From Candidatus Kerfeldbacteria bacterium (GTDB lineage Bacteria > Patescibacteriota > Patescibacteriia > UBA9570 > XYC2-FULL-38-9), in assembly GCA_016182555.1 (NCBI GenBank), contig JACPGJ010000007.1, positions 128,053 to 192,052 of the forward strand: a stretch of 64,000 nt of DNA, written 5' to 3'. Under the pieces are notes generated by a model. The model made no database searches. It was not told where the DNA came from and saw only the letters and a program-made list of their open reading frames with translations. The translations under genes were made by a program, and so were the position numbers. How positions within the stretch are numbered: position 1 is the stretch's first letter; every line of letters starts with the position of its first letter. This document shows positions 1-64,000 of this stretch, one piece after another.

Positions 1-205
1 GCTGAGTCTTTGCTGTTTTCTTTTTAGTGGATTTCGCGGTGCGGTGTGCTGTCGGTTTTGCTTTGCGAATCCGTGAAGCAGAAGAACGCCTCTTTTTTGT
101 AGCGATTTTCTTCTTTTTTTTCTGCGGTTGTGGGCGCGATGATTGTTTCTTTCGTTTGGACGGTTGCTTTTTTGCCATAGTGAAACATTAAATAAAAGTC
201 AGGTC

Positions 206-2062
206 CTAACCTAAACTTCGTAAAGCGTTTGTGAGTTCAGCAAAATCTTGGCTCAGTTTTTCAATCGTGACAACATCATGGGTTTTTTCGGCCTGTTGTA
301 AATCGCGCCCTAAGCGCGTAAGCCGCCGTTTGATATCCGATCGTTTCACCTGATCCAAAAGTTTGCGTAGTTCTTCTGCACGTTGTTGCGCAGTATTGTG
401 TATGTATTCTTCTTCTCCAATAAGCTGGAGTTCTTGCCATTTTGCAGCAAGTGCTACATTGCCATCGTTATGAAAATCAATGGCTTGTGGCTGCAATGAC
501 CCATGTTGATTATAAAATAACTCCAGAGATTTGTACAGTGCCTGTAGCAAAGAGTCTTGAATCAATTCTGATTCTTGGGGAATGACCGCTCGCACTTCTG
601 AAAAACCTTCCGGGTAAAGGGTAAGCAGAGCGAGTATACGGTCGAAAAGAACAAAATCTCGAGATGGACGACCAATCATTTTTCCACGCTCGCCTACCGC
701 ATTCCCCGCTTGAACCGATGCGGTTTTTTGGCGTTGGGCACTAGATCGCGGTTGTGGTTTCAATTTTAAGCGTTGCAAAATCAATTCATCATTCACCTCT
801 AATATGTTCGCCAGGAGTTTCACATAATGCGTTTGTTCAATTGGATCGGGGAAAAGAGCAATCATCGGCAGAAGTTCCGCTGCTGCTTTTTTCTTATGGT
901 GTACGTTGGTCAGGTCCAACGGAGCGAGGATCGTATCAAACGCATAATCCATAAATGGCTTCGCTTCGATGGCGCGTTTACGAAACTCTTGCGGATCTTG
1001 TCGAATCAAATCATCGGGGTCTAAGCCCGCGGGTAGGGCCAATACTTTAATATTCATCCCCTGCTGTATCGCAATTTGCATACCGCGCCAGGCGGCATGC
1101 AAACCCGCAGTATCGGCATCAAAGGCGAGAATAATATTTGAGGAATACCGTTTGAGCAAACGAATTTGTTCTTCCGTGAGTGCCGTTCCAGAAGCGGCCA
1201 CCACATTCCGAAATTTGGCTTGATGCGCGGCAATCACATCCATATATCCTTCCACCACCACAGCAGCATCCATCCGTTGAATCGCTTGTTTCGCCAAGTG
1301 TAGTCCGTAGAGCACGGCACTTTTATTATATACGGCGGTCTGCGGAGAATTGATATACTTCGCTTCTTTTGGATGTGCTTCCAAAGTGCGTGCACCGAAA
1401 CCAATGACATTTCCATGGGCATTATGAATGGGAAACATAACGCGACCTCGAAAACGATCATACCACCCACCAGTTTTTGGCGAACGAATGCTCAAGCCCG
1501 CCTTTTCAATTTCTGTATCGGTAAACCCAGCTTTTTTCAATGTCTGCAACAACGCGTCCCAAGAATCCAGGCTATACCCTAATTGAAACAATGTGGCCGT
1601 TTCTTCCGTTACACCCCGATCAGCAATATAGCGGCGAACGTGCTCTGCTTCTGTGCGTTGTGCAAAGGTGGTAGAAAAAAATTCAGCCGCTTTGCTCAAA
1701 CAATCCAGTAATCGTGTACGTTCATTATGTTCACGTGGGTTGCTTCCGCGTAATTCCACATTCGCTTTTTGGGCCAACATGCGAAGCGCTTCTGGAAATT
1801 CCACTTGCTCCATTTCTTGCACAAACGTAAACAGATCTCCTCCTTTCTGACATCCAAAACAATGAAAAAATTGTTTTGGTTCGGACACGGTAAAACTAGG
1901 CGTTTTTTCGTTGTGAAACGGACAATTCGCTTTATAGTTGACGCCCGCTTTTTTGAGCGGAATATATTCTTGAATCAGCTCAACAATATTAAGCCGATCT
2001 TTAATTTCTTGCACCGGATCTGCCATATCGTTGACTCTACCCAATGCCGCGTGCTTTGACAA
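206..2062 (-). CDS. dnaG: DNA primase DnaG
   Basis: 618 aa. N-terminal CHC2 zinc finger (CPFHNEKTPSF..HCFGCQKGGD). Central TOPRIM-like region (EGYMDVIA, ILAFDADTAG). C-terminal helical domain. Confidence 0.9.
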   Translation of the reverse strand: MSKHAALGRVNDMADPVQEIKDRLNIVELIQEYIPLKKAGVNYKANCPFHNEKTPSFTVSEPKQFFHCFGCQKGGDLFTFVQEMEQVEFPEALRMLAQKANVELRGSNPREHNERTRLLDCLSKAAEFFSTTFAQRTEAEHVRRYIADRGVTEETATLFQLGYSLDSWDALLQTLKKAGFTDTEIEKAGLSIRSPKTGGWYDRFRGRVMFPIHNAHGNVIGFGARTLEAHPKEAKYINSPQTAVYNKSAVLYGLHLAKQAIQRMDAAVVVEGYMDVIAAHQAKFRNVVAASGTALTEEQIRLLKRYSSNIILAFDADTAGLHAAWRGMQIAIQQGMNIKVLALPAGLDPDDLIRQDPQEFRKRAIEAKPFMDYAFDTILAPLDLTNVHHKKKAAAELLPMIALFPDPIEQTHYVKLLANILEVNDELILQRLKLKPQPRSSAQRQKTASVQAGNAVGERGKMIGRPSRDFVLFDRILALLTLYPEGFSEVRAVIPQESELIQDSLLQALYKSLELFYNQHGSLQPQAIDFHNDGNVALAAKWQELQLIGEEEYIHNTAQQRAEELRKLLDQVKRSDIKRRLTRLGRDLQQAEKTHDVVTIEKLSQDFAELTNALRSLG

Positions 2063-2082
2063 GCTAATGATCTCTGGCGGCT

Positions 2083-3978
2083 TTATGGAAGCAAGCGAAT
2101 ATTGCGGATAGAAGTATCATTTTTGAACTGAGTCGAAAATTGGAATTGAATCGTACGGATATGATCGCTCACTACCCAGTTTGGATACGCGCAGAGATCT
2201 AAATGATTGGTCTTGCGAATATCATTGATACGAATTGTATGAAAAGCAAGCGGCGAGGTTTCTTTTCCAACTGTCCAGGTCATGGTGAGTGGTATCGGTT
2301 GTTCTCCTTGCGGCAAGTGTTCAATAGTCAATTCGATGGAATGAAAATCACTCGGGCGAGCATTCGGGGGGAGTTCGATTGTCGGTGTAGCCACTGCATA
2401 GTTCAGTGAACTGGTTCCTTTCTGGCTCCACTGTTCCACCACATCATTGCGCAGCACAAATTGATCTTTCTTCCATTGCACGAGCGATGTATTGGTTAAA
2501 TCTCCACTACAAAATGGTGAATCCGCTACCGGCAGAGTGCCCACCGACTGAATAGATAGGTTGGTATTTTTATACTGTTCTTTCACTGCTTGGCCGAAAC
2601 TATAATAATCATGAAAAATATATGCGCCATCGATTTCACCTGGAATAGCATGAACATAGACGGTTTGTGGAATCGAGGTTGCAACGAATTCTGGATACTG
2701 AACACCAAATGTGTTCAGTATCTGCGTTGTTCTTTCAGAAGCTGCTTGCCATGGAGCCGCGTTGATCACAGTTGCAAAACCAGCAATAAACACAATTGCG
2801 GTCATAGACAAGCGGAAAAACAATGTGGGTTTGCGTGTTGCCTGTTCCTGGTACGAAATGAACCATGCGACTAATAACACCACACCTATTGACGGTGCAT
2901 AGAGAAAACGAATGTGCTTAAGATCAGTGGTAATATTCGGCAGCAAGAACAACACTGGCCAGAGATAGCAAAAGAACATACCCAACGCAAACAGTATACC
3001 GCGCCAAAATTTCCATTCTCGCAAATGACGATAATTCGATCCAAACAATACCAGGAGAAATACCGCGCTGATATATTGGTGCCACGGTGACCAAATATTG
3101 TACAACTGCGGCCATTCTTCTTTTAGCGTGCTGCTATTAAACAGATGCGAAAACAATAAAAAAATATGCGATAAATCCGCAATACTGGGCAAAAGAGTGA
3201 AGCTATCCACCACGCGCGCATCTTGCGCAACCACATTGCCCAAAACCGCAATACGGAGACCAATAAACAGAGCAGTCGCGCCAGCATAGAGCACATACAC
3301 CCACCAACGGCGCCGCATCAGTTCACGAATATGTCCCTCACTGATAAACAGGATATCCATCAGGAAAATAATCGCTGGAGTCACGATACTGAATTCCTTA
3401 AAAAATAACGACAAGAAAAATACCATAATCGAAGCCAAGTACCACCACTGCATACTCCTGCCAGCGCCCTGGCTCTGTGCGTGCAAAAAAAACCATACGG
3501 CAAGGAGCGACGCAATCAACGCCAATGAGTCTGTTCGTCCAGAAACCCACAAAATCGTTTCATGATGCAGTGGAAAAATAAAAAAGAGTAATGCCGTCGT
3601 CACCGCCAACCGTTCATTGAACAATTTTTTTATCATCACCCACACCAACCACGTCGTGAAAAAAAAGAGCAAAACATTGACGAGATGATATGACAACGGA
3701 TGCGCACCAAACACCATATAATGTAATACCCACGATAGATCAGAAAGAGGTCGCCACGCAAATGCCGTTAAATATGGATGGAGGACATAACCAATAGGGT
3801 GGCTCTGTCGCTCCATTTCATACAGATACCGCCAATCATCTCCCAAAAAGGTCAACCGCGAAGCCAGAACCACATACCACCCACCAAACACAATAAAAAC
3901 CAAAGACACATACGGGTAGCGGCCGCCAAACTGCTTGAAACGTTCATACCATAAACGAAAAATGGAAAAGCGATGCAT
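2083..3978 (-). CDS. polytopic membrane glycosyltransferase, GT39/PMT/ArnT-like (about 11 N-terminal TM helices plus a C-terminal extracytoplasmic domain)
   Basis: 631 aa. Many hydrophobic helices in the first 400 residues. Architecture resembles dolichyl-phosphate-mannose protein mannosyltransferase-like enzymes. Family assignment is by architecture only. It sits in an operon with dnaG. Confidence 0.45.
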   Translation of the reverse strand: MHRFSIFRLWYERFKQFGGRYPYVSLVFIVFGGWYVVLASRLTFLGDDWRYLYEMERQSHPIGYVLHPYLTAFAWRPLSDLSWVLHYMVFGAHPLSYHLVNVLLFFFTTWLVWVMIKKLFNERLAVTTALLFFIFPLHHETILWVSGRTDSLALIASLLAVWFFLHAQSQGAGRSMQWWYLASIMVFFLSLFFKEFSIVTPAIIFLMDILFISEGHIRELMRRRWWVYVLYAGATALFIGLRIAVLGNVVAQDARVVDSFTLLPSIADLSHIFLLFSHLFNSSTLKEEWPQLYNIWSPWHQYISAVFLLVLFGSNYRHLREWKFWRGILFALGMFFCYLWPVLFLLPNITTDLKHIRFLYAPSIGVVLLVAWFISYQEQATRKPTLFFRLSMTAIVFIAGFATVINAAPWQAASERTTQILNTFGVQYPEFVATSIPQTVYVHAIPGEIDGAYIFHDYYSFGQAVKEQYKNTNLSIQSVGTLPVADSPFCSGDLTNTSLVQWKKDQFVLRNDVVEQWSQKGTSSLNYAVATPTIELPPNARPSDFHSIELTIEHLPQGEQPIPLTMTWTVGKETSPLAFHTIRINDIRKTNHLDLCAYPNWVVSDHIRTIQFQFSTQFKNDTSIRNIRLLP

Positions 3979-3995
3979 GATAATAGTATTCGAAA

Positions 3996-6440
3996 TTATC
4001 TACACTGAGTCAGATCTGTAGAAGTTTTGAGAACACCAGCACTACTGATATATACACAATACAGTGTGCGAGGATCCGTCGCAGAAGCTGCATACATCAG
4101 TATACCTGTTGTTGCACGCGGCGCCCCATACTGGCCAAACCCAGAGCCACTATACATTTTTAATATTTCGTAGCTTGACGCACTCACGTCTGCTGTCGGT
4201 AACCAAAAATAACTTCCATCATAAATCAACCCATACAGTTTGCCGGATGATGAAAAATATTCACCGGTCAATGCGTCATTCGCTATACTGTAGGCTTGAA
4301 TACTCGATGTTCCTGAATTTCCAGAAGGCGATTGTCCAATCCAAATTTTTGAACCATCAAACACAAGAAACTGAGGAACGTCTGCAATAGCACTCGCAAT
4401 GGAAAGAAAAAATGTTGTGCGTGAATCTGCCAAATCATACCGTACCAGTGAACCGTCTGAAATAGCAAACCAAAGAAAACGGCCATCATACACAATATTG
4501 CTGGTAATATCATCAATCAATACCGTGGCTGTCGTGACCGCACTCCCACTTGGAGTCAACTGAAGTAAATCTCCATTCACCACCGTCCATACCACCCCAT
4601 CTTTATACAATAATGCGCTCAAGGTTCCACTGGAATTATCATAAACGGTTGTTGCGGTTGATGAGGAAATAGAAAATTTCGATACACGTGCAGGGGAAGT
4701 TCTCCCTAACCAAATAGTATCTGCCCCATCGTATGTGGCAAAATCAATATCTCCAACACTCAATGTGCCAACGGTCGAGGGGGTAGTCGCTACAGGAAAC
4801 GTTTGAAATTTACTCCCCGTGCCAAAAGCATATACTGTACTGTTTGCTAATATCATGGTTCGTGCAGCGATCGTTGTACTAACCGTAGCCGTATAATTCG
4901 TTAATGGATTCATACGCATAATTTTGGAAGTATCAGTAAACGCTAACCACAGCTCTGAACCATCATACAGAGCAAACTTGGGGCTAGAAGCAACGGAAAT
5001 GCGACGATCTAAATGAAAACCCGTAGAACCATACACTCCATTTTCTGAGTTTTCGTTTGCATAAAACTGACCACCTAAAAACACCCCATGATTCTCTATC
5101 GTGGCTGGTTGAATAATATCAATCGCCCGCCGAGATGCTCCTCCGGTGACATCAATGCTCACCCCCGTACCGCTCACTGAAGAAAGAGACAACGTGGGCT
5201 GTGTGCTGGCAGAAGTGCTGAATGCCGCCGCCGTTCCAGACACCGAACTGGCGCTCAATGCTGTATTACTACCGGGCGCAACAGCAGAAATGACGGTACC
5301 ACTGGTTGATGTTGCATAGATAGCGTTATCAGTACTACTACTAGCATAAATAGCTGGGTCAGTTTCAGAATAAGCAAACACTCCGTTTCCTTGATATGTT
5401 TCCGCATCAATGGCTGTGCCGTCAGCTGCATTTTGTACGGTTAAACCATTCAGCACATGAACACGCACACCATAGCCAAGTGTATCCGATGTACTGGTAT
5501 TCTCAATATATGCGACTGCACTCTGTGATCCACCTCCAGAAGCACTCACATAGAGTAAACCATGAAACAAACCCGAATAATTTGAACCACCAAAATACGC
5601 ACAATTCACCGCACCTTGGTTGCATAATGCTGCGCCATAATAGGCAGCGGAAATCGCGTTTGCATATAAAGCATAATTGTTGGAACTTTCTGCAACCACT
5701 CCATTACCCGACTCCCCTTTGCCATAAATCCCTGCACTCTGTGCGGAGGTATTTGAGCTATATCCTAAAATGCCGTACGTTCCTGCAGAAGCGGCAATCA
5801 ACGCCTCACCAGTCGACGTTGTCCATCCTCCTGGATCAGTAATCGCATCAACGTCAATATCATCTATACTAATGGCTATCCCCTCGCCCGCGCCAGTATT
5901 CTCTACTTCTAGCGCAGCACCTACGGTTTGACTGGTAAATACCCCAGCAGCATAATTATTTGATAACGCATGAATCCCCCAATCTTCTCCATACAGATCC
6001 AAACCTTGGAGTGCATCTACCGTCATACCCGTAGCTGGAGAAATGACATGCAAACCGTTACCATTGTTGCTCTCCACATAGAGCGCAACACCAGTACCGC
6101 TATAATGCAAATCTATTCCGTATGCCGCATTGGTATCAAGAACCAAGGACCCATCACCACCCAATATAGTACTGAGTTCCAATTGCCCGGCACGAAGGGT
6201 ATTCTGAATATTGAGTATACCAAGCTTGGTTTGTTCAACATCTGCCACATTCAAGGGAGCGGCCACTAAACAACTCGGCGCCGTGGGGTCCACATCTGGG
6301 TTACATGATGGTGGATTCCAGGCTGCAATCACCGTTTGCGGTAAAGCAGAGATACACAAAAAAACGCTCGCAATGAACGCAAGAATAGATCTATTTCCTA
6401 ATAGAAATACCTCTTTCATTGTATTGACATGAGTACTCAA
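3996..6440 (-). CDS. secreted surface protein with an N-terminal signal peptide, a long Gly/Ser/Thr/Ala-rich region and six C-terminal beta-propeller-like repeats
   Basis: 814 aa. Signal-like N-terminus (ILAFIASVFLCISALPQTVIAA). Six ~40-45-aa repeats with a YDG..xW core (ALYDGSELWLAF, ATYDGADTIWLG, LLYKDGVVWTVV, IVYDGRFLWFAI, LVFDGSKIWIGQ, LIYDGSYFWLPT). Confidence 0.5.
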   Translation of the reverse strand: MSTHVNTMKEVFLLGNRSILAFIASVFLCISALPQTVIAAWNPPSCNPDVDPTAPSCLVAAPLNVADVEQTKLGILNIQNTLRAGQLELSTILGGDGSLVLDTNAAYGIDLHYSGTGVALYVESNNGNGLHVISPATGMTVDALQGLDLYGEDWGIHALSNNYAAGVFTSQTVGAALEVENTGAGEGIAISIDDIDVDAITDPGGWTTSTGEALIAASAGTYGILGYSSNTSAQSAGIYGKGESGNGVVAESSNNYALYANAISAAYYGAALCNQGAVNCAYFGGSNYSGLFHGLLYVSASGGGSQSAVAYIENTSTSDTLGYGVRVHVLNGLTVQNAADGTAIDAETYQGNGVFAYSETDPAIYASSSTDNAIYATSTSGTVISAVAPGSNTALSASSVSGTAAAFSTSASTQPTLSLSSVSGTGVSIDVTGGASRRAIDIIQPATIENHGVFLGGQFYANENSENGVYGSTGFHLDRRISVASSPKFALYDGSELWLAFTDTSKIMRMNPLTNYTATVSTTIAARTMILANSTVYAFGTGSKFQTFPVATTPSTVGTLSVGDIDFATYDGADTIWLGRTSPARVSKFSISSSTATTVYDNSSGTLSALLYKDGVVWTVVNGDLLQLTPSGSAVTTATVLIDDITSNIVYDGRFLWFAISDGSLVRYDLADSRTTFFLSIASAIADVPQFLVFDGSKIWIGQSPSGNSGTSSIQAYSIANDALTGEYFSSSGKLYGLIYDGSYFWLPTADVSASSYEILKMYSGSGFGQYGAPRATTGILMYAASATDPRTLYCVYISSAGVLKTSTDLTQCR

Positions 6441-6483
6441 TAATTATATAATATCGACACTGAACCGGCAACTGTTCTCTTGC

Positions 6484-7005
6484 ATGAATACGTCAAGGAG
6501 TACAACCAAGATGCAAAAACACCATACAATTATTTTGTTCACCTCGTTTGGCGCTTCTCTTCTCTCCATAATCTTGATCGCGATGCTCGTCTATCTGGTG
6601 CTCGCCAGCAAAATCGTTAATGGCAAACTCATCTCTCGACCCATTGAACAGACGAACTCTACGCAAACAAGCACAGAAGAGCATACCAATACGTCCACAA
6701 GCGATGAACAGGAATATCTCTTTTCTGGTGTTGTTTCAGAAACCGGTGAACGCACATATCGCATCAACACACCGCTGTCCGCTAGCACAGAACGGGTCTC
6801 TATAGAGGTGAGCTATTCTGAACAGACCCTATTTTCCGCCATTGACACCACACACCCACCGCTCCCTGGTTCATCCACCAGCGCTGTGAGCGCAACCAGT
6901 GCTGATGCCATTCACGTGGGCGATACGGTTGAAGTGATGACCAATATACGCATCACAACAGAAACCGTTTCAGTGGCCGCAAAAGAGATACATCAATTAC
7001 AATAA
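6484..7005 (+). CDS. membrane-anchored Ser/Thr-rich hypothetical protein
   Basis: 173 aa. Single N-terminal TM helix (IILFTSFGASLLSIILIAMLVYLVLA) followed by an S/T-rich extracellular portion. Confidence 0.4.
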   Translation: MNTSRSTTKMQKHHTIILFTSFGASLLSIILIAMLVYLVLASKIVNGKLISRPIEQTNSTQTSTEEHTNTSTSDEQEYLFSGVVSETGERTYRINTPLSASTERVSIEVSYSEQTLFSAIDTTHPPLPGSSTSAVSATSADAIHVGDTVEVMTNIRITTETVSVAAKEIHQLQ

Positions 7006-7025
7006 TTCATTATTAAATCAACGAT

Positions 7026-7586
7026 ATGACTACATGGATCATTCTAGGAGGAATTGTGCTCATTGTGTTCTGGATCATTGGAACCTATAACAGCTTGGTA
7101 AAATTACGCACGCAAGCAGAAGAAGGCTGGTCGGATATTGACGTACAACTGAAACGTCGTTACGACTTGATTCCAAATTTGATTGAAACCGTGAAAGGAT
7201 ACGCCGCACATGAAAAAGAAGTATTTCAAAAAGTGACCGAAGCGCGGGCAAACGCGATGCGCGCAGAAAGCGGCGGAAATGCGAAAGAATTGTTGGCGGC
7301 AGAAAATATGCTCAGCAGCACATTAAAATCGTTATTTGCAGTTTCAGAAAACTATCCGCAACTGAAAGCCGACCAAAATTTTGCAAAACTGCAAGATGAA
7401 CTTGCTGATACCGAAAATAAAATTCAAGCATCTCGCCGTTTCTACAATGGTACGGTACGGGATTTGAATACCAAAATTGATACCTTCCCAACAAAATTGA
7501 TTGCTTCCCCGTTTGGATTTGCGAAACGTGAATTCTTCGAAGTGGAAAATGAAGCAGAACGCGCTACACCACAAGTGAAATTTTAA
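7026..7586 (+). CDS. lemA: LemA family protein
   Basis: 186 aa. N-terminal TM helix then a typical LemA core ([46 protein letters not shown] ... [17 protein letters not shown]). Confidence 0.8.
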
Positions 7587-7598
7587 CTACACTCATCC

Positions 7599-8519
7599 AT
7601 GGCAGTAACCGCCTATCAACAAATTAGCGCAAATAAACGCCGAAGTATTGGCTTAATCCTGGTCTTTGTGGTTTTTGTTTGTGTCGTCGGGTATTTCTTC
7701 GGTGAATATTATGGTACCGGTGGATATACTGGGTTATATATCGCGGCTCTAATCTCCTTCTTTATGACCCTCACCAGCATCTTCGCGGGCGACAAATTAG
7801 CACTCGCTTCCTCTGGTGCACAGGAAATTCAAAAAGAAGATAACCCCTACGTGTGGCGCTTGGTCGAAAATGTCGCCATGACTGCCGGTCTCCCTATGCC
7901 ACGCGTCTATATTATTCCAGACAACGGCATGAATGCTTTCGCCACCGGCCGCAACCCGGAACACGCTTCTATTGCACTAACTGCCGGCATTATTGATGCG
8001 CTCGAAAATGAAGAACTAGAGGCGGTGATTGCCCATGAACTCTCGCATATTAAAAACTATGATACTCGACTGCTCATGATCGTTGTTGTGTTGGTCGGTA
8101 TCATTTCGCTATTATCGAATTGGGTATTGCGTTCTCAATTATGGGGTGGTGACCGCAGACGCAACAACAATAATCGAGGAGGCGGCCAACTTGAACTGAT
8201 TCTTGCTCTAGTTGGCATTGTATTTATTATTCTCTCTCCTATTATTGCTGAGCTCATTAAACTAGCGATATCACGCAAACGGGAATACCTCGCAGATGCT
8301 TCAGCCGTATTGCTCACTCGCTATGCTCAAGGGTTGGCTAGTGCTTTGGAAAAAATTGCCGCACAAGAAGATCATGGTCGATTACAACGAGCAAACCAAG
8401 CCACGGCCCATCTCTTTTTTGTGAATCCCTTTGGTGGTACGCGGAAGTGGCTCACCAATGTGTTCTCTACACACCCACCGATTGAAGATCGCATTGCTCG
8501 CTTGCGGCAAATGAGTTAA
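7599..8519 (+). CDS. htpX: zinc metalloprotease HtpX (peptidase M48)
   Basis: 306 aa. HEXXH motif (IAHELSHIKNYD). TM helices at the N-terminus and mid-protein. The classic LemA-HtpX pairing with the upstream gene. Confidence 0.85.
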   Translation: MAVTAYQQISANKRRSIGLILVFVVFVCVVGYFFGEYYGTGGYTGLYIAALISFFMTLTSIFAGDKLALASSGAQEIQKEDNPYVWRLVENVAMTAGLPMPRVYIIPDNGMNAFATGRNPEHASIALTAGIIDALENEELEAVIAHELSHIKNYDTRLLMIVVVLVGIISLLSNWVLRSQLWGGDRRRNNNNRGGGQLELILALVGIVFIILSPIIAELIKLAISRKREYLADASAVLLTRYAQGLASALEKIAAQEDHGRLQRANQATAHLFFVNPFGGTRKWLTNVFSTHPPIEDRIARLRQMS

Positions 8520-8555
8520 TATAGATAACAGAAATCACTCTCTCGTCTATATGCT

Positions 8556-9332
8556 ATGACAAAAACAAACATTCACCGCGAAGTCATTGCCGTAAGCAAA
8601 AGTTACCACGATACCGTTGCGCTCTATGGCCGTTCATTTTTTCGTTTTATGGGCATTGCGTTTATTCCCACAGCCCTCACCTTTGTGCTCATTAATGCCT
8701 TCACCCTGTTTGCCCTCACCACTTACGCTTCCGGACGCATGGCCTATTTTATTGCAACCATGCTCGTGATTGTCACGATTATCCTCATTCAAGTTTGGGC
8801 ATTTATTGCACTCATTTATATTTCACTTCATCATGAAACCAGTACAGTTGCGGAATCGTTTCATCATGCCCTCCATTTCTTTTGGCGCTTTGTGAAACTG
8901 GGGCTTGCCGTTTCTGGTATTTTCTTTCTATCATTCCTGGCTGGATATATCGTCGTCGGCATCATTGGTATTATTCTCGGCCATTTTTCTTTGTCTGTGT
9001 TGAATAGTACTTTTGATTGGCTCACTCTTATTCCCCTTGGAGTCAGTGCCGTGGTATCGACATATTATCTCTTTGCACCATTTAGTATTATCGATACTCA
9101 TGCCGGAACCATAGCGGCATTGAAACACAGCAGACATTTGGTTCGTGGACATTTTTGGCCTACGGCTATTCGTGTTGTCCTGCTCTATGTCGTCGTTGGT
9201 ATGTTCACCTACGCGTTCCAATATGTACCGGCTGTCGGTAGTATCCTCTCTCTCTTGCTTGTTAGCCCATTTTCTGTTATTTATCTCTCTGTCTTGTATC
9301 GCGAACTGACTGTATCGAAACCGCTCTCATGA
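8556..9332 (+). CDS. polytopic integral membrane protein, function unknown
   Basis: 258 aa with about 6 hydrophobic helices. Its stop overlaps the start of the downstream Clp ATPase (ATGA). Confidence 0.4.
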   Translation: MTKTNIHREVIAVSKSYHDTVALYGRSFFRFMGIAFIPTALTFVLINAFTLFALTTYASGRMAYFIATMLVIVTIILIQVWAFIALIYISLHHETSTVAESFHHALHFFWRFVKLGLAVSGIFFLSFLAGYIVVGIIGIILGHFSLSVLNSTFDWLTLIPLGVSAVVSTYYLFAPFSIIDTHAGTIAALKHSRHLVRGHFWPTAIRVVLLYVVVGMFTYAFQYVPAVGSILSLLLVSPFSVIYLSVLYRELTVSKPLS

Positions 9333-11914
9333 ACCCTATTATTCTTGAAAAATTTACCACTCATTTACGCAACGTTCTCTCTCGCTCAATTACTCTTGCA
9401 GCGGAACTGCACTCCCCGACCATCTCGCCGGTTGTTTTGTTATTCGCCCTATCCACTGAAGAAAATAGCATGGGCGCACGCATGCTTGAACGCATGAACA
9501 TTTCGCCGGAATCCATTTCAATGTCCATCGACTCCACGGACAGCATTCCAAACACCAACGGAAAAAAAACAACACGCATTCGCTACCCAGAATTTTCTGA
9601 CTATACGAAACGCTTGATTCAACGCGCAGCCATTGTCGCATTAGAATTTCGGCATGCCTATATTGGCACTGAACACCTTCTTTTTGCCGTCCTCCAAAAA
9701 CCCGATGAACAAACACAGCAACTACTGCAGAACCTCAAACTGACACAAGAAGTATTGTTTAGCCATTTGCTACAGATGATGAATAGCACCAGTAAATTTT
9801 CAGAAGTACAAACGTTGTTTCGTACAAAAGAATCAGGAGATGAACACACTCATCCAACATCGACCACTACGAAAGCCCGTGAACATGAACATACCCCAGA
9901 GCATGTTCACGAAGGTACGCAGACCCAACAGCTCAACACCCCTTCATTTGGATCACCAACACCAGCCTTAGAATATTTTGGAGAGGACCTGACCAGCCCA
10001 GCAAAAACAAAAACGCTTGATCCCGTTATTGGGCGCAGCGCCGAAATTGAACGACTCATCCATATTTTAGCACGCCGTTCAAAAAATAACCCCGTGCTCA
10101 TTGGCGAACCCGGGGTCGGAAAAACAGCCATTGTCGAAGGATTAGCAAAACGCATTGCGGAACAGCACGTACCACAAGTACTAGCCGACAAACGTATTAT
10201 TGCTCTTGATTTAGGCCTAGTCATTGCCGGCACAATGTATCGTGGCGAATTTGAATCCCGTATGAAACAAATTATTGAAGAAGTGAATGCGCACCCGGAA
10301 ATTATTCTCTTTATTGATGAAGTGCATCTGCTGGTGGGCACTGGCGGAACAGGGGGCACCATGGATGCGGCCAATATGCTCAAGCCCGCGTTGGCAAAGG
10401 GCGAACTGCGCTGTATTGGTGCTACCACCAAAGATGAGTACCGAAAATATATTGAAGCCGATCCCGCACTCGATCGCCGTTTTCAACCTATTCACGTCGC
10501 AGAGCCAACAGCAGAAGAAGCGATAGAAATGCTCAACGGTGTAAAACACGCGCTGGAGAAATTTCATCATATAACGATTCCGACTGAGGTTATTCAACAT
10601 GCCGTAACGTGGGCCGCACGATTCATTCCGGATAAACGGTTACCAGATAAAGCTATTGATCTACTCGATGAAGCTGGTGCACGAACCCATAGTGGCCGAA
10701 ATGTACCAAAAGTGATGAAAGAATTTCGAGCTGCGGTTGCGAGTTTGCATGAAATCAGTCAGAAAAAAAATACGGCAACACGTCATGAAGAATTTGATAC
10801 CGCTTTACGATTCAAAAAACAAGAAACCGCACTGAACAAAAAAATAGCACGATTGCAAGTGCAGTTAGAGAAACTGCACATCCCGACCGCCACGCTCAGT
10901 TCGGCAGATGTCGCTGCGGTTCTCTCTGCATCCACGGGCATACCGGTGGAACATATTACGGCTAACCACAATATCCGTTTGGGCAATGTGGAAAAAGAAA
11001 TTCTGCGTTCAATCGTTGGGCAAGATAATGCCGTAAAACAAGTCACTGCGGTGATTAAGCGTTCGTACGCTGGTTTAGCGTCTCCACACAAACCACTGGG
11101 CAGTTTTCTTTTTCTTGGTCCCTCTGGCGTTGGAAAAACGGCACTCGCAAAGGCGCTCGCCGAACAGGTGTTTGGCAGTAGCAATGCACTCATTCGTCTT
11201 GATATGTCAGAATTTGCGGAAGGGTTTACGGTATCAAAACTCATTGGTGCCCCTGCAGGATATGTTGGCCACAAAGATTCCGTGAAATTGGCGGACCAAA
11301 TTCGACGCCAACCCTATTCGGTAGTGCTCTTCGATGAAATTGAAAAGGCCCATCCAGATATTTTCAATTTGTTGTTACAAGTATTAGATGATGGACGGTT
11401 AACAGATGGGAGTGGCCGTGAACTCAATTTCCGCCAAAGTATTATTATTCTCACATCCAATGTCGGCATTGATATGCTCAATAAACAAGCTGCTCTTGGG
11501 TTTGCAGCGAAAAACGAAGCGAAACAAGAGAATGCATTTGAAGAATTATCTACAACAATTTTGGCGGAATTACCGAATTATTTTGCACAGGAATTTTTGA
11601 ATCGTATTGACCATCAAATTGTTTTTCATCCATTGAATCAAAAACAGATGGAACGCATTGTACAAATGCAATTTGCACATGTTGCTGAACGTGTGGCAAA
11701 TCGTGACATCCGGTTGGAACTACCTATGCGTGTGCGCCGCTTGTTAGCAAAAGAAAGTTTCAGCCCTGAACAAGGAGCGCGTTTGGTGCAACGGACGCTT
11801 ACTCGACTCATCGAAAACCCGCTTGCTGATCATTTGCTCGCTGGCGATTTCGTTGCTGGAGATATGGTGACGATACAAATCAAAAAAAAGAAATTGATAT
11901 TTTCTAAAAAATAA
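9329..11914 (+). CDS. Clp family AAA+ chaperone ATPase (ClpB/ClpC type, two nucleotide-binding domains)
   Basis: 861 aa. N-terminal Clp_N-like repeats. Walker A sites GEPGVGKTAIVEGLA and GPSGVGKTALAKALA. Walker B sites ILFIDEVH and VVLFDEIEKAH. Short middle region. A His/Thr-rich insertion lies between the N-domain and D1. Confidence 0.85.
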   Translation: MNPIILEKFTTHLRNVLSRSITLAAELHSPTISPVVLLFALSTEENSMGARMLERMNISPESISMSIDSTDSIPNTNGKKTTRIRYPEFSDYTKRLIQRAAIVALEFRHAYIGTEHLLFAVLQKPDEQTQQLLQNLKLTQEVLFSHLLQMMNSTSKFSEVQTLFRTKESGDEHTHPTSTTTKAREHEHTPEHVHEGTQTQQLNTPSFGSPTPALEYFGEDLTSPAKTKTLDPVIGRSAEIERLIHILARRSKNNPVLIGEPGVGKTAIVEGLAKRIAEQHVPQVLADKRIIALDLGLVIAGTMYRGEFESRMKQIIEEVNAHPEIILFIDEVHLLVGTGGTGGTMDAANMLKPALAKGELRCIGATTKDEYRKYIEADPALDRRFQPIHVAEPTAEEAIEMLNGVKHALEKFHHITIPTEVIQHAVTWAARFIPDKRLPDKAIDLLDEAGARTHSGRNVPKVMKEFRAAVASLHEISQKKNTATRHEEFDTALRFKKQETALNKKIARLQVQLEKLHIPTATLSSADVAAVLSASTGIPVEHITANHNIRLGNVEKEILRSIVGQDNAVKQVTAVIKRSYAGLASPHKPLGSFLFLGPSGVGKTALAKALAEQVFGSSNALIRLDMSEFAEGFTVSKLIGAPAGYVGHKDSVKLADQIRRQPYSVVLFDEIEKAHPDIFNLLLQVLDDGRLTDGSGRELNFRQSIIILTSNVGIDMLNKQAALGFAAKNEAKQENAFEELSTTILAELPNYFAQEFLNRIDHQIVFHPLNQKQMERIVQMQFAHVAERVANRDIRLELPMRVRRLLAKESFSPEQGARLVQRTLTRLIENPLADHLLAGDFVAGDMVTIQIKKKKLIFSKK

Positions 11915-11922
11915 CCACTGTC

Positions 11923-12603
11923 ATGGTGAGCTTGTCGAACCATATTCTGGACACTTTTTTTCCACGGCAATGTGTAGGCTGTAAGCGGTATGATCAATTT
12001 TTATGTGTGCATTGCCGCATGAATAACTTGGAACCAGAACATTTGCCTATTGATCAATCTGAAAAAAATAGCGTACATATTTCTAGCATTACCACACTCG
12101 GAGAATATCGAAACCCCGTTGTACAGAGGCTCGTAAAAGAATTGAAATTTCATCATGCCGCACTAGTCGCTCAAGAGCTTGGATCTCTCTTGGCTGATGT
12201 TCTAAAACAATCCCTTCCAGCGATGATAGAATCTGGCGCACTGCTTATGCCCATTCCTCTCCACTCCCGGCGAAAACGCGAGCGCGGGTTTAACCAGGCA
12301 GCACTGCTGGCGCATGCGATTGAGAAGGCGCTGCCGGAACATACACTAGTGGTCAATGAAGATATGCTTATTCGTACCAAACACACTGTTTCACAAACAA
12401 CACTCGAAGATGAGCAGCGACAAAAAAATGTGAGCGGCGTATTTGCTGTATCAAAAAAATCTTTGCCGTCTCTGAGTGGTGCAACTATTATTCTTGTAGA
12501 CGATGTCATTACCACGGGCGCCACTATACAAGAAGCAGCTGGCGTACTAGCTGCATTACAACCACGCATCATTCACACTGTCGCTATTGCACGCGGGAGA
12601 TAG
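11923..12603 (+). CDS. comF: ComF family protein (competence-associated phosphoribosyltransferase, ComFC-like)
   Basis: 226 aa. N-terminal Cys4 zinc finger (CVGCKRYDQFLCVHCRMN). C-terminal PRTase motif (IILVDDVITTGATI). Confidence 0.75.
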   Translation: MVSLSNHILDTFFPRQCVGCKRYDQFLCVHCRMNNLEPEHLPIDQSEKNSVHISSITTLGEYRNPVVQRLVKELKFHHAALVAQELGSLLADVLKQSLPAMIESGALLMPIPLHSRRKRERGFNQAALLAHAIEKALPEHTLVVNEDMLIRTKHTVSQTTLEDEQRQKNVSGVFAVSKKSLPSLSGATIILVDDVITTGATIQEAAGVLAALQPRIIHTVAIARGR

Positions 12604-12612
12604 GAGATAAGT

Positions 12613-12689
12613 GTGTCCTCGGCAGGAGTCGAACCTGCGACCTTTGGTACCGCAAACCAACGCTCTATCCAACTGAGCTACGAGGACAA
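12613..12689 (-). tRNA. tRNA-Arg (anticodon read as GCG from a manual cloverleaf)
   Basis: Reverse complement is GTCCTCGTAGCTCAGTTGGATAGAGCGTTGGTTTGCGGTACCAAAGGTCGCAGGTTCGACTCCTGCCGAGGACA. 7-bp acceptor, GCTC/GAGC D-stem, TTGGT/ACCAA anticodon stem, loop TTGCGGT, GCAGG/CCTGC T-stem with TTCGACT loop. CCA is not encoded. Confidence 0.75.
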
Positions 12690-12756
12690 AATTGCAGTGT
12701 TTATTAAACCGCAGATCGTTAAAGCTGTCAATGCGGCAGTGGAAAATTCTAGTCTG

Positions 12757-13305
12757 CTATAATTTCAATAATCGAGCAAGGGTATCACTCGTCGATTCTT
12801 CTTCGCGGTTCAAATCTTCGTCAATAAAATCGATCAAGAGCGAGCGGACATGCAGCGGGTTTTGGTCGTACAATGGAATAGAAAATTCGCGCTGAATAAA
12901 CTGTCGTTTTGGTATCAAGTACATGGTTTTCACTACTGGCGGTTCATAAATAATAGAAAATGATTGCAATTCGCGAAACAGAAAAAACTGGCCCCCCACC
13001 TGTATACCAGCATCATAAATAATAAACGGAATCTCAAGCGGCTCTGAACGGTGGTGCGTAAACAGAATTAACCCGACCAACAAAATCATGAGTGCAAAAA
13101 GAAAATTACCGTCGCGCACAGCATATACCAATAAGCCAATGCTTACGGTTAATGCGATAATATACCATAATAACCCGCGTTGATGACGTTCATACTCTGG
13201 AAAACTCCATTCCATTAATACACGGCCACGGTGTACACCGCGAGTGGGAACATTTCGTTGTGCAGCACTCCCCTGGACCCGTTGTTCTAGTGTTTTTTTA
13301 GGCAT
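12757..13305 (-). CDS. small membrane protein: two TM helices followed by a ~100-aa soluble domain (possibly bacterial PH-domain-like)
   Basis: 182 aa. Two hydrophobic helices (LLWYIIALTVSIGLLVYAV, FLFALMILLVGLILFT), then a soluble C-terminal domain. The PH-like call is speculative. Confidence 0.35.
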   Translation of the reverse strand: MPKKTLEQRVQGSAAQRNVPTRGVHRGRVLMEWSFPEYERHQRGLLWYIIALTVSIGLLVYAVRDGNFLFALMILLVGLILFTHHRSEPLEIPFIIYDAGIQVGGQFFLFRELQSFSIIYEPPVVKTMYLIPKRQFIQREFSIPLYDQNPLHVRSLLIDFIDEDLNREEESTSDTLARLLKL

Positions 13306-13389
13306 ATAATAAGTATACCATTTTTACCCCCACTCTACAAAAAATTAAAACACCTTTTCACCTTTCAGTGAAAAAGAACCTTCCAACGG

Positions 13390-13418
13390 TTGACTGGAAC
13401 ACGAAAAATCGATATAGT
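13390..13418 (+). promoter_or_regulatory. sigma70-like promoter for tRNA-Ser (TTGACT-N17-TATAGT)
   Basis: TTGACT at 13390-13395, 17-nt spacer, TATAGT at 13413-13418, ending 21 nt upstream of the tRNA 5' end. Confidence 0.4.
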
Positions 13419-13439
13419 GGGCTGACGCTTTATCCTTTT

Positions 13440-13530
13440 GGAGGGGTACCGAAGCGGTCATAACGGGATAGTCTTGAAAACTATTTGGTCCGAAAGGGCC
13501 ACAAGGGTTCGAATCCCTTCCCCTCCGCCA
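13440..13530 (+). tRNA. tRNA-Ser (anticodon TGA), class II with long variable arm, CCA encoded
   Basis: GGAGGGG acceptor stem. Anticodon stem ATAGT/ACTAT with loop CTTGAAA. Long variable arm (TTGGTCCGAAAGGGCCACA). T-arm AAGGG-TTCGAAT-CCCTT. 3' end CCCCTCC-G-CCA. Confidence 0.85.
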
Positions 13531-13740
13531 AAAAATGACAATCGTTATCAAGAAATTCCTAGCTATGATTAGCCATCATCATGCCGGTGTTCGAGTAATA
13601 CTATTGTATCTGTGATAACGCTCTTGCCCACATATTGCCCAGATTTTCCTGACGGGGCTGTTTAAGTACGCAAGAACCTCCAGACACACTTCAGCGTGTT
13701 CGCATATATAAGGAGTAATTCCGGCAGCGCGCGGAGCAGC

Positions 13741-13768
13741 TTGACAGATAGGGTCTCCGTGATATACT
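13741..13768 (+). promoter_or_regulatory. sigma70-like promoter upstream of the toxin-antitoxin pair (TTGACA-N16-TATACT)
   Basis: TTGACA at 13741-13746, 16-nt spacer, TATACT at 13763-13768. A GGAGGG Shine-Dalgarno sequence at 13821-13826 precedes the ATG at 13835. Confidence 0.45.
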
Positions 13769-13834
13769 ACAAATGTAATAAATTCATAGATTATGAAAAA
13801 AGTACCCCAAAAAATTAAAATTCTGGAGGGCAAA

Positions 13835-14101
13835 ATGCCCATTGTTCGTGTTACTGGGAATTATCAGGTCACCATCCCTGCTCCAATTCGCAAGGCACTC
13901 CACGTGAGCATTGGCGATTTCGTTGAAGTGACCCTTGGCGAAGAGGGTGGAGCCGTCATCAAGCCCGTCGAGCTTCGAGAACGCCTTCCACACACGCCGC
14001 ACGACGACACCGAAGACAAAGACTGGGCACGAACAGGTGAAGAAGCCATGCTCTCTCAATACGATGACAAGGATTCTGCTTACGATAGAATAAAACTATG
14101 A
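13835..14101 (+). CDS. mazE: type II antitoxin, AbrB/MazE/SpoVT-fold (MazE/PemI-like)
   Basis: MPIVRVTGNYQVTIPAPIRKALHVSIGDFVEVTL is a swapped-hairpin AbrB/MazE signature, followed by an acidic C-terminal tail. The ORF track starts at 13793, but the SD-preceded ATG at 13835 gives the canonical MazE N-terminus. Confidence 0.6.
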   Translation: MPIVRVTGNYQVTIPAPIRKALHVSIGDFVEVTLGEEGGAVIKPVELRERLPHTPHDDTEDKDWARTGEEAMLSQYDDKDSAYDRIKL

Positions 14102-14430
14102 AGACCTACTCCATTGGGGATGTAGTCCTCGCGACCTTACCATTTACCAGTGGCAGCGGAGCAAAACAGCGCCCCGCCTTGGTTCTTGTTGATACTGGTG
14201 ATGATGACTGCATACTCGCGGTCATTACCAGCAAGACTCGTACAGGAATGTATGACGTCAATCTAACAGATTGGAAAAAGGCAAATCTCCTGTTTCCGTC
14301 GATAGTTCGTGTTCACAAGCTGTACACAATAGGGAAACCGACAATTCTTGGAATACTCGGGCGAGCGACTGAAAACGATCTCAAGCATGTTCGGTCAGCT
14401 GTGCGGAAACTATGGAATGATATGCTGTAA
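14098..14430 (+). CDS. mazF: type II toxin, MazF/PemK-like endoribonuclease fold
   Basis: 110 aa. IGDVVLATLPFTSGSGAKQRPALVLVD..ILAVITSK matches the PemK/MazF N-terminal pattern. Its start overlaps the antitoxin stop (ATGA), the classic TA gene arrangement. Confidence 0.6.
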   Translation: MKTYSIGDVVLATLPFTSGSGAKQRPALVLVDTGDDDCILAVITSKTRTGMYDVNLTDWKKANLLFPSIVRVHKLYTIGKPTILGILGRATENDLKHVRSAVRKLWNDML

Positions 14431-14610
14431 GCGCACTGTTTTCGTTATCTGCTAACACTTTGTGGACAATTTTTTTATTCTCTTTCGAACATTCGATTCA
14501 TAACGTTGAAAAACCCAAAACAGGGCCTATACTTGCATATTTACTTGTCAAGGAGTATAGTTATTTTTGCGTTCTTTTTTCTATAATATATCTAATTTTT
14601 AACGTATTGT

Positions 14611-16242
14611 ATGCTCAAACGAGTCATTGAAAACTGGAGAGCAGGGCTTACGGTTGCCCTCATTTCTATCCCCCTTTCTATCTCATTAGCCGTTGCCTCT
14701 GGTGCACGACCAGAAATGGGTCTGATCACTGCCGTGTGGGCGGGTTTGCTCTCGGCTTTTTTTAGTGGAAGTAATTACAACATCGTTGGGCCTGCCGGTG
14801 CACTGTCTGCAGCGTTGGCAGCATTTAGTATCAGCGAAGGCATGGACCTCTTGCCTACACTCGCCATTGTGACCGGTATTTTCATTTTTATTGCCTATCT
14901 ATTCAAGTTGGAACGCTACCTCGTGCTGGTTCCGGGTTCTGTCATGCACGGGTTTAGCCTTGGCGTGGGTATCATCATTGGCCTTGGTCAATTAAACTTT
15001 GCTTTTGGACTCAAAAATATTCCAAAACATGCAGAGTTTTTGTTAAACGTGAAAGAAACATTCGCGCATATTGGTCAAATACAATTCGGCACATTTGCCG
15101 TATTTTTGGCTTTCCTTATTGGGTTGTTTGCGCTCGTCAAATTGGTACCAAAAATTCCAGGCGCCATTCTGCTCACTCCATTTGGTATTTTGCTCGGTTA
15201 CCTTTCAGAATCAGGAAAAATTGGGTTACACATTGAAACGCTGAATCAAAAATTTCCAAACACGAGTATCAGCATCTTTCATATTCCTCAATTTCATTTT
15301 AGCGCAACAATCGTTAGTGCGGCACTTGGTATTGCCTTCATTGCTATTCTGGAAACACTCGTTTCAGCAAAAATTGCAGATGTCATGACCCACACCAAAT
15401 TTAACCGGCGCAAAGAAATGTTTGGCCTCTCGCTAGCCAATATTGCTTCGGGTTTATTTGGTGGCTTACCCTCAACAGGAGTGTTCGTTCGTACGGGTTT
15501 GAATATTCGTTCTGGCGCAACACACAAAACTGCTGCCGGAATCAATGCCGTATGTATAGCCTTGATCTCGGTATTCTTTTTCCGCTTTTTCAAATTAATT
15601 CCCATGTCCGTGATCGCCGCCATTCTTGTATTTGCTTCTATTCGCATGGTGGAGAAGAAAAATTTGAAAGAAATGTGGGTGTCTAGCCGGCGTGATTTCT
15701 GGTTAGCCTTGGCGACCACCTTAACCATGGTGACAGTGGACACCGTGGTGGGTATCATTGTTGGTTCCATGCTCGCCTTACTGTTCTTCATTGAACATTT
15801 GTCTAAAGGTCAATTTGAAATGACCATCAACAAAGAGAATAAAATTCTGGAACGGTATTACACCGAACCAAAAGACTGTGTCATGCCAGGAGGCGATGTT
15901 GCCGTGTATTCCATGAAAGGTGATTTAACATACCTGAATGCCGAAGCACATATCAGCCGCATTGAACGGTATGAAAATTGTTATACAACGATTGTGTTGC
16001 GAATGCGCGAATTGACCATTGTAGATTTAGAAGGTGTGCACGCATTTGATGATTTGATCAAGCACTTAAAAACAGATGGGAAAAAAATCTATGTTTCGAG
16101 TTTAAGTAAACGTGTCGTTGAGATGCTAGAACACAGTAGCGCGTTCAAGGAACTGAAAGCAGACAATTGTGTGTTTGAAGATACGCGGCTTGCTTTACAA
16201 TCCATTGGGTTTAAACGAGAACATTTAGAAACACAACAATAA
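14611..16242 (+). CDS. SulP family anion (sulfate/bicarbonate) transporter with C-terminal STAS domain
   Basis: 543 aa. SulP N-terminal signature (LTVALISIPLSISLAVASGARPEMGLITAVWAGLLSAFFSGSNYNIVGPAGALSA). More than 10 TM helices. C-terminal STAS-like domain (TIVLRMRELTIVDLEGVHAFDDLIKHLK). Confidence 0.8.
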   Translation: MLKRVIENWRAGLTVALISIPLSISLAVASGARPEMGLITAVWAGLLSAFFSGSNYNIVGPAGALSAALAAFSISEGMDLLPTLAIVTGIFIFIAYLFKLERYLVLVPGSVMHGFSLGVGIIIGLGQLNFAFGLKNIPKHAEFLLNVKETFAHIGQIQFGTFAVFLAFLIGLFALVKLVPKIPGAILLTPFGILLGYLSESGKIGLHIETLNQKFPNTSISIFHIPQFHFSATIVSAALGIAFIAILETLVSAKIADVMTHTKFNRRKEMFGLSLANIASGLFGGLPSTGVFVRTGLNIRSGATHKTAAGINAVCIALISVFFFRFFKLIPMSVIAAILVFASIRMVEKKNLKEMWVSSRRDFWLALATTLTMVTVDTVVGIIVGSMLALLFFIEHLSKGQFEMTINKENKILERYYTEPKDCVMPGGDVAVYSMKGDLTYLNAEAHISRIERYENCYTTIVLRMRELTIVDLEGVHAFDDLIKHLKTDGKKIYVSSLSKRVVEMLEHSSAFKELKADNCVFEDTRLALQSIGFKREHLETQQ

Positions 16243-16261
16243 TTATTGTGCAAATACGATT

Positions 16262-16292
16262 GCAAGGGGAGTTTGCGCTCCCCTTGCTTTGT
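16262..16292 (+). terminator. rho-independent terminator after the SulP gene
   Basis: Perfect 10-bp hairpin GCAAGGGGAG-tttgcg-CTCCCCTTGC (16262-16287) followed by TTTGT. Confidence 0.5.
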
Positions 16293-16312
16293 ACTCGGAA
16301 ATTCGATACAAT
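16284..16312 (+). promoter_or_regulatory. sigma70-like promoter for tRNA-Ser(GCT) (TTGCTT-N17-TACAAT)
   Basis: TTGCTT at 16284-16289, 17-nt spacer, TACAAT at 16307-16312, ending 13 nt before the tRNA 5' end. The -35 partly overlaps the 3' arm of the upstream terminator. Confidence 0.4.
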
Positions 16313-16325
16313 GCATCAGCAATTT

Positions 16326-16415
16326 GGAGAGGTGGCTGAGTGGTCGAAAGCGCCTCACTGCTAACGAGGTAGGGTGTAAAAGCTCTCGCGGGTTCAAATC
16401 CCGCCCTCTCCGCCA
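16326..16415 (+). tRNA. tRNA-Ser (anticodon GCT), class II, CCA encoded
   Basis: GGAGAGG acceptor stem. D-arm GTGGCTGAGTGGTCGAAAGCGC. Anticodon stem CCTCA/CGAGG with loop CTGCTAA. Long variable arm. T-arm GCGGG-TTCAAAT-CCCGC. 3' end CCTCTCC-G-CCA. Closely parallels E. coli tRNA-Ser(GCU). Confidence 0.85.
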
Positions 16416-16416
16416 A

Positions 16417-18093
16417 ATGAATGGAAAATACACCATTAGTCGTTTACAGCTATATAGGATTATTTTATTATTGATTATCCTAATCAGTATTACTGCCAAT
16501 ATTGTATGGATACTGCGCGATACTAGCCCAGCGTTGTGGGATATTGCCGGGCACTCGCAGCGAAGTGCCTCTATTGCCCAGTTGCTGCATGCCGGTCGGT
16601 TAAGAGACGTATTTGGGTTCGATAGCATTTATCCGCCACTCACCTATTTGGTCACGGCTGTTGGTTTTTTGTTGTTTGGTTTGCATAGCGACATTCCACA
16701 ATATTCATTCTTGCTGTGGTTGGTGTTGATGCTTGTTGCGACATATAGCATCGCAAATACACTTTACCGCGACCGCGGTGTGGCACTATTTTCGACCACG
16801 CTCCTGCTCTGTTACCCATTGCTTGCGCACTTCACGCGCATCTATGATTTAGATTTTCCACTCACGGCGTTGGTAACAGCGACGATTGCAGCATTACTAC
16901 GCACGAACGGTTTTCGCAATCGGCGTTGGGTGGTGGTCACGAGTGTTTGTATTGCGTTGACGCTGCTCACCAAATGGACCGCCGTTCTTTTTTTGGCAAT
17001 TCCCGTAGTGAGTGTGGTTTGCACAACGTTTGTGCAGCAAAAATCAAAACGACGAGTGCTTGTACAACATATTGCTCTCGCACTTGGCATTATTCTGTTC
17101 ATTGCCGGTCCATGGTACTTGGTACACGGCAGTACGGTGGTTTCTTCTGCCCAAGACACACGCAATAATATTTTTTCTGTGCCGTATGAAAATGTGTTGC
17201 GTATAGATAATATCACCTACTACGCGCGGCAATCCGCGAATGGCATGGCGTGGCCACTGAGTGTGTTGGTTGTTATCGGGTTCATTGCATTGTTCTTCCG
17301 CAAACATTCGCAACGTTTTGCGCTGCTAGCCTGGGTAATTGTTCCCTATTTGATTATGACCTTTGCGCTCTACTCAAAAGAAAGCCGCTACTTTTTGCCA
17401 CTTTTTCCGTTGTTTGCAATCGTATCGGGTGCCGGGATTGTTTCATTAAAAAATTACTATCGCGTAGGAGCGATTACGACCTGCCTAATTCTCAGTTTAT
17501 TTTTCTGGACAGAAACATCATGGAGCGTGCGTTTCTTTCCCGAAAAATTTTATCAAACCACGCACCTAAACCAAGGCTACGGCTATCCTGTGCCCACGAC
17601 CACCAAACCCCGTTATGGTTTCACGCAACCAACGCAATATCATGAAAATCTTGCGGAAGTGGTGACCGCCATTCAAGCAGACCTAGCGACTCAGGAAACA
17701 CTACCAGCAACAATTCGTATTGCTGTAGTTCCAAACAGCATTTTTCTGACTGCGCAGGAAATTCAATATATTGCTCGTTTACAAAACCTTGATTCACCAA
17801 GCAACCAATATACCCTCGATTTTTCACTGAGTAGTTATATTCGTCAAGGCTCAACGATATCTTGGCAAGAAAACCTGGCGGCGGCAGATTATATTATCAC
17901 TAAAACCGGTGATCAAGGCCCAAAAATTTGGGGACCAAATTTGAAAAAAATTGCAACCGCAGAAGAACAACACGCCACTCCGTTTGAGCAATTCACTGTC
18001 ATCGGTACCTGGACGCTACACGGCATAGAAGAAACAGACACCACCATGCGTCTCTACAAAAAAACACCTACGCAGCTAACAGATCGCGAATGA
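16417..18093 (+). CDS. polytopic membrane glycosyltransferase, GT39/PMT/ArnT-like (second paralog-like copy in the window)
   Basis: About 559 aa from the ATG at 16417. The ORF track start at 16246 would run through the tRNA and is rejected. About 10 TM helices in the first 380 residues, then a C-terminal soluble domain. Same overall architecture as 2083..3978. Confidence 0.45.
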   Translation: MNGKYTISRLQLYRIILLLIILISITANIVWILRDTSPALWDIAGHSQRSASIAQLLHAGRLRDVFGFDSIYPPLTYLVTAVGFLLFGLHSDIPQYSFLLWLVLMLVATYSIANTLYRDRGVALFSTTLLLCYPLLAHFTRIYDLDFPLTALVTATIAALLRTNGFRNRRWVVVTSVCIALTLLTKWTAVLFLAIPVVSVVCTTFVQQKSKRRVLVQHIALALGIILFIAGPWYLVHGSTVVSSAQDTRNNIFSVPYENVLRIDNITYYARQSANGMAWPLSVLVVIGFIALFFRKHSQRFALLAWVIVPYLIMTFALYSKESRYFLPLFPLFAIVSGAGIVSLKNYYRVGAITTCLILSLFFWTETSWSVRFFPEKFYQTTHLNQGYGYPVPTTTKPRYGFTQPTQYHENLAEVVTAIQADLATQETLPATIRIAVVPNSIFLTAQEIQYIARLQNLDSPSNQYTLDFSLSSYIRQGSTISWQENLAAADYIITKTGDQGPKIWGPNLKKIATAEEQHATPFEQFTVIGTWTLHGIEETDTTMRLYKKTPTQLTDRE

Positions 18094-19597
18094 GTTGCAC
18101 GTTGCTCAACCGTTTCTCTGTTTTCTCTTTTAACTCACTCAAAAAGTGAGTGCGCTGTACCAGGTAATGATCTCGTTCGGCTTCTGCTCTTTTCAATACT
18201 CGTTGCCATGCATGTAACTCTTTCTGTCGCTCTTGTTCATTGGTCAACGATAGCTTCTGCAAATCTGTGGTAGAAAAATGTTCAATAAGCAAACTCGCTT
18301 CTTCTATTCGATCTTCACTCACTAAAATTGCATGTTCTAAGCGATAAAATGTGTTACAAAAATTCACCAATGCCTCAACCGTCGGCAGATCATATTCTTC
18401 CATAAACGCACGCAAAAATGTTTGCGTATTTTGCATTTCTATAGACCTATCTGTTGACGACATGATCTCTTCTGCTCGGCGTAATTGTTCAAAATGCGCT
18501 TTGTCTGTTAATAATTCAACCGCCTGCTCGACATGGTGTTTAATCCGCCAATCTAAATCATAATTGTGAATATACTGCTCCTGTAACGCCGGTAAGGCCA
18601 GTACCCGCAGCCCACCAATTTTCGTATAATCGTCTTGCATCGCCTTGGTATTGATGCGAGTTTCAGCAAAGCATTCGATGGGATATTTATACACTTGATT
18701 GTCTTGGTCATTCTGCACATAGATATATCCTTTCAAAATACGTACATCTGGTTCACCAGGGATCAACACAAACCCATCGGTATCATAGCGGTCAGTGGAT
18801 GTTTCTTCTGTATGGTGAATACGAAAATATTCTTGAGCTGCATCTTTGTAAAGCATTCCTTTTTGTTTGGCCAATGCTTGAATTTCTCTATCTTGTTTCT
18901 GTGGTTCAGTACGCGGTGGATAGGTAGGGCGAAAAAACCCGAAACGCACCAACCGATCTTTGAAGCGCCTCAACATATCGACATTTTTTACGGCAAAATC
19001 ACCATCGCCGGGAACGCGAGAGAGGAAATCATTTATGCGTTCCTGCAGTGCTGCTGGAACTGCTGCCCACTGCTCTGGCGTATGACGAATTTGTGACAAA
19101 TGTAGATAGAGTGCTGTACTAGAATACATCACATAAGGAATATCTGAATCACGAAATACCTCAGCAATGGCATTGAGCCCAAGCATTATGACATGTCGTT
19201 TGGTTTCTAACGGAACCGATGGGTCTTCCGTACTCTTTGCCGTAGCGATTTTATATTCCAATGTTGCCAAATCGTTATATTGCTCTGCTGGAGGTTCCAC
19301 CGGAAACCCCGCAGTGATGTGCTCCAACTGCTCTGGGCGAAAAGTTTCTAACGGACGCTCTGCTGCTGCTTCTCTGACTTGTTCAAAATTCAAAAAATAT
19401 TCCGACGGATAACCAATTGTTCCTGCTCTCAAATCGCTTGTCGTGATTCGACGGCCAGGACGTATTCTTATTTCTTTCACATCCCTTGGTGGCAATTTTT
19501 GTGCATCTCCCCTCGGATGATGTGATATATATGGCTGATGTTCATTTACCATAAATATATAATACCACAAAAAGGATATATTTGCAAGTTTCGCCAA
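18068..19597 (-). CDS. hypothetical cytoplasmic protein (509 aa), no family recognised
   Basis: Long ORF with no TM segments and a coiled-coil-rich C-terminus. No motif I can assign confidently. Confidence 0.4.
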   Translation of the reverse strand: MAKLANISFLWYYIFMVNEHQPYISHHPRGDAQKLPPRDVKEIRIRPGRRITTSDLRAGTIGYPSEYFLNFEQVREAAAERPLETFRPEQLEHITAGFPVEPPAEQYNDLATLEYKIATAKSTEDPSVPLETKRHVIMLGLNAIAEVFRDSDIPYVMYSSTALYLHLSQIRHTPEQWAAVPAALQERINDFLSRVPGDGDFAVKNVDMLRRFKDRLVRFGFFRPTYPPRTEPQKQDREIQALAKQKGMLYKDAAQEYFRIHHTEETSTDRYDTDGFVLIPGEPDVRILKGYIYVQNDQDNQVYKYPIECFAETRINTKAMQDDYTKIGGLRVLALPALQEQYIHNYDLDWRIKHHVEQAVELLTDKAHFEQLRRAEEIMSSTDRSIEMQNTQTFLRAFMEEYDLPTVEALVNFCNTFYRLEHAILVSEDRIEEASLLIEHFSTTDLQKLSLTNEQERQKELHAWQRVLKRAEAERDHYLVQRTHFLSELKEKTEKRLSNVQLIRDLLAA

Positions 19598-19640
19598 TGC
19601 GGCTGGCGGCGTATAATAAAGTGGCTCAACCTATACAGCT

Positions 19641-21686
19641 ATGCCTATTAATGATATTCCCATAACCGATCTTCACGGTGTCGGCGAAGTGCTGGCAAAA
19701 CGACTCTTGTACATCGGAATCAAAACGGTTCGCGATTTGGTTTTTTATTTTCCGCGCGACTATGAAGATTTATCTGTTGTGCAACCGATCGCCGCGGCGC
19801 AAGAAGGTGAAAAAATAAACATCAAAGGAAAAATTGAACGCATCAATACACAACGAACGTTTCGCAAACGAATGGCGGTGATTCAAGCACGTGTAAAAGA
19901 TGAAACCGGTGCGCTGAATGTCGTTTGGTTTAATCAACCATATCTGCAAGAACAACTGAAGGTGGGTGATGAATTACAATTGTCCGGTGTGGTAAAACGT
20001 GATCGTTATGGATTATCGCTCCACAGCCCAGTGTATGAAAAAGTTTCTGCATCACGTGAATTGATTCATACCGGACGGATTGTGCCGAAATATTCATTAA
20101 CTGCTGGCATCACCCAAAAACAGATTCGCTACTTGATGAAACAATCGTTAAGCCGCGTATTGCCGATTGCCGATTTTTTGCCACCAGAAATTGTTTCGAC
20201 ATATTCGCTCTTAGCGTTGACCGATGCACTGCGAGGCATTCATTTTCCAGAAAATGAAATGCATTTTGAACAGGCCAAACGACGATTGGAATTTGAAGAA
20301 TTATACGTAGCGCAATTAATGGCGCAATGTATTCGAAAAGATATAGCGCAACAAACAGCGCCAACATTGAAGCTACATGAACAGGAGTTGCAACAGTTCG
20401 TCAGCACACTTCCCTTTCGTCTCACCAATGCACAACGTCGTGCGGCGTGGGCGATTTTACAAGACCTGGAAAAAACCCACCCCATGAATCGGTTGCTGGT
20501 GGGTGATGTTGGGTCTGGAAAAACGATCGTCGCGGCAATGGCGATGTGGAACACCGTGCTCTGTGGTAAACAGGCCGTGTTGATGGCTCCAACAGAAATT
20601 TTAGCGCAACAGCATACACAGTATTTGGAAAAACTATTTGCTCATGCTGATATACAAATTGAATTGTGGACATCGCGAACAAGCAAAGAAAAAAAACAGC
20701 TCACTGATATACAGAAAAAACACCCCAATATTATTATCGGGACACATGCATTGCTACAAGATTATGCACGGTTTGAGAATGTTGGCTTGGTTATTATTGA
20801 CGAACAACATCGTTTCGGTGTTCGCCAAAGAAAATTCTTAAAAGAACATTCCGGTGTTCATACAATGATGCCCCATTTATTGTCGATGACCGCTACACCA
20901 ATCCCCCGCACCTTCGCTCTTGCGGCATACGGCGACTTAGATATTTCCATTATCGATGAACAACCACCTGGGCGAAAACCTGTCATGACTCGATTAGTGC
21001 CACGCGAAAAACGAATAGTTGCTTATCGCTGGCTACAAAAACATATCGTCAACGGCGAACAGGTATTTGTGATTTGTCCGATCATTGAAGAATCAGACAC
21101 CCTGGGAGTGAAGTCGGTGAGTGCGGAATCCCTGCGCCTGCGAGATGTATTTCCTGGCGTTCGCATAGAAATGCTGCACGGAAAAATGAAAGGTACAGAA
21201 AAAGACGCGATTATGGAAAACATGCGTGCAGGAAAAATTGATATTTTAGTATCGACATCAGTGATTGAAGTTGGAGTCGATATTCCAAATGCAACAATTA
21301 TGCTCATTGAAGATGCCGATCGATTTGGGCTGGCGCAACTCCATCAATTTCGCGGACGGGTCGGCCGGTCAAACAAGCAATCGTATTGCTTATTGTTTAC
21401 GAATGCGCAATCGGCAAAAACAGTGGAGCGTTTAGATGCACTCACCAAAAGTCAAAATGGGTTTCAGTTGGCAGAATATGATTTGAAGCTACGTGGTGCA
21501 GGTGAATTGTACGGCACCGCGCAATCTGGCTTTTCACCCTATTTTTTAACCAGCTTGCAACAGCCGGAGCTCATACAAGAAACTCGTGAGGCCGCGCTAA
21601 AAACGATGGATACCAATCTCATTACCCATTATCCATTACTGCAAGAAAAACTCAATGCCCGGTTGCTGGATGTACACTTGGAATAA
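19641..21686 (+). CDS. recG: ATP-dependent DNA helicase RecG
   Basis: 681 aa. Wedge/OB N-terminal domain. Helicase motifs GDVGSGKT (Walker A), DEQHRFG (DEQH box), and QFRGRVGR (motif VI). Confidence 0.9.
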   Translation: MPINDIPITDLHGVGEVLAKRLLYIGIKTVRDLVFYFPRDYEDLSVVQPIAAAQEGEKINIKGKIERINTQRTFRKRMAVIQARVKDETGALNVVWFNQPYLQEQLKVGDELQLSGVVKRDRYGLSLHSPVYEKVSASRELIHTGRIVPKYSLTAGITQKQIRYLMKQSLSRVLPIADFLPPEIVSTYSLLALTDALRGIHFPENEMHFEQAKRRLEFEELYVAQLMAQCIRKDIAQQTAPTLKLHEQELQQFVSTLPFRLTNAQRRAAWAILQDLEKTHPMNRLLVGDVGSGKTIVAAMAMWNTVLCGKQAVLMAPTEILAQQHTQYLEKLFAHADIQIELWTSRTSKEKKQLTDIQKKHPNIIIGTHALLQDYARFENVGLVIIDEQHRFGVRQRKFLKEHSGVHTMMPHLLSMTATPIPRTFALAAYGDLDISIIDEQPPGRKPVMTRLVPREKRIVAYRWLQKHIVNGEQVFVICPIIEESDTLGVKSVSAESLRLRDVFPGVRIEMLHGKMKGTEKDAIMENMRAGKIDILVSTSVIEVGVDIPNATIMLIEDADRFGLAQLHQFRGRVGRSNKQSYCLLFTNAQSAKTVERLDALTKSQNGFQLAEYDLKLRGAGELYGTAQSGFSPYFLTSLQQPELIQETREAALKTMDTNLITHYPLLQEKLNARLLDVHLE

Positions 21687-21687
21687 A

Positions 21688-23016
21688 TTATCTATCCAAA
21701 CCAAGTTGGGTAATGGCTTGACGCAAGCTTTTTGCTGTTTTTGGAGAAATAACACTCGACAACCCAAACCGCTTTGCTTCTTTTGTTCGATCTTTCTCCC
21801 GTGCTACTGAGCGAACTTCTCCACCCAGGCCAACCTCTCCCCAGCAAATCGTTTCTGTTGAAACAGCAATATTGCGAAGTGCAGAGACCAATGCTGCGCA
21901 AATTGCCAAATCCATCGCGGGCTCACGAAAAGCACTCCCGCCAACAATATTCAAATATACATCATGCTGTTCAAAGGAACAATCCGCTCGTTGCCCCAAT
22001 ACCGCCAACAATAGATTCAAACGATTCACATCAAAACCAGATGCTTTACGTTGCGGAAACCCAAAACTGGTTTTGGACACCAATGCTTGCACTTCCACCA
22101 AAAAAATACGACTCCCCTCCATCACCGCGGTTAAACACGAACCGGCAACCGCTGATCGCTCTTGCACAAATACCTGCGACGGATCTTGCACTTCTTGCAA
22201 ACCCCGCGCTTGCATATCAAACACCCCCACTTCGTTCGTTGCGCCGAAACGATTTTTCACCGCACGTAATAAACGAAATTGGTGGTGTCGTTCTCCTTCC
22301 AAATACAACACCGTATCAACAATATGTTCCAATGTCTTTGGTCCACCCAACTCCCCGCCTTTGGTCACATGGCCGATAATAATAATCGGAATATTGGTGC
22401 TTTTCGCCACTTCTAAAAAACGCACCGTCGAAGCCTTAATTTGATTAACGCTCCCCGGTTCACTTTCTACACTCGATGACGCCACGGTTTGAATAGAATC
22501 AATAATAACCAACGCCGGTTTGGTTTCCAAAATCGTTTTACAAATGACCTCTACATGTTCTTCACTCACAAACAATAATTGCTGTTGCGCTATACCTAAC
22601 CGGTCAAGGCGTAATTTAATTTGCTGCGCAGATTCTTCGCCAGATACATAGAGCACAGATGCTTGTACACTGCCAGCGATTTGGGCAACAAGGGTAGACT
22701 TACCAATGCCGGGGTCACCGCCAAGAAGAATCAACGAACCAGGGACAATACCACCACCAAGTACGCGATCACATTCGCCAATGCCCGTACTGACTCGTGC
22801 AACAGCGCCTTCTGTTATTTCAGAAAAGCGCAACGGTTTGACTGCAGCAACCGCACCAAGGTTATATGCGCGCTGCTGTTTTGCTGTAGCGGGTAGGTCA
22901 GCGGTACGTTGTTCCAAGGTTCCCCACTTGCCGCATTCTTCGCACCTCCCCGACCATTTCGGAAATTGGGCGTCGCAATTGCTGCAGCTAAAAATAATTT
23001 TTGGTGTTGCACTCAT
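21688..23016 (-). CDS. radA: DNA repair protein RadA/Sms
   Basis: C4 zinc finger (CSNCDAQFPKWSGRCEECGKW). RecA-like Walker A (GGDPGIGKSTL). KNRFG motif (AVKNRFGATNEVGVFDM). Lon-protease-like C-terminal domain. The ORF track start at 23070 would overlap the upstream gene; the internal Met at 23016 is more likely. Confidence 0.9.
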   Translation of the reverse strand: MSATPKIIFSCSNCDAQFPKWSGRCEECGKWGTLEQRTADLPATAKQQRAYNLGAVAAVKPLRFSEITEGAVARVSTGIGECDRVLGGGIVPGSLILLGGDPGIGKSTLVAQIAGSVQASVLYVSGEESAQQIKLRLDRLGIAQQQLLFVSEEHVEVICKTILETKPALVIIDSIQTVASSSVESEPGSVNQIKASTVRFLEVAKSTNIPIIIIGHVTKGGELGGPKTLEHIVDTVLYLEGERHHQFRLLRAVKNRFGATNEVGVFDMQARGLQEVQDPSQVFVQERSAVAGSCLTAVMEGSRIFLVEVQALVSKTSFGFPQRKASGFDVNRLNLLLAVLGQRADCSFEQHDVYLNIVGGSAFREPAMDLAICAALVSALRNIAVSTETICWGEVGLGGEVRSVAREKDRTKEAKRFGLSSVISPKTAKSLRQAITQLGLDR

Positions 23017-23020
23017 AAAC

Positions 23021-24085
23021 CTAATAGGTCGTATCAACAACACTTCCTCCACAACTACAACCAGAAACATCTAATCCTGGGCAAACTCCACACACAGATG
23101 TACTACCCGTATAACCAAAATGATGATCTTCGGTAATATGATTATGCTTGCTGGTTGATGGATTAAAATCTGGGTTATAGTTCAATACCTTCCAACCATA
23201 ACTGTTTGCTCCAATAACATTATATCCAGAAGTAGATTTATTCGTTACAACACAACCACCTTCATTACCACATGCCAGCCAATTATATTGAGCAATGGAG
23301 AGTGAACTGATATTCAAATCAACCGCACCTCCAGAAATATGCCCTTGATCACTACAATCCGGATCAGAAGGATGATCGCCAATACTATTGTCATGTAAAC
23401 ACTGCTGGTAACTAAACGAACGAAACATGTGGTTGGCGGGTATCTTCTTATTAAACTTTGCGTAAAATGTTGCCGCCATTAAATTCCAAGATCCCGCCGC
23501 ATTTGGTGCCAATTTGTGTACTGCCTTGGTAAGCATTTTTTGTGTGTATCGCGAGTCTACCGTAACCAAACCAGTGCACGTGGCATCATCCACGGTATTT
23601 GGACACACCCCTTTCGTATCGGTTGGTAACGGTGGTGCTTCAGATGCTTCAAAATCTTCTACTGGTGGCGTATTGGGTTTTGGAACAACAATGCTAGATA
23701 AGTCGGTCAATTTTGGATTCAAGGTATGCAAAATAAGGTAAGAACTCAATGCAAGCACTAACCCAGCCAAAGCGCTTGTTATTCCATCTTTGGCTTTAGT
23801 AATCGTGCCAGAATTTCCAGCTGCCGCCGCCCAGCGTAAACCATTATACATAATCATTACCGTGGCAAGAATAGCCACCGCACCAACAGCAAATTGATAG
23901 AGCGCTCCCATATAGTCCGCCAAATTGGTGGCAATAATTTTTGAACCAATACCAATTTCTAACTGAACAGGCGGGTTTGTTTGCGCAAATACTACTGCTG
24001 GGAACAAGACAAGAAGCGTCGCAAGAAAAAATTTATTTTTGTGCGTGGTCAATTTCATCTTGAACAATTTTTTTAATGTCATCAT
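23021..24085 (-). CDS. secreted/membrane protein fusing a VirB2/TrbC-pilin-like hydrophobic hairpin to a Cys-rich LAS/M15-type zinc peptidase-like domain
   Basis: 354 aa. Signal peptide (..LVLFPAVVFAQ). Two hydrophobic helices separated by a short polar loop (LYQFAVGAVAILATVMIMYNGL - RWAAAAGNSGTITKAKDG - ITSALAGLVLALSSYLILHTL). Then a domain with a peptidase M15-like SxHxxGxAxD pattern (SDQGHISGGAVDL) and a downstream ExxH (ITEDHHFGY), plus many Cys. Confidence 0.4.
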   Translation of the reverse strand: MMTLKKLFKMKLTTHKNKFFLATLLVLFPAVVFAQTNPPVQLEIGIGSKIIATNLADYMGALYQFAVGAVAILATVMIMYNGLRWAAAAGNSGTITKAKDGITSALAGLVLALSSYLILHTLNPKLTDLSSIVVPKPNTPPVEDFEASEAPPLPTDTKGVCPNTVDDATCTGLVTVDSRYTQKMLTKAVHKLAPNAAGSWNLMAATFYAKFNKKIPANHMFRSFSYQQCLHDNSIGDHPSDPDCSDQGHISGGAVDLNISSLSIAQYNWLACGNEGGCVVTNKSTSGYNVIGANSYGWKVLNYNPDFNPSTSKHNHITEDHHFGYTGSTSVCGVCPGLDVSGCSCGGSVVDTTY

Positions 24086-24782
24086 ACGTTTGAATCCCGC
24101 TGACTATTCTATTATTAATGTAATACGTCGGTGCTTCATCAACATCGAGTGATTTAGCAATGAAATATCCTTGCACGATCATCGATTTTTTTGCGGTATC
24201 CGAGAGACAGGTCGTAAATATATCCGTATCCAACCCTAAGTCGCCCGCCATAGTCACCCACGGACCCAGCACAAATTGAGATTGTTTCTGAAGCAACACA
24301 TCATGATACTGCCAAAATGCTCCCTGGTCTTGTGCACAACGCGCTGCCACAGCAGCATCTTCAGCGTATGGATGGACATTCGGTAAAGGAAAATCTTTCC
24401 ACACATGCAATACATCGCTCGGGTACTCAGCCACAATTTGCGCAATAACGCCGCTCATGGCTGCACAATTCTGACATTCAAAATCACCGAATTCAATAAT
24501 CGTGACTGTCGGTTTTGTCGCACCACGTTGTGGGTCAGTCACAAGTGGGTGTGGTTTTCCTCCTAATATTTCTTTGGGGACAACCGTCACCAATGGATCC
24601 ACTGATCGCGCAATAGTAGAATTATATAAACCTGAGTCATCTTTATGGCGCGCTTTTTCAACGCGCGCATTGATAATTTGTTGTATCACGCCCATCAATA
24701 CAATAGCAGCAACAAAAACGATAACCGAAAAGGTCATGAATAATGTTGATCGATGTTTTGGTTGAATAGGCATAATGCGCAA
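24033..24782 (-). CDS. membrane-anchored thioredoxin-fold DsbA-like thiol-disulfide oxidoreductase (CxxC = CQNC)
   Basis: 249 aa. N-terminal TM helix. FGDFECQNCAAM active-site-like motif. DsbA-like length and layout. Confidence 0.55.
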   Translation of the reverse strand: MRIMPIQPKHRSTLFMTFSVIVFVAAIVLMGVIQQIINARVEKARHKDDSGLYNSTIARSVDPLVTVVPKEILGGKPHPLVTDPQRGATKPTVTIIEFGDFECQNCAAMSGVIAQIVAEYPSDVLHVWKDFPLPNVHPYAEDAAVAARCAQDQGAFWQYHDVLLQKQSQFVLGPWVTMAGDLGLDTDIFTTCLSDTAKKSMIVQGYFIAKSLDVDEAPTYYINNRIVSGIQTYDDIKKIVQDEIDHAQK

Positions 24783-26033
24783 TTATGGTAAGTCAATTTT
24801 CACTAACTTTCCACTCTTTTTATCACGGAAATAGAGCGTGGAACCGTCCTTTCCAACAAAAATGTCATCCACCGTATATGCCGGGTTTCCCTGGTCATCC
24901 ACCGGTACGGCAATACGCTCTTTTAAACCCGTATTGAGATCAACACGATAAATATCATCTGTGGTTCCATCCAAAACATCTGGTTCAATACCCGAACCGA
25001 ACTTCTGCTCTGATGGCACACCACAGTACACAACGGTGCTCGTTGAATTAAATGCGCACTTATCCGGTGAGGTATGTAATTGGAGTTCTTCTCTATTTTT
25101 CCCAATATCATCTCCATTCGCATCTACTAACCACAACGATGGCTGATAACCCGTTGACGCAGAGTACACACTATACAACAGTTGTTGGCCATTGGGTGAG
25201 TATTCGGTTTTGAGACCACGCCCATCTACCACAGCGCCTTTGAAATTTTCTCCATGCAAACCGATAAATGTGAGCTCTTGGTCCGAGCCATTCACAAATT
25301 CTGAATACGTCGCCACCACATTTCCCGTCGGTGACCAGTCGACATTCACTTTATCACCATTTTGCCCAAGTGACTCCAACGTACGAATGCTGGAACCATC
25401 TGGGTTTGCCACTCCCAACGCCCGCCGCTCTTCTTCCTCGGCCATATATTTAAAAGCAATCTGGCTCGAGTTTGGAGAAAAATCAAAATCTTCAAATTCT
25501 TTCGGTAATGTCACTTGACGTTTCGTATCTAAATGATAATACACATTGGAACCATCGGGGAATTCTAAAATCACTTCATTACTGGTATCAGACCAGGTCA
25601 CATGATCAACATAAGGAAATTGCGCTTCAGCAATTTGAACAATATCGCCATTGTCATTGACAGAATAAAATTTTCCATCATCTGGGTTGTAATACCGAAT
25701 ACTTCCACTGCTACTTGGCGCCGGATTCTGCGCCTCTGAATTGGGTGTTAATACATCTGTTTCGGTTAAACCACCGTTGGCCACAGGGCTCACGCCAGGC
25801 AACCCTCCGCCACCACCGTCATTGGTATTACCGCCACCATTGATATTACCGAGTGGTTCATTCACATTGGGTAAAGCACCATTTGTATTATTCACGTTTT
25901 CATTGCCGCCTGGTGTCGTGCCTGGGGTACCACGAAAAAAAACAATATACAGCAAATAGCCTAAACCAACAGCAATGATCAACAGGATCACTGCGTAGAA
26001 AATACGTTTATTTCGCTCAGATTGTATAGGCAT
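24783..26033 (-). CDS. membrane-anchored TolB-like beta-propeller protein
   Basis: 416 aa. N-terminal TM helix. Gly/Asn-rich linker. Repeated TolB-type blades (YNPDDGKFYSV, WSDTSNEVILEF, FSPNSSQIAFKY, WSPTGNVVATYS, YSPNGQQLLYSV). Confidence 0.5.
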   Translation of the reverse strand: MPIQSERNKRIFYAVILLIIAVGLGYLLYIVFFRGTPGTTPGGNENVNNTNGALPNVNEPLGNINGGGNTNDGGGGGLPGVSPVANGGLTETDVLTPNSEAQNPAPSSSGSIRYYNPDDGKFYSVNDNGDIVQIAEAQFPYVDHVTWSDTSNEVILEFPDGSNVYYHLDTKRQVTLPKEFEDFDFSPNSSQIAFKYMAEEEERRALGVANPDGSSIRTLESLGQNGDKVNVDWSPTGNVVATYSEFVNGSDQELTFIGLHGENFKGAVVDGRGLKTEYSPNGQQLLYSVYSASTGYQPSLWLVDANGDDIGKNREELQLHTSPDKCAFNSTSTVVYCGVPSEQKFGSGIEPDVLDGTTDDIYRVDLNTGLKERIAVPVDDQGNPAYTVDDIFVGKDGSTLYFRDKKSGKLVKIDLP

Positions 26034-26069
26034 AGAATGAATATATTATACCATATATAGAAAATAATT

Positions 26070-27221
26070 TCATAGCACGCTCCCACTGACAAATAATGAA
26101 TAGAGAACTTTTAAGGTGTCGAAATTCAGTAATAAGGCTGGGCTCAATGTCATAAAGAGCATCACCAAAAGAATGATAAAGCCAATCATTAAAATACCAA
26201 ATATAATAATGATGATAAGACCAATGACAATTCCACGAAGCATGGGCGACCGAGCCAACAATGTCAGTACAACCTTCCACGGACCCGGGGGTGCGAGCTT
26301 GGCTGCACGAGAGAGCAATGCTTCTAAGCCACCACCGGAGCCACGTTGACCTTGCTGTTCTTGGCTTGCATCTTCCTCATCTTCTGTTTCTTCGTTATTC
26401 TCCTCTTCATCTTCATCTTCGCCTTGTTCCGTTTGTTCTTGGCGGCGTTGTCTTAATAACTCCGCTTGACGGGCTCCTTCCTCTTCACTGTTTTTCGCAT
26501 CAGCACCGTCATCTTTTTCTGGTGAAGTATCATCTTCTGTATCTTGTCGTGATCCTTCTGCTGCACCGGCAGACGCTTCTTCATCTTGCTCGTCTTGTTC
26601 ATCTGCATCATTAAATTCGTTATCATCATCGTCATCTTCTTCGTTCAATTCATCTTCTGCTTCTTCGTCATCATTATCATCTTCATCTTCGCCTGGCCAC
26701 TGTTTCAGTTGTTCAAATCCATCAACAATTTCACGAACACGCGCAGCTGGAGATTGCCCTCGAAGTTTCGGATTCTGCGCAACAGCCACATTCTCCCCTT
26801 CTTTCTGGCGTTCTGCACGCAACGCGGCTGGTGTGTTGGGTTTTGGCGAAATAGTTTGCTTATCCGAATCATCATCCGCATTATCAGAACTATCATCAAT
26901 TGAAGCATGTTGTAGACGAGTCATATCTGCAGCCTGAGCTGCCTCTGCATCCGAAATATCTGTCGGTGTTTGGGCAATGCGTTGTCCAAAACTAGCAATG
27001 TCTGGATAAGAACGATCTAATTGTTGAATCGCTTTCTGTGCAGCCGCAGAAGGATTTCCCGTTCGTTGTTGAAGCATTCGGGCATAACGCGCTGCTGCCT
27101 GCTGTTGCGGGGTAGACGTCGTGGTAGTATTCAGCAATCCTAACGCCTCATTCAATGTTTTGGTCATTGAACGTTTAATCCGTTGCCGTGTCTGTTGTTG
27201 GTTGGAAGGAGTAAGCGCCAT
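26070..27221 (-). CDS. highly acidic (Asp/Glu-rich) protein with a C-terminal hydrophobic membrane anchor, T4SS-cluster-associated
   Basis: 383 aa. Long DE-rich low-complexity middle section. C-terminal TM segments (IVIGLIIIIIFGILMIGFIILLVMLFMTL). Confidence 0.4.
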   Translation of the reverse strand: MALTPSNQQQTRQRIKRSMTKTLNEALGLLNTTTTSTPQQQAAARYARMLQQRTGNPSAAAQKAIQQLDRSYPDIASFGQRIAQTPTDISDAEAAQAADMTRLQHASIDDSSDNADDDSDKQTISPKPNTPAALRAERQKEGENVAVAQNPKLRGQSPAARVREIVDGFEQLKQWPGEDEDDNDDEEAEDELNEEDDDDDNEFNDADEQDEQDEEASAGAAEGSRQDTEDDTSPEKDDGADAKNSEEEGARQAELLRQRRQEQTEQGEDEDEEENNEETEDEEDASQEQQGQRGSGGGLEALLSRAAKLAPPGPWKVVLTLLARSPMLRGIVIGLIIIIIFGILMIGFIILLVMLFMTLSPALLLNFDTLKVLYSLFVSGSVL

Positions 27222-27223
27222 AA

Positions 27224-27556
27224 TTATCCAAAAATCTTTTTTCGCAACACACCATCGTCATGCAGATACTGGTCCTGAAACAATTGTCGCTGACGCTCCG
27301 CTTCGGTCGCGCTACATTCTCCGCGTTCTTCTTGCCAATCAATACGATAGAGTAACAGTGCATATAACGCCATCATCGCTGCGAGCACCGCTTCTCCCGC
27401 TTCCTCTATTTTGGTTTGTGGTGCTAGAGTATTCGCCACCTGTTGTAATTGTTCGGTCTTCTCACGCAACGCTGCCCGTACACGCTCTATCTCTTGGTCA
27501 ATAGCAACACCAGAATCCAACGATGCATGTTGATGTTCAATAACAAGATTATCCAT
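27224..27556 (-). CDS. small coiled-coil hypothetical protein, T4SS-cluster-associated
   Basis: 110 aa, helical. Tightly packed between neighbours on the same strand. Confidence 0.35.
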   Translation of the reverse strand: MDNLVIEHQHASLDSGVAIDQEIERVRAALREKTEQLQQVANTLAPQTKIEEAGEAVLAAMMALYALLLYRIDWQEERGECSATEAERQRQLFQDQYLHDDGVLRKKIFG

Positions 27557-28177
27557 TTATTGCCAGGTGATATTATCCACTTTCCAATTCCCGTTGACAT
27601 ACAAAAAATCGACCAATGCGTACTGCGTAAACGCACGCGGATCTTCATTTGTTTTCGTCTCTACACGCCGAGTGCCCACACGTGCAGTGGCGGATTCTTT
27701 AGCCGTATAAGCTGTTAATTCAACTGAATTAGCGGTCGTGGAAATACCGTAATAGTCTTCTGGAATACCATCGGTGTGGTTTTTTTCAATAAACGCGAGG
27801 GATTCTTGCTGGAACTCTTCGGTCATAAATGGTTCCAGGCGAGTAATATTTTCATAATTATTCCGGTTCGAAAAGCTGCCATAACGTTCTACAACAATAC
27901 GCGCCAAACGCATTACCAGTTCTTCTTGTGTCGTCTGTGCCGTTGTGTCCGTATTCGTATTGTCGCCACCGGTGTTGGTATTTGTTCCATCACCGCCCGT
28001 GCCACTATTCACATTTGGTAAAGCATTATTCGTATTCTGCTGTTCATTCGTGTTCTGAGTGTTCGTATTATTATCGTCTGTTGAGGAACGCCGAGCAAAC
28101 AATATACCGGCAACGATTAAGCCAACAACAGCCAGCGCACAGAAAACCAGAATGATGATTTTAAGAGATTTTTGCAT
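27557..28177 (-). CDS. bitopic membrane protein with a C-terminal NTF2-like domain, candidate VirB8-like component
   Basis: 206 aa. N-terminal TM helix (IIILVFCALAVVGLIVAGILFA). Asn/Thr-rich linker. ~120-aa C-terminal domain of VirB8-like size and topology. Assignment is by architecture and position next to VirB4. Confidence 0.35.
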   Translation of the reverse strand: MQKSLKIIILVFCALAVVGLIVAGILFARRSSTDDNNTNTQNTNEQQNTNNALPNVNSGTGGDGTNTNTGGDNTNTDTTAQTTQEELVMRLARIVVERYGSFSNRNNYENITRLEPFMTEEFQQESLAFIEKNHTDGIPEDYYGISTTANSVELTAYTAKESATARVGTRRVETKTNEDPRAFTQYALVDFLYVNGNWKVDNITWQ

Positions 28178-28198
28178 ACATGCTATCTATTATCGCAA

Positions 28199-30109
28199 TT
28201 ATTGTTGATTGTTTTGTTCTTCAAATTCTTTTTTACTCTGTTCCAACTCCAGTAACTGGCGTGGATCAGAAGTAATAATTTTATCTTCAACTGGAGAAGC
28301 CACTACTTGCATCGCCACATGTTTTGGACCAGCAAAGAAAATCCCCTGACCAACAGCACCTTCAAGTAATAAATATTTTTCTCCGTCGGTTAAAATAAAT
28401 GTTTTCTGAATCCGGTCAATAGAAGCGGGTGATTGTTTCAACAAAATTTGCATGGCAGAGTTGGTCACAATCGCTGCACCATAAGGTGAACGTAAAAAAT
28501 CGGCCACATCTTGGGTAATGGTAGTGACACCAAGGTAATACTTACGACAGCGTTTAACCAACGCATAAATAAATTTGGCAGAATCATCATTTTGCATCAA
28601 CCACCAAGCTTCGTCGATAACTAAAATTCGTTTTTTCAGTTCTGAACGAATCGTATTCCAAATATAATTCACAATCATGTAAATGGCGATCGGTTTCAAT
28701 TCGTCTTCTAAATCACGAACGGAAAATACCATCAGCTGATTAGTGGTATCGATATTCGTAGGCGAATTGAATAACCCGGCGAATGTACCAGTGACATATT
28801 TTTGTAACTTAATCACCATTTCTTCCGTGCCTTCAAACCCTTCCAAAATACTCAAGAAATCGGTCATGAGCGGCGGTTCAATGTTATGCAAGTCACTATC
28901 GGGTGTAATATCTTTTTTGGCGTAAGTTTCAATAAGCGCGCGATCCAGAATAGAATCTTCTGCGGCGCTGACTTTGCCCAACATAATACGCAGCATGCCT
29001 TTAATGGTAATCACTGCGGAACGAATAATATCCGCTGGGCGGTCTGCTCCACCAACGGGTTTTGGTAAATCAAACGGGTTAATTTTCACTTCGGAATTCA
29101 ACGAAATATTCATAAACGTTCCACCCACCGAATCAGATAAATGCTTATATTCATTTTCCGGGTCGATAATCATCACGTCCACGCCCAACATGAGTGAACG
29201 CAATACCTCTAACTTGACTGTATAACTTTTCCCGGCACCCGATGTGGCAAATACCACGGCATTGGCATTTTGCAAACTAAAACGATCAAACACAATCAAG
29301 CTACCGTTGTGGCGGTTCACGCCGTACATAATGCCATCGTCAGAAGTAAGATCCGAAGAAATAAATGGGAACGACGACGCGCACGGCGAAGAATTCATAT
29401 TAAAGAAAATCTCTAATTCATCCAAACCAATCGGCAGCGTGGAATTAAACCCTTGTTCGGCTTGATAATACACCCGTTTTGCCACCACCAACCGCGAACC
29501 AAACAAACTATCGAGTTGGTCTACACGGTCACTCAATTCTTTTTCATTGTCGGCATACACCGATACATAAAGCGCGTATTGAAAAAATTTCTCTGTTCCT
29601 TGGGTCAAGTCATCGCGCAGTTTTTCAATATCGCGCAGGGCTGTTTCTCGCAGCGGGTCACGCGGCGCTCCTTTTTCACGGTCAGAAAATAATTGCGCTT
29701 CCAGGGCACCCACTTTATTCTTCAACTGCTTCAAAATCACCTCTGCTTTTACCGGATAGAAAAACATACTAATATCTAATGCCGCATTCAGCAAAATAAT
29801 CGGTGCAAACCAACCCACGGCAATATACCGTGGATAGGTGACCACAAATAATGTACTCACCAATTTCCCACCCAAATCGACATGGCGCGCTTCCACGCTC
29901 ATTGCCGATGGTGCAATTAAATCCAGTACCGAAGTGACACCCTTGCGGTACACTTGTGCAGCCTGCAAAACGGACACTTCTTCTTTTTGTTGCTGGGCAG
30001 CAGGTAGCGGTGCGCTACTCGCTTGCGATTGCTGCTTCACCAATTCCTGAAAACTAAATTCGGGTGCTTTCGATTGTTGTGATGAACGATTTTTTAAAAA
30101 ATTAAACAT
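28199..30109 (-). CDS. virB4: type IV secretion system ATPase, VirB4/TraC/CagE family (ATPase portion plus the preceding core region)
   Basis: 636 aa. Gram-positive VirB4-type region (LIAPSAMSVEARHVDLGGKLVSTLFVVTYPRYIAVGWFAPIILLNAALDISMFFYPV). Walker A (FATSGAGKSYTV). Walker B (RILVIDEAWWLM). Confidence 0.8.
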   Translation of the reverse strand: MFNFLKNRSSQQSKAPEFSFQELVKQQSQASSAPLPAAQQQKEEVSVLQAAQVYRKGVTSVLDLIAPSAMSVEARHVDLGGKLVSTLFVVTYPRYIAVGWFAPIILLNAALDISMFFYPVKAEVILKQLKNKVGALEAQLFSDREKGAPRDPLRETALRDIEKLRDDLTQGTEKFFQYALYVSVYADNEKELSDRVDQLDSLFGSRLVVAKRVYYQAEQGFNSTLPIGLDELEIFFNMNSSPCASSFPFISSDLTSDDGIMYGVNRHNGSLIVFDRFSLQNANAVVFATSGAGKSYTVKLEVLRSLMLGVDVMIIDPENEYKHLSDSVGGTFMNISLNSEVKINPFDLPKPVGGADRPADIIRSAVITIKGMLRIMLGKVSAAEDSILDRALIETYAKKDITPDSDLHNIEPPLMTDFLSILEGFEGTEEMVIKLQKYVTGTFAGLFNSPTNIDTTNQLMVFSVRDLEDELKPIAIYMIVNYIWNTIRSELKKRILVIDEAWWLMQNDDSAKFIYALVKRCRKYYLGVTTITQDVADFLRSPYGAAIVTNSAMQILLKQSPASIDRIQKTFILTDGEKYLLLEGAVGQGIFFAGPKHVAMQVVASPVEDKIITSDPRQLLELEQSKKEFEEQNNQQ

Positions 30110-30114
30110 AGTGA

Positions 30115-30846
30115 TTACTGAATAGAGGTATCAATTTGCATCTGCGTCATATCTTCTATCCGACGTTTCTGTTTGGTGACCGGATTATAGGTATTATAAT
30201 ACAACTCAATCAATGCTTGTGTGTCCAAAATTTGTGTTTGCAAACTAATCGATTGTAATCCACTAATGACCACACTCAAACGACGCGCCATTTCTACTTT
30301 ATATTGTGCTAATTGGTCTTCATGGAGCTTCACAATGCTCGCCGGTGAAATAGTTTCCTGCAACCGCGACCAAAAATTTTTCTTTTTATTCGATGTCGGT
30401 GAAAATGGCACTATCACATAAAATTTCTTATCCATAATATCAGCTTCTTCCACTAATTTACTCACGAATGAACGATAAGAAAGCGTTTGTTTGCGCAACA
30501 GCTCATTCTCGTGCTGCCGCGCGAGGAGTTGCAACTTATCTAAATATTTTTCAATGTTGAGCTTTCTGGATTGAATCACCACTTGCAATGGAAAATCAAT
30601 GGTATTTAAAAACGATACATACCCTTGAATAATAGCGGTTTGCTCATCTTCAGATTTCAATGCAAAATTCAAACTCGAGACAAGAATAACTGTCCGCAGT
30701 GTTCCATCTTTCATAATCACAATGTCATCACGAATTTCGGCAAATGGCAGATGCTGCTGTGCAGATGGGAGCTGGCCGTTTTTTTTCTTCACCTGGCGAA
30801 CCGGCCGTTTTTTAATTTGTTTGATTGGTTTATTTTTTTTGCTCAT
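30115..30846 (-). CDS. T4SS-associated protein resembling the extreme N-terminal segment of Gram-positive VirB4 ATPases (possible split virB4, 5' part)
   Basis: 243 aa. Lys-rich N-terminus, then DDIVIMKDGTLRTVILVSSLNFALKSEDEQTAIIQGYVSFLNTIDFPLQVVIQSRKLNIEKYL, a pattern I associate with VirB4 N-termini. TAA stop at 30115-30117, 5 nt before the ATG of the VirB4 ORF, in a different frame. Confidence 0.45.
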   Translation of the reverse strand: MSKKNKPIKQIKKRPVRQVKKKNGQLPSAQQHLPFAEIRDDIVIMKDGTLRTVILVSSLNFALKSEDEQTAIIQGYVSFLNTIDFPLQVVIQSRKLNIEKYLDKLQLLARQHENELLRKQTLSYRSFVSKLVEEADIMDKKFYVIVPFSPTSNKKKNFWSRLQETISPASIVKLHEDQLAQYKVEMARRLSVVISGLQSISLQTQILDTQALIELYYNTYNPVTKQKRRIEDMTQMQIDTSIQ

Positions 30847-30862
30847 ACCTCAACAAATGAAA

Positions 30863-31390
30863 TTAACGTTGCAACAAATTACTCCCTCCGACCGGAGCCG
30901 ATGATGCAGATGCTCCCCCGCCTCCTCCACTCGCCACAACTTTACTGGTTTTTGGTACGTTCTTCCCGGCACGCAATACATCTTCTGTTGCATACATTCC
31001 TCCGGTATCCACCATCAACGACATCGCTGCTAAATGCGATTGCGTAACCTCTTTCTGAATCGACTGCGCTTGCGTTGAGACAGCTGGTGTTGTTGCTTGC
31101 TGTTCTGAATAGGGAATGCGCGCCCAAAGTTTCAACCGTGGTCGGCGTAATGTTTGTACTAAATTTAATACGACATAGTGCATAGATTGCCCATTCACTT
31201 TTGCAAATGCCATTCCCCCGCCAATCATCACCGTTAACACCAGTGCCGGAATAAATAATACCAAAGATAAAATAGAATACCACAAAAATGCCACACCCAG
31301 AGTAATCAAAATAATCACAAATTGACGAGCAGAAATCGGACCAATAATTTTGGATTCAACTTCGATAAATTGTGGTACAACAAATTGCAT
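30863..31390 (-). CDS. small two-TM protein, candidate VirB3/PrgI-like T4SS component
   Basis: 175 aa. Two adjacent TM helices (FVIILITLGVAFLWYSILSLVLFIPALVLTVMIGGGMAF). Located directly upstream of the VirB4-type genes, as VirB3 is in canonical clusters. Confidence 0.4.
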   Translation of the reverse strand: MQFVVPQFIEVESKIIGPISARQFVIILITLGVAFLWYSILSLVLFIPALVLTVMIGGGMAFAKVNGQSMHYVVLNLVQTLRRPRLKLWARIPYSEQQATTPAVSTQAQSIQKEVTQSHLAAMSLMVDTGGMYATEDVLRAGKNVPKTSKVVASGGGGGASASSAPVGGSNLLQR

Positions 31391-31411
31391 ATCGTACGTG
31401 TAGTGTAGCAG

Positions 31412-33403
31412 TTAATAACGAAGCTGGCGATTCAAATCGGAGATGGCATCAAATTCCGCTTGCATGAGCGTGTCTTTTCCGCTTTGCGCCCATTGACGAA
31501 TAATCTCTTCCACTGGCACTGTTTTTTCTAAACTTTCTTTTCCAATAGATAAATACAGTTGGTGCAGTGGACTCGCAAACCACGCTTGCATGCCTTCCGC
31601 TTTTTTCGATAACGATTCTTCTTCCAGTAAAGCCAGTTTATCAATAATATGTTTGGCGGCGTCTTGTGGTTGTTCAGCAAGGCGGCGGAAATCTTCCAGA
31701 TTCATATTTTGTAATTCTTCGAGTGGACCCATCACCACTGGCTGTGCGGCTTCTTGACTGTCATGCGAAAAAGATGCCCCCGATTGTGCTGCAGCAAATT
31801 GTCCCGGATGAACAATATCGGTCATGATTGATTTTTTATTTGTGTTATTCATATCCATTGTATCAAAAATAGGGTTCATATTGGCGAACATATCTTCGAC
31901 CATAATATGAGCACTTGCTTGTTCCTCCGCACGCTTGGCATCATGTTTTTTTTGACGGTCAATCTGTTCTTGCACCATGGCAAGAGTGGGGGCAAATATG
32001 TTTGAAGGTTGCGTTGTCTTCACCCGTTTAGTTTCTTTGCCGCCCTGCAAGGCTTGTTGATACAATTCATCAGCCGTGTGCAAAATGGTATCTACTTGTG
32101 CAGCGGGAATATTCACTCCCCCTTCTTGTGAAGGCCGGGTCAATGCATCGCGTGCCTCTGGTTTGCTGCGCACTCCCCGCAAATACGACACGACAATACT
32201 CAAAAACCGTTTTTCTAATTCCAGCGATTCAAATAACAATTTGTATTCACCTAACACATGTTGGGCGACCGTATGATATTGGTGATCGCTCAACAATAAT
32301 GGAGATTCAGCAACATCAGTAACAGCGGGGGTAGACACAACTGGCAGTGGAGGCACAGGCATTGGTGGGAGTGGTTGGGGTGTTGGAAGCTGAGGCAATG
32401 GGAGTGGCGAAGCTGGCGGCTGCACTGTTTTCTTTGGTGGAGGGGGGAGCGGCATCGGTGGCAGTGGAGGCACAGGAGCAACAGTCTTTTCTTCTCCAAT
32501 AACCACTGGTTGGGCATACATTTTTACCGCTTTCTTTACTTGTTTGGAAATAGGAAGCGGTTTGCCGTGGTCGTCTAACCCCGCCAAAAAACGCATAGCC
32601 TTTAACTCCGGCTCTGGTATGGGAACATGGGTATCTTCGACCACCCCCATATCAAAAAGATGCACCGTTCCGGTGACCGGGTCATCAAAATAAAACGTCG
32701 ATTCAGAACCTTCCGGTGTTTTAGAGGAGAGTGATAATTTATGGTCAAACTTTAACAAATGTTCAATGCGTTCTTTATCATCAGCGGACAGGGCTTGTAC
32801 ATTTTTACTGGAATTCATGTACTCCACAATCAACAACGGTTCTGGTTTACGGGTCGCTAAAAATTCTTTCCAATCGTGAAGCCAGCTGGCGATACTTGGT
32901 TCCACTGTCGTTGTCCCAATGGTGATATCTGTTTTACCAATATGTGCAGTCGACCGTGACAATGCTTCACGATATTTCTGCTTTACCACATCACGCTCAC
33001 CATAATCATCAATAATCAACAACCGACGTTTCAATTTGCGCAAAATCTCTTCGAAGTCTTTTTTAAATAGCCCTTCTCCATGGCGTGAAAGAACATTTTC
33101 CACTTCCGTTGGCGCTAAATCACCAATCACAAACCATTTCGCTTCGGCCATCACCGTTTCTAATTCTGCATAGAGACCCGGTTGTTGTTTGTCTAGCTCC
33201 GGATACTTCGTGCTGATAAGCTTTTGAATACTATTCACCAAATGAAATACTGTATCATTATCGTTATCGTCCAACGCCGTATTCAAAGCATGAATGGCTT
33301 TATTGATTCCATCTGGTGTATTCAATTCAAAAGATTCCAGTGGTCGGGCAATGGGTGGTACGGCTGGTGCTGTTGGCATATTTTTTTGTATTGGTGTATC
33401 CAT
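31412..33403 (-). CDS. T4SS-cluster hypothetical protein with a central proline-rich tract
   Basis: 663 aa. No clear TM helix. Pro-rich region (PPLPPMPLPPPPKKTVQPPASPLPLPQLPTPQPLPPMPVPPLPV). Confidence 0.4.
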   Translation of the reverse strand: MDTPIQKNMPTAPAVPPIARPLESFELNTPDGINKAIHALNTALDDNDNDTVFHLVNSIQKLISTKYPELDKQQPGLYAELETVMAEAKWFVIGDLAPTEVENVLSRHGEGLFKKDFEEILRKLKRRLLIIDDYGERDVVKQKYREALSRSTAHIGKTDITIGTTTVEPSIASWLHDWKEFLATRKPEPLLIVEYMNSSKNVQALSADDKERIEHLLKFDHKLSLSSKTPEGSESTFYFDDPVTGTVHLFDMGVVEDTHVPIPEPELKAMRFLAGLDDHGKPLPISKQVKKAVKMYAQPVVIGEEKTVAPVPPLPPMPLPPPPKKTVQPPASPLPLPQLPTPQPLPPMPVPPLPVVSTPAVTDVAESPLLLSDHQYHTVAQHVLGEYKLLFESLELEKRFLSIVVSYLRGVRSKPEARDALTRPSQEGGVNIPAAQVDTILHTADELYQQALQGGKETKRVKTTQPSNIFAPTLAMVQEQIDRQKKHDAKRAEEQASAHIMVEDMFANMNPIFDTMDMNNTNKKSIMTDIVHPGQFAAAQSGASFSHDSQEAAQPVVMGPLEELQNMNLEDFRRLAEQPQDAAKHIIDKLALLEEESLSKKAEGMQAWFASPLHQLYLSIGKESLEKTVPVEEIIRQWAQSGKDTLMQAEFDAISDLNRQLRY

Positions 33404-33446
33404 AGGTTCAATGGCGCATGTAAATTATGGTTGTTGTCTACGGCGT

Positions 33447-36400
33447 TTATTCCTCGTCACTTATAATATTATTTTTTTTGTTTTTATTGGATTGAGTGAA
33501 GACTCCATCACGTACCGCGCGAATAAATTCTTCCGGTACACCTAAATTTTTTAAATTCTCTGGATCGGATGCATCGCTATGTTTAGCAATATAGTCACGA
33601 ATACGCTGACGCGTTAATTCTTTCAACCACCGGAAACCCGTTTCGTAGGAATAATCGTGGCCGTAGCGAATCAATTTCTGAATATCGCTTGGAGCGAGTG
33701 TTGTATCATTACCTTCTACGACACCAAAAACGGTATTGGCCACATTGCTTGCCTGCCGCCTGTTAATACCACCAGCTTGTAGAGCCGCCCGTTCATCCTT
33801 CCCGCGCGGACGCATCACTCCAGCAGCGTTTGAAACGTATGCCGCATCCAAATCAATATTGTCGTCAGTAAATTTTGCCACTAACTTCTGCATATAACGC
33901 ATAGATTCTTGATCACTCATTCCTAACTCCTCCTTTAAATGGTGGGTACGGAATGCTTCCATGGCGCCGTGTCCGGACCCTGCATGCGCGCGGGCATCTG
34001 CATTATCACTTTGACGCAAATACTGGTCAAAACCGAACCATAATAACCCGCCCGTTTCTTGCAAGCGTTTGTGCACCGCTTCGGCCAAATATCGATTTTT
34101 TTCTTTTTTGGCACGAGTTAAATAACCCATCAATTCTGTACCATCATCAATATTCTGCACTTGCTGGTACTGTTCATCTACCAATTTTTTGTGTTCAGGG
34201 TTACTCGTGTGTCGGCGTGCTTCCAATGTTGCAGACTCAGCCGTTGCGGCAACCAGTTGGCGTTCGCGTTCTGATAATTCATTATCTAAAATACTTCCTG
34301 CATTGTCGAAGAAATCAGCCGTTGCCGGATCAATAACATGCACGTCATGTTGATCATCATTACGTCGAACATACTCGTTTTTCACTTTATTCAATGAGCT
34401 ATTTAATGCTCCTGTTAAACCTAAACGTAGTGCCCCTGGCGCATAGGAGCCATGTTGCTTAAATAATTTTTTAGAATTAATACTTCCCTCACGCAACGCC
34501 TGTTGCACACGTTCAATTTGAGCTTGAAGAGCCGTCTTATCCTCCGGGGTAGTCGCTGCGGCTAAATCTGTTTTCAATTGTGCAATAAGATCTTGAATAA
34601 ACCGACGAACTGGCTCAATAGTCGTATCCAATCTGGTATCTGCGTCTGACATGACACCAGATCGCATATTTAATAAACTCCTTGTGTGCTCATCTTGTGA
34701 ACGATAATTTTTATTATAATCTTCCAAACGTTTCTTTTGATCATAGAGCCCCTCATCCAACTTATACATATCTGCTCCAAAACGGCGCTCTAACTCTGCA
34801 TCAATATCCGCCTCTGAAGGGGGTGGTGTTCCTGCTCTTTGCGCTGCAGCAGTTAATTCTGCGGCGAGTTCTGGTCTGGCTTTCTGTTTATTTTTTCTAA
34901 TCTTTCTTCTCATCAAAAGACCAAAAGAATTTTCTGCTTTATCGGCTAACCGTTTATATGTTCGTAGACTTAATGGATCATAATCTTCATATACCTTTAC
35001 GGCATCATCAGATGTCACCCCAATGCCAATGCCGGTCAAATTATCCATACTGGCAAATGCACCGTTCATATAGCCATGGCCCATAATATCACGATCCGCC
35101 ATCCCTCTCGCCCTCTTCTTAGATTCATTCAAAAAGACTTCCTGTTTTCGTTCGCTGGCTTTAGAAACGCCCGTTTTCAAATTCTTCCACGCTTTGCCAG
35201 GGTCGGAAAGCACGGTATTGGTAAAATGAGAAAAGTTATCGAGTGGTTGTAACACGTTGGAAGCAAATCGCGATGCACCACGTGCTCTAGCGGAACGATC
35301 GTCATCACTGGCAATGGCATCCAGCCGGCCACGGGCGCTTGACAATGCACGACCAGCCAGATATTGCTGATTGAGACGATAGCTGGCTTGACGAGCTGCA
35401 CCCAATAACTTCCCCGCTCCTTGGCGCACTTGGCTAAGCTGTTTCGTAAATTCTGTGGCCATCTCGTTCACCATTTTCAAAGACGCGGCTAACATCAACA
35501 TCATGACAATGTAATTCACAATGGTGGCCGGCGTTACGGCCCGCAACTGGCCGGTTTCTGGTGATTTCGAATACGTAGCAGGTAGCTGGGTTTGCACCTT
35601 TTCGTCAAACGCTCCATTTAAGGGTGACCCATTGTACCCATACGCCGTATCGGCCTGTGTGCCATACGCAATAGAAAGAGACAACCATAAGAAAAATGTA
35701 ATGAGGGGGCCAACGATGACATAACGCCCAAACATATCCCACCATTTTTGCGCAATACGGCTTTGGGTTTGGGGTAAAATGCGCCCAATCCAGGCAAGCG
35801 GAGAAATGGATATGAGAAACCAGAGCATGACGATGCGGAAAATGAGCGTCACCACATAGACCGTAAGAATAATGGAAAGCCCGGTTAACATGAAACCCGC
35901 AGCGGCAAAACCAGCAATCAAAAACGGTAACCCCTTAAGATCACTAACTACGGAATCTGAATCTCCTAAAGATAAATCCAATATTGATGCCGGGTTCAAA
36001 ACACCCAAAATATTTCGCCCAATCGCATTGCTAAACGAGCCGCCAAACGTGGCCATGGCAACTGTCGCCGCATCGGTGAATACGCCACAAATCGTACGGG
36101 AAAAATTGATTAAAATAGCCGCAATAATAAAATCAGGTAGCGTTTTTTTCCACGAATATTTTTCAATACGCAACACCGTACCTAAAGCGATGATGATAAG
36201 AATCATGGAGAAAAAAATGTTGCAAACATCACGCACCAGCTTCCATGACGTTACGACACCGGGGACATTCACAAATGCGGAGCGCGCATCTGCGCCGATG
36301 AATACGGATTGCCAGACATCGCCGTAGGGGTAGGTAATAACAATATCTAAAATAAAAGCGAGAATCATAGCAATAATCCCATTGATCATAATGGGAACAT

Positions 36401-36671
36401 AGTAAATAAATGCAAGAATCACGCGTGCCACTGAACCAATAATGCCGCTTGACTGCGCATATACCACCGGCACTCCGTTAAACGACATGATTATACCGGC
36501 AATACTGAGGCCAACGATACACACCCCGCCCCAATAAGCGGTTTTTTTGAAAATTCTGCGTGTTTTTTGTTGAGAGAGATAAAAAAATACCCGTACTTTT
36601 GGAAAATACTGGACTGTTTTGCTGCCTATCGTGCGGCAAAAATTGATAATACGCTGGTAAAACCGATTCAT
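33447..36671 (-). CDS. VirB6/TrbL-like polytopic T4SS channel protein with a large C-terminal coiled-coil domain
   Basis: 1074 aa. First ~400 aa contain at least 7 TM helices in a TrbL/VirB6-like arrangement. About 650 aa of charged, helical, TM-free sequence follows. Resembles Gram-positive PrgH/TcpH-type VirB6 proteins. Confidence 0.5.
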   Translation of the reverse strand: MNRFYQRIINFCRTIGSKTVQYFPKVRVFFYLSQQKTRRIFKKTAYWGGVCIVGLSIAGIIMSFNGVPVVYAQSSGIIGSVARVILAFIYYVPIMINGIIAMILAFILDIVITYPYGDVWQSVFIGADARSAFVNVPGVVTSWKLVRDVCNIFFSMILIIIALGTVLRIEKYSWKKTLPDFIIAAILINFSRTICGVFTDAATVAMATFGGSFSNAIGRNILGVLNPASILDLSLGDSDSVVSDLKGLPFLIAGFAAAGFMLTGLSIILTVYVVTLIFRIVMLWFLISISPLAWIGRILPQTQSRIAQKWWDMFGRYVIVGPLITFFLWLSLSIAYGTQADTAYGYNGSPLNGAFDEKVQTQLPATYSKSPETGQLRAVTPATIVNYIVMMLMLAASLKMVNEMATEFTKQLSQVRQGAGKLLGAARQASYRLNQQYLAGRALSSARGRLDAIASDDDRSARARGASRFASNVLQPLDNFSHFTNTVLSDPGKAWKNLKTGVSKASERKQEVFLNESKKRARGMADRDIMGHGYMNGAFASMDNLTGIGIGVTSDDAVKVYEDYDPLSLRTYKRLADKAENSFGLLMRRKIRKNKQKARPELAAELTAAAQRAGTPPPSEADIDAELERRFGADMYKLDEGLYDQKKRLEDYNKNYRSQDEHTRSLLNMRSGVMSDADTRLDTTIEPVRRFIQDLIAQLKTDLAAATTPEDKTALQAQIERVQQALREGSINSKKLFKQHGSYAPGALRLGLTGALNSSLNKVKNEYVRRNDDQHDVHVIDPATADFFDNAGSILDNELSERERQLVAATAESATLEARRHTSNPEHKKLVDEQYQQVQNIDDGTELMGYLTRAKKEKNRYLAEAVHKRLQETGGLLWFGFDQYLRQSDNADARAHAGSGHGAMEAFRTHHLKEELGMSDQESMRYMQKLVAKFTDDNIDLDAAYVSNAAGVMRPRGKDERAALQAGGINRRQASNVANTVFGVVEGNDTTLAPSDIQKLIRYGHDYSYETGFRWLKELTRQRIRDYIAKHSDASDPENLKNLGVPEEFIRAVRDGVFTQSNKNKKNNIISDEE

Positions 36672-36728
36672 TTTTGGGTCATCACTGCTGTTTGTACAGC
36701 ATCTAAAATACGAATTAATGACTATTTC

Positions 36729-36737
36729 ATTATATCA
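36729..36737 (-). promoter_or_regulatory. extended -10 promoter (TGnTATAAT) upstream of the VirB6-like operon
   Basis: Minus strand reads TGATATAAT, about 55 nt upstream of the ATG at 36671. No convincing -35. Confidence 0.3.
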
Positions 36738-36792
36738 TATTCTTGAGTTTTTTGCCACATCAGATTTGGGGAAACCTGTTTAAATGATGTAT

Positions 36793-36830
36793 TTTTGACA
36801 TATTTGGAAGGGTGTGCACAACACATGCGC
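36793..36830 (+). repeat. copy A of a conserved ~40-nt element (TTTTTGRCATATTTGGARGGGYGTGCACARCAMATRC) with an internal TGTGCACA palindrome
   Basis: tttttgacatatttggaagggtgtgcacaacacatgcgc. Aligns almost base-for-base with copies at 41149 and 41927, all in the same orientation. Confidence 0.7.
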
Positions 36831-37003
36831 AAAAATGGAAAACATGGAAAACCACCATGCAGTTGACAGCAAAAACAGTCTTAAGTATTATTATCGTAGA
36901 AGCATGCAGTAACAACTTACGGGACACCCTTAGTGTTCCCTTGGCCTTGCTGAGGCTTAAGCTGAGGATACATGTGGCCTGTAAGACGCTGCTTCAATAA
37001 AAT

Positions 37004-37033
37004 ACTCAATCCAGAACGGTTGAGTTTTTTGTT
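37004..37033 (+). terminator. weak candidate rho-independent terminator (plus-strand orientation)
   Basis: ACTCAA-tccagaacgg-TTGAGT followed by TTTTTTGTTT. Only a 6-bp stem with a 10-nt loop. Confidence 0.25.
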
Positions 37034-37047
37034 TACCTAAAATTTTT

Positions 37048-37692
37048 CTATAAAAAAAGCTGCTTTCCTTTCACTATTTTATTCTGCAAAATAGCATAAA
37101 ATTCTTTGCCGAGCGATTTATTGTTCACATACGCTGCTAACGCACCGGTAATCCAATCGGCGATTTGTATATTCACGTGTTGATCAGATTCGAGCATCTT
37201 CACAGCAATACGTGATCCGAGCGGTATACGTGAAAGTATTCTCGCATAAATAAATTTACAAAATTCTTGCTGATGCATATCTTTTAAATGACGTTTGTCA
37301 CAATAAATGTAGAGTTCTTTTGTTTCTATAGGAAAATATAAATCGATATTTTGCGTCACGATTTCCGCATAAAGATATCCACTTTTCAGCTGTCGTTTAT
37401 ACCAAAATTCCTGTGGGATATCTTTGTGAGAAACAATGGTATAGCAAATACGAATATCTAAATCCGCAATGTGCTGTATAGTTTTTAATCGTAATTTTTG
37501 ACTAATCTCACAATCATTGAACTTGATCTCCATTTTATAACGTCTATTTATTGGAAAATGTTTGCGTTGCCATGTATGAAAACTTTTGGCGGTTTGTTTT
37601 GGATTTGTTGTCGAAAAAGAACCAATAACAAAATATGGCTGTTGGGGATTTTTTGTTAATTGACCACTTTCATCTAAAAATATTGCGTACAT
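37048..37692 (-). CDS. DUF3800 family protein
   Basis: 214 aa. N-terminus MYAIFLDESGQL matches the Y-x-DESG start characteristic of DUF3800 (RNase H-like fold) proteins. Lies within an AT-rich segment. Confidence 0.55.
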   Translation of the reverse strand: MYAIFLDESGQLTKNPQQPYFVIGSFSTTNPKQTAKSFHTWQRKHFPINRRYKMEIKFNDCEISQKLRLKTIQHIADLDIRICYTIVSHKDIPQEFWYKRQLKSGYLYAEIVTQNIDLYFPIETKELYIYCDKRHLKDMHQQEFCKFIYARILSRIPLGSRIAVKMLESDQHVNIQIADWITGALAAYVNNKSLGKEFYAILQNKIVKGKQLFL

Positions 37693-37813
37693 AAAATAAA
37701 AACACGGCCTAGGGAAGGCGTGTCCAACGCTGCTATTTTACCATGATGTACGCTTGAGTCAAACACACTATTAAAAAGAAAAACCTCTAGTGCGCTGATT
37801 CAATAAACCGGCT

Positions 37814-38182
37814 TCACATTTTGAAGAGTACCCACTTTTCGTTTTTCTTTTTGAATGGTGGGAAGAGGCTGAGTACAAACGTTATCGGAATCATGAGGTA
37901 GTAATATTGCCATTCAACGTTTATTTGATACGCCACAATAACCGCACCAATCAATACGCAGATGATGAAATAATTCAATCTATTTTTGTATAACTCTTCG
38001 CGAATGCTCAGTATGTCGCTATTTTTACCATAAAAAGGAACAAGGAGAATAACCATCCAGAAACACGCTTGCAATGCCGTAAACAGATCACTATTATTTT
38101 TTTTATAGATAAAAATACATACGAGCAAATAGATGTTTGCGGCAATAAAACGCACTTTATTTCGTTGAATATTTTTCCACAT
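37814..38182 (-). CDS. small integral membrane protein (about 3 TM), immunity-protein-like
   Basis: 122 aa, AT-rich codon usage, three hydrophobic helices, last gene of the small-membrane-protein array. Confidence 0.35.
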   Translation of the reverse strand: MWKNIQRNKVRFIAANIYLLVCIFIYKKNNSDLFTALQACFWMVILLVPFYGKNSDILSIREELYKNRLNYFIICVLIGAVIVAYQINVEWQYYYLMIPITFVLSLFPPFKKKNEKWVLFKM

Positions 38183-38495
38183 ATCTTTTTTTTATTTCTT
38201 CAGCCAATGATGGGACTCTGCATTTTGAAAGAAAAAAACAGAAACCAATATATATAGCCACTAAGCGCAACCATGGATATTGTGGCAACAATACATGCAA
38301 TGCTTTTGCATACATGACCGCTATACCGACTCCAACGAATATCGCATACAACAAGAATTTTCTATGAAGTATAAAATATGCATGACGATTACTAAAGTGA
38401 TATATAAACCAACGTGTCTCATCTACCGCGAGCAAGAGTCCGACAATAACCATAATGATAGAAGCAATGGAGAAAATCATATATAACAATTTCAA
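38157..38495 (-). CDS. small integral membrane protein (about 3 TM), immunity-protein-like
   Basis: 112 aa, three hydrophobic helices, lysine-rich C-terminus. Confidence 0.35.
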   Translation of the reverse strand: MKLLYMIFSIASIIMVIVGLLLAVDETRWFIYHFSNRHAYFILHRKFLLYAIFVGVGIAVMYAKALHVLLPQYPWLRLVAIYIGFCFFLSKCRVPSLAEEIKKRYVEKYSTK

Positions 38496-38704
38496 ATACC
38501 CTGCTTATTTATTGAATTCATGCGTTTCTTTTTTTTCGATCGCCGTTTTAAATACTCATCAACTTTGCTTGAAATCCAAATAGTTGAGGATATCGTTAAA
38601 AATGTTTCCCAGTATGGTTGATCAGATGGTCTATGTAGCAGTGTTACCGCTACTGTCAGAATGGCTGAAATTATTAACAGCCATATTACATCCGCATATT
38701 TCAT
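38492..38704 (-). CDS. small membrane protein, paralog 4 of a tandem family with a conserved P-x-x-x-(Y/F)W(E/D)xFL core and a Lys-rich tail
   Basis: About 70 aa from the internal Met (MKYADVIWLLIISAILTVAVTLLHRPSDQPYWETFLTISSTIWISSK..KRRSKKKKR). The ORF track's longer form starts at 38788 and overlaps the upstream paralog. Confidence 0.4.
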   Translation of the reverse strand: MKYADVIWLLIISAILTVAVTLLHRPSDQPYWETFLTISSTIWISSKVDEYLKRRSKKKKRMNSINKQGI

Positions 38705-38712
38705 AATACAGA

Positions 38713-38910
38713 CTATTTCTTTTTGAAAAAATAATACAATTGCTGAGTAACGATCAATATAACCCCAAGAAAAATAAAATGCAGCCACCTATCCCAAAAA
38801 GAGATATTTGAACGTGGTTGGAATGTATATCGTGCAAATGCTAGTAACCCACTACTGGATAAAAACAGTAATAGCCAAAGTAAAAATTGATTCTTTTTAC
38901 TTTTCAACAT
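38713..38910 (-). CDS. small membrane protein, paralog 3 of the tandem family
   Basis: 65 aa: ..LLAFARYTFQPRSNISFWDRWLHFIFLGVILIV..FFKKK. Confidence 0.4.
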   Translation of the reverse strand: MLKSKKNQFLLWLLLFLSSSGLLAFARYTFQPRSNISFWDRWLHFIFLGVILIVTQQLYYFFKKK

Positions 38911-38982
38911 AGCGGGTAACGCTTAAACTTTCCATTTTAATATCTGCTTTAAAACTTCCAGAACCATCTCGCCACCACTATC

Positions 38983-39186
38983 TTATTTTGTATCTCTTTT
39001 CTTTTTACGAACTTTTTTTGACCGCTCAGAGAGAATCAACGTAATAGTTATCGCGGCAAAACCAATAAGAAACCGCTGTAAATAACTTGACCCTTCTGGT
39101 TGAATATAGGTAAGAACTCCGGCCAATATCGCACTGATTACAGCAATCAATAGAATGTCAGCAATTCGTTTATTTATATCCACCAT
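38983..39186 (-). CDS. small membrane protein, paralog 2 of the tandem family
   Basis: 67 aa: ..AVISAILAGVLTYIQPEGSSYLQRFLIGFAAITITLILSERSKKVRKKKRDTK. Confidence 0.45.
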   Translation of the reverse strand: MVDINKRIADILLIAVISAILAGVLTYIQPEGSSYLQRFLIGFAAITITLILSERSKKVRKKKRDTK

Positions 39187-39243
39187 TTTAATATCTGCTT
39201 CACAAGAACTTTAAATCAGGATCGACAGTAACAGATTCATATT

Positions 39244-39444
39244 TTACTTCTTCTTTTGCTGGTTTCTCTTAGAACGAATAAATGAAAGGACTAATACCAA
39301 TACAACACTCCCCCAAGTCAATAGAAATCTTTCCCAATAATTTGAACCCTCAGGTTTATCTATATATGTAGCAACTCCTGCCATGAATGCAGCGACCACT
39401 CCAGCAAGAATAGCCTCACTCAGGAATCCGATCATACCCACCAT
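39244..39444 (-). CDS. small membrane protein, paralog 1 of the tandem family
   Basis: About 67 aa from the internal Met: MVGMIGFLSEAILAGVVAAFMAGVATYIDKPEGSNYWERFLLTWGSVVLVLVLSFIRSKRNQQKKK. Clearly alignable with paralog 2. The track's longer ORF (to 39588) would overlap the upstream secreted-protein gene. Confidence 0.45.
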   Translation of the reverse strand: MVGMIGFLSEAILAGVVAAFMAGVATYIDKPEGSNYWERFLLTWGSVVLVLVLSFIRSKRNQQKKK

Positions 39445-40505
39445 TTTAATAAGAACTTTGTCGTGTTTACAATCTGTTGTTTTATCCAATACTGTGCAGA
39501 ATTTGGTAAAACTTTGAACACCCCCATCGTGGCACCTGATATAGCGCATCCCCAAGCAGCTTGTTCTAATTTTTCTTTCCAATACCAATCATTTCTTTGT
39601 ATCGCCCACCGTACTGCATCAATACCAATACCACCAATAACCGTATTGACACAAGCACGAGCAGCTAAAACAATAGCAGTAGTTACTGCTGCTGGAATCC
39701 AAAAAGGATCTGCAGTAACAGGATATGAAATTCCTTCCACATTATGGAGAATATGTTGAGTAAGTGTTTGACCATCTGTGGTGAAATAAGTTTCAACATC
39801 ATTCCCAGCAGCATCTTTTGCCCAGGGAGTGGCAACCATGGCGATCGGTTCATTGTTTTCATCTACAACCACTGCTCCTCCATCTTCAGTCAGTTCAATG
39901 TGGCCGCCAGATGGCACGGTGACGGTATACGCATATTCTGTTGGTGCTTCGGGGTTATCAATAACCGTAAGCATACGCACACCACCTTCTACGTCCGCTT
40001 GTACGGCGTTTGCTGAACCATCTTTTGCCGGGTATGCAACAACACCGTCTGCGATTCTTTTTGCGTTTTTCGCTTCATCAGCATTGGGCAAGCCAATCTC
40101 AATCGTTGTGCCGTCTTCCGTACCCAATGTTACTCCATCTTCTGGATTTTTCGGAATATCAACAATTGTACCATCTTCTGTGGAAGTGATAATCGCTGAA
40201 TCTACATCGCGATCGACTACAATATCTTCAGAAGTTTCGAGTACACCAGAAAGACTTTCCAATGCCTCTTTCACCTCCGTTTTCGATACGTTCATTGAAT
40301 GATCCGTATCCGCTTGTTCGAGAACGGTAATTTCCGGCTCTGTTTCTAATGCTGTTGAATCTACCGGTTCCACAACAGCAGGTGATTCGTTTGTACCTTC
40401 CGCGCTCAATTCTTGCGCACGCACCAACTGCGGTGCAACGCTCATAAAAACAAATGAAAACACCATCGTACTCGAAAGCACTTTTGAGAAGACGCCCGTC
40501 CTCAT
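39432..40505 (-). CDS. secreted protein: signal peptide, acidic Thr/Glu/Asp-rich region, and a hydrophobic Trp/Gly-rich C-terminal domain (candidate membrane-active toxin or bacteriocin-like domain)
   Basis: 357 aa. Signal peptide (MVFSFVFMSVAPQLVRAQE). C-terminal ~110 aa (AVTTAIVLAARACVNTVIGGIGIDAVRWAIQRNDWYWKEKLEQAAWGCAISGATMGVFKVLPNSAQYWIKQQIVNTTKFLLKWWV). Immediately followed by the small membrane protein array. Confidence 0.45.
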   Translation of the reverse strand: MRTGVFSKVLSSTMVFSFVFMSVAPQLVRAQELSAEGTNESPAVVEPVDSTALETEPEITVLEQADTDHSMNVSKTEVKEALESLSGVLETSEDIVVDRDVDSAIITSTEDGTIVDIPKNPEDGVTLGTEDGTTIEIGLPNADEAKNAKRIADGVVAYPAKDGSANAVQADVEGGVRMLTVIDNPEAPTEYAYTVTVPSGGHIELTEDGGAVVVDENNEPIAMVATPWAKDAAGNDVETYFTTDGQTLTQHILHNVEGISYPVTADPFWIPAAVTTAIVLAARACVNTVIGGIGIDAVRWAIQRNDWYWKEKLEQAAWGCAISGATMGVFKVLPNSAQYWIKQQIVNTTKFLLKWWV

Positions 40506-40769
40506 AATTTTAAAATAAATGATTAAGTTACTTCTAGTGTATCACGTGCGTCCACCGCGTCAATATGCGACTTATCCACAATTATTTTATTATTTTTGTA
40601 GCCGTCTCTATTTCGCCAATTAACGAAATGCTTTTAACATTAACTCTTTTTCGACTTTTTTCTTAAAGATTTTTCCACCGCAGAGCCGTCGCTTACTGAT
40701 TCGTGAAATACAGCATTAACTCTTGTAAGAAATAATACCGTAGGATAAACTATGTGTTGACGCCCCTGT

Positions 40770-41366
40770 ATGGCCACAGCAGCCAGCAGGACGTTTTTAT
40801 TTTTCTTATTATTAACAAGTAACGCTATGTACATCATGTACGTTGATGTGACGCACCTGTTACAAGAAATTCCAGTCACTTTATTTTCGGTTGCTATTCA
40901 TAAAGCGGCATATTGGCAACAATACCCTTCTCAAAATCCATACGAAATTGCCTATATATTTCTCATTGAACAATATCAAAAATTTCTCCAAGCAAAAGAT
41001 GCACTAGGAATTTGTATTATTGATCCACGAGAGGGACAAGTACACAAGTCTTTTATTGGCCTTGAGCTTGATCAGATTCACCACTTAATGCAATGGGAAA
41101 AAAGTGATTCCTGGCATCCATGCCCAAATGTTATCGAGCGCGTGCTATTTTTTGGCATATTTGGAGGGGTGTGCACAGCAAATACACATGGGCTTGACTG
41201 TTTTTTCAATCATGATATACTATATATATCACCACGAAGAGCGCCCTATACGGTTCCGTCCGCATGGGGTTCTTTTCTTTTTGTGCTCATTTTTTCTGCT
41301 AGATCACTCACAAAAGAGATGTATTTTGAATCAAACTTTTTTAACAGCCCAGAATATTTTCGTTGA
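40770..41366 (+). pseudogene. low-confidence ORF or degenerate gene remnant spanning repeat copy B
   Basis: 198-aa ORF with no recognisable N-terminal motif. Overlaps the NYN gene on the opposite strand by about 120 nt and contains the conserved repeat. Region is otherwise an ~740-nt gap. Any resemblance to a DUF3800 C-terminal region is weak. Confidence 0.15.
41149..41190 (+). repeat. copy B of the conserved ~40-nt element
   Basis: tttttggcatatttggaggggtgtgcacagcaaatacacatg, followed by ggcttgac, which also follows copy C. Confidence 0.7.
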
Positions 41367-41764
41367 TTTGGAATAAGTAGTTTTTTTAATTTTTCCTGTT
41401 CAATGAAATATTGAACCAAACAGTGAAAATCACCATCTCCAGTAATGATGACTGCTTGATGATAATTCTGATATTCAATCATGGCGTGCAGCACCAATTC
41501 TGCATCACAATTCCCTTTTGTCTTGCCATCTTTATACATGAGTGTTGGTTTGAAAATACAGATGTATCCTGATTCTTGCAAATAGTGATAGAGCTGCTGA
41601 TGACCAGGAATATAACCAATAAACAAAAAAGCTTTCTGCACGGAATATTTTTCTTTTAAGTAAATTCGAAAACGAGCAAAATGTAACTTCCATCCTAATG
41701 CCCGAATACTCAAATTAAGATTTTGACTATCAATGAAGGCATAATTGTTTTCTTTTGTTAGCAT
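41246..41764 (-). CDS. NYN-domain (LabA/Zc3h12a-like PIN-fold) putative ribonuclease
   Basis: 172 aa. N-terminal AFIDSQNLNLSI (the DG-x-NL start of NYN domains). Downstream GNCDAELVLHAMIE and AVIITGDGDFHCLV, corresponding to the NYN SGDSDF acidic motif. Confidence 0.55.
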   Translation of the reverse strand: MLTKENNYAFIDSQNLNLSIRALGWKLHFARFRIYLKEKYSVQKAFLFIGYIPGHQQLYHYLQESGYICIFKPTLMYKDGKTKGNCDAELVLHAMIEYQNYHQAVIITGDGDFHCLVQYFIEQEKLKKLLIPNQRKYSGLLKKFDSKYISFVSDLAEKMSTKRKEPHADGTV

Positions 41765-41926
41765 AGAACTATTTTTAAATATAAAACGCCCACAGAAAAA
41801 TAAGGGCGTCCATCAATATAATACATGAAACAGTTACTGAGTGCAAGGATGCACTTTCATGCTATCTACATAAAAAAGGTGGTGAAGAGTATTAAAATAA
41901 TTGCGTCAATTCCGTCAATTTCTCGG

Positions 41927-41968
41927 TTTTTGGCATATTTGGAGGGGCGTGCACAGCACATGCACGGA
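41927..41968 (+). repeat. copy C of the conserved ~40-nt element
   Basis: tttttggcatatttggaggggcgtgcacagcacatgcacgga, followed by agcttgac. About 200 nt upstream of the Asp/Cys-repeat gene. Confidence 0.7.
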
Positions 41969-42163
41969 AGAGCTTGACAAAATGGATGTTTTGGGAGTAG
42001 GCTTGGGGTAGATTTGTGCAAAGTGTGCCTTGAAAGAGGTGTGCTTTGCACTTGAAAATATGCCCGTGTTTTTATTCGCGTCGTTTGCAAAGCCAGCCTA
42101 TGGTTGGTTTGGCAATGCAGCGACGCGGCTACAATCAATGGCCGGGACTTCAAACCGGCCGGT

Positions 42164-42169
42164 TAGGAG
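42164..42169 (+). promoter_or_regulatory. Shine-Dalgarno sequence (AGGAGG) for the Asp/Cys-repeat gene
   Basis: AGGAGG 5 nt upstream of the ATG at 42175 (MRNWLLVLTALLGG signal peptide). Confidence 0.6.
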
Positions 42170-42174
42170 GGGTT

Positions 42175-42933
42175 ATGCGGAACTGGCTGTTGGTGCTCAC
42201 CGCCCTCCTTGGGGGGTTGGTGAGCGGTGGTTTTTCGTCGGCGCTCGCGGCCGACGTAGACGGCGACGGGTTTTACGGAACCACAGAGTACTGTGGTTCC
42301 GATGACCAAAACTATTATTATTGGTGTGACTGCAACGACGACGACCCCGCCATCAATCCCGAGGCGACGGAAGATTGCGACGGCGTCGACAACGACTGCG
42401 ACGGCCAAGTCGACGAGGCCGGTGATGACGGTGATCTGGACGGCTTCACAGATGATCCGTGTAACGATACGGACGACTGCGATGACACGAATCCGTCCAT
42501 GAACCCCGGCGCGGTCGAATTCTGCGACAACGCGGATAACGATTGTGATGGGACCATCGATGAAGGGGTTACCGTAAAGTACTACGTGGACGCAGACGGA
42601 GATGGGGCTGGTGATGCGAACACCGACCCCGTAGAAGCCTGCGATGGGTATGGTCCCGCAGGCTATTCAATCGGAGGTGACTGCAACGATAGCAACTCCG
42701 ACATCCGTCCAGGAACTGTCGAAACAGTTTGCGACGACGGCATCGACAACAACTGCGATGGGACTATCGATGAAGACACCGAATACTGCCTGGATGAGGA
42801 CGAAGGTGGCCTCGGGGAGGTGATTCCTGGGGGATGTTCTACATCTCCCGGCGCGCCACCCACCCGAGGGTGGGGAATCCTCGGCCTCGTCGTCGGCATC
42901 CTCGTCGGCTTTCGCCGCAGCAGCACGCGCTGA
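42175..42933 (+). CDS. secreted Asp/Cys-rich repeat protein (MopE-like putative metal/calcium-binding CxDxDCDG repeats) with C-terminal TM anchor
   Basis: Signal peptide. Repeated motifs (CDCNDDDPAINPEATEDCDGVDNDCDGQVDE; CDDTNPSMNPGAVEFCDNADNDCDGTIDE; CNDSNSDIRPGTVETVCDDGIDNNCDGTIDE). C-terminal hydrophobic segment GWGILGLVVGILVGF plus basic tail. The ORF track start at 42046 is rejected for the SD-preceded Met at 42175. Confidence 0.55.
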   Translation: MRNWLLVLTALLGGLVSGGFSSALAADVDGDGFYGTTEYCGSDDQNYYYWCDCNDDDPAINPEATEDCDGVDNDCDGQVDEAGDDGDLDGFTDDPCNDTDDCDDTNPSMNPGAVEFCDNADNDCDGTIDEGVTVKYYVDADGDGAGDANTDPVEACDGYGPAGYSIGGDCNDSNSDIRPGTVETVCDDGIDNNCDGTIDEDTEYCLDEDEGGLGEVIPGGCSTSPGAPPTRGWGILGLVVGILVGFRRSSTR

Positions 42934-43090
42934 ACAAGCGCAAACACGGGCAAGCGGGTGTAGAGACACAACAACATGGACGACCCATGTCTCTGCCCCC
43001 GCACAGCCTTAGTAAATATTTCTTCATGGTTGCTGTCATACTTCGACAAGCTCAGTATGACATGAGGAAGAAGTATGTAGTAAAGCAAAA

Positions 43091-43124
43091 ATCACCCCGC
43101 TTTTTTGGCGGGGTGATTTTTTTA
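43091..43124. terminator. bidirectional rho-independent terminator between convergent genes
   Basis: AAAAATCACCCCGC-ttttttg-GCGGGGTGATTTTTTT: perfect 10-bp GC-rich stem with an A-run on one side and a T-run on the other. Sits between the stop of the 42175..42933 gene and the stop (43122-43124) of the giant gene. Confidence 0.65.
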
Positions 43125-46100
43125 TGGTTTTACGTAGATGGTCTGGGTGTATTCGTCATAGGAAGTACAATCGCCATAATCAGTACGTACATTGTCACCA
43201 TCGGCTTCACCACTATGGATATCGCCGCTACAGAAATCCCAATTATCTTGAATCTGTACTTTAATATGGAATTCACACGCATACCGACCGGTATCATCAT
43301 CCGCATTCGGGTGATAATTTTCTGCCGGATTTGTTGGGTCACAAGTGTACACATACGTATACGAATGGCCAGGAGTAGACGCCGCTTCCCAATAATCGGT
43401 TTGTGCATCATTGGTATTGAACACGCTATCATCAGTGGCTTTCCAATCGATTTGAATTTGTTGCACCGGTTCTTGGTCTGGGTCGCTAGAGGAATCAAAA
43501 CCCAATATTACTGTATCGCCACTATCAATTACTATGGGTTCATTTGTATGTGTGTTCACCGTCATATTACTAATGCTTGGGCGAACGGCGCAATATTCGC
43601 TATCGTCTGTGCGCGTATTATTTTCACACACATCCATAGTGTCTGGATCTAAGAAATCGAAGGAACCATTTTCAGTGAATGCGGTTGGGAAGGTATCGTC
43701 AATTTTATCATCTTGGACAAAAGACAATAAACCCTCATTTCGTTTTGTATATGTAGAATCTTGGTTTGCAAACCACACCGTACGGCCTTGCATATCGGCA
43801 AAAAGTAACCGGTAACGTTTCCAGGCAATACTGGCGGCCGCGTTCAACTGGTCTAAATACGTAGTGTAATCTGCACCGACTCCGGCTCCGGAGAGCAAAC
43901 CACCAAAATTTGAACCGGAAGAACTAGAGCCACTCTCCTGTTCTTCAACATCGAGAATGCCGTCGCCATCATCATCGGTATCTATACTATCTATCATACC
44001 ATCATCGTCGTCGTCCGTATCATTAATATCTGGAATACCGTCTCCATCGGTATCTGTATCCATATCGATAGTAGTTTCCTCACTTGTATCACAACCATCT
44101 GTGCTACACCGTGCAGCGCTAAATGTTCCCTGGGTACTGAGGCTCGCCGCTGCAGTGGCTGGAGCAGCAGTAGCAGTATACGAAGCACCCATTTCACAAG
44201 TCGAACCCGCACCAACAGCCGTACAATCATCATTGCTATCGCAGACAACCGCTTGGCCATTCGGGTCTTTGGAGCTACAGATACCGGCTACTCCTATCCA
44301 GAGTGAATCGTTGGTACATGCACTCAAGGCAGTGGTCGGGCTGTAGGCGGTAGCATAATCGTTTTGGCAGACCGTGGCATTACACGAACCAATACACGCA
44401 TACGGCAGCGCCGACCCTTCACTTTGGTTTAAGTACACAAATGGTAAATTATCCTCTGCCGAAGCAGTGAAGTACGATAAACCATTATTTTTAATACCAT
44501 CAATTTGGCTAGGTTGACTGCCATTGTTGTCGCCACGCAGTGAACCAAACAATGCGTTCACTCCACTCATACTATACGTGTACCCGACATCAGGAATTTG
44601 ATAACCGGTGCTGCCCGTCACGCGTTCTTGCCATGGTGTGGCTTCGGCTTGTTCCGTTGCGCCTTCAACCAGCAACAAACACGGTTCTTTTAAGTAATAG
44701 GTCCAGGTCACTCCCTTCATATCACCAACATCCCAGCGGCGGATACCATCCCAATAAAACAAATATACTGCATCGAGATAACCATCGTTGAAGTCGAAAT
44801 TGACTCCAACAATATTAGCACCACAAGGACTACCGTCGCTACCATCATCACAATCACCATCGTAGATGGTATCAAAAGTACTAGGCACCTCATAATCTGA
44901 ACTGTAGCTATAACGACTGAAGAAATAATGGGCGTCTAAGGAAACACCATCTAGTGTTTGTGAACCTGCGTCTTCGGTACCGCTAATAACACCTTCAATG
45001 CCGTCACCTGCCCACGCCCCTGAACAAGCACCGGTGGTACATGACTTTAAACCAGAGAAACTAAATGGATTCAACGGTACAGAAGAATCGATACCATCTT
45101 CGATACTTTGATCATTATATACCGTATACATATCGGAATTGAAACCCTTAATCAGAAAACCAGCATCTTTACCGGTGACAGCTTTCACAAAAACCACATC
45201 CATGTCATTCAAACCGCTTTTAATAGAATCTTGCGTACAAATAGAACTACCACACCATACCCCAGACTGAAAAGCCGTAGCGGCATCTTCATTATTATCA
45301 TTGATTTCTTCGCCATCAAACGCACCAGAAAATTCTTCATAACCAGATTGATATAGTCGCGCCGTATTTTCTGGTTCTGGCAATGTTTCAGTCGATGTTT
45401 CTAAATCGGCGGTATCAAAACTTGTTTTACCGATCAACCAGGAATTACTCTCATGCGCGTAATTCTTCCCACCATAATTCTCTGGTGTACCAATATCAAA
45501 TGAGATACTGTCAATTTCTGAAACATGCACCAACTTATCTACATTGGAAGCCGGAAAGCGGCGGAATTTTGCGGCTTCAAGATTATCCTCATCATAATCT
45601 CCATGTGGATCATCATCAATATGCAAATCCACGGAATTGATAATTTTGTAGCCTTCGGTCGTTACGGTAACGGTTTCATTGTTTACGGTGTAGGTTGAGG
45701 TGCCATTGCCCAAACATTGACTATCTCCACAATCGCTTTTATCCGTACAAATAGTCCCATCGTCTAAACATGCGCCTAAATTCGCATTGCCCTTTGCCAC
45801 CAAACAATGGTACACCGGATATTTTTGTGAATAGCGCACCGCGGTACCACTGGAATTCTTGGAAGACCCGGCCACCGGCCACCACGCTACACAACGGCTG
45901 GAATCATTCAAATCTTGCTGTAAACAATATCCTTTCCAACCGGTATAAATAACCCCACTGTCATCAATGTAATCACAAGACAGCGAAGAATCTTCGGGGT
46001 ACGCACGGCAAGATTGGCCAATTAACCAAGCGGCATTATCAGAGTTCGGGTTATGTTGTTTATTCACTTCTATCGCCGGCTTCAACGATACATTATCAAT

Positions 46101-49100
46101 TACAAATGCCGGGTTATTCGCATCATTATCTTCGCGGAAAAACAAAGTGGAAGAAGAGGCTGGATCAAATTTATTTTCAATGGTGATCGGGCCAAGCACA
46201 TAGTGTTCGTAACTCGTGCTGAAGGTGAAATTGGAAACACTTGTCTGAATATCGGAGCTTATGTCGGTTAAAATAGTACTGTAGCTACCAGATATATCGT
46301 ACATACTCCCACCAAATGTTGGAGTAATGTCATTATATGCATAAACCGATGCAGGCTTCGTACAAGATGATTGGCCGCTGTCGCCACATGCGCTATTTAA
46401 CTCTTCCGCGTCACTCGCGATTGCCGGGCTATCATTACCAAACACAATGCTATAGAGGGTGTATGGTGTTTTCTGGAATTCGGCAATAAAATTTGTTTCG
46501 TCTGTTGGGTCCCATGCCGATGCGGTTTCCTCATCTTCTGCGGTGTCCGAATCGATATAGGTATCTTGTTCCGGCACAGTATCGGTAAGCAACACAATAA
46601 ATTGACCGGCGCCGGAACGAAAATCAATAGTACTGGTACCCGCACTATAGGTAAATGTGTTGTCAGCGATATTTTTTAATGCCTGGTAATTGTACGCCGA
46701 ACCACTTTCGAGATGGCCTGCGATAAAGTTCATGGCGGTTTGGAATGTGCTTGCACTGCTGGTCGTACTGGTGGTAATACCGTTGGTTGCACCATAATCA
46801 GTGGAGGCGTCACCACTGTCATCATAATCGCTGAAATCTAAAATTGCTGGGGTGCGGCCACCACCGGTAGTGACAATCGACACCTGGTAATCGATACCCG
46901 AATCTTCCAACCCTTGCACAATCGCACTGGTATTTGTAGCAATATTCGAAATATACGTTGACATACTCCCAGAAGCATCTATCACAAATACCAAATCTGC
47001 CTTCGCGTGGCCGGTTTCAAAATAATCCACATTTTCGAAATCGCTATCATGGGTGATGCCGATTTGCATCAAATCTTGCTCGGTCACATAATCAATAAAC
47101 TGTGCGTCAAAAGACAAGGTATATTCTTGACCCGGAATAATAGAACTCAAATCCACCGCCAGACCTTCTTGTGCACCGGTGGTTTGTGGCTGTACATACA
47201 TAACATTGTTCAAATCGAGTGTGGAGGCTGCCACTGCTGAACCTAAAACATCAACATCGGGGTGTGTATAATCTAATCCATCCTGGTAATCAATAATCAC
47301 CATTTGCGCATCACTCAGTGTGGTCCAATGGTTCCCCCCCCATATTTCGGTGGTTGTACCATCATCATTAACCGTTTGGACTACATTCTCACACCACCCT
47401 TGTTCATATTCAATATCTTCAATATTCGTATCAGTGGCTTTCTCAGCCTGCGCATCATCGCTAGCTATCACTGTTTGTACCACACTGTCGGTTTCAAGCG
47501 TGCGACAATGGTAATCCAGTGTACAGCTCATACTCTTATCACGCTGGCGTTCTAATTTGTTTACCGTAGAAGCATCGTAAATCAAATTTGTATCGGTGTA
47601 GCTGCCAATACCATCACAAGACACCTCTTCAAAATCACCCATCGGAACTAATTCGTCTTTCGCGCCACCCAAACCACGTTCAGGAATCCAATCTTCGGGG
47701 TAGTAGCCGTATGTTATTGCGTCTTCACACGTTGCATCACTATCACACACATTACCGCTGTTTGCTCCACCAACGCACGTTAGGCTGCTATCATCACAAT
47801 ATGCCCCAACCCATTGGCCACCAACCGAAGCGAACCCAGAGACATCAGCAATTTTTGCTAAATCAGAGGTATCACCAGGCTCCGAAACTACACTCACATC
47901 ATCATCATAACCAAGGGAACTAGCATCTGCTTGATCGGCCCATTGTAAACATTCACCCGTTGATTCATTTCGTTTTTTACACGTACGAATTTCCAAACAC
48001 GTTCCACCATTTTCGCTATCGCTGGTGCTATTGGGGTCCACTAAGGCGCACGCTAACCACTGCGCACATTCACGATCATTACGCACTTTCAGGATGGTAT
48101 TTGCATCTGCCGTATTCGGGCGAGAATCACAATTCGTGGTTCTGGTCGCCGCGTTGTATTCGCAGGTGGTAAAACTATACGACGTCTGCGTCTTGTTTGC
48201 TGCCGTTTGTTCTTCTTCTACGCTTGAAAGGTAAGATAATGAATCGTTCGTCGCATCACGGAACGCCACACAACCACTATCAATATTCACCACACCGGCG
48301 CAGGTATTTTCTTCCGATTCTGGTGCGCCATCAACGGAACTACTGATATAGGTATATTCCTCTTGCGGTGCAAATTCTAAGTTATCAAAGTAGACGGCTG
48401 AAGAATCATTTCCAGTTTCAATAAACACTTTCACGAAATAGGCATCAGCGGGAAATTCATGAATAAGATTCCGACCGATGGTTGCTTCAAAGCGAACCCA
48501 TTGATTGGTTGGAATCGTATCATCTGTTTCTGCACGGTCAACGCCTTCGTACGCCGCAATCGCATAATCAGAAGCAACATCATTTTCTACCGCTATCTCT
48601 TCACCTTGCAAATCGTAATAGAACAACCCAATCGCAAACGGCGTATCGGCGTTAGTCAGATACACATCTCCGGTGAGCGTATACATTCCATTCACATCAA
48701 CCGTGACCGTGTCTGATGTTGCCATACAATGTGTTGCGCTGTTCGTATTGGTGGCGAGCTTAAACGACATACCTGCATCAAAACTTGGTTCAGCGTCGCC
48801 AGAGACACCAAACGAATTACACGCAATAGTGGTTTGCGAATCGGCGTTGGCAAAAAATTCATTGCTGGTACCCGAACTTACCGCACTCCAGTTATCGGGA
48901 ATACCATCTGGAGAACCATCTGTGATATTCGTATTACTTCCTACATCTGTATTCATATTCCCGTTCGTCACCAAAGATTCCGTATTTGGGTCGACATATA
49001 AGGTACAACCAGCAAAATCATCATTACACGAACCGACCCAACCGGAATTGTCATCAACATTAGCAGAACAGCGGTGAATCACACCATCAGCGCCGGTACA

Positions 49101-52100
49101 ATCGGTATCTGAACTACACAATTTTTGGTCACGATCGCCGCCCACACAAATCGCTCCTTTTGGTTGCGATGGCGCAAGAGACCATTCACCATCACTTTGC
49201 AGCGGACAAGGCGTACCATCTGGTTTTTCCCATTCGCCAGCCGCATCATTATAGGTACACAGTTTTTCTCCAGGATTCTGGAAATATTCCACCGAACCGT
49301 CCGCGGTGGTGTAGGCGCTACAAGAACGTTGCTGCTCTTGGCAGAGCGCCGTATCATACGTATCAGGATCATTAATGAGGTACGTAGAATTAAAGGAGGT
49401 CACATTTCCATCTGCATCTAGTGTTGGTTCACCAAACAGTGAACAACCAGCAACATCATCACTACTACACATAACTGAATCATTCACAGCGTAGGTCACC
49501 ACATTATCAACCGGCACGCTCACATCATCTTCACTATATTCATTATCCGTATTGTAATCCTGTTGATATGGTGAATCCGAATTATGGGTATCAAACAACG
49601 CCTGGCAGCCCACCACGCTTTCATCACAGAGCGAGCTAAACGATTTGAGATACTGCGTTTCATCATCAGAATCCTTGTATTCCTCACAACCTTCAAAACC
49701 AGTACACAAATCTGAAGTACCATGAATGAGATAATGGCTCACATTCAACCGTAATTCCACTGTATCGATATTCGCTTGTTGCCCTTCATAGAAGAAGCCA
49801 AATGTTTCGTCGGAGTTCACCCCATTCGGGAATACAAATGGGCCAACCAAATATTCCTGCCATTCGGTGCCGAGCTCCACTCCGCTATCGTCAAGGTTTT
49901 GCACTTGGCCACTGGTGGCGGAGAAGAAGAATGGATACAAGTGTACGGTATCTGCCGCATTCGATTTTTTTGCCCAGAAGGAAACCACATAACTACTGTC
50001 TGCGTTTAACATTTCCGCAACGCTAGTCGTTGCCGATGTTTGACCATTCGTCGTGCCAGTGCCAATCGCCATCGACAAACCGGTATTGGCAGTAATCACT
50101 TCAGAAGATGCTTCCCCGCCACTCCAAACGCTGCTATCAAAATCTTCATCTAAAATCACCTGCGCATCGCCGCCTTGCGAACCTTCATATTCACGACACA
50201 AATTCGCACTCGAAGGACAACTCGTGCTTTCAGAAGTTAATGCATAATACGTTCTACCGTCTTCGTTATTGCGGATACCGCTACATTCATCGGATACCGC
50301 AATTGTTGCTGACTTCAACACATGATAGACTTCACCATCCGCATCATAATATTCCGTACAATCCGGGTTAGTGGCCATATCGCTTGCGGCGCACGTTTGC
50401 GGCGTGAGTTGGTCATCAATACAATCTGCTTGAGCGGTTTGTGCAGAACCACCATAGACATCCAAGTTCGTACACGGCGCGCTACTTGCATTACTCTTCT
50501 TCAAATACCACGTACGTAATTGATACCCAGAGACATCAGATCCTTCAAATGTATAGTAATATCCAATTTCGTCTGCATCAACTTGCGCCTGAGTTTCTTG
50601 AACACATTGTTTGATGTAGGTATAATATTCAATTTCTTCACCGCCAGTCGTTGTATTTTCCAAGTTGGTGTACGCTTCACAACCAACATAAGTCGCCGAA
50701 CAACTTTCACCAGTAGATGGAATAATCGAAATGGTTGGCAAACAGGCTGCGCCACCACACACATCGATCGTGCCGGATGGATCACACGCTGTTTCGCTAT
50801 CCTCACAATAATAACCGGTGCGAGAAAGTATGGCACTCACCGCATCGTCCGACATCGCATCAATCTGCTCCTGCGTGAAGCCAGAAATATCACTGATTGG
50901 TGCATTAAGCGATGTTGGATTTTCAATATAGGCATCACAACCCACCTGCTCTGCACTACATTGTGAACAGGCCGGGTTGTCTAAATTATCACCATTGCCA
51001 CAAGCGTCTGATAATGAATTCGTAATAATACCTGGAACAGCCGTGGTGCTTTCACCGCTTTGTGGGGTATACAGCATACAACCAACTTCATCAACGGAAC
51101 ACGCCTGTGCTTCATTCGTATTGATCGTAATACGGTCAGCACCATAATCCGTAAAACTGGTTAAGGCGTCATTAGTTTCGACAAGAGAAACCCCATCTAA
51201 CGCCAAGCTACAACCGGTTGTGGCATAAATATTTACACGAATTGTACTACTGTCTTCATCTGGCCCGAAAGTAACAATCCCGGAATTGATTTGTTGAAAA
51301 TCGCTGGCGGTTGTATATGACGCAGTGGCGGCATGCGATTCTCCGGAATCAGCATTAATTTCATAATTGCCTGTGCAGGAATCGGTATCAGAAGTATTTT
51401 TGTAAAAATAACTTAACACAAACGATCGGTTTGCGAGTGGCTGCACCGTATCCACCACGGCGCTGATATGTCCGTCGGAGTTATTTTCCTGCAATTCTAA
51501 CATCACGGAACCATTCAGTGCTTGTTGTACCGCACGTGCACTCACCCCATCTATTTGTGACCATCCATAACAGGTTCCATCAACTGAACTCTGGCAAGGT
51601 TCACCACTATTCACATCACCAGTGTCTCCATAAAAACCGAACGTATCTGCGCCGTAGGTCGAAGTTTCATCCAGACTTGGTAATGTCGCAATATCATCAA
51701 CGGTTGGATCTTTGAAACTATTAAACTCTTCAAAACTACCGTTAAAAAGAATATTCCCGCCTTTGAGTGAAATATATTCGGCGCAGCCACCATCGGCTGA
51801 ATCACACGCTTGTACATCATCATCAAAAGAAATGGCAGAATCGATATTCGCTTCTTCATCTGTCTGCGTACCAAGCGTACAGGTTGTATTGCCCTCTGTG
51901 GTACAGGAATATGCTCCATACTCTATGGTACAGGTTTGCGAGTCACTCGCTGTACAACTACACCCATTTTCGTCACCACAGACCGTATAGGTTTCTCCTT
52001 GATTGGCACACAGGAACTCTCCACTATCCGTGACTTCCGTACAATACCATTGACACCCCGCATTACTGGAATCACAATCGTTATAATTCAATGTATTTTG

Positions 52101-53906
52101 CAAATAGGATGCATCATTTCCATCTTCATCTGTATAAGATGTACACGATGCTTCATACGCCGGACAGGATTCACCTTCAAAGCGATAAATGCGTTTTTGT
52201 TTTGTGCAATAGCCATACGCCTCGCAATTACCGCTTTCATCTTCAGACAAACACGATTGTGAATCCACACAACTGGATAAACGGGTAATCAATTGTTCGT
52301 CTGGTGAGTACGGATTGCCATCTAAATCGGCAAAACTTTCGTTCGCAATGACCTCCCCATACGATTCTGTTTTACATAACACATCTGGGGCTTTGAGTAC
52401 CCAGTTCGGATCGATTAAACCACAATAGGGCGAATAATTATCAGTGCTACAATGATCAAAGGCATCGACTAATTGACCAAGGGTGACCTGATCTTCACTA
52501 GCATCTTTATCAAAATCTTGATAATAATTTGCGGCCAACTCCCACCCAACAGGTACCACGCTATATTGACGCAATACAATAACATTTCGCAACGAAATGC
52601 CATCATTCGGGTTCGTACTATCAACCCCGAAAGGAGTATCTGCGGGAATACGCTGAGCATCAATCGCTTCTTTCACAGACATTCCTTCTTCAATTGCTGA
52701 ACGGAACCCTTCATTGATAACGCAATTCGTCACATCTTGACCTTGTTCAGGGCAGTTGGCAAAATGGGTCAAAATATCGACAGTGCCACCACTCGTAAAC
52801 GCTGGTGTTCGAAATGATGCAAATTTTTCCTGCGCACCAATAATGCCGGAACTATGGCTGGTTGTTGACCCGGAACCGGATAACGACTCAGAAATATCTT
52901 TATCCGTAAAAAAACTTAATAAACCACTGCTCACATTTTCTAACAACTTGGCCGCCAGAGTATTCACAAATACAGACAACGCATCTGCAACGATATTATC
53001 TTGCTGAATCGTTTCTGCGCCCGTCGCATTGTTAATGGTGGTAACGAGTTGGTTCACCACAAGCGTGGAAGGCGTTTCAATATAGCCAGAAATTTTTGCT
53101 GCCTTATCCTTCGCGTCTGATTTCAACCGTTCAATTTCGGCCTCACGCTCTGCCGCTGCCTGTTCACCGCTAATATCATCCCAAGCGATAAGTAATGTGG
53201 ACAAACCATTGGCTCCATCATCATAGGTCGCAGATAAATTCACAAAGGATGTGGGGTCTTCTGCAAAACTCAATGCTTGGTCGTAGACATTATTTCCAAA
53301 ATTCGTGAGTGCCTCGCTCGCTTTACAACGTGCTTTATAGGGTAACTGTTCCTGTGGTAAATTCAGATTCGGCAAATCAATGCCGCTGAGCCGTGCCAGT
53401 GTGACATTCACATTAATACTCACGTCCGGATTCAAGTTACACAGATCGAGCTTCATATATCCATTTTCGCTCCCAAGCGTATCAAGAAATGCTCCAGCAG
53501 CAGAATCACCAGCGTCGGCTAAATAGCTACCAATATCTTTTGTAAACAGTAATGGCTTCTGATTTTTGTCTCCAGAACCAATCCAAACAGCGGTATCGTA
53601 GGCAATTTTTTCAAGGAATGAACGAATGGCATTTTTCACGCCCACTTTTCCAGCCGTGATCAAGCCCTCTTTCACAAACGTGAGCACTTTATTTGCAATA
53701 TCAGGCACACTCACCACCACCGATGTTGGAAGTTGCGCGTATGCTGGGGCAGGTGTGGCTCCAAACACCAAGACCATAAGCACAATAGCGAGAGAAGCAC
53801 TGATAGAAAAAATCTGTCGTTTTCCACGCTGAGCGAAAGATTGTAAACGTTTCCAAGCGTTGATATGCATACGACTATGGCTGCTGATTGGTGTTATTGG
53901 TATCAT
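43122..53906 (-). CDS. giant (3594 aa) Cys-rich extracellular protein with N-terminal signal/anchor, a vWA (MIDAS) domain and C-terminal TSP3-like calcium-binding repeats; putative adhesin
   Basis: Single uninterrupted 10.8 kb ORF. N-terminal hydrophobic segment (ISASLAIVLMVLVFGATPAPAYAQ). DxSxS MIDAS motif (LVFVIDASGSMS). Hundreds of Cys in Thr/Ser/Asp-rich context. C-terminal DTDTDGDGIPDINDTDDDDDGMIDSIDTDDDGDGILD. Confidence 0.7.
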   Translation of the reverse strand: MIPITPISSHSRMHINAWKRLQSFAQRGKRQIFSISASLAIVLMVLVFGATPAPAYAQLPTSVVVSVPDIANKVLTFVKEGLITAGKVGVKNAIRSFLEKIAYDTAVWIGSGDKNQKPLLFTKDIGSYLADAGDSAAGAFLDTLGSENGYMKLDLCNLNPDVSINVNVTLARLSGIDLPNLNLPQEQLPYKARCKASEALTNFGNNVYDQALSFAEDPTSFVNLSATYDDGANGLSTLLIAWDDISGEQAAAEREAEIERLKSDAKDKAAKISGYIETPSTLVVNQLVTTINNATGAETIQQDNIVADALSVFVNTLAAKLLENVSSGLLSFFTDKDISESLSGSGSTTSHSSGIIGAQEKFASFRTPAFTSGGTVDILTHFANCPEQGQDVTNCVINEGFRSAIEEGMSVKEAIDAQRIPADTPFGVDSTNPNDGISLRNVIVLRQYSVVPVGWELAANYYQDFDKDASEDQVTLGQLVDAFDHCSTDNYSPYCGLIDPNWVLKAPDVLCKTESYGEVIANESFADLDGNPYSPDEQLITRLSSCVDSQSCLSEDESGNCEAYGYCTKQKRIYRFEGESCPAYEASCTSYTDEDGNDASYLQNTLNYNDCDSSNAGCQWYCTEVTDSGEFLCANQGETYTVCGDENGCSCTASDSQTCTIEYGAYSCTTEGNTTCTLGTQTDEEANIDSAISFDDDVQACDSADGGCAEYISLKGGNILFNGSFEEFNSFKDPTVDDIATLPSLDETSTYGADTFGFYGDTGDVNSGEPCQSSVDGTCYGWSQIDGVSARAVQQALNGSVMLELQENNSDGHISAVVDTVQPLANRSFVLSYFYKNTSDTDSCTGNYEINADSGESHAATASYTTASDFQQINSGIVTFGPDEDSSTIRVNIYATTGCSLALDGVSLVETNDALTSFTDYGADRITINTNEAQACSVDEVGCMLYTPQSGESTTAVPGIITNSLSDACGNGDNLDNPACSQCSAEQVGCDAYIENPTSLNAPISDISGFTQEQIDAMSDDAVSAILSRTGYYCEDSETACDPSGTIDVCGGAACLPTISIIPSTGESCSATYVGCEAYTNLENTTTGGEEIEYYTYIKQCVQETQAQVDADEIGYYYTFEGSDVSGYQLRTWYLKKSNASSAPCTNLDVYGGSAQTAQADCIDDQLTPQTCAASDMATNPDCTEYYDADGEVYHVLKSATIAVSDECSGIRNNEDGRTYYALTSESTSCPSSANLCREYEGSQGGDAQVILDEDFDSSVWSGGEASSEVITANTGLSMAIGTGTTNGQTSATTSVAEMLNADSSYVVSFWAKKSNAADTVHLYPFFFSATSGQVQNLDDSGVELGTEWQEYLVGPFVFPNGVNSDETFGFFYEGQQANIDTVELRLNVSHYLIHGTSDLCTGFEGCEEYKDSDDETQYLKSFSSLCDESVVGCQALFDTHNSDSPYQQDYNTDNEYSEDDVSVPVDNVVTYAVNDSVMCSSDDVAGCSLFGEPTLDADGNVTSFNSTYLINDPDTYDTALCQEQQRSCSAYTTADGSVEYFQNPGEKLCTYNDAAGEWEKPDGTPCPLQSDGEWSLAPSQPKGAICVGGDRDQKLCSSDTDCTGADGVIHRCSANVDDNSGWVGSCNDDFAGCTLYVDPNTESLVTNGNMNTDVGSNTNITDGSPDGIPDNWSAVSSGTSNEFFANADSQTTIACNSFGVSGDAEPSFDAGMSFKLATNTNSATHCMATSDTVTVDVNGMYTLTGDVYLTNADTPFAIGLFYYDLQGEEIAVENDVASDYAIAAYEGVDRAETDDTIPTNQWVRFEATIGRNLIHEFPADAYFVKVFIETGNDSSAVYFDNLEFAPQEEYTYISSSVDGAPESEENTCAGVVNIDSGCVAFRDATNDSLSYLSSVEEEQTAANKTQTSYSFTTCEYNAATRTTNCDSRPNTADANTILKVRNDRECAQWLACALVDPNSTSDSENGGTCLEIRTCKKRNESTGECLQWADQADASSLGYDDDVSVVSEPGDTSDLAKIADVSGFASVGGQWVGAYCDDSSLTCVGGANSGNVCDSDATCEDAITYGYYPEDWIPERGLGGAKDELVPMGDFEEVSCDGIGSYTDTNLIYDASTVNKLERQRDKSMSCTLDYHCRTLETDSVVQTVIASDDAQAEKATDTNIEDIEYEQGWCENVVQTVNDDGTTTEIWGGNHWTTLSDAQMVIIDYQDGLDYTHPDVDVLGSAVAASTLDLNNVMYVQPQTTGAQEGLAVDLSSIIPGQEYTLSFDAQFIDYVTEQDLMQIGITHDSDFENVDYFETGHAKADLVFVIDASGSMSTYISNIATNTSAIVQGLEDSGIDYQVSIVTTGGGRTPAILDFSDYDDSGDASTDYGATNGITTSTTSSASTFQTAMNFIAGHLESGSAYNYQALKNIADNTFTYSAGTSTIDFRSGAGQFIVLLTDTVPEQDTYIDSDTAEDEETASAWDPTDETNFIAEFQKTPYTLYSIVFGNDSPAIASDAEELNSACGDSGQSSCTKPASVYAYNDITPTFGGSMYDISGSYSTILTDISSDIQTSVSNFTFSTSYEHYVLGPITIENKFDPASSSTLFFREDNDANNPAFVIDNVSLKPAIEVNKQHNPNSDNAAWLIGQSCRAYPEDSSLSCDYIDDSGVIYTGWKGYCLQQDLNDSSRCVAWWPVAGSSKNSSGTAVRYSQKYPVYHCLVAKGNANLGACLDDGTICTDKSDCGDSQCLGNGTSTYTVNNETVTVTTEGYKIINSVDLHIDDDPHGDYDEDNLEAAKFRRFPASNVDKLVHVSEIDSISFDIGTPENYGGKNYAHESNSWLIGKTSFDTADLETSTETLPEPENTARLYQSGYEEFSGAFDGEEINDNNEDAATAFQSGVWCGSSICTQDSIKSGLNDMDVVFVKAVTGKDAGFLIKGFNSDMYTVYNDQSIEDGIDSSVPLNPFSFSGLKSCTTGACSGAWAGDGIEGVISGTEDAGSQTLDGVSLDAHYFFSRYSYSSDYEVPSTFDTIYDGDCDDGSDGSPCGANIVGVNFDFNDGYLDAVYLFYWDGIRRWDVGDMKGVTWTYYLKEPCLLLVEGATEQAEATPWQERVTGSTGYQIPDVGYTYSMSGVNALFGSLRGDNNGSQPSQIDGIKNNGLSYFTASAEDNLPFVYLNQSEGSALPYACIGSCNATVCQNDYATAYSPTTALSACTNDSLWIGVAGICSSKDPNGQAVVCDSNDDCTAVGAGSTCEMGASYTATAAPATAAASLSTQGTFSAARCSTDGCDTSEETTIDMDTDTDGDGIPDINDTDDDDDGMIDSIDTDDDGDGILDVEEQESGSSSSGSNFGGLLSGAGVGADYTTYLDQLNAAASIAWKRYRLLFADMQGRTVWFANQDSTYTKRNEGLLSFVQDDKIDDTFPTAFTENGSFDFLDPDTMDVCENNTRTDDSEYCAVRPSISNMTVNTHTNEPIVIDSGDTVILGFDSSSDPDQEPVQQIQIDWKATDDSVFNTNDAQTDYWEAASTPGHSYTYVYTCDPTNPAENYHPNADDDTGRYACEFHIKVQIQDNWDFCSGDIHSGEADGDNVRTDYGDCTSYDEYTQTIYVKP
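43975..44080 (-). other. thrombospondin type 3-like / calcium-binding Asp-rich repeats near the C-terminus of the giant protein
   Basis: Encodes DTDTDGDGIPDINDTDDDDDGMIDSIDTDDDGDGILDVEE (DxDxDGxxD pattern). Confidence 0.5.
46500..47010 (-). other. von Willebrand factor A (vWA) domain within the giant protein (approximate bounds)
   Basis: MIDAS motif DASGS encoded around 46962-46985 on the minus strand, followed by an alternating hydrophobic/polar pattern over ~170 aa typical of vWA. Confidence 0.55.
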
Positions 53907-54741
53907 TCACATTCTCATTATCCGCTGGCGCATTGACATCTGGTTGCTTCAATGCTTGTTCAATAACGGTATTAAATAATTCATCGAGTTCCGTATCAGA
54001 GAGCTTATCAATTTCTGCACTTGATACACCAGATTTGGCTAACAATGCTCGTTTTTCATCTGCTGTCATGCTTCGAACGGCATCAGCATATTGGGTAATA
54101 TCGACCTGTGGATTCGTGCCATTTTTTGATTGTTCAACGGTTTGTTGGAAAGCCGCAATCAGCTGTTCATCATTCATCTTTTCTAAAACATCAACGGGCA
54201 CGCCATATTGCTGAAGTGTTGTACGCAGCTTGGCTGTATCAATGTTGCCGTTCTGATCGACACCAAGCAAATCGTCGGGGTTAAATTCGGCAAAGGCTTG
54301 TTGTGCATCGGTGGCTGTACCGTTGGTATTCCCATTGGTTCCTTCCGTGCGGGTTTGCGCACAATCTCCCCCTTCCGGGCAGTTAGGGTTCGTACCGGCA
54401 CTCAATTCATCTTTATCAGTAATGCTATCTGAGTCTGAATCCGCTAGATAAGCGCTGGTACTGTAATAATATTGCTCTTCAAAATCGCTTAAGCCATCAC
54501 TATCTGAATCTTGATTTTGCAATTCCGCTAATGATTTTGCTTCATCAGATTGGTCTAATGCGCTATTGGTATGCTGATTTGTTAATTGTTCACGAATTTT
54601 TGTTAGCACGGTTTTATCACGCGCGAATAAATGCGCACGCACTTGTAATGCTCCGGTAAAAAAAATAAGAATACTAATGATAAAAACCAACCACTTGGAC
54701 ACTTTTGGTACTGAATCAATGCTTTTTATTTTTTGCTCCAT
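53875..54741 (-). CDS. membrane-anchored protein with TSP3-like Asp-rich repeats, upstream partner of the giant gene
   Basis: 288 aa. N-terminal TM helix (WLVFIISILIFFTGAL). DSDSDGLSDFEEQ and DSDSDSITDKDEL repeats. Its 3' end overlaps the start of the giant ORF by 32 nt, indicating the same operon. Confidence 0.45.
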   Translation of the reverse strand: MEQKIKSIDSVPKVSKWLVFIISILIFFTGALQVRAHLFARDKTVLTKIREQLTNQHTNSALDQSDEAKSLAELQNQDSDSDGLSDFEEQYYYSTSAYLADSDSDSITDKDELSAGTNPNCPEGGDCAQTRTEGTNGNTNGTATDAQQAFAEFNPDDLLGVDQNGNIDTAKLRTTLQQYGVPVDVLEKMNDEQLIAAFQQTVEQSKNGTNPQVDITQYADAVRSMTADEKRALLAKSGVSSAEIDKLSDTELDELFNTVIEQALKQPDVNAPADNENVNDTNNTNQQP

Positions 54742-54853
54742 TTTTTGCCATTTTTTTGAAAAATGAATGGTGTGATTATATCATTTACTGTAGCGTTAGT
54801 CAAAGGCAAAAATAACGACTTGCAAAATTTAAAAATTTATGTTATAAATAAAG

Positions 54854-55168
54854 ATGATTATGGATATACAATTTCACGAACTGCTCCAAAAAATCGTTCG
54901 CGAAGCACACCACACTGAACTTCCAACAGCACTGGAAGAAAAAATGATTATGGATTTGTCTATCCAACTGGAGCAGAGGCTGGAAGACAGCATTGCGAAC
55001 GCCTTAACGCCTGAACAAAATATGGCGTACCAACAATTATTAGAAGCAGAGCACACACAAACACAGGTTCTTGAGTTTCTGCACACACATATTCCAAATA
55101 TCAAAAAACGTTTTGAAGAAACTATTGCCCAATTTCGACAAGATTATTTGACTACTGTTCAACGATAA
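54854..55168 (+). CDS. small helical hypothetical protein, upstream partner of the 1468-aa ORF
   Basis: 104 aa, all-helical-looking. Ends 5 nt before the start of the next gene. Confidence 0.35.
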   Translation: MIMDIQFHELLQKIVREAHHTELPTALEEKMIMDLSIQLEQRLEDSIANALTPEQNMAYQQLLEAEHTQTQVLEFLHTHIPNIKKRFEETIAQFRQDYLTTVQR

Positions 55169-55173
55169 TACCT

Positions 55174-58100
55174 ATGCCTCCTGCACCAGATCGCACATCG
55201 CGACGTGAATACAAACAATTGATTCATAAAAAAACAGCAGAGCAAGAACGAGCAGCTGTAGGGCAAATGGAAACGATCAGTTTTGAACGCGTTCAGGAAG
55301 CATTATGGCAACTCATTCCAGACAGCGATGATCCTCTCACCGTTGACTGGAAGAATGATTTTATCACTGATCATGCACCTATATGGATACAACGCGCAGA
55401 AGAAGAAGGATTATCAGAACAGATGGTATTGCGTGCGATTGGTGAAGTGAAAAAGCATATCAGCCTACGCGCTCGCACGGAATCGCGGTATGAACACACG
55501 GAAAACCTGCACGATGAATTGCAAGGCGCAGGAAATAGCTGGGTCAAAAAAACACTCATTCAATTAAAATATAAATGCACGGAATCTTTGGCTATTATTG
55601 GCCAAGGACCAGCAAAAACCGAAGCCGCCCGAAAACAACAGATTATTGCAGAAGTGGGCGCCATGCATACTGGTGGGAACGCGTTGCAAGAACTATTGCA
55701 AGGATCATTCGAAAAACAAATCGCCCAAAACCGATTACAGCGTTACGAACTCATTGGTGGCCTTCAATTTACAAAACTCATTGATGAATACCGAGAAGGA
55801 AAAATCACTGATCGGGAATTAACCGATAATGCAGACTATACAAGCGGTCTGGATAGCATTGCCGCATCATTACACATTGATGAACCATTTGAATTGGGTG
55901 AACCACCGGTGGTGATTGAACACCTGACTGAACCCCAAAAAGATGCCATTCGGCGGCACATCCGCTTTGTCCTACGCAGTGAAATTCTTCAACTATCACT
56001 CGTCACCGATAATAGCCGCGTGCACCGCTTAGCCGGATTGGATGATGGCAATCGTGAACAGATTACGCAATTTATTACTGGAATATCTACATCGGGTACC
56101 GCCTGGAACTTTCTTGCGCCGGTGGTTGGGAAAGCGGTCGTTGGTGCAACATTTGGTGCATTTTTAGCCAGTGGTGGCATTGCTCCCGCTCTAGCTGTGG
56201 GTGTGATCGGTGCAACTGCGGGCGCTGTGCGTGGTTCCATACGGCACCGCCAAATTGTTCGCCAACGACGGGTGGATATCGCGCTAGATCGTTTTAGAAA
56301 CAATGATGCTATACGCTCTCCTGAACAATTGATGGGTATCATCACCCAAAATATGGAAATTGCTCAACGTACACTAGACGCAGGCACCCCACCAGCACAA
56401 AATAGTATTACCACTCTCTACGCTTGCATACTCGAAGCGACCACTCGCCTACAATCATCACTCACTTCAGACCAACAATATATCACCATTAATAATGAGA
56501 ATCCCTTCGCCAATCGTGAACAGTTGAATGATACTATTGAAAATGCCCACGCATTGTTGGAACAAATGATTGAAGCGCTTCCGGAAGCACAACAGGCAAA
56601 GATACGCGAAGATTTAGGAAAAATCGCAAAAGATAAAAAGAAAGAATTTGCGGAAAAAAAACAACAACTAGAAACCGTAGTGCGTGGAGATAAAATAGAA
56701 CACGTGATAAATTCTGCAATCACGAGCGGAGCAGCGGCTTCGGTCGCTTCCATTGCAATGCACGTCATCCATGGTATGGATATTAGCCGCGGTCTTGATG
56801 CGCCGGCAGCTGGGTATACACAAAGACCCGATGATGTGATTGATATATTAAGTGACCACTCGGGAATGAGTCGGCATGCGACACTACGCAGTGTTGAAGT
56901 ATTGGAGTTAGTTGGTGGGGTGGTCACCGCAACAACAGGAATAGCTTCTTTCGCAGCTGAACACTGGTATACGGGCCCAACCGGTATTGGTAAACCACGG
57001 TCACATACCGCCATTCGCCCCATGCAAGAAATAATGCTGAAAGGAATACAAGGTGACCCACGCGTACATGAGACATTGGCAAATTTGCATGAAAAAGGGG
57101 CGATACTCCTCGAGCACACCACTGAACTGCATACAGCACTCACCGCACCTGCAGCATCTATGTGGCTGCATGGAGATATCGCCTCTATGGGTCAGATCAA
57201 TTTTCAAGAAGAAGAATGGCGTAACGCTTTAGAGACACTAGATGAAATACTGGTTGCAGCGCAAGCATTACCTACTGAGACACAAATGATACCCGTCACT
57301 GGTGATACGGATCTTTTATCTGTTCATATTGCCCTATTTGAAACCCAAGTCGCCGCAGCGCACAGCCTATTTGCAGAAACGTGTTTAATACGCATTGATA
57401 ACGCGATAAATAATGCAGACAAAGAGATTACTGAAGACATCGCTCGCCCCATACCAACCGATCTAGTGGCATTAAGACAAGAAAAATCATTTTTATATAA
57501 ACGTCTTCAGTTAATTGACCAACTCTATGCTGAACTCAATACTGTAGAAGTACACGTGGCGTACATGCAACCCTCACACAACCTCGAAAATATGCGACAA
57601 CGCATTGGTACCATAGAAATAGCATTAGAGAGCTATATACAGCGTATTGAAGATCAGATTCGTGTACTCGAAATTGCCGATGATCCTCATTTACAAGAGT
57701 TGAATGATCTATTAACAGATTTGACCGACACATATAAACATGCAGAAATAGTGGTGGATGAGACGCTGGTAAAGATACGAAAATATTATGAAAGCATAAC
57801 CGCCATTGTTCCACCCATGTTTGAATTGACATTAACACAATTTCGACAATGGAAGGGAAGAGGCGAAAATGAATTGAATCAATTGCTTGCAACACGGATT
57901 CCGGATCGGAGTGATTATGATATTCGTTTGACTGGTGACGTTACAATTAACGAACGCACACAAGAACTCTTTCAGCTACTCGCATCTGGAGAACAACGAT
58001 TATATGACCTGTATGTAGAGATCATTGATAACCGTGTTGCCGGCTGGACAACAGCAGTAGAAGAAATGCACACAACACATATTCAACCGATCGTTGATGA

Positions 58101-59580
58101 TAAACATCTGACTCCACAAGAACGCACGCAACAATTAACACAACAAAAAAACTTATTAAGCTCTCTACAAACAGGCATTGCTCAGTGGCGCACATTTATA
58201 CAAACGCATCCGGCAACCCAAGGGGCAACAAGCGCTATAGATCGGTATGCCACCGTGGTGCAAGGAGCGATTTATCAAATTGATAGTTTTTGGAGAAATA
58301 ACACAGAACGAGACCAATGGATGGAACGATTACCGGAGCAGCAAACCAAAGATGAAGTGCGCCTGATCATTACAGCGATTGCGGCACTATCATCTATGGA
58401 TGATCCTGCAGCCATTATTGATATCAAAAAATCTATAAAAGCACCGCGTGAACATATACGCGACGAACTACAAAAAATAAAAGCTAATCCTGCGGAGCGA
58501 CTTCTCCAGTATGAACGTTTGGCTGCATACGAAGCAACGAATGTGGCATTGAGCGAAGCCGTTAATGAATTAAACACCAAAATAAAAGATTTGACGTTGG
58601 TGATGATTCAAACCGTAGATCAAGAAATTAATACGCTAGATTTGCAACCGCCAGAGATGACTCCACAAGACATCCCGGCAGAAACGCAACAGCTGACTGA
58701 TAGAAATAGCCCGTTGCGACGACAGATGGAGGCGATTCAAAGATGCGTTGGCGTATTTATGCACCCACCGCAACCCCCTGTAAGTGGGCGCTTTCTCACC
58801 CGAGACCAATTACTCACTCCACATCGTCAACTAGAATTCCGTGTGGCTGGTTTGCAAGAAGGTATCTTCATTTATACAACTCCAGAAGCAACACTAGAAA
58901 CGCAAACAACGGCGATTGAACAACGTTTGGTGCAGGCGCTAGGAAATCAATTTATTGATTTGTTTTATATGGAAATGTGGAATGATGATATTCAAGCGCG
59001 CTATGCTGTCGCTAAAAAATTTGAAGAAGAATATCGTTATGCCGGACAATTACGCTTTGTTTTGAAAACTCCTGCAGATCGCATGACGCAAGTCTTGGGG
59101 TCTGACTCACAACAATACAGTGCACGAATGAAGACACTCGTTGAACGAGCCGTTCAGCGTGATTTCCCAATCTTTCGTGCTGCCGGAGAACCAGACCTCC
59201 CAGAAAAATTACAATATGCGTTGTATGCATTTCGTCATAAAATGCTTGCTCAACTGGAAGAACTAGTCGGAGAAGCCGCTGCGATACAAATCGGATCAGA
59301 ACTCATTGCACAACTAGGCGCGAACATAGAAACCGCTATTGCCAATGCGAATACCGTCATAGAGATATTGGAATACAAAAAAACACAAGCATCTAGCAGG
59401 CAAAAAAATGTACAGCAACAATTGTTACGCATTTATCATTTAGACAATGCCTCACCACAACGCATCGCACAATTTGTTTCTCTAGTGGTCAACTATCAAT
59501 CTAAAATACCAGATCCACAACACGCAGGAAAATTTATTGATAATCAACCGCTATTTGTTTTGTTGAAGCAAGTCAGCTAA
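55174..59580 (+). CDS. large (1468 aa) helical hypothetical protein with a glycine-zipper hydrophobic segment
   Basis: Single long ORF. Gln/Glu/Leu-rich helical composition. Hydrophobic Gly-zipper segment near residues 300-350 (AWNFLAPVVGKAVVGATFGAFLASGGIAPALAVGVIGATAGAVRGS). No recognised catalytic motif. Confidence 0.5.
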   Translation: MPPAPDRTSRREYKQLIHKKTAEQERAAVGQMETISFERVQEALWQLIPDSDDPLTVDWKNDFITDHAPIWIQRAEEEGLSEQMVLRAIGEVKKHISLRARTESRYEHTENLHDELQGAGNSWVKKTLIQLKYKCTESLAIIGQGPAKTEAARKQQIIAEVGAMHTGGNALQELLQGSFEKQIAQNRLQRYELIGGLQFTKLIDEYREGKITDRELTDNADYTSGLDSIAASLHIDEPFELGEPPVVIEHLTEPQKDAIRRHIRFVLRSEILQLSLVTDNSRVHRLAGLDDGNREQITQFITGISTSGTAWNFLAPVVGKAVVGATFGAFLASGGIAPALAVGVIGATAGAVRGSIRHRQIVRQRRVDIALDRFRNNDAIRSPEQLMGIITQNMEIAQRTLDAGTPPAQNSITTLYACILEATTRLQSSLTSDQQYITINNENPFANREQLNDTIENAHALLEQMIEALPEAQQAKIREDLGKIAKDKKKEFAEKKQQLETVVRGDKIEHVINSAITSGAAASVASIAMHVIHGMDISRGLDAPAAGYTQRPDDVIDILSDHSGMSRHATLRSVEVLELVGGVVTATTGIASFAAEHWYTGPTGIGKPRSHTAIRPMQEIMLKGIQGDPRVHETLANLHEKGAILLEHTTELHTALTAPAASMWLHGDIASMGQINFQEEEWRNALETLDEILVAAQALPTETQMIPVTGDTDLLSVHIALFETQVAAAHSLFAETCLIRIDNAINNADKEITEDIARPIPTDLVALRQEKSFLYKRLQLIDQLYAELNTVEVHVAYMQPSHNLENMRQRIGTIEIALESYIQRIEDQIRVLEIADDPHLQELNDLLTDLTDTYKHAEIVVDETLVKIRKYYESITAIVPPMFELTLTQFRQWKGRGENELNQLLATRIPDRSDYDIRLTGDVTINERTQELFQLLASGEQRLYDLYVEIIDNRVAGWTTAVEEMHTTHIQPIVDDKHLTPQERTQQLTQQKNLLSSLQTGIAQWRTFIQTHPATQGATSAIDRYATVVQGAIYQIDSFWRNNTERDQWMERLPEQQTKDEVRLIITAIAALSSMDDPAAIIDIKKSIKAPREHIRDELQKIKANPAERLLQYERLAAYEATNVALSEAVNELNTKIKDLTLVMIQTVDQEINTLDLQPPEMTPQDIPAETQQLTDRNSPLRRQMEAIQRCVGVFMHPPQPPVSGRFLTRDQLLTPHRQLEFRVAGLQEGIFIYTTPEATLETQTTAIEQRLVQALGNQFIDLFYMEMWNDDIQARYAVAKKFEEEYRYAGQLRFVLKTPADRMTQVLGSDSQQYSARMKTLVERAVQRDFPIFRAAGEPDLPEKLQYALYAFRHKMLAQLEELVGEAAAIQIGSELIAQLGANIETAIANANTVIEILEYKKTQASSRQKNVQQQLLRIYHLDNASPQRIAQFVSLVVNYQSKIPDPQHAGKFIDNQPLFVLLKQVS

Positions 59581-60388
59581 TACACCGTAACGCCTCCCAA
59601 TCTTGTATAGATAGGTCTTGTGGGCGAATATCTTCACGGAGACCAATACTGGCAATGAGCGCTTTGGCTTGCACGGCGCTGATGTGCAAACCGGCTTGAA
59701 GATTATTATGCAGCTGTTTCCGCTTCGACGCAAAACAAATTTTCACTAACCGCATCAATGCTTCTGGTTCGGGTGAAAGTGCTTGTGGGCGTATGCGTAT
59801 GCTGATCACCGCGCTTTCCACTTTTGGTGCCGGGTAAAAACTCGTTGGTGGAACAATACGTATAATTTCTGCCGTTGCATACAGCTGCACGGCGTTGGCA
59901 AGTACACTCATTTTCCCGGGTTCAGCAATCATCCGTTCCGCTACCTCTTTTTGAACCATCACCACCATCTGTGACGGTTTGGGTTCATGTTCCAAAAAAT
60001 AACGCATCACCCAAGAAGTAATATTATATGGTAAGTTTGCGACCATTTTGTATTGCCGAGTACGGAGGTGTGCTTCCGCGAGGTGAAATGTACGAATATC
60101 GGCGTTATGTAATTCCACGTTGCCGAAAATTTTGAGTATTTTTTTGAGTGCTGGGATCATATCGCGATCTTGTTCTACGGCGACAACGCGGCCTGCCTGT
60201 TGCGCGAGTTGTTGTGTAAGCACACCTAAGCCCGGTCCAATTTCCAGCACCGTGTCGTCTTTCGTGAGTTGCGCGGCGTTGATGGTATCTTCAATCACCT
60301 GGTCGTCGAGCAAAAAATTTTGTCCTTGCTCGCGCCGTGGCTTGATTCCGTATTTGTTCAATAACGCATGCAACTGGTCTGGTGTCAT
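59573..60388 (-). CDS. rsmA: 16S rRNA (adenine1518/1519-N6)-dimethyltransferase RsmA/KsgA
   Basis: 271 aa. RREQGQNFLLDDQVIEDTI and LEIGPGLGVLTQQL SAM-binding motifs. NLPYNIT motif. Confidence 0.85.
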   Translation of the reverse strand: MTPDQLHALLNKYGIKPRREQGQNFLLDDQVIEDTINAAQLTKDDTVLEIGPGLGVLTQQLAQQAGRVVAVEQDRDMIPALKKILKIFGNVELHNADIRTFHLAEAHLRTRQYKMVANLPYNITSWVMRYFLEHEPKPSQMVVMVQKEVAERMIAEPGKMSVLANAVQLYATAEIIRIVPPTSFYPAPKVESAVISIRIRPQALSPEPEALMRLVKICFASKRKQLHNNLQAGLHISAVQAKALIASIGLREDIRPQDLSIQDWEALRCIS

Positions 60389-61458
60389 ATTTTGGTTGGT
60401 GTTTCAATAGTAATTGATGGATCACGGTCGAGCATTTGCGGTTGTACAAGCATTTCACCGCGTTGAAATTTATAATACGCAGCAAGACCGATCATCGCGG
60501 CGTTATCTGTGGAAAATTTCGGCGCTGGAAAATAGGTTGGCATGTTAAGCTTTTTGGCCTCTGTGCGTAAACGCTTACGCAATGCACTATTTGCACTCAC
60601 TCCTCCGCCAAGCAGAATCATTTTTGGTTTGTGTTGCGCTGCGGCCCGCATCGTTTTGCTCACCAGGACATCCACAACCGCTTCTTGAAACGACGCACAA
60701 TAGTCAGGAATAATTTTTGCGAACTTCTTTGCACCGAGTTCTTTTTTGAGCGTATTTGTGTTGTATAAACACGCAGTTTTCAAGCCAGAAAAACTAAAAT
60801 CGAAATTCGGTTTATCTTTCATTGGCCGTGGTAGTGGATATTTGTGCTTGTCACCACCTTCAGCGAGTTTGGAGATAATGGGACCACCCGGGTAGCCAAG
60901 ATCGAGCATGCGCGACACTTTATCAAACGCTTCTCCAGCCGCGTCATCCAGTGTTTGGCCAAGCAGCTTGTATTCGCCAATCTTTTCTGCCCACACAATT
61001 TCTGTGTGACCACCAGAAACGACAAGTGCTATACACGGAAACTGAGGTTTCGTAATGCCGGAATAACTTTTTCCAGTACGATTTTTCAATAATGCTGACA
61101 GCGTGTGCCCTTCCATGTGGTTCACCGCAATCAAGGGCAATGAAAATTCTTGTGCCAACTCTTTTGCTTTGCGTACACCTACTTCGAGCGCCGGAGCAAG
61201 CCCCGGGCCGTATGTCACCGCAATAGCGTGGACATTCTTCATCTCTTTCACGCCCGACCGTTTCAACGCAACAGCAATACACCCATCAATCATTTTTTCG
61301 TGTTCACGGCGAGCGAGTTGCGGCACGATTCCACCCCATTCTTTGTGCACATCAATTTGCGAAGACACAATATTTGCAAGCACGCGGTTATTTTGCGTCA
61401 CGGCAACAGATGTGTCATCACATGATGTATCAATAGCAAGAATAGTAATCGTTTTCAT
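60385..61458 (-). CDS. tsaD: tRNA N6-adenosine threonylcarbamoyltransferase TsaD (Kae1/Gcp family)
   Basis: ILAIDTSCDDTSVAV N-terminus. HMEGH metal-binding motif (VNHMEGHTLSA). C-terminal GGVSAN motif. Start taken at the internal Met (MKTITILAID) to avoid overlapping the upstream gene. Confidence 0.85.
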   Translation of the reverse strand: MKTITILAIDTSCDDTSVAVTQNNRVLANIVSSQIDVHKEWGGIVPQLARREHEKMIDGCIAVALKRSGVKEMKNVHAIAVTYGPGLAPALEVGVRKAKELAQEFSLPLIAVNHMEGHTLSALLKNRTGKSYSGITKPQFPCIALVVSGGHTEIVWAEKIGEYKLLGQTLDDAAGEAFDKVSRMLDLGYPGGPIISKLAEGGDKHKYPLPRPMKDKPNFDFSFSGLKTACLYNTNTLKKELGAKKFAKIIPDYCASFQEAVVDVLVSKTMRAAAQHKPKMILLGGGVSANSALRKRLRTEAKKLNMPTYFPAPKFSTDNAAMIGLAAYYKFQRGEMLVQPQMLDRDPSITIETPTKI

Positions 61459-61459
61459 A

Positions 61460-62539
61460 TTACTTTTCAATTTCATATTCAAAGTGACGCGTTTGTTCAT
61501 CAGGAGCCGCAATACGAATTTTTATCACCACCGCGCTGCGCAAATATGGTTCAATGTACTCGCTTACTTTATTCGCCCATTCAATCACCACTACATTTGG
61601 CGCGCGGAATATTTCTTTCGGCTGTAGCGCATCTATTTCGCTCGGCGCATACAAACGGTAGGTGTCGATGTGCTGCAAGGTAATCGGTTTGCGGCCAATT
61701 CTACCCTTATACTCACAACAAATGGTAAATGTCGGCGAAACCACCACATCTTTCACACCAAGTTTTTTCGCAAGATATTTAGTGAAATACGTTTTGCCTG
61801 CACCTAAATCGCCTTGCAATAAAAAGACCACGGTTTTCTTTCCCAAACGAGTACCAAGCTTTTCATATAATTGCTCCACAAATTGCTCCGTGTCTTCCAA
61901 AGCATGTGCAATAAACAGTTTTGGATATGGCAAATCTAAACCACCTTCACGCAGAATATGCACGGTATCGAGCGTTGTATCGACAATCGTACTCGGTTTT
62001 CGTTTTGGTAAACGGCCGGCATCGATGATTAACCCGACCATTTTTTTTTGCTTCGTGGACAAATTACTGAAAATATCGTTAATCGTGTACGGTGTTTTTT
62101 TGTAGGAAGCGTTAGCCGATGTTGCCGTAATCGGTTTTTTAAATGCACGCACCAAGTTCAACACAAATGAATGATCAGGAATACGAATGCCTTGTGTGCC
62201 CTGGCTACTCTCCACTCCGCGCGCAAATTTGTGTTTGCTTTTTGAAACCACGGTTATTGGCCCAGGCAAAAAATTGTCATAGATGTTTTTCGCTGTTTTG
62301 TTGATGTGCACGTATTTTGCCGCCATCTTCGCATCAGTCACGGCCACCGATATCGGCTTGTCTTGCCGTTTCGTTTTATATGTAAGCAGTTTGTCGATCG
62401 CCTCTTGGTTCGTGCTATCTGCGCCAATACCATAACAGGTTTCGGTCGGATAAATCACTAACCCACCTTCTTTTAACACCGTTATGGCTTCCGCAATAAC
62501 TTTCTTCTGATTATATTTTGTGAGTTTAACTCGTTGCAT
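61460..62539 (-). CDS. fused TsaC (YrdC/Sua5-like threonylcarbamoyl-AMP synthase) and TsaE (P-loop ATPase YjeE) protein
   Basis: N-terminal YrdC-like part (LVIYPTETCYGIGADSTNQEAIDKLLTYKTKRQDKPISVAV). C-terminal TsaE-like part with Walker A GDLGAGKT (VVFLLQGDLGAGKTYFTKYLA). One continuous ORF. Confidence 0.65.
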   Translation of the reverse strand: MQRVKLTKYNQKKVIAEAITVLKEGGLVIYPTETCYGIGADSTNQEAIDKLLTYKTKRQDKPISVAVTDAKMAAKYVHINKTAKNIYDNFLPGPITVVSKSKHKFARGVESSQGTQGIRIPDHSFVLNLVRAFKKPITATSANASYKKTPYTINDIFSNLSTKQKKMVGLIIDAGRLPKRKPSTIVDTTLDTVHILREGGLDLPYPKLFIAHALEDTEQFVEQLYEKLGTRLGKKTVVFLLQGDLGAGKTYFTKYLAKKLGVKDVVVSPTFTICCEYKGRIGRKPITLQHIDTYRLYAPSEIDALQPKEIFRAPNVVVIEWANKVSEYIEPYLRSAVVIKIRIAAPDEQTRHFEYEIEK

Positions 62540-62546
62540 AAGAATA

Positions 62547-63800
62547 TTAAAACAAATTGCGGTATTCAATACCATTCTCAACTCCCGGCTTATTGGTAAA
62601 ACAATATACCATTTTTTTCTCTACGGTATATTCCTCTGCGAAACTCGCGAAACTTTTTATCGCCCGCATATGTTTTCTCTCTTTTGCTTTCACTTCAATT
62701 AAATCAAAAATATCGTATCTATTGCTCGCCACAAAATCAATCTCTGTTTGGTTTTTTGTACGCCAAAAATATATTTCTTGTTCATATCTATGCTTCAACT
62801 CATTCAACACCATGTTCTCAGCAAGAAAACCATAATCTGCACGCAGATGCACATCATCAAAACTATTCAAAAAATAATTCCGTACACCCATGTCAAAAAA
62901 ATAAACCTTCGGTTGCTTCGTCACCTCTTTACGGACATTCCGGTAGTATGGACGAATGATTTGTAACAGATAAGTCTCCTGCATATAAAACAAGTACTGT
63001 TCCAGTGTTCTCAATTCCACATTTGCCGTATTGCTCATTTCAGACATATTCACTAAATTACCAATCTGTGCAGCCAAAAGTTTCAATACCGTGTTATATT
63101 TTTGCGGCGATTGCACTTTCAAAAAATCAGTAACGTCTTTTTGAAAATAAGATTGAACAATTTCGGCAAGCAACTGTTTTTTCTTTTGAGTATTGTTTGC
63201 TTTGACCACTGCTGGGTATCCACCAAATGTCATATATTCATCAAACATTCTTCTCGTTGGTACAAGGTTTGCAAAACGATATTGCATAAATTCTTGAAAT
63301 GTGAGAGGGAGAATAGTAAATATGCGTTTGCGTCCAGCCAGAGATTCTTTAATCGCACTTTTAATTTCCAGCGCGGAAGAACCGGAAGCAACTATTTTTG
63401 TATTGATCACATTCATTTTCTGCAGGTCATACAGTTGTTTCAAAAATACACCAGGGGTTGGTAATAGCTGTACTTCATCCAGAAAAAAATAAGTCTTCTC
63501 GGTCGATGATAATTCAAATTGCGCAAGAAATTCCACAGCATTTTCTGACTTACGTAACTCTATATAGTCAAAATTGACATACCAAATGTTCTTTGGCGAT
63601 ACACCGCTGTTGATAAGATGCTCTATCTGCAACATCATCAGTGTTGTTTTTCCCACCTGACGAGGCCCAACAAGCAAAGAGATTACCTCATCTTCTAAGG
63701 CATCAATAATTTCAGGTAATTGAATACGTTGAACTACTCTTCCGAGATCAATAGAACCACTAGCTTTCCAAGGATTTATCTTGTCTACAATAGAATCCAT
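62547..63800 (-). CDS. AAA+ family ATPase (AAA_14/DUF4143-type)
   Basis: 417 aa. Walker A LVGPRQVGKTTL. Walker B-like FFLDEVQ. Architecture typical of AAA_14 plus DUF4143 ATP-binding proteins. Confidence 0.55.
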   Translation of the reverse strand: MDSIVDKINPWKASGSIDLGRVVQRIQLPEIIDALEDEVISLLVGPRQVGKTTLMMLQIEHLINSGVSPKNIWYVNFDYIELRKSENAVEFLAQFELSSTEKTYFFLDEVQLLPTPGVFLKQLYDLQKMNVINTKIVASGSSALEIKSAIKESLAGRKRIFTILPLTFQEFMQYRFANLVPTRRMFDEYMTFGGYPAVVKANNTQKKKQLLAEIVQSYFQKDVTDFLKVQSPQKYNTVLKLLAAQIGNLVNMSEMSNTANVELRTLEQYLFYMQETYLLQIIRPYYRNVRKEVTKQPKVYFFDMGVRNYFLNSFDDVHLRADYGFLAENMVLNELKHRYEQEIYFWRTKNQTEIDFVASNRYDIFDLIEVKAKERKHMRAIKSFASFAEEYTVEKKMVYCFTNKPGVENGIEYRNLF

Positions 63801-64000
63801 ATATAAGTACTTTAAAGTTGTATGGTACTACTATTTTAAAGTACTTTAAAATTACAGTCAAGTATTGTGTTGGAATTTTTGCTTACTTTAGCAAAATATT
63901 AAAAACTTTTCTAAAAATATCGAAAACTTGACCTAATTGTATTGTAAATATATACAAATGAAAAATTAGAAATGCTTTTCGCAGCAGTTAGAACTATATT

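Follow-up and report, generated by a model that had tools for sequence, protein, structure and literature searches.

A Patescibacteria-type chromosomal type IV secretion locus of Candidatus Kerfeldbacteria, very probably non-conjugative, and the accessory genes of its relatives

A run of minus-strand genes in a Candidatus Kerfeldbacteria genome encodes proteins that resemble components of type IV secretion systems (T4SS), and the question it raises is whether these genes belong to a conjugative element or to a machine with another function. The locus was analysed within a stretch of 64 kb (hereafter the window) of a 293-kb contig. Reading from position 36671 to 23021, the cluster is composed of 11 tightly packed ORFs of 1074, 663, 175, 243, 636, 206, 110, 383, 416, 249 and 354 aa, all of them on the minus strand, with intergenic gaps of 0-43 nt and two overlaps. 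The preliminary description had located this co-directional run correctly and counted 13 genes in it; 11 were found, and the remaining gaps are too small to hold any further gene. Very probably, the region encodes a chromosomal T4SS of the Patescibacteria type that is not conjugative and works at the cell envelope or the interface with the host. This confidence concerns the identity of the system and not the direction in which it transports.

The VirB4 ATPase core (636 aa; 28199-30109) scores 340 bits with NF045971, the VirB4-like model of the CD1110 family (cut-off 325), over profile positions 177-733. It also matches the Pfam families P-loop_TraG, AAA_10 and DUF87 as well as further VirB4 and TraC models, and its nucleotide-binding motifs are intact (Walker A, ATSGAGKS; Walker B, ILVIDE). 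Membership in a non-T4SS AAA family of the FtsK/HerA type, which had been put forward as the observation that would overturn the T4SS interpretation, is ruled out by the NF045971 score above cut-off: the protein is a bona fide VirB4, and so the test fails to refute that interpretation. Weak NCBIfam matches to CedB and CedD reflect just the common VirB4/HerA-like ATPase core. The gene preceding it codes for a TrsD-like protein of 243 aa (30115-30846) whose NCBIfam matches are all under the curated cut-offs (VirB4_plasma, E 1.3e-8; TrsD, E 8.1e-6); NF045971 is matched at positions 2-191 (E 9.2e-6), also under the curated cut-off. Both ORFs thus fall on NF045971, as expected from their earlier designation as two VirB4-type ORFs, but they cover successive parts of it. 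As far as sequence alignment indicates, they are one split VirB4 in a TrsD plus VirB4 arrangement, the 243-aa protein being the equivalent of a detached VirB4 N-terminal segment.

The inner-membrane partners VirB3, VirB6 and VirB8 are all encoded near virB4, VirB6 being recognised via orthologues only. The PrgI family protein (VirB3 equivalent; 30863-31390) matches PF12666 with 35.5 bits (cut-off 27) and has two TM segments, at residues 19-37 and 40-58, in line with its initial description as a VirB3-like two-TM protein. The first gene of the cluster (33447-36671) encodes an extended VirB6/TrbL-like protein of 1074 aa, in which a polytopic N-terminal domain with about 8 hydrophobic segments (residues 50-400) is followed by a hydrophilic C-terminal region of about 650 aa. 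No Pfam family is matched by the window protein itself. However, 11 of 49 orthologous N-terminal segments of 460 aa match PF04610 TrbL (best E 9.8e-6), which is the sole recurrent family, and the position of this gene upstream of PrgI is kept in 51 loci. The VirB6 identity first proposed for it is therefore supported through TrbL-type sequence matches of its orthologues rather than by the window protein. Between these two genes lies that of a 663-aa protein (31412-33403) without TM segments, for which no family or PDB match was found in Pfam, NCBIfam or PDB. It is indeed rich in proline (8.9%), and its C-terminal domain of about 110 aa (residues ~553-663) is conserved directly upstream of PrgI in 69 of the 80 related loci described below.

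The VirB8-like bitopic protein (206 aa; 27557-28177) consists of an N-terminal TM helix, a disordered linker and an NTF2-like domain (residues 77-206) that is modelled by AF2 with pLDDT values mostly above 90. The best PDB matches of this model in Foldseek are CagV, a VirB8 homologue (1.6e-4), and the VirB8 domain of PrgL (3.9e-4), with further matches to the R388 T4SS stalk-arches-inner-membrane-complex (8rtd_Y), TcpC and Brucella VirB8. Structure prediction and structural search thus agree with the VirB8-like NTF2 assignment made from the letters alone. The membrane translocon set of the operon is accordingly composed of the extended VirB6, PrgI/VirB3, the VirB8-like protein and the split VirB4 (TrsD-like piece plus core).

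The extracytoplasmic set includes an acidic tail-anchored protein, a probable propeller, a DsbA-like oxidoreductase and a pilin fused to a VanY/LdcB-type peptidase. Next to the VirB8-like gene is a lineage-specific gene (27224-27556) for an acidic protein of 110 aa with neither TM segments nor a significant Pfam or NCBIfam match; two Kerfeldbacteria relatives (L001 and L003) have TM-free ORFs of 115-118 aa at the same position, with a D+E content of 13.6% in L001 and 27.0% in L003. The following gene (26070-27221) encodes the highly acidic tail-anchored membrane protein (383 aa) already recognised as such, with a D+E content of 20.9% and a lone C-terminal TM segment at residues 335-353. Its sequence is not conserved, yet proteins of equal architecture are encoded at the equal position in L002, L003 and L059. 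The membrane-anchored 416-aa protein (24783-26033), syntenic with the DsbA and pilin genes in 15 loci, was at first called a TolB-like propeller. The matches found are consistent with that call and both are sub-threshold (TIGR02800, E 0.0011; PDB TolB 7mx5, E 0.066), so that this protein is probably, on such weak sequence matches, a TolB/PD40-like beta-propeller. The DsbA/thioredoxin-like assignment of the 249-aa protein (24033-24782) is borne out by matches to PF13462 (Thioredoxin_4, 75 bits) and PF01323 and by a CQNC (CxxC) motif at residue 103; an N-terminal TM segment anchors it in the membrane.

The last gene of the cluster (23021-24085), 6 genes downstream of virB4, encodes a 354-aa protein in which a leader and two TM segments (residues 19-119) precede a peptidase domain with 10 Cys (residues ~200-330). 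Its pilin part matches PF18895 with 34.6 bits (cut-off 26.6) and has hydrophobic segments at 19-37, 61-79 and 101-119; a C-terminal domain of 235 aa on such a hairpin is atypical for a major pilin. A profile of the 21-member family matches VanY-like/LdcB peptidases in the PDB (4mph, E 9.2e-9; 4mur, 4ox3 and 4ox5) across all motifs. Pfam VanY (PF02557) is matched by 12 of the 21 members, the window sequence alone falling below Pfam significance. Residues R222, Q227, H249, G252 and D256 are invariant in the family and E319 and H322 nearly so. In these alignments, the putative zinc ligands, catalytic Glu and R/Q substrate motif are in register with solved VanY/LdcB members, and the predicted signature R...Q, SxHxxGxAxD, ExxH aligns with that of the M15B carboxypeptidases 4mph, 4ox5 and 4mur. 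The protein would accordingly be what the preliminary description had proposed, a fusion of a VirB2-like pilin hairpin and a peptidase, in this case a VanY/LdcB-type M15B zinc peptidase. PrgK and TraG are housekeeping, membrane-tethered wall hydrolases analogous to VirB1. Like PrgK and the TraG of pIP501, the fusion would be a membrane-tethered wall hydrolase encoded inside a T4SS operon. It differs from them in its anchor, which is the VirB2-type pilin hairpin (PF18895), and in its enzyme, a predicted peptidase of class M15B in place of SLT or CHAP.

Upstream, the system probably continues past 23021-36671, up to a minus-strand gene (43122-53906) for a giant acidic protein of 3594 aa with 118 Cys, an N-terminal membrane anchor, Asp-rich repeats of Ca-binding-like type and a VWA domain. 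In 20 of the 26 relatives with a large upstream ORF, that ORF matches the giant protein directly upstream of the VirB6-like gene (E<1e-3), the match reaching E<1e-20 in L001, L003, L004, L035, L048, L060 and L064. The two genes are adjacent in the relatives, whereas in the Kerfeldbacteria window they are set apart by about 6.4 kb of low-GC DNA. A T4SS-associated surface protein is the probable identity of the giant protein. On the other side, the minus-strand run carries on past the pilin gene into radA (21688-23070, minus strand), which abuts or overlaps it; radA is possibly co-transcribed with the cluster, and perhaps the system extends to it. The extended -10 element noted before at 36729-36737 is present on the minus strand, 58 nt upstream of the first gene, as part of a promoter-like site (GTGGCA-18 nt-TG-TATAAT; 36758-36729) that agrees with the consensus at 10 of 12 positions, matches of this kind being no commoner here than in shuffled sequence. 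A terminator-like hairpin (36860-36842, minus strand) lies just upstream of it.

The window VirB4 is 100% identical to a protein from a Candidatus Kerfeldbacteria MAG. Every named homologue among the top 120 found by sequence search belongs to Kerfeldbacteria, Patescibacteria or Parcubacteria (68-100% identity), and the best curated model is the MPF_FATA-type CD1110; both observations would fit a place of this VirB4 in the Patescibacteria clade nested in MPF_FATA. A total of 80 related loci, all from MAGs, were compared. The labels of many name Kerfeld-, Falkow-, Uhr-, Magasanik- or Buchananbacteria or 'Patescibacteria group'; for many other loci the label is unspecific or plainly mistaken ('uncultured Gammaproteobacteria', for example). 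Most of the 80 loci retain the gene order VirB6-like, 663-aa family, PrgI, TrsD, VirB4, VirB8-like. In 52 of them comF comes immediately after the VirB8-like gene, radA and recG are adjacent in loci whose flanks extend far enough, and the pilin gene adjoins radA in many relatives with flanks reaching it. In the window, recG (19641-21686) is also the neighbour of radA, and the ComF-like gene (11923-12603) lies 10 kb from the cluster on the opposite strand.

Pfam scans covered window ORFs of at least 150 aa and about 10 kb past the right edge, that is, about 74 kb of the contig. Neither a T4CP (VirD4 or TcpA family) nor a relaxase nor VirB11 was found in them, in agreement with what had first been reported for the window. 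A T4CP elsewhere in the Kerfeldbacteria genome could exist, since VirD4-like genes are distant from virB4 in most Patescibacteria (PMC12102498).

Compared with the Gram-positive MPF_FATA systems (PrgH-PrgI-PrgJ-PrgK-PrgL of pCF10, CD1110 of CTn2, TrsD/TrsE of pGO1), the locus shows the same order of VirB6, VirB3, VirB4 and VirB8. The window VirB4 passes the cut-off of the CTn2 CD1110 model, a TrsD-like piece is shared with pGO1, and the VirB8 domain matches the fold of PrgL from pCF10. VirB7, VirB9, VirB10 and VirB11 are missing on both sides. Monoderm MPF_FATA-type systems are not known to contain VirB11, and for this reason its absence is not a sign of reduction, contrary to what the preliminary description had implied. 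In contrast to those systems, neither a relaxase nor a PcfC-like T4CP nor a PrgB-type adhesin was detected in the window, a VirB2-like pilin is present, the predicted wall hydrolase is fused to that pilin where those systems have a PrgK/TraG-type protein, and the system is chromosomal and vertically inherited. The Kerfeldbacteria T4SS probably derives from monoderm (Gram-positive, MPF_FATA) conjugation machinery and has the ABY1/Kerfeldbacteria arrangement.

Such a machine has already been published for ultra-small Patescibacteria, including the recG/radA/comF neighbourhood of class ABY1 (PMC12102498, PMC10633639), and the Kerfeldbacteria cluster is very probably an instance of it. The VirB4 clade of Patescibacteria is nested in MPF_FATA, with TrsD, PrgI, VirB6 and VirB2-like pilins encoded near virB4; VirB8 is detected almost only in ABY1, where comF/recG/radA are neighbours, and relaxases are mostly absent (Quinonero-Coronel et al. 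2025, PMC12102498). The window agrees with this clade, represented also by SEML1_0006-0019 of S. epibionticum (PMC10633639), in being chromosomal, in that no relaxase or T4CP was found nearby, and in having an apparently MPF_FATA-related VirB4 beside TrsD, PrgI/VirB3, VirB6 and a VirB2-like pilin. It shares with the ABY1 arrangement the recG/radA/comF neighbours and a detectable VirB8. The earlier conclusion of a reduced T4SS-like machine, as in small-genome epibiotic bacteria, and not of an integrative conjugative element is sustained by a genuine VirB4, by the failure to find a relaxase or T4CP in the window, by the host (a Kerfeldbacteria MAG, within Patescibacteria) and by the literature (PMC12102498, PMC10633639). 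There are also differences. Where Saccharibacteria have an array of small pilins, the window has one pilin gene, and its product continues into a VanY-type peptidase domain. In Kerfeldbacteria the propeller-DsbA-pilin-radA block runs in the same direction as the core; in most ABY1 genomes it is found on the other strand, beyond comF and recG. The accounts of the Patescibacteria-clade T4SS consulted here (PMC12102498, PMC10633639) make no mention of a giant gene upstream, of DsbA, of the propeller or of pilin-hydrolase fusions.

With respect to the mechanism, VirB4 alone would power the building of a channel and/or pilus at the point where bacterium and host cell meet. The DsbA-like protein would oxidise the Cys-rich exported parts, namely the 10-Cys peptidase domain of the pilin and the 118-Cys giant protein, the latter being a putative adhesin, and the pilin-tethered peptidase might replace the missing VirB1 wall hydrolase on the bacterium's own wall or on that of the host.

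Helicobacter pylori ComB and the archaeal Ced/Ted systems import DNA without a T4CP. They resemble the window in having VirB4, a VirB6-like protein and a pilin and in that relaxase and T4CP are absent, or in the window not found. Specific homology of the window proteins to Ced or ComB accessory proteins was not found. By analogy with this make-up, and from the comF/radA/recG linkage, uptake of host nucleic acid approaches an even chance as the direction of transport; export of effectors or hydrolases is possible but doubtful, and adhesion or a pilus only, with neither uptake nor export, takes what these two leave.

A nucleic-acid importer that works like ComB or Ced/Ted is a tentative alternative, somewhat less likely than not. 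Host DNA or RNA would enter through a VirB2-like pilus or channel, and ComF, RadA and RecG would process the strands for recombination or nucleotide salvage. Besides the make-up shared with these importers and the T4CP and relaxase not found in the window, this alternative is favoured by the persistence of the operon beside comF, recG and radA across ABY1 despite rearrangements (80 loci; PMC12102498), by radA abutting the last gene of the cluster, and by the proposal of T4SS-based uptake in Patescibacteria, which are devoid of nucleotide synthesis (PMC11665869; bioRxiv 2026 RNA-feeding paper). However, the linkage to housekeeping recombination genes may reflect history and not function, comF is distant and on the other strand in the Kerfeldbacteria window, and a DNA-binding component was not identified among the operon proteins. 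In S. epibionticum, moreover, a comEC mutant is viable and the T4SS is essential (PMC12857230), which argues against a simple link to competence.

It is rather unlikely that the machine is a contact-dependent exporter or weapon that brings effectors, hydrolases among them, to the host envelope or displays them there, with the pilin-fused enzymes as payload and the giant protein as adhesin. Effector delivery has been speculated for Saccharibacteria (PMC11665869, PMC10633639). All 23 syntenic pilins of the relatives possess the pilin hairpin, and their C-terminal domains, where identifiable, are interchangeable: M15_4, VanY, M23, SLT, lysozyme, GDSL lipase and C39-like, mostly cell-wall hydrolases as judged from these domain assignments. 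The DsbA in the operon and the Cys-rich exported parts also fit this explanation. However, no T4CP to recruit cytoplasmic substrates was found, the pilin-fused domains bear a Sec-type leader and would reach the outside without a T4SS channel, and a housekeeping role analogous to that of VirB1, as in PrgK/TraG, explains a tethered hydrolase equally well.

That the cluster belongs to an ordinary integrative conjugative element, or to what is left of a decaying one, with relaxase and coupling protein outside the window is highly improbable: VirB4 does pass the cut-off of a conjugative-element model (CD1110 family) and T4CP genes often lie far from virB4 (PMC12102498), but the GC content of the cluster (0.42-0.45) equals that of the surrounding chromosome, no integrase domains in the scanned window ORFs and no att repeats at the cluster ends were found, housekeeping genes abut both ends (DnaG, ClpB, RecG, RadA, KsgA and TsaD are in the flanks), relaxases occur in just 103 of 3035 Patescibacteria genomes (PMC12102498), and the recurrence of the same gene order and chromosomal neighbourhood in many genera of ABY1, where VirB4 identity is 62-84%, indicates vertical inheritance.

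Returning to the Patescibacteria-type T4SS at the cell envelope, the variety of pilin fusions raises a speculative possibility, on balance improbable: the ABY1 VirB2-like pilin might be a modular carrier of a swappable extracellular enzyme, in most cases a cell-wall hydrolase (VanY or M15 in the window), so that the pilus, or an enzyme tethered at its base, would by itself open the envelope of the host or of the bacterium, jointly with the giant Cys-rich VWA adhesin (co-operonic with virB6 in relatives) and a dedicated DsbA. If true, this would be a T4SS variant in which the functions of VirB1 and VirB2 are merged and diversified like polymorphic toxins, and such a variant is absent from the accounts of the Patescibacteria-clade T4SS consulted here (PMC12102498, PMC10633639).

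In the one patescibacterial species tested, epibiotic growth requires the Saccharibacterial counterpart of this T4SS (Wang et al. 2023, PMC10633639). The function of the Patescibacterial T4SS is nevertheless termed 'completely unknown' (PMC11665869), and its consistent accessory components are therefore leads to the mechanism. The Kerfeldbacteria locus adds nothing to the basic T4SS catalogue; the comparison with its 80 relatives yields three testable handles. The gene for a giant, disulfide-rich surface protein normally opens the operon in the relatives examined, the detached TrsD-like N-terminal segment of VirB4 is apparently the rule among the 80 relatives, and the routine fusion of pilin and enzyme may explain why VirB1 seems 'missing' in published surveys. 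The conserved linkage to comF, radA and recG, in turn, bears on whether such machines import nucleic acids from the host.

[quoted passage not shown] It contains eleven ORFs, coding for proteins of 1074, 663, 175, 243, 636, 206, 110, 383, 416, 249, and 354 aa. The thirteen genes of the preliminary description are a miscount, since the gaps between ORFs (0-43 nt, with two overlaps) leave no space for two more genes. The run is extended by radA (21688-23070), which abuts or overlaps the last T4SS gene. The GC content of the cluster (0.42-0.45) is the same as that of the remainder of the window. Promoter-like sites (37 vs. a shuffled expectation of 31.2±5.6) and terminator-like sites (23 vs. 15.3±4.1) are not clearly in excess across the operon. 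Because these matches are close to the shuffled level, the operon structure is based on gene spacing and not on signals. One promoter-like site with an extended -10 (ATGAAA-17-TG-TATAAT) is located at 26045-26073 (-), where it covers a gap of 36 nt together with the start of the 383-aa gene. This position is just ahead of the propeller-DsbA-pilin-radA block, which most relatives carry as a separate unit on the opposite strand.

The 636-aa ORF reached 340 bits (curated cut-off, 325) with the NCBIfam model "VirB4-like conjugal transfer ATPase, CD1110 family" at profile positions 177-733. It also matched further VirB4 and TraC models, and carries the Walker A (ATSGAGKS) and Walker B (ILVIDE) motifs. 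The alternative raised in the preliminary description, an ATPase of the FtsK/HerA type, is ruled out by this score. The 243-aa ORF, located just before the VirB4 core, matched positions 2-191 of the same CD1110 model as well as a TrsD model, both below the curated cut-offs. Since the two ORFs cover successive parts of one model, they are read as a single split VirB4, with a TrsD-like N-terminal piece and a core. Thus, the two VirB4-type ORFs initially described correspond to one VirB4.

The 175-aa ORF, with two transmembrane (TM) segments, belongs to the PrgI family, the VirB3 equivalent (35.5 bits; cut-off, 27), as had been anticipated for a VirB3-like protein. With respect to the 206-aa ORF, previously regarded as a VirB8-like NTF2 protein, an AF2 model was built from 23 homologues. 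In this model, an N-terminal TM helix is connected by a disordered linker to a confidently predicted domain (residues 77-206; pLDDT mostly above 90). The PDB folds that match best are those of CagV (a VirB8 homologue), pCF10 PrgL (VirB8 domain), the R388 stalk-arches-inner-membrane-complex (8rtd_Y), TcpC, and Brucella VirB8, which agrees with the initial proposal. However, NTF2-like folds other than VirB8, for instance CaMKII hubs, reach similar scores. For this reason the VirB8-like assignment relies on the fold together with the bitopic topology and the conserved place of the gene straight after virB4.

The 1074-aa protein has about eight hydrophobic segments within residues 50-400 and a hydrophilic tail of about 650 aa. 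The window protein itself matched no Pfam family; its VirB6/TrbL-like character is carried by the orthologues, 11/49 of whose N-terminal 460-aa segments matched Pfam TrbL/VirB6, the sole recurrent family. Judging from these matches, the protein is assigned as an "extended VirB6". The 663-aa ORF is Pro-rich and lacks TM segments. Searches of PDB with profiles of the VirB8-like, VirB6-like and 663-aa families gave low-complexity or chance matches only, and Pfam and NCBIfam returned nothing for the single window proteins of 1074, 663, 383, and 110 aa.

Among the accessory proteins, the 249-aa ORF encodes a thioredoxin/DsbA-like protein that is membrane-anchored and carries a CQNC motif, and the 383-aa product is acidic (Asp+Glu, 20.9%) with one C-terminal TM segment, so that the DsbA-like oxidoreductase and the acidic tail-anchored protein previously described were both recovered. 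The TolB-like propeller is a weaker case: the 416-aa ORF does produce propeller/TolB matches but all of them are sub-threshold, and a propeller fold is possible.

The 354-aa ORF (23021-24085, -) had been described as a fusion of a pilin hairpin and a peptidase, which proved correct. It matches PF18895 (T4SS pilin) above the cut-off at residues 55-119, and shows a VirB2-type layout consisting of a leader and two hydrophobic helices. All ten cysteines (10/10) are within the C-terminal 200 residues. Since a word-indexed homologue search yielded just three proteins, the AF2 model obtained from that alignment was unusable (pLDDT 34.5). When the C-terminal domain was searched exhaustively with HMMER against 1.84 billion representatives, 21 clusters were retrieved, mostly of 310-376 aa and with the domain in C-terminal position; 12/21 match Pfam VanY and 15/21 match T4SS_pilin. 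The profile of this family matched M15B peptidases in PDB, namely VanY-like, VanXYc and LdcB structures (4mph, 9.2e-9; also 4mur, 4ox3, and 4ox5), over a span that includes all catalytic motifs. Throughout the family, residues R222, Q227, H249, G252, and D256 do not vary and E319 and H322 hardly do, a set that corresponds to the LAS zinc-site signature. The enzyme is thus predicted to be an M15B peptidoglycan carboxypeptidase or endopeptidase.

Fusion of the pilin to a further domain is a general feature of the related loci. All the syntenic pilin genes (23/23) match T4SS_pilin, and the C-terminal domains, where identifiable, are Peptidase_M15_4, VanY, M23, SLT, SLT_3/phage lysozyme, GDSL lipase, or C39-like. 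At least two pilin-fusion paralogues with differing C-terminal domains can be present in one locus, as in the related loci L064 (15516-16454 and 16938-17936) and L003 (14119-15342). In L064, a 332-aa VanY-type fusion lies next to a second fusion of 312 aa with another C-terminal domain. Within a limited literature search, this pattern may be unreported.

Related loci were collected by scanning one genome per species, which rendered 80 loci, all from MAGs. Many of them are labelled as ABY1-type (Kerfeld-, Falkow-, Uhr-, Magasanik- and Buchananbacteria) or as "Patescibacteria group"; many others bear names that are generic or clearly erroneous ("uncultured Gammaproteobacteria", for example). The window VirB4 is 100% identical to a Candidatus Kerfeldbacteria MAG protein encoded on a 293-kb contig, and across the loci VirB4 identity is 62-84% in almost all cases, two loci having 44-46%. 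The order VirB6-like, 663-aa family, PrgI, TrsD, VirB4, VirB8-like is kept in nearly all of the 80 loci. In most loci comF is directly next, and past recG the opposite strand carries a radA-pilin-DsbA-propeller block. In the window this block is co-directional with the core, as it is in Kerfeldbacteria and a few others. Conservation drops steeply, from 82-84% identity to the nearest relatives for VirB4 to 36-58% for the accessory proteins, and the 383-aa acidic and 110-aa proteins can be recognised by position and architecture only.

A Pfam scan of all window ORFs of at least 150 aa identified housekeeping functions (DnaG, ClpB, ComF-like, RecG, RadA, KsgA, TsaD, and Sua5/TsaE) and no coupling protein (T4CP), relaxase, VirB11, or integrase, the absence of the first three having been noticed initially. 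In monoderm-type systems of the MPF_FATA class the absence of VirB11 is expected, so only the absence of T4CP and relaxase is informative. About 10 kb past the right edge of the window is also housekeeping; past the left edge, less than 1 kb was covered. An integrative conjugative element is rejected on composition, flanks and vertical synteny, and the reading of the cluster as a reduced, non-conjugative T4SS-like machine is supported. Two large ORFs of the window, at 55174-59580 (+; 1468 aa) and 3996-6440 (-; 814 aa), match no Pfam family. A PMT-family glycosyltransferase ORF (16246-18093, +), mechanically called from a TTG start, overlaps tRNA-Ser (16326-16415), so its true start must be further downstream.

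In 26 relatives a large ORF is located directly upstream of the VirB6-like gene, often overlapping it or less than 40 nt off, and in 20/26 cases this ORF matches the C-terminal region of a giant acidic protein of 3594 aa encoded in the window at 43122-53906 (-). Matches with E<1e-20 were found in L001, L003, L004, L035, L048, L060, and L064. The giant protein is anchored at its N-terminus, has 15.9% Asp+Glu and 118 Cys, and contains a VWA domain as well as Asp-rich repeats resembling calcium-binding ones; PDB profile searches and NCBIfam gave no match. An overlapping gene for a 288-aa Asp-rich protein (53875-54741, -) lies just upstream. Right after the stop codon of the giant gene, a perfect 14-nt inverted repeat (AAAAATCACCCCGC / GCGGGGTGATTTTT; 43087-43121) looks like a bidirectional terminator between this gene and a convergent one (42046-42933, +), whose product carries three MopE-type putative metal-binding motifs (PF11617, E 1e-28). 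The latter gene sits in a patch of GC 0.56-0.59, far over the window mean.

Between the giant gene and the T4SS operon, the window has about 6.4 kb of sequence (36.7-43.1 kb), the greater part of which is a low-GC segment (36.8-41.9 kb; GC 0.33-0.40). The intervening stretch contains a DUF3800 gene with a DUF3800-V RNA, an NYN-domain gene, small membrane proteins and the MopE-motif protein; the low-GC segment also encodes a 357-aa secreted or anchored protein. Except for one NYN match, these genes have no counterparts in the loci of relatives. Therefore, the segment was rejected as part of the T4SS and is treated as an insertion that probably separated the giant gene from the operon. A 39-nt direct repeat is present in three plus-strand copies (36792-36830, 41149-41187, and 41927-41965; 85-92% identity to the reference copy) and nowhere else in the window, the chance expectation being none. 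The outer copies flank the low-GC segment, and a plus-strand TTGAC(A) hexamer follows every copy at a distance of 6-33 nt; the repeat is a candidate att-like site or operator. The left copy precedes the -35 of the T4SS operon by 34 nt; after the insertion, this operon would use the promoter-like site at 36758-36729. The DUF3800-V RNA (36898-36996, +; Rfam RF02964, 62 bits) is preceded by a strong promoter-like site of its own (TTGACA-17-TATTAT, 36863-36891) and followed by a terminator-like hairpin (37004-37025); it is convergent with the DUF3800 gene (37048-37692, -).

The window system is already published as a type. From 3035 genomes, Quinonero-Coronel et al. (2025, PMC12102498) delimited a VirB4 clade of Patescibacteria within MPF_FATA, with TrsD, PrgI, VirB6, and VirB2 near virB4. 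They report VirB8 as almost exclusive to ABY1, and comF, recG, and radA beside the T4SS in that class. The sections consulted mention neither DsbA nor giant proteins nor fusions of the pilin. A 2025 review counts the Patescibacterial systems as a new T4SS subgroup. Wang et al. (2023, PMC10633639) showed that S. epibionticum cannot grow as an epibiont without its T4SS, which is Gram-positive-like, includes pilins and lacks a recognisable coupling protein and relaxase. The function of Patescibacterial T4SS has been called "completely unknown" (PMC11665869), and the proposals include effector delivery and nucleic-acid uptake (PMC11665869; bioRxiv 2026 RNA-feeding paper).

The window encodes a complete membrane translocon set together with an extracytoplasmic accessory set, VirB4 being the only ATPase found. 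Where the cell touches its host, VirB4 would power the assembly of a channel or pilus; DsbA would oxidise the Cys-rich exported components, the pilin-tethered M15 peptidase would replace VirB1, and the giant VWA protein could mediate adhesion. We lean slightly towards the import of host nucleic acid, given that the cluster shares with ComB and Ced/Ted a composition devoid of T4CP and relaxase, and given its persistent linkage to comF, radA, and recG. However, comEC is dispensable in S. epibionticum (PMC12857230), and the polymorphic hydrolase domains would fit an export or weapon machine equally well. To a type of system already described, this locus makes a modest addition: the split VirB4, the pilin-hydrolase fusions, and the linkage of the giant gene.

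Follow-up and report, generated by a model that had tools for sequence, protein, structure and literature searches.

What does a VirB2-like pilin hairpin do when it is joined to a putative cell-wall peptidase at the edge of a T4SS-like operon? The question is raised by a gene in a 64,000-nucleotide stretch of DNA (the window) from the genome of an ultrasmall member of the Patescibacteria (Kerfeldbacteria), a group in which T4SS function has been described as 'completely unknown' (PMC11665869). The gene lies on the minus strand at 23021..24085 (stop codon included; taken from the open reading frame list) and encodes a protein of 354 aa, which is a 100% match to the NCBI entry 'hypothetical protein HYV32_03225 [Candidatus Kerfeldbacteria bacterium]'. 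The fusion is a conserved member of its operon. The reading preferred here, to which we give about an even chance of being correct, is that the protein is a T4SS-dedicated, zinc-dependent M15B peptidoglycan peptidase, tethered to the outside of the membrane by its pilin hairpin.

A pilin hairpin fused to a Cys-rich domain

From its N- to its C-terminus the protein comprises a signal peptide, a two-helix hairpin, a 34-aa linker and a domain of ~190 aa, and all 10 of its cysteines are found in the C-terminal part. The Sec-type signal peptide (residues 1-35; 23981..24085, minus strand) was recognised from hydropathy and the translation by its Lys-rich n-region, a hydrophobic core at residues 18-34 and a VFA-Q site. 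The end of the h-region, x-V-x-A followed by Q, E or D, is kept across the family alignment, and cleavage probably occurs after VFA.

The pilin module (residues 40-123; 23717..23968, minus strand) contains an LEIGIG motif, a first transmembrane helix (TM1, residues 58-85), a loop with an AAGN..KAK motif and a second helix (TM2, residues 100-123) that ends in LNP. Residues 55-119 are matched by Pfam T4SS_pilin (PF18895) with an E-value of 2e-8 and 34.6 bits, against a cut-off of 26.6, and the match covers profile positions 5-68 of 71. A first-pass annotation, made from the DNA sequence, had proposed a signal peptide followed by two hydrophobic helices in the VirB2/TrbC pilin topology, and this is the arrangement that was found: hydropathy distinguishes three hydrophobic segments, at residues 18-37, 58-85 and 100-123. 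The hairpin was also considered as a signal peptide followed by one ordinary transmembrane helix, a possibility ruled out by the three separate segments and by the Pfam match over both helices.

The net charge is -1 for residues 36-57, +3 for the loop (84-99) and -4 for the linker (124-157). The segments and their charges fit an N-out, loop-in, C-out arrangement; the loop would therefore be cytoplasmic and the C-terminal domain would lie outside the cell. The linker (residues 124-157; 23615..23716, minus strand) is rich in proline and acidic residues, is poorly conserved and varies in length across the family alignment. Its pLDDT was low in a full-length AlphaFold model built with a two-sequence alignment, which had an overall pLDDT of 41 and was left out of the fold search.

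The signal peptide and two-helix hairpin are shared with the VirB2/TrbC-like pilins of other Patescibacteria (PF18895; the arrays of Southlakia epibionticum and Nanosynbacter lyticus). The described pilins, however, are small (about 100-130 aa), stand alone and often occur in tandem arrays, whereas the protein studied here has a linker and a predicted enzyme domain after TM2. Pilins within VirB4 clusters were surveyed in 1,135 assemblies by Quinonero-Coronel et al., and the fusion gene likewise lies in such a cluster. That PF18895 proteins form pili is unproven, and reviews credit the systems with the 'potential to elaborate conjugative pili' (PMC12857230).

The C-terminal domain and its predicted zinc site

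The first-pass annotation had placed a Cys-rich domain of ~230 aa after the hairpin. Its Cys-rich character was borne out, but the domain is smaller: it spans ~190 aa (residues 158-345; 23051..23614, minus strand), begins after the linker, contains the 10 cysteines and is predicted to be extracytoplasmic. At E<=1, Pfam and NCBIfam returned no VanY or M15 match, nor a match to any other model, for this domain in the window protein. A single-sequence phmmer search and a two-sequence profile gave no meaningful match in the PDB. As no curated model matches the domain, its assignment as a peptidase rests on the family profile and on the fold.

A profile built from 18 family sequences matched BaLdcB (6.6e-7), BsLdcB (1.2e-6) and VanXYc (1.5e-6) in the PDB. 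The AF2 model of the C-terminal domain had a pLDDT of 89.6 and a pTM of 0.86, and in a Foldseek search with this model ranks 1-16 were all LdcB, VanXY or VanY chains, with BaLdcB, LdcB, VanXYc and VanY placed first. The top five matches had a probability of 1.00, E-values of 1.6e-4 to 7.6e-4 and TM scores of 0.42-0.51; ranks 6-16 had probabilities of 0.66-0.99. Hedgehog N-domains were among the weaker matches, and AF2 and Foldseek together predict the LAS/Hedgehog-DD-peptidase fold. Structure matches in BFVD comprised viral M15B endolysins, tail peptidases and large phage proteins with M15B domains.

The predicted active site was located by alignment with LdcB, for which the zinc ligands and the role of SpLdcB Arg120 have been established (PMC4087270). 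R222 lies in an FRS..YQ motif (FRSFSYQQ, which includes Q227; codon 23420..23422, minus strand), aligns with 'YRSYDRQ' of BsLdcB and would be the equivalent of SpLdcB Arg120. H249-x6-D256 (HISGGAVD; 23318..23341, minus strand) aligns with BsLdcB H185/D192 and would provide the first and second zinc ligands. E319-D-H-H322 (EDHH, an ExxH motif; 23120..23131, minus strand) aligns with 'EPWH' of BsLdcB, in which H244 is a ligand, and would provide the catalytic Glu and the third zinc ligand. The H-x(3-6)-D ... H pattern of the zinc triad is thus present as H249, D256 and H322, and the catalytic Glu (E-x-x-H) and Arg ('YRS..Q') of the M15B family are present as E319 and R222. R222, Q227, H249, D256, E319 and H322 are invariant in the 18-sequence alignment.

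These alignments, together with the fold search, agree with the M15/LAS-type domain proposed in the first pass and with its putative His/Asp zinc triad. The two motifs named there fared differently in detail. EDHH and the H-x6-D portion of SxHxxGxAxD are present, but the spacing of the Ser is not as given: it is shifted in the window protein, which reads S245-D-Q-G-H249, whereas an exact S-x-H occurs in most family members.

The domain shares with the M15B enzymes of the LdcB/VanY type (BaLdcB, 4jid/4mph; BsLdcB, 4ox3; SpLdcB, 4ox5; VanXYc, 4mur; VanY, 5hnm; PF02557) the predicted LAS fold, the H-x6-D...E-x-x-H arrangement and an upstream Arg in an 'RS...Q' motif, and both would be extracytoplasmic and membrane-tethered. 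It differs from them in scoring below the Pfam VanY threshold, in its displaced Ser, in its 10 cysteines (probably five disulfides), which LdcB and VanY lack, and in being anchored by a pilin hairpin rather than by a single transmembrane helix or a lipobox. The stretch from D256 to E319 carries a Cys-containing insertion of 15-20 residues relative to LdcB, and because of it the D256-to-H322 spacing is 66 residues as compared with 47-52 in LdcB, by a hand check on the profile alignment in which BsLdcB was the reference.

Some of these differences could suggest that the domain is a catalytically inactive LAS-fold module, comparable to Hedgehog-type or degenerate LAS domains, that serves as a peptidoglycan- or ligand-binding adhesin head and tethers the T4SS or the pilin to a wall. 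The window protein scores beneath all curated VanY/M15 models, its motif Ser is displaced, the insertion interrupts the stretch between D256 and E319, and some of the weaker fold matches are to Hedgehog N-domains. However, R222, H249, D256, E319 and H322 are kept in every sequence of a set only 30-55% identical, as expected of an active enzyme under purifying selection, and the Ser in question does not serve as a metal ligand (PMC4087270). An inactive module is considered very improbable.

Sequence and model together support a VanY/LdcB-type M15/LAS fold with a conserved zinc triad (His-Asp-His) and with the expected Arg and catalytic Glu; the predicted identities of both domains are well supported, and the fusion of a VirB2-like pilin membrane hairpin with a putative zinc cell-wall peptidase of this type is confirmed as real. 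The fusion shows that a pilin hairpin can carry cargo domains. It also holds a lesson for annotation: the domain was invisible to Pfam and NCBIfam here, and it took a family profile and a model drawn from 18 metagenomic relatives to bring it to light.

The operon and related loci

The minus-strand genes from 36671 to 21688 form a train with gaps of at most 43 nt, and the fusion gene is its last secretion-related gene, at the 3' edge of the T4SS-like operon. At the head of the operon (31412..36671, minus strand) are genes for a 663-aa protein, 34% identical to the product of a 721-aa gene in a related locus (L005), and for a 1074-aa polytopic membrane protein with at least nine transmembrane helices. 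Neither has a Pfam match; the polytopic protein is probably VirB6-like, as judged from its topology and position. They are followed by a PrgI/VirB3-like gene (30863..31390, minus strand; Pfam PrgI 1.5e-8; 35.5 bits, cut-off 27) and by a split VirB4 (28199..30846, minus strand). The latter consists of a TraC-like N-domain ORF (30115-30846), which has NCBIfam VirB4-type matches, and an ATPase ORF (28199-30109; P-loop_TraG 1.8e-27). The ATPase and N-domain ORFs are 82% and 68% identical to their L005 counterparts, respectively.

Between VirB4 and the fusion gene lie three genes without a family match (26070..28177, minus strand; gaps of at most 36 nt), which encode an acidic 383-aa protein with a C-terminal pair of transmembrane helices, a 110-aa protein and a 206-aa protein with an N-terminal transmembrane helix. 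In L005, the gene just after VirB4 encodes a protein 49% identical to the 206-aa one. Next comes a gene for a 416-aa protein with one N-terminal transmembrane helix (24783..26033, minus strand), for which only weak, beta-propeller-like matches were obtained; it is a conserved member of the 3' module, and L004 and L005 have orthologues, 56-59% identical, in the corresponding place. A membrane-anchored, DsbA-like thioredoxin follows (24033..24782, minus strand; Pfam Thioredoxin_4 9e-21, DSBA 2e-9), and the 3' end of its gene overlaps the start of the fusion gene by 53 nt. The fusion gene is therefore encoded on the same strand as VirB4, its N-domain ORF and PrgI and near to them, with ~4 kb and five genes separating it from VirB4, which lies upstream. 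Its location at the edge of a T4SS-like cluster, beside a DsbA-like gene, had been correctly read in the first pass.

A phage or plasmid origin of the fusion gene was considered; the context of the operon is chromosomal, with radA, recG, clpB and dnaG nearby. A promoter and terminator scan of the operon returned 41 sites, which is indistinguishable from the 36.5 +/- 6.1 obtained in shuffled sequences. Apart from the fusion, no peptidoglycan- or wall-hydrolase domain was detected in the 64-kb window.

The arrangement had been thought to be undescribed. It is not a one-off: an exhaustive HMM search of 1.84 billion representatives found the fusion in about 20 clusters at 50% identity, whereas a word-indexed protein search had yielded only 3-4 relatives. 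PF18895 was matched in 17 of the 20 relatives and Pfam VanY (E<=0.01) in 11, and the more distant HMM matches (P0021-P0029) all exceeded the 25-bit VanY cut-off. Several fusion clusters are already labelled PF18895+PF02557 (T4SS_pilin+VanY) by precomputed Pfam. The databases thus display the arrangement; a limited literature search found no discussion of a pilin-VanY fusion.

Orthologues of the fusion, 40-55% identical, occur in L001, L004 and L005, and an overlapping DsbA-like gene lies upstream of the fusion in four independent loci (L001, L004, L005 and L006). Two loci extend far enough to reveal the wider context, and in both the fusion closes a VirB6-like/PrgI/split-VirB4 operon at its 3' end. 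The order in L005 (polytopic protein, PrgI, split VirB4, further genes, DsbA, fusion) is that of the window, and the 3' module recurs in L004, L001 and L006. Where VirB4 is 82% identical, identity is 40% for the fusion and 40% for DsbA, and radA, downstream of the fusion, is equally syntenic. Since the synteny extends to the unrelated radA and the loci are fairly close relatives, as VirB4 indicates, gene order alone is weak evidence. Scans of genome contigs for related loci gave two marginal, partial matches (L002 and L003), and a scan of metagenome contigs found nothing. The putative link between the protein and the T4SS is drawn from its fusion to a pilin domain and from the order of the genes.

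In relatives, the module includes another pilin-like fusion gene, with a Cys-rich repeat domain as its head. The second candidate, P0003, has no precomputed PF18895 call and resembles the N-terminal region of the window protein only by BLAST. In the relatives' called gene tables, the only gene flagged by Pfam as T4SS_pilin is P0005 (L005/L006), which is a fusion.

The nearest relatives of the peptidase domain that lack a pilin module are TM+SLT+VanY proteins (hhalign 99.5%, E 7.5e-23), whose genes occupy the VirB1 position, next after VirB4, in three loci of other Patescibacteria (L007, L008 and L009). Members of the TM+SLT family exchange their peptidase half among VanY, C39-like, M23 and NlpC/P60 domains, a habit that this Patescibacterial family has in common with the VirB1-like hydrolases of Gram-positive bacteria. 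The TM+SLT+VanY proteins (P0021, P0026, P0034 and P0039) are VirB1-like bifunctional hydrolases of the type found in monoderm T4SSs (PrgK and TraG of pIP501). They share with the fusion protein a homologous VanY-type domain, an N-terminal membrane anchor and a location in PrgI/split-VirB4 clusters of Patescibacteria. The fusion differs in having a pilin hairpin in place of the single transmembrane helix, in a peptidase domain that is Cys-rich and paired with DsbA, and in lying at the operon's 3' end, five genes beyond VirB4 and not beside it. By Pfam, the fusion protein has no SLT, lysozyme or glucosaminidase domain, so that a VirB1-class glycosidase is absent; what it does have in common with that class is a predicted membrane-anchored domain of the peptidoglycan-hydrolase type (M15B) in a VirB4 operon.

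The same data were weighed against a role unconnected with secretion, in which the protein would be a housekeeping LD- or DD-carboxypeptidase of the LdcB/VanY type that trims the cell's own stem peptides, the hairpin would be a recycled anchor and the adjacency to the T4SS would be meaningless. The best sequence and fold matches are indeed wall-maturation carboxypeptidases (BaLdcB, BsLdcB, SpLdcB and VanY), the flanking genes are of housekeeping type (the DsbA-like gene upstream and the equally syntenic radA downstream), and reduced genomes often crowd unrelated genes into tight same-strand trains. However, the anchor in 17 of the 20 relatives is specifically a T4SS_pilin domain and not just any single helix, the closest non-pilin relatives occupy the VirB1 position directly after VirB4, and the presence of another pilin-like fusion gene in the module suggests that it is a surface module tied to the T4SS. 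The rarity of the family also argues against this role, as a core wall-maturation enzyme would be expected phylum-wide. A housekeeping enzyme is considered unlikely.

A possible role at the secretion apparatus

In the preferred reading, that of a T4SS-dedicated peptidase, the protein would be exported by Sec and its signal peptide removed. The pilin helices would then enter the membrane as a hairpin whose loop is cytoplasmic and whose C-terminal end is outside, as hydropathy and charge suggest. The co-translated, membrane-anchored DsbA-like neighbour may oxidise the 10 cysteines and so stabilise the decorated LAS fold, a function suggested by the conserved and overlapping gene order. As a pilin would be, the enzyme could be recruited by its pilin module to the VirB6/VirB3/VirB4 assembly site, from which the flexible 34-residue linker would allow the peptidase to reach the wall. 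There, a zinc site formed by H249, D256 and H322, with E319 and R222, would cut peptidoglycan stem peptides, and the resulting local opening or remodelling of the wall could provide a passage for the secretion channel or pilus. That the enzyme is active, which bond it would cut and which wall it would act on are all inferred.

In its lineage the protein would in this way take the place of the TM+SLT+peptidase (VirB1-like) proteins that occur in the T4SSs of Gram-positive bacteria and in other Patescibacteria. A VirB1 homologue is seldom encoded beside VirB4 in Patescibacterial genomes, and it has been suggested that other hydrolases may substitute (PMC12102498). As an operon member that combines pilin and peptidase modules, the fusion is a candidate for the missing wall-opening activity. 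A VirB1-like function had already been proposed in the first pass, and it gains support from the TM+SLT+VanY genes that follow VirB4 and from the lack of another hydrolase in the window, though the function itself is still a conjecture. Against the preferred reading stand the lack of a direct Pfam or NCBIfam match, the displaced Ser and the distance from VirB4. Moreover, LdcB and VanY are carboxypeptidases, which trim stem peptides and leave the mesh closed, and hole-making would therefore need endopeptidase specificity.

The hairpin may instead polymerise. The protein would then be a minor or tip pilin that enters a T4SS filament with its peptidase head outside, and such a pilus-displayed tool or weapon is judged an unlikely but appreciable alternative. 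It is similarly doubtful that the enzyme acts during epibiotic attachment on the wall of a host bacterium, and not on that of the producer, in the service of effector delivery or nutrient uptake. Several observations are consistent with display: the pilin module scores above its family cut-off, a flexible linker leads to a C-terminus that is predicted to lie outside, the fold neighbours include virion-associated M15B peptidases of phage injection machines, and epibiotic growth requires the Patescibacterial T4SS, the role of which is described as unknown (PMC12857230, PMC11665869). In addition, the fusion was the sole pilin-like ORF matched in the 64-kb window, with no stand-alone pilin beside it, by an HMM built from the fusion subfamily only, which divergent stand-alone pilins could escape; the status of P0005 as the sole flagged pilin in the relatives likewise suggests a display scaffold. 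The fusion has also diverged much faster than VirB4, as is common in host-facing proteins, but DsbA has diverged equally fast, and rapid evolution is therefore not specific to the fusion.

Other points weigh against display. No pilus has been demonstrated for Patescibacterial systems (PMC12857230). In filaments of the F- and T-pilus kind, helical packing may not tolerate a head of ~190 aa on each subunit, and no VirB2-family pilin is known to carry a folded domain of that size.

A broader version, in which VirB2-family pilins serve as display scaffolds and a filament or conduit is built from, or tipped with, head-bearing subunits (the zinc cell-wall peptidase predicted here and the Cys-rich repeat domain of the relatives), appears rather improbable. 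Were it true, it would amount to a 'self-drilling' or host-wall-cutting pilus and to the first catalytic VirB2-type pilin, and would offer a concrete mechanism by which ultrasmall epibionts breach the host wall. The domain is small and expressible, and its substrate could be tested directly, which would indicate whether the system is aimed at a host wall.

The use of a LAS-fold peptidase by a machine that must cross peptidoglycan has parallels elsewhere, each a functional analogy only. ChiX of Serratia marcescens is reported to be a LAS/M15 peptidase that lets export cross peptidoglycan (PMC5778951), and virion-associated M15 peptidases of phages are LAS-fold wall hydrolases that serve an injection machine. 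Both belong to unrelated machineries, and neither has a pilin module or is paired with DsbA.

Organisation of the fusion protein and its pilin-like module

The target gene occupies positions 23021-24085 of the minus strand in the ORF list, exactly where the first-pass annotation had placed it. It encodes a 354-aa protein that is 100% identical to the NCBI entry 'hypothetical protein HYV32_03225 [Candidatus Kerfeldbacteria bacterium]'. This match places the window in a member of the Patescibacteria (Candidate Phyla Radiation). Independent metagenome assemblies contain orthologues of 40-55% identity, and the gene is therefore real and conserved. The protein is organised as a signal peptide, a pilin-like hairpin, a linker and a C-terminal domain, in that order. 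Three separate hydrophobic segments were found by Kyte-Doolittle analysis (residues 18-37, 58-85 and 100-123), the first of which has a Lys-rich start before it and a VFA|Q end, as is typical of a Sec signal peptide. The Pfam T4SS_pilin profile (PF18895) matched residues 55-119 over nearly its full length (34.6 bits; cut-off 26.6) and was matched by 17 of 20 family members; one of these 20 sequences also matched TrbC/VirB2. The signal peptide and two-helix pilin hairpin that had been proposed were thus borne out, and a signal peptide followed by one ordinary transmembrane (TM) segment was ruled out, by the three segments and the PF18895 match. The net charges (-1 over residues 36-57, +3 in the loop at 84-99 and -4 over 124-157) fit a hairpin with a cytoplasmic loop and both ends outside.

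Assignment of the C-terminal domain

The C-terminal domain matched no Pfam or NCBIfam family at E<=1, and nothing was found for it in the PDB by single sequence or two-sequence profile. An exhaustive HMM search with the C-terminal profile against 1.84 billion representatives returned 27 proteins, 18 of them at E <1e-10; most of these 18 are 310-376 aa, with the domain likewise C-terminal. The nine weakest matches all lay above the Pfam VanY (PF02557) cut-off, and two of these proteins (P0024 and P0025) are T4SS_pilin+VanY according to Pfam itself. VanY was matched directly by 11 members of the 20-sequence family alignment.

In an alignment of 18 sequences of the domain, C161, C170, R222, Q227, C244, H249, D256, E319, H322, C335 and P336 were invariant. 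The profile of this alignment found M15B enzymes in the PDB, led by BaLdcB (6.6e-7), BsLdcB/YodJ (1.2e-6) and VanXYc (1.5e-6), with LysB4, SpLdcB/DacB, VanY and Ply500 at lower ranks. The family H, D and ExxH-His align onto 'SEHQTGLAMD' and 'EPWH' of BsLdcB, and the D-to-H distance of 52 by residue count in that alignment agrees with BsLdcB D192 to H244. These LdcB positions are the zinc ligands established by crystallography, and a Glu (SpLdcB E204) and an Arg (R120) assist in catalysis (PMC4087270). Since the catalytic set is invariant, it is very improbable that the domain is an inactive binding head.

A confident AlphaFold model of the domain, built with the 18-sequence alignment (pLDDT 89.6, pTM 0.86), was compared with the PDB by Foldseek. 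The top ranks were BaLdcB, BsLdcB, VanXYc, VanY and VanXYg (probability 1.00, E 1.6e-4 to 7.6e-4, TM 0.42-0.51), followed at lower ranks, where the probability drops, by further matches that included VanX, MepA, a Streptomyces DD-peptidase and Hedgehog N-domains; every meaningful match was therefore a LAS fold. Among viral models, the domain matched endolysins of the M15B type and large phage proteins that contain an M15B domain. The alignment profile, the invariant residues and the structural comparison together make the M15B assignment well supported at family level, in keeping with the M15/LAS-type domain first suggested. Compared with canonical LdcB/VanY, the target differs in having ten Cys, in the spacing from D256 to H322 (66 residues versus 47-52) and in a displaced motif Ser (S-D-Q-G-H versus S-x-H), which is common to the target and its two closest relatives. 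The protein as a whole is very probably a signal peptide, pilin-like hairpin and linker leading to an extracytoplasmic, probably disulfide-bonded, predicted M15B zinc peptidase.

Genomic setting and likely function

Twelve consecutive minus-strand genes, with gaps of <=43 nt, run from 36671 down to 21688. The train begins with a 1074-aa polytopic membrane protein (33447-36671), VirB6-like by topology only, and continues with a 663-aa unknown (31412-33403; Pfam scan), a PrgI/VirB3-like protein (30863-31390; Pfam), a TraC-like VirB4 N-domain ORF (30115-30846; NCBIfam), the VirB4 ATPase (28199-30109; Pfam), and unknowns of 206 aa (27557-28177), 110 aa (27224-27556) and 383 aa (26070-27221). It ends with a 416-aa TM protein with weak propeller-like Pfam matches (24783-26033), a membrane-anchored DsbA-like thioredoxin (24033-24782; Pfam), the target and radA (21688-23070). 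The target thus lies in a T4SS-like cluster, as had been claimed, on the same strand as VirB4, the TraC-like ORF and PrgI. When the 64 kb window was searched with an HMM built from the pilin modules of the family, no further pilin-like ORF was found, and the remaining sizeable ORFs gave no second wall hydrolase in Pfam scans.

The gene order of the train recurs in a related MAG contig from NCBI (L005), whose target orthologue (P0005) carries precomputed PF18895+PF02557 labels. The 3' module of propeller-like protein, DsbA, fusion and radA is present in a second relative (L004) and partial in two more (L001 and L006). The DsbA-like gene overlaps the target start by 53 nt; the conserved gene order and the overlap support the folding partnership proposed for the two, a pairing that we infer. 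Pairwise identity to the L005 counterparts falls from 82% (VirB4) through 68% (VirB4 N-domain), 60% (RadA), 56% (propeller-like protein) and 51% (PrgI) to 40% (DsbA-like protein and target alike). These last two, both extracytoplasmic, have evolved much faster than the machine core (40% versus 82% for VirB4).

The best non-pilin relatives of the C-terminal domain, P0021 and P0026, have a TM+SLT+VanY architecture. Proteins of the VirB1 slot (P0021-P0074) form one Patescibacterial family with a conserved N-terminal TM and SLT, in which the peptidase half is swapped (VanY, C39-like, M23 or NlpC/P60); members, where named, are Berkelbacteria or Patescibacteria. For two SLT+VanY members with long contigs, the genes lie directly after VirB4 (L007, L008, L009), in PrgI / TraC-like / VirB4 clusters. 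Profile-profile comparison related the target domain family to the VanY half of SLT+VanY (99.5% probability, E 7.5e-23). This relatedness, with the location of the SLT+VanY genes after VirB4, places the target domain in a VanY lineage that takes the VirB1 position of the T4SS in Patescibacteria.

The most likely function, at about even probability, is that of a putative peptidoglycan peptidase dedicated to the T4SS. The pilin module would carry the peptidase to the T4SS assembly site, where it would remodel the wall to admit the channel or filament, and the protein would fill the VirB1 slot in this lineage. The observation made in the first-pass annotation was confirmed and its interpretation supported in part. 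The structural matches to LdcB enzymes would also suit a housekeeping LdcB-like carboxypeptidase on a borrowed anchor, which is unlikely. It is similarly doubtful that the protein, with its PF18895 hairpin, is a true pilin displaying the putative enzyme against a host wall.

In a 2025 survey, Patescibacterial T4SS are related to the monoderm MPF-FATA class, VirB2-like pilins (via PF18895) occur near virB4 in 1,135 assemblies, often arrayed, and VirB1 homologues are rarely linked to VirB4, its authors suggesting that substitute hydrolases are possible (PMC12102498). Reviews call the T4SS essential in Southlakia epibionticum and its role unknown (PMC12857230, PMC11665869), and pili of Patescibacterial T4SS only a 'potential' (PMC12857230). 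A limited search of available T4SS and Patescibacteria literature found no discussion of a pilin-peptidase fusion; given the precomputed labels, the architecture is thus visible in databases and undescribed within the literature searched. The fusion combines two known kinds, the T4SS wall hydrolase and the VirB2-like pilin, and is rare yet recurrent.

Other features of the train and the window

A second pilin-like fusion lies two genes upstream of DsbA in relatives (L004 1020-2036, L005 10001-11164; P0003 and the 338-aa L004 protein), combining a pilin-like N-terminus with a C-terminal Cys-rich repeat domain; in the window it is absent between 26033 and 26070. Its presence suggests that this lineage uses the pilin hairpin generally to carry surface domains. 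VirB4 is split (28199-30846, minus strand), a 243-aa TraC-like N-terminal domain ORF adjoining a 636-aa ATPase ORF, and the split recurs in every Patescibacterial cluster examined (L005 5134-7783, L007 7162-9964, L009 1949-4802). The 383-aa protein (26070-27221, minus strand) is extremely acidic and of low complexity, with long D/E/Q runs, two C-terminal hydrophobic segments and no family matches. The listed radA ORF (21688-23070) begins 50 nt within the target gene; conserved RadA sequence starts at an internal Met ('MSATPKIIFSC', ~23016), 5 nt past the target stop.

Directly following the T4SS operon head, the stretch at ~36000-42000 has low GC (0.37-0.39 versus ~0.45 elsewhere) and may have been acquired as an island. 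Within it lie a DUF3800 gene (37048-37692) and, at 37814-39186, several small ORFs with two TM segments each, which matched neither a family in one Pfam scan nor one custom pilin HMM. A giant ORF (43122-53906, minus strand) encodes 3594 aa with an N-terminal hydrophobic segment, 118 Cys and, as its only Pfam match, a VWA domain (residues 2304-2452); its product could be a large adhesin on the cell surface. The adjoining gene (42046-42933, plus strand) encodes a 295-aa protein that contains 17 Cys along with three putative metal-binding motifs of the MopE type (PF11617, E 1e-28). A tRNA-Ser(gct) (16326-16415, plus strand) lies within the 5' end of ORF 16246-18093, a PMT-like glycosyltransferase listed with a TTG start, and this gene probably has its true start further downstream, past the tRNA.

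Follow-up and report, generated by a model that had tools for sequence, protein, structure and literature searches.

Bacteria of the CPR (Patescibacteria) have tiny genomes with few recognised mobile or defence elements, and secretion machinery is thought to mediate their episymbiotic lifestyle. Polymorphic toxin systems (CDI, Rhs, MafB, LXG) have a conserved N-terminus, a variable C-terminal toxin, immunity genes downstream and orphan cassettes. DUF3800 proteins, described as having an N-terminal DE motif and a C-terminal QxxD motif, are the effectors of type VII retrons (PMC7736814). They have also been linked to Cas12a2/a3 (PMC10910872, PMC13594972), and 11 RNA motifs are associated with their genes (Weinberg et al. 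2017, PMC5737381).

We analyzed a 64,000-nucleotide stretch of a Candidatus Kerfeldbacteria genome (the window), and in particular the 6.45 kb between a giant-protein gene and a VirB6-like gene (36672-43121; Table 1). We think it probable that this variable block is an insertion hotspot within a T4SS-like cluster, made up of at least five independent accessory modules with repeats at their junctions. The hotspot would lie between the terminator of the giant surface-protein gene and the VirB6-like promoter. Its modules would be a DUF3800/RNA pair, a secreted toxin with immunity genes, a decayed DUF3800 gene, a NYN gene and a MopE-like gene. Most parts of the block are of known kinds. The first-pass annotation had treated the segment as a single island; we found a mosaic instead, and each module was seen alone, in other contexts, in other CPR genomes.

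Table 1. Features of the variable block and its edges, with positions in the window.
Feature	Position	Strand	Remarks
VirB6-like promoter	36729-36758	-	
Repeat copy A	36792-36830	+	Between VirB6-like promoter and DUF3800-V RNA promoter; 85% identical to B
Sigma70-like promoter of DUF3800-V RNA	36863-36891	+	TTGACA-17-TATTAT; agrees with consensus at 11 of 12 positions
DUF3800-V small RNA gene (Rfam RF02964)	36898-36996	+	Covariance-model match
Hairpin with flanking T/A runs	37004-37033		Between convergent RNA and DUF3800 genes; position conserved
DUF3800 protein, 214 aa	37048-37692	-	RNase HII-like fold; intact DESG and QIAD motifs
Small membrane protein, 122 aa	37814-38182	-	No family found
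Small membrane protein, 107 aa	38157-38480	-	Hydrophobic segments
Small membrane protein, ~70 aa	38492-38704	-	Hydrophobic at 1-27 (one clear segment); paralogous to 66-/67-aa proteins
Small two-TM protein, 65 aa	38713-38910	-	Weak paralog
Small two-TM protein, 67 aa	38983-39186	-	PEGS-Y loop, Lys-rich tail
Small two-TM protein, 66 aa	39244-39444	-	Directly after secreted-protein gene; candidate cognate immunity protein
Secreted polymorphic toxin-like protein, 357 aa	39432-40505	-	Member of large CPR family
DUF3800 pseudogene fragment, second subfamily	40827-41150	+	Matches residues 88-192 of 265 of intact relative
Repeat copy B	41149-41198	+	41149-41187, extending to 41198 in the comparison with C
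Promoter-like site, strong hairpin and U-run	41194-41283	+	TTGACT-16-TGnTATACT; convergent on and overlapping NYN 3' end
NYN-domain nuclease gene, 172 aa	41246-41764	-	Bracketed by copies B and C
Repeat copy C	41927-41978	+	41927-41965, extending to 41978; at the AT-rich/GC-rich transition
MopE-like Asp/Cys-repeat secreted protein gene	42175-42933	+	PF11617, 3 repeats; MYXO-CTERM-like tail
GC-rich hairpin, A/T runs on both sides	43086-43121		Just 3' of giant-protein gene stop

Two parts of the block are AT-rich. The GC content was 0.352 for 36672-39431 (z = -9.0 against every window of that length outside the region) and 0.356 for 40506-41926 (z = -5.0 relative to same-length windows outside the region), compared with 0.44 outside the AT-rich parts. 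The secreted-protein gene lies between them and has the genome-average GC content (0.443). Computed GC windows thus supported the earlier description of an AT-rich island for two parts at 0.35-0.36, but the island is interrupted by this gene. As had been noted, there were no housekeeping genes in the AT-rich segment. The MopE-like gene, with a GC content of 0.59 and GC3 of 0.67, is part of the variable block and has a foreign composition; its tail scored 19.8 bits with TIGR03901, for which the cut-off is 20. Three parts of the block are compositionally anomalous (z = -9, -5 and +6.2), and GC3 was shifted too: it was 0.29 in the DUF3800 gene, 0.30 in the NYN gene and 0.26-0.35 in five of the six small ORFs, compared with 0.39-0.42 in core genes.

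The block adjoins a T4SS-like cluster. The gene order giant gene, VirB6-like, p663, PrgI, TraC-like, VirB4 is common to the relatives, and the flanks are collinear. VirB4 is 80-85% identical between the window and the two syntenic loci that we compared, L011 and L012. In L012, the giant-protein gene is only 334 nt from the VirB6-like gene, with nothing in place of the block, and in L011 four unrelated genes (7.2 kb) occupy the interval. The island genes, and likewise the MopE-like gene, were absent from both loci. These comparisons bore out the accessory status proposed for 36700-41980, but the real extent is 36672-43121, with the GC-rich MopE-like gene inside it. Even the nearest genomes compared are distant (VirB6-like proteins ~33% identical). 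A hairpin similar to the one at 43086-43121 also trails the giant gene in L012, and the hairpin in the window appears to mark the right boundary of the hotspot.

The predicted DUF3800 and NYN proteins (both confirmed with Pfam), the secreted protein and the small membrane proteins were all present, as first listed; that inventory had overlooked the DUF3800-V RNA gene beside copy A, which is the feature that tells most about the block, as well as the pseudogene of DUF3800 and what kind of protein the secreted one is. The DUF3800 protein scored 52.2 bits with PF12686 (gathering score 21). In an alignment of 34 sequences including the window protein, D7 E8 S9 G10 and Q176 I177 A178 D179 were invariant, and the protein thus has both the N-terminal DE and the C-terminal QxxD motif of PF12686. 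We assign it an RNase H-like fold. The RNA matched RF02964 over model positions 1-96 of 96 with 62.4 bits (gathering score 37.4). Its predicted fold had a z-score of -4.6, and 8 of the 32 predicted pairs had compensatory double changes among four loci. The RNA gene is convergent on the DUF3800 gene, with its 3' end 51 nt from the stop codon. Four further independent loci (L003/L004, L005/L006, L007/L008 and L014), whose neighbourhoods are unrelated, share this layout with the window, at distances of 11-51 nt. The hairpin between the two genes is likely a bidirectional terminator.

Three things are added here to the picture of RF02964: the -35 sequence TTGACA of the promoter is invariant, with an unchanged position, in L003, L005 and L007; the pair stands on its own as a two-part unit wherever it was found, with unrelated genes around it; and one occurrence (L014) adjoins tyrosine-integrase-like and Rep-like genes, whose identities were read by eye from motifs. 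Because low GC content is a family-wide trait of these DUF3800 genes (L003, L005, L007), it does not date a transfer. We infer that the RNA may bind the DUF3800 nuclease and control or guide it, in which case the pair would be an addiction- or defence-type ribonucleoprotein. At 0.85 kb, with a defined promoter and terminator, this two-part unit is compact and suited to functional study of the DUF3800 RNAs, which have long gone unexplained.

A second DUF3800 gene persists as a truncated pseudogene. The fragment at 40827-41150 had no direct Pfam match, aligned over 105 aa with intact DUF3800 proteins (45-54% identity) up to position 41150, and lacked both catalytic motifs (the DESG and QxxD regions). 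In L013, an intact relative is followed by a DUF3800-IX RNA. The neighbouring NYN protein scored 40.8 bits with PF01936 (gathering score 24.2) and gave a weak PADLOC NYN match. The hairpin convergent on it (-21.6 kcal/mol, z = -3.5) lies in a segment that had no match in Rfam, and the segment could either terminate the decayed DUF3800 unit or encode a small antisense RNA.

The 357-aa protein is composed, in order, of a signal peptide (signal-peptide-like by eye), an acidic linker, a beta-supersandwich domain, the motif VTADP (aa 263-267) and a 90-aa Trp-rich helical C-terminal domain. We found 137 homologues, and the matches bearing a source name were mostly from Patescibacteria. Among the 120 listed matches, alignment to the query stopped at aa 260-279 in 77, and the motif [VIL][TSV][AV]DP was present in 109. 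A265, D266 and P267 were invariant, and most members had the form VTADP. At least six unrelated classes of tail follow ADP, including DUF2599 and DUF6973. Two members (P0123 and P0140) shared ~98% identity across the first ~185 residues of their alignment but could not be aligned after ADP. The conserved secreted N-terminal region and the C-terminal domains swapped among close relatives are those of a polymorphic toxin. The beta-supersandwich domain would probably bind glycans or surfaces, and the Trp-rich domain, exchangeable at the ADP joint, may be of a membrane-active type.

Arrays of small TM ORFs were present 3' of the secreted-protein gene in the window and in two other loci, L009 and L010. 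L009 has one orphan C-terminal cassette ORF. L010 has the same C-terminus class as the window, with two-TM paralogs carrying a PEG/PQG-AY loop in the equivalent position; the likeness of its small ORFs to those of the window is limited to this short loop motif and was not detected by BLAST. All six small ORFs of the block (65-122 aa) bear hydrophobic segments, and they belong to no detectable family. Within the block, the 67-aa and 66-aa paralogs are 41% identical (E = 1e-14), and the ~70-aa protein matched the 66-/67-aa paralogs with E-values of 8e-7 and 1e-5. The secreted protein and small ORFs appear to have a polymorphic toxin/immunity layout, in which the tandem two-TM paralogs may be the immunity proteins. 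The toxin/immunity and nuclease flavour attributed to the segment is therefore plausible, given this layout and the RNase H-like DUF3800 protein, whose family has published links to retrons and Cas12, but it does not come from one system.

Three copies of an element of 39-50 nt are present on the same strand (36792, 41149 and 41927), confirming an earlier observation of a repeated element of about 40 nt. The copies are 85-92% identical to copy B and have a common sharp left edge, TTTTTG; zero matches were expected by chance in shuffled sequence. Copies B and C bracket the NYN gene alone. Copy B starts within 2 bases of the point where the homology of the pseudogene to intact DUF3800 proteins stops, and mainly for this reason we consider that the repeats, which lie at module junctions, are most likely recombination junction sites or scars of module gain or loss.

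Other readings of the block and its repeats were considered. The AT-rich stretch could be core genome, with Ile-, Leu-, Lys- and Phe-rich small proteins explaining the bias and the secreted protein and ORFs being secretion-system accessories. The position next to the T4SS-like cluster, the abundance of AT-coded residues in the membrane ORFs and the average GC content of the secreted-protein gene fit this account. However, because GC3 is also low, the GC bias is not an amino-acid effect alone, and the L009 and L010 homologues of the secreted protein are far from T4SS genes. Core-genome status is contradicted by the synteny break in L011 and L012 and by the swapping of C-termini between near-identical proteins, and we consider it very improbable. 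The repeats, for their part, could be remnants of serial site-specific integration, as att-type core sites from integrative elements that accreted in tandem, with the recombinase lost or elsewhere in the genome. The first-pass annotation had proposed a check for att-like duplication, and direct repeats in the same orientation were indeed found at module boundaries, with B and C flanking a single gene, the edge of copy B at a precise breakpoint, and a related DUF3800/RNA pair beside a tyrosine-integrase-like gene in L014. The copies are imperfect, however, and not tRNA-derived, and there was no tRNA or tmRNA target at the block. No integrase, transposase or recombinase domain was found among the 40 window ORFs scanned, a set covering the island ORFs and part of the ORFs of at least 150 aa. 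The variable block also reaches past the repeats, running 1.1 kb beyond copy C without a fourth copy, and the element was absent from L014 and from all other loci and collections searched. We hold serial integration to be rather unlikely.

Alternatively, the repeats could be a cis-regulatory (operator or upstream) element that was duplicated together with promoters, so that one regulator acts on the transcripts read rightwards, which are the DUF3800-V RNA, the hairpin RNA facing NYN and the mRNA of the MopE-like gene. A rightward -35/-10-like pair is present 5-35 nt after each copy, and an 8-bp palindrome, TGTGCACA, lies within the element. We judge this unlikely: copy C is followed by a weak promoter (TAGGCT), copy A differs in its spacing to the promoter, the DUF3800-V RNAs of four other genomes have no such upstream element, and the truncation of a gene at copy B is left unexplained. 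A more speculative and doubtful proposal is that the repeat is the site of an unrecognised trans-acting CPR cassette-accretion system, with each copy heading a unit of element, promoter and small RNA convergent on a nuclease gene and with NYN and its hairpin as a second pair. If true, NYN and the hairpin would be an undescribed RNA-nuclease pair built like DUF3800 and DUF3800-V. Our preferred reading, of a hotspot with junction repeats, would provide a concrete CPR locus that collects mobile- and defence-type functions beside secretion machinery.

Like integrase-built genomic and defence islands, the block has an atypical composition, is absent from syntenic relatives, has direct repeats at junctions and carries nuclease and toxin cargo. 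It differs from them in that no integrase was found among the ORFs scanned, a tRNA target is absent, the repeats are imperfect, the block continues beyond the last repeat, and the modules each occur alone elsewhere. The DUF3800/RNA pair resembles type III toxin-antitoxin (ToxIN) systems and the type VII retron (RT-DUF3800) in coupling a nuclease-fold protein to a dedicated structured RNA. ToxIN has tandem antitoxin repeats upstream that are co-transcribed, whereas the window RNA is single-copy and convergent with its own promoter, and there is no tandem RNA repeat array upstream of the nuclease gene; unlike in the retron, no reverse transcriptase accompanies the DUF3800 gene. There is no essential difference from the DUF3800-associated RNA motifs (PMC5737381; RF02964): the full-length match, the PF12686 neighbour on the opposite strand, the intrinsic terminator that follows and the CPR host make the pair a further instance.

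We found no description of the VTADP-delimited family with swappable C-termini in the literature searched; it may function in competition among CPR cells or in interaction with hosts. As in polymorphic toxins, unrelated C-termini are swapped in near-identical proteins, small genes lie right downstream, there is one orphan cassette (L009), and VTADP is a sharp demarcation motif analogous to VENN or PT-TG. The family differs from those toxins in that the pre-toxin domain of the window protein is a beta-supersandwich without a Pfam family, export is apparently by plain Sec, the candidates for immunity proteins are peptides with two TM segments, and many C-termini are 65-110 aa long and hydrophobic or Cys-containing, nearer to bacteriocins than to enzymes.

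We found that the interval between a giant-protein gene and the VirB6-like gene of a T4SS-like cluster (36672-43121, 6.45 kb) is an insertion hotspot. The cluster encodes a pilin, a DsbA-like protein, a VirB4/TraG P-loop protein, a TraC-like protein, PrgI, a 663-aa protein and a 1074-aa VirB6-like protein. Beyond them lies the gene for a giant protein of 3594 aa. No VirB6-like relatives were found among GTDB species representatives, and the homologues detected elsewhere were at most about 33% identical. Gene order was kept in two contigs with VirB6 homologues (L011 and L012; VirB4 80-85% and TraC-like protein 65-68% identical), and the cluster is collinear with a giant gene (3,500-3,650 aa) in all three genomes. 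The gap between the giant and VirB6-like genes is 334 nt in L012 and 7.2 kb in L011, where it holds four unrelated genes, including one for an M23 peptidase. None of the gap genes in the window had a match in L011 or L012, and the spacer DNA beside the VirB6-like gene was too divergent to be aligned with either. In each of the three genomes a terminator-like hairpin comes after the giant gene, and the VirB6-like gene is preceded by an extended -10 promoter. Because these elements bound the gap, insertions there spare both transcription units. The first-pass annotation had read the AT-rich part of this interval as an accessory island resembling a defence or toxin-immunity island. The lack of matches in the syntenic relatives bears out its accessory character; the content is not a single system, however, but a mosaic of independent modules.

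The compositional anomaly, previously judged by eye, proved to be real. GC content was 0.352 over 36672-39431 (z = -9.0) and 0.356 over 40506-41926 (z = -5.0), each relative to same-length windows outside the region, compared to a mean of 0.44 for the window. The AT-rich stretch is interrupted by the 357-aa gene lying between these two parts, which has a GC content of 0.443, the genome average. GC3 was depressed in the genes for DUF3800 (0.29) and NYN (0.30), both assignments upheld by Pfam, and in five of six small ORFs (0.26-0.35), compared to 0.39-0.42 in the reference set of ClpB, RecG, VirB4, VirB6-like and giant genes. AT-richness recurs at 63-64 kb (GC 0.34), where a gene for a DUF4143/AAA_14 ATPase lies at the window edge (62547-63800); this may be another accessory insertion.

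The window is chromosomal, and carries DnaG, ClpB, RecG, RadA, KsgA, TsaD, TsaC/E and three tRNAs. Island DNA had no match in phage and plasmid collections. A database entry identical (100%) to the DUF3800 protein came from a Candidatus Kerfeldbacteria MAG, on a 293-kb contig. Two Logan contigs, both from run SRR12113422, also matched: L001 was 100% identical to the window across all of its 5.6 kb, and L015 encodes an identical NYN protein and carries repeat copies B and C.

Features of the hotspot and its flanks, in window coordinates
Feature	Position	Strand	Basis or detail
T4SS-like cluster and giant gene	23021-36671 and 43122-53906		
Repeat copy A	36792		same orientation as B and C
Promoter of DUF3800-V RNA	36863-36891		TTGACA-17-TATTAT
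DUF3800-V RNA	36898-36996	+	Rfam, full-length, 62.4 bits (gathering score 37.4)
Hairpin and T-run after DUF3800-V RNA	37004-37033		
DUF3800 gene	37048-37692	-	Pfam match
Secreted-protein gene	39432-40505	-	357 aa, VTADP motif
Dead DUF3800 gene	40770-41366 (ORF)		homology at 40827-41150
Repeat copy B	41149		
Hairpin with U-run	41236-41283		-21.6 kcal/mol, z -3.5
NYN gene	41246-41764	-	Pfam; intact, 172 aa
Repeat copy C	41927		
Perfect hairpin, 16 bp	42016-42051		z -2.6
MopE-like Asp/Cys-repeat gene	42175-42933		three PF11617 repeats

The DUF3800 gene is paired with a DUF3800-V RNA that converges on it, the stop codon of the gene being at 37048. The nearest homologues of the protein were just 41-50% identical, and those with named sources were labelled CPR/Patescibacteria or simply 'bacterium'. 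The same convergent layout was present in all four other independent loci examined (L003/L004, L005/L006, L007/L008 and the IMG/VR contig L014), with 11-51 nt between the RNA 3' end and the stop codon, window included. The neighbouring genes are unrelated from locus to locus (LigT/MurD; NifU/M50 peptidase with a tRNA; an MFS transporter). The -35 TTGACA, RNA and terminator could be aligned across loci, unlike the 40-nt repeat, and compensatory changes were seen at 8 of 32 RNA pairs from four sequences. In L014 (1-3642; UViG_3300025316_000245) the pair lies beside ORFs that by eye are tyrosine-integrase-like, rolling-circle Rep-like and Zot-like ATPase, which suggests that it may ride on a small mobile element. 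In L005 (6705-6910) the RNA promoter begins immediately after a tRNA gene, and a diversity-generating retroelement (bAvd and RT) is 2.3 kb away.

Published work ties DUF3800 genes to eleven different RNA motifs whose role is unexplained (PMC5737381). In type VII retrons DUF3800 serves as the accessory domain (PMC7736814), and it also accompanies Cas12a2/a3 (PMC10910872, PMC13594972). The DUF3800-V RNA would bind the nuclease as its own dedicated partner, restraining or directing it, and the two together would form a small addiction- or defence-type unit.

A second DUF3800 gene in the hotspot is dead. Its ORF had no direct match to Pfam or subfamily HMMs; the DUF3800 fragment was exposed solely by an exhaustive HMMER search, which gave 17 relatives. 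The eight of these that were scanned against Pfam all hit PF12686; full-length relatives have 227-273 aa. The homology is confined to residues 88-192 of one relative, P0335. Since its N-terminal sequence, MYIMYVD, is close to the MYIMYID with which another relative, P0332, starts, the gene appears to have lost about 80 aa by internal deletion, and neither catalytic motif is left. An intact relative, on the 1.2-kb contig L013, has a DUF3800-IX RNA downstream on the same strand, in contrast to the convergent DUF3800-V layout; the L013 gene (48-830) itself appears frameshifted, with the QIAD motif restored in another frame. No DUF3800-IX RNA was found after the window pseudogene, even at E values up to 10, leaving unsupported the idea that the 41236-41283 hairpin is a relic of the DUF3800-IX outer stem. 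This stable hairpin comes after the promoter-like site that follows copy B and overlaps the NYN 3' end. It could once have served the dead unit as a terminator, or it could be a small RNA antisense to NYN. The NYN gene is bracketed by repeat copies B and C, 778 bp apart, and its protein had a single, weak match in the defence library.

The 357-aa secreted protein had 137 homologues at E ≤ 0.001, those with named sources being mostly labelled Kerfeldbacteria or Saccharimonadales, with a few other labels. Similarity to the query ended at residues 260-279 in 77 of the 120 matches listed, and a [VIL][TSV][AV]DP motif was present in 109 of them; A265, D266 and P267 were invariant in a 59-sequence alignment. 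The 65-110 residues after VTADP fall into unrelated classes: Trp-rich helical (the window protein), NRGGC...YYGGNCR, GRGMW...WCNNG, CLAVY...RC, DUF2599 and DUF6973 (the last two from Pfam). Two homologues, P0123 and P0140, share about 98% identity across the first ~185 aligned residues and then have different C-termini. The window gene is followed downstream by six small ORFs that encode hydrophobic segments. Three of these, or possibly four, form a tandem set of paralogs (65-70 aa) that have in common a PEGS-Y loop and a Lys-rich tail. The homologous locus L010 has the same C-terminal class and, in the same position, two-TM paralogs whose loop is of the form PEG/PQG-AY. In L009 small TM ORFs also follow the gene, and a 50-aa ORF (11194-11346) encodes by itself the NRGGC...YYGGNC class that is fused in other members; it resembles an orphan toxin cassette. 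T4SS genes are not near the gene in L009 or L010. On another contig of the same MAG, a truncated paralog (P0122, 238 aa, 86% identical) stops short of the VTADP motif and may mark another toxin locus, now decayed. A PDB sequence search with the C-terminal toxin-like domain gave no relative, and we found no description of this VTADP-delimited CPR family in the searchable literature.

The variable block continues beyond copy C and takes in the MopE-like gene, whose composition (GC 0.59, GC3 0.67, z = +6.2; genome GC 0.44) is anomalous in the opposite direction to the AT-rich parts. This suggests recent transfer into the hotspot from a high-GC donor. The MYXO-CTERM-like tail of the protein was borderline (19.8 bits; cut-off 20). 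The perfect hairpin lies in a GC-rich leader of ~200 nt between copy C and the start codon.

The repeat reported previously (element sequence TTTTTGGCATATTTGGAGGGGYGTGCACARCA) was confirmed in three same-strand copies, 85-92% identical, with none expected by chance; the window has no further credible copies and no inverted copy. Pattern scans for the element gave no matches in GTDB genomes and representatives or in IMG/VR, and the fetched relatives had no copy. The single match in JGI metagenomes (L002) was inside an unrelated esterase gene and was rejected as due to chance, since by our own estimate a 21-mer should give about two such matches. The 40 window ORFs scanned contained no recombinase or transposase domain.

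We tentatively favour a recombination junction or scar as the nature of the repeat, a reading that falls somewhat short of even odds. Pairwise local alignments gave a common sharp left edge, TTTTTG, and variable lengths (35-37 nt for A with B or C; 50-52 nt for B with C). Copy B starts within two bases of the end of the pseudogene homology, copy C is at the AT-to-GC switch, and copy A is between the VirB6-like and RNA promoters. That the repeat is instead a regulatory element seems unlikely to us. There is a rightward promoter-like site 5-35 nt after each copy (TTGACT-16-TGnTATACT after B, weak after C). A sigma-54 promoter, an attC site and a terminator were rejected because, by eye, spacing and motifs did not fit; folded as single strands, the copies were no more stable than shuffled sequences (z -0.4 to -1.3). 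A coding role was also rejected: although each of the three copies leaves a minus-strand frame open (VH[TA][PL]PNM[PS]K), the substitutions are non-synonymous and the contexts differ.

Most parts of the hotspot fall into established categories (an Rfam RNA family, DUF3800, NYN and a polymorphic-toxin architecture). Less charted are the CPR family of VTADP-delimited proteins and the putative junction repeat. The DUF3800/RNA module is not of the ToxIN type, because its RNA is single-copy and convergent. The secreted protein and small TM ORFs match the architecture of polymorphic toxin/immunity loci, by which likeness the former would be toxic and the latter would confer immunity.
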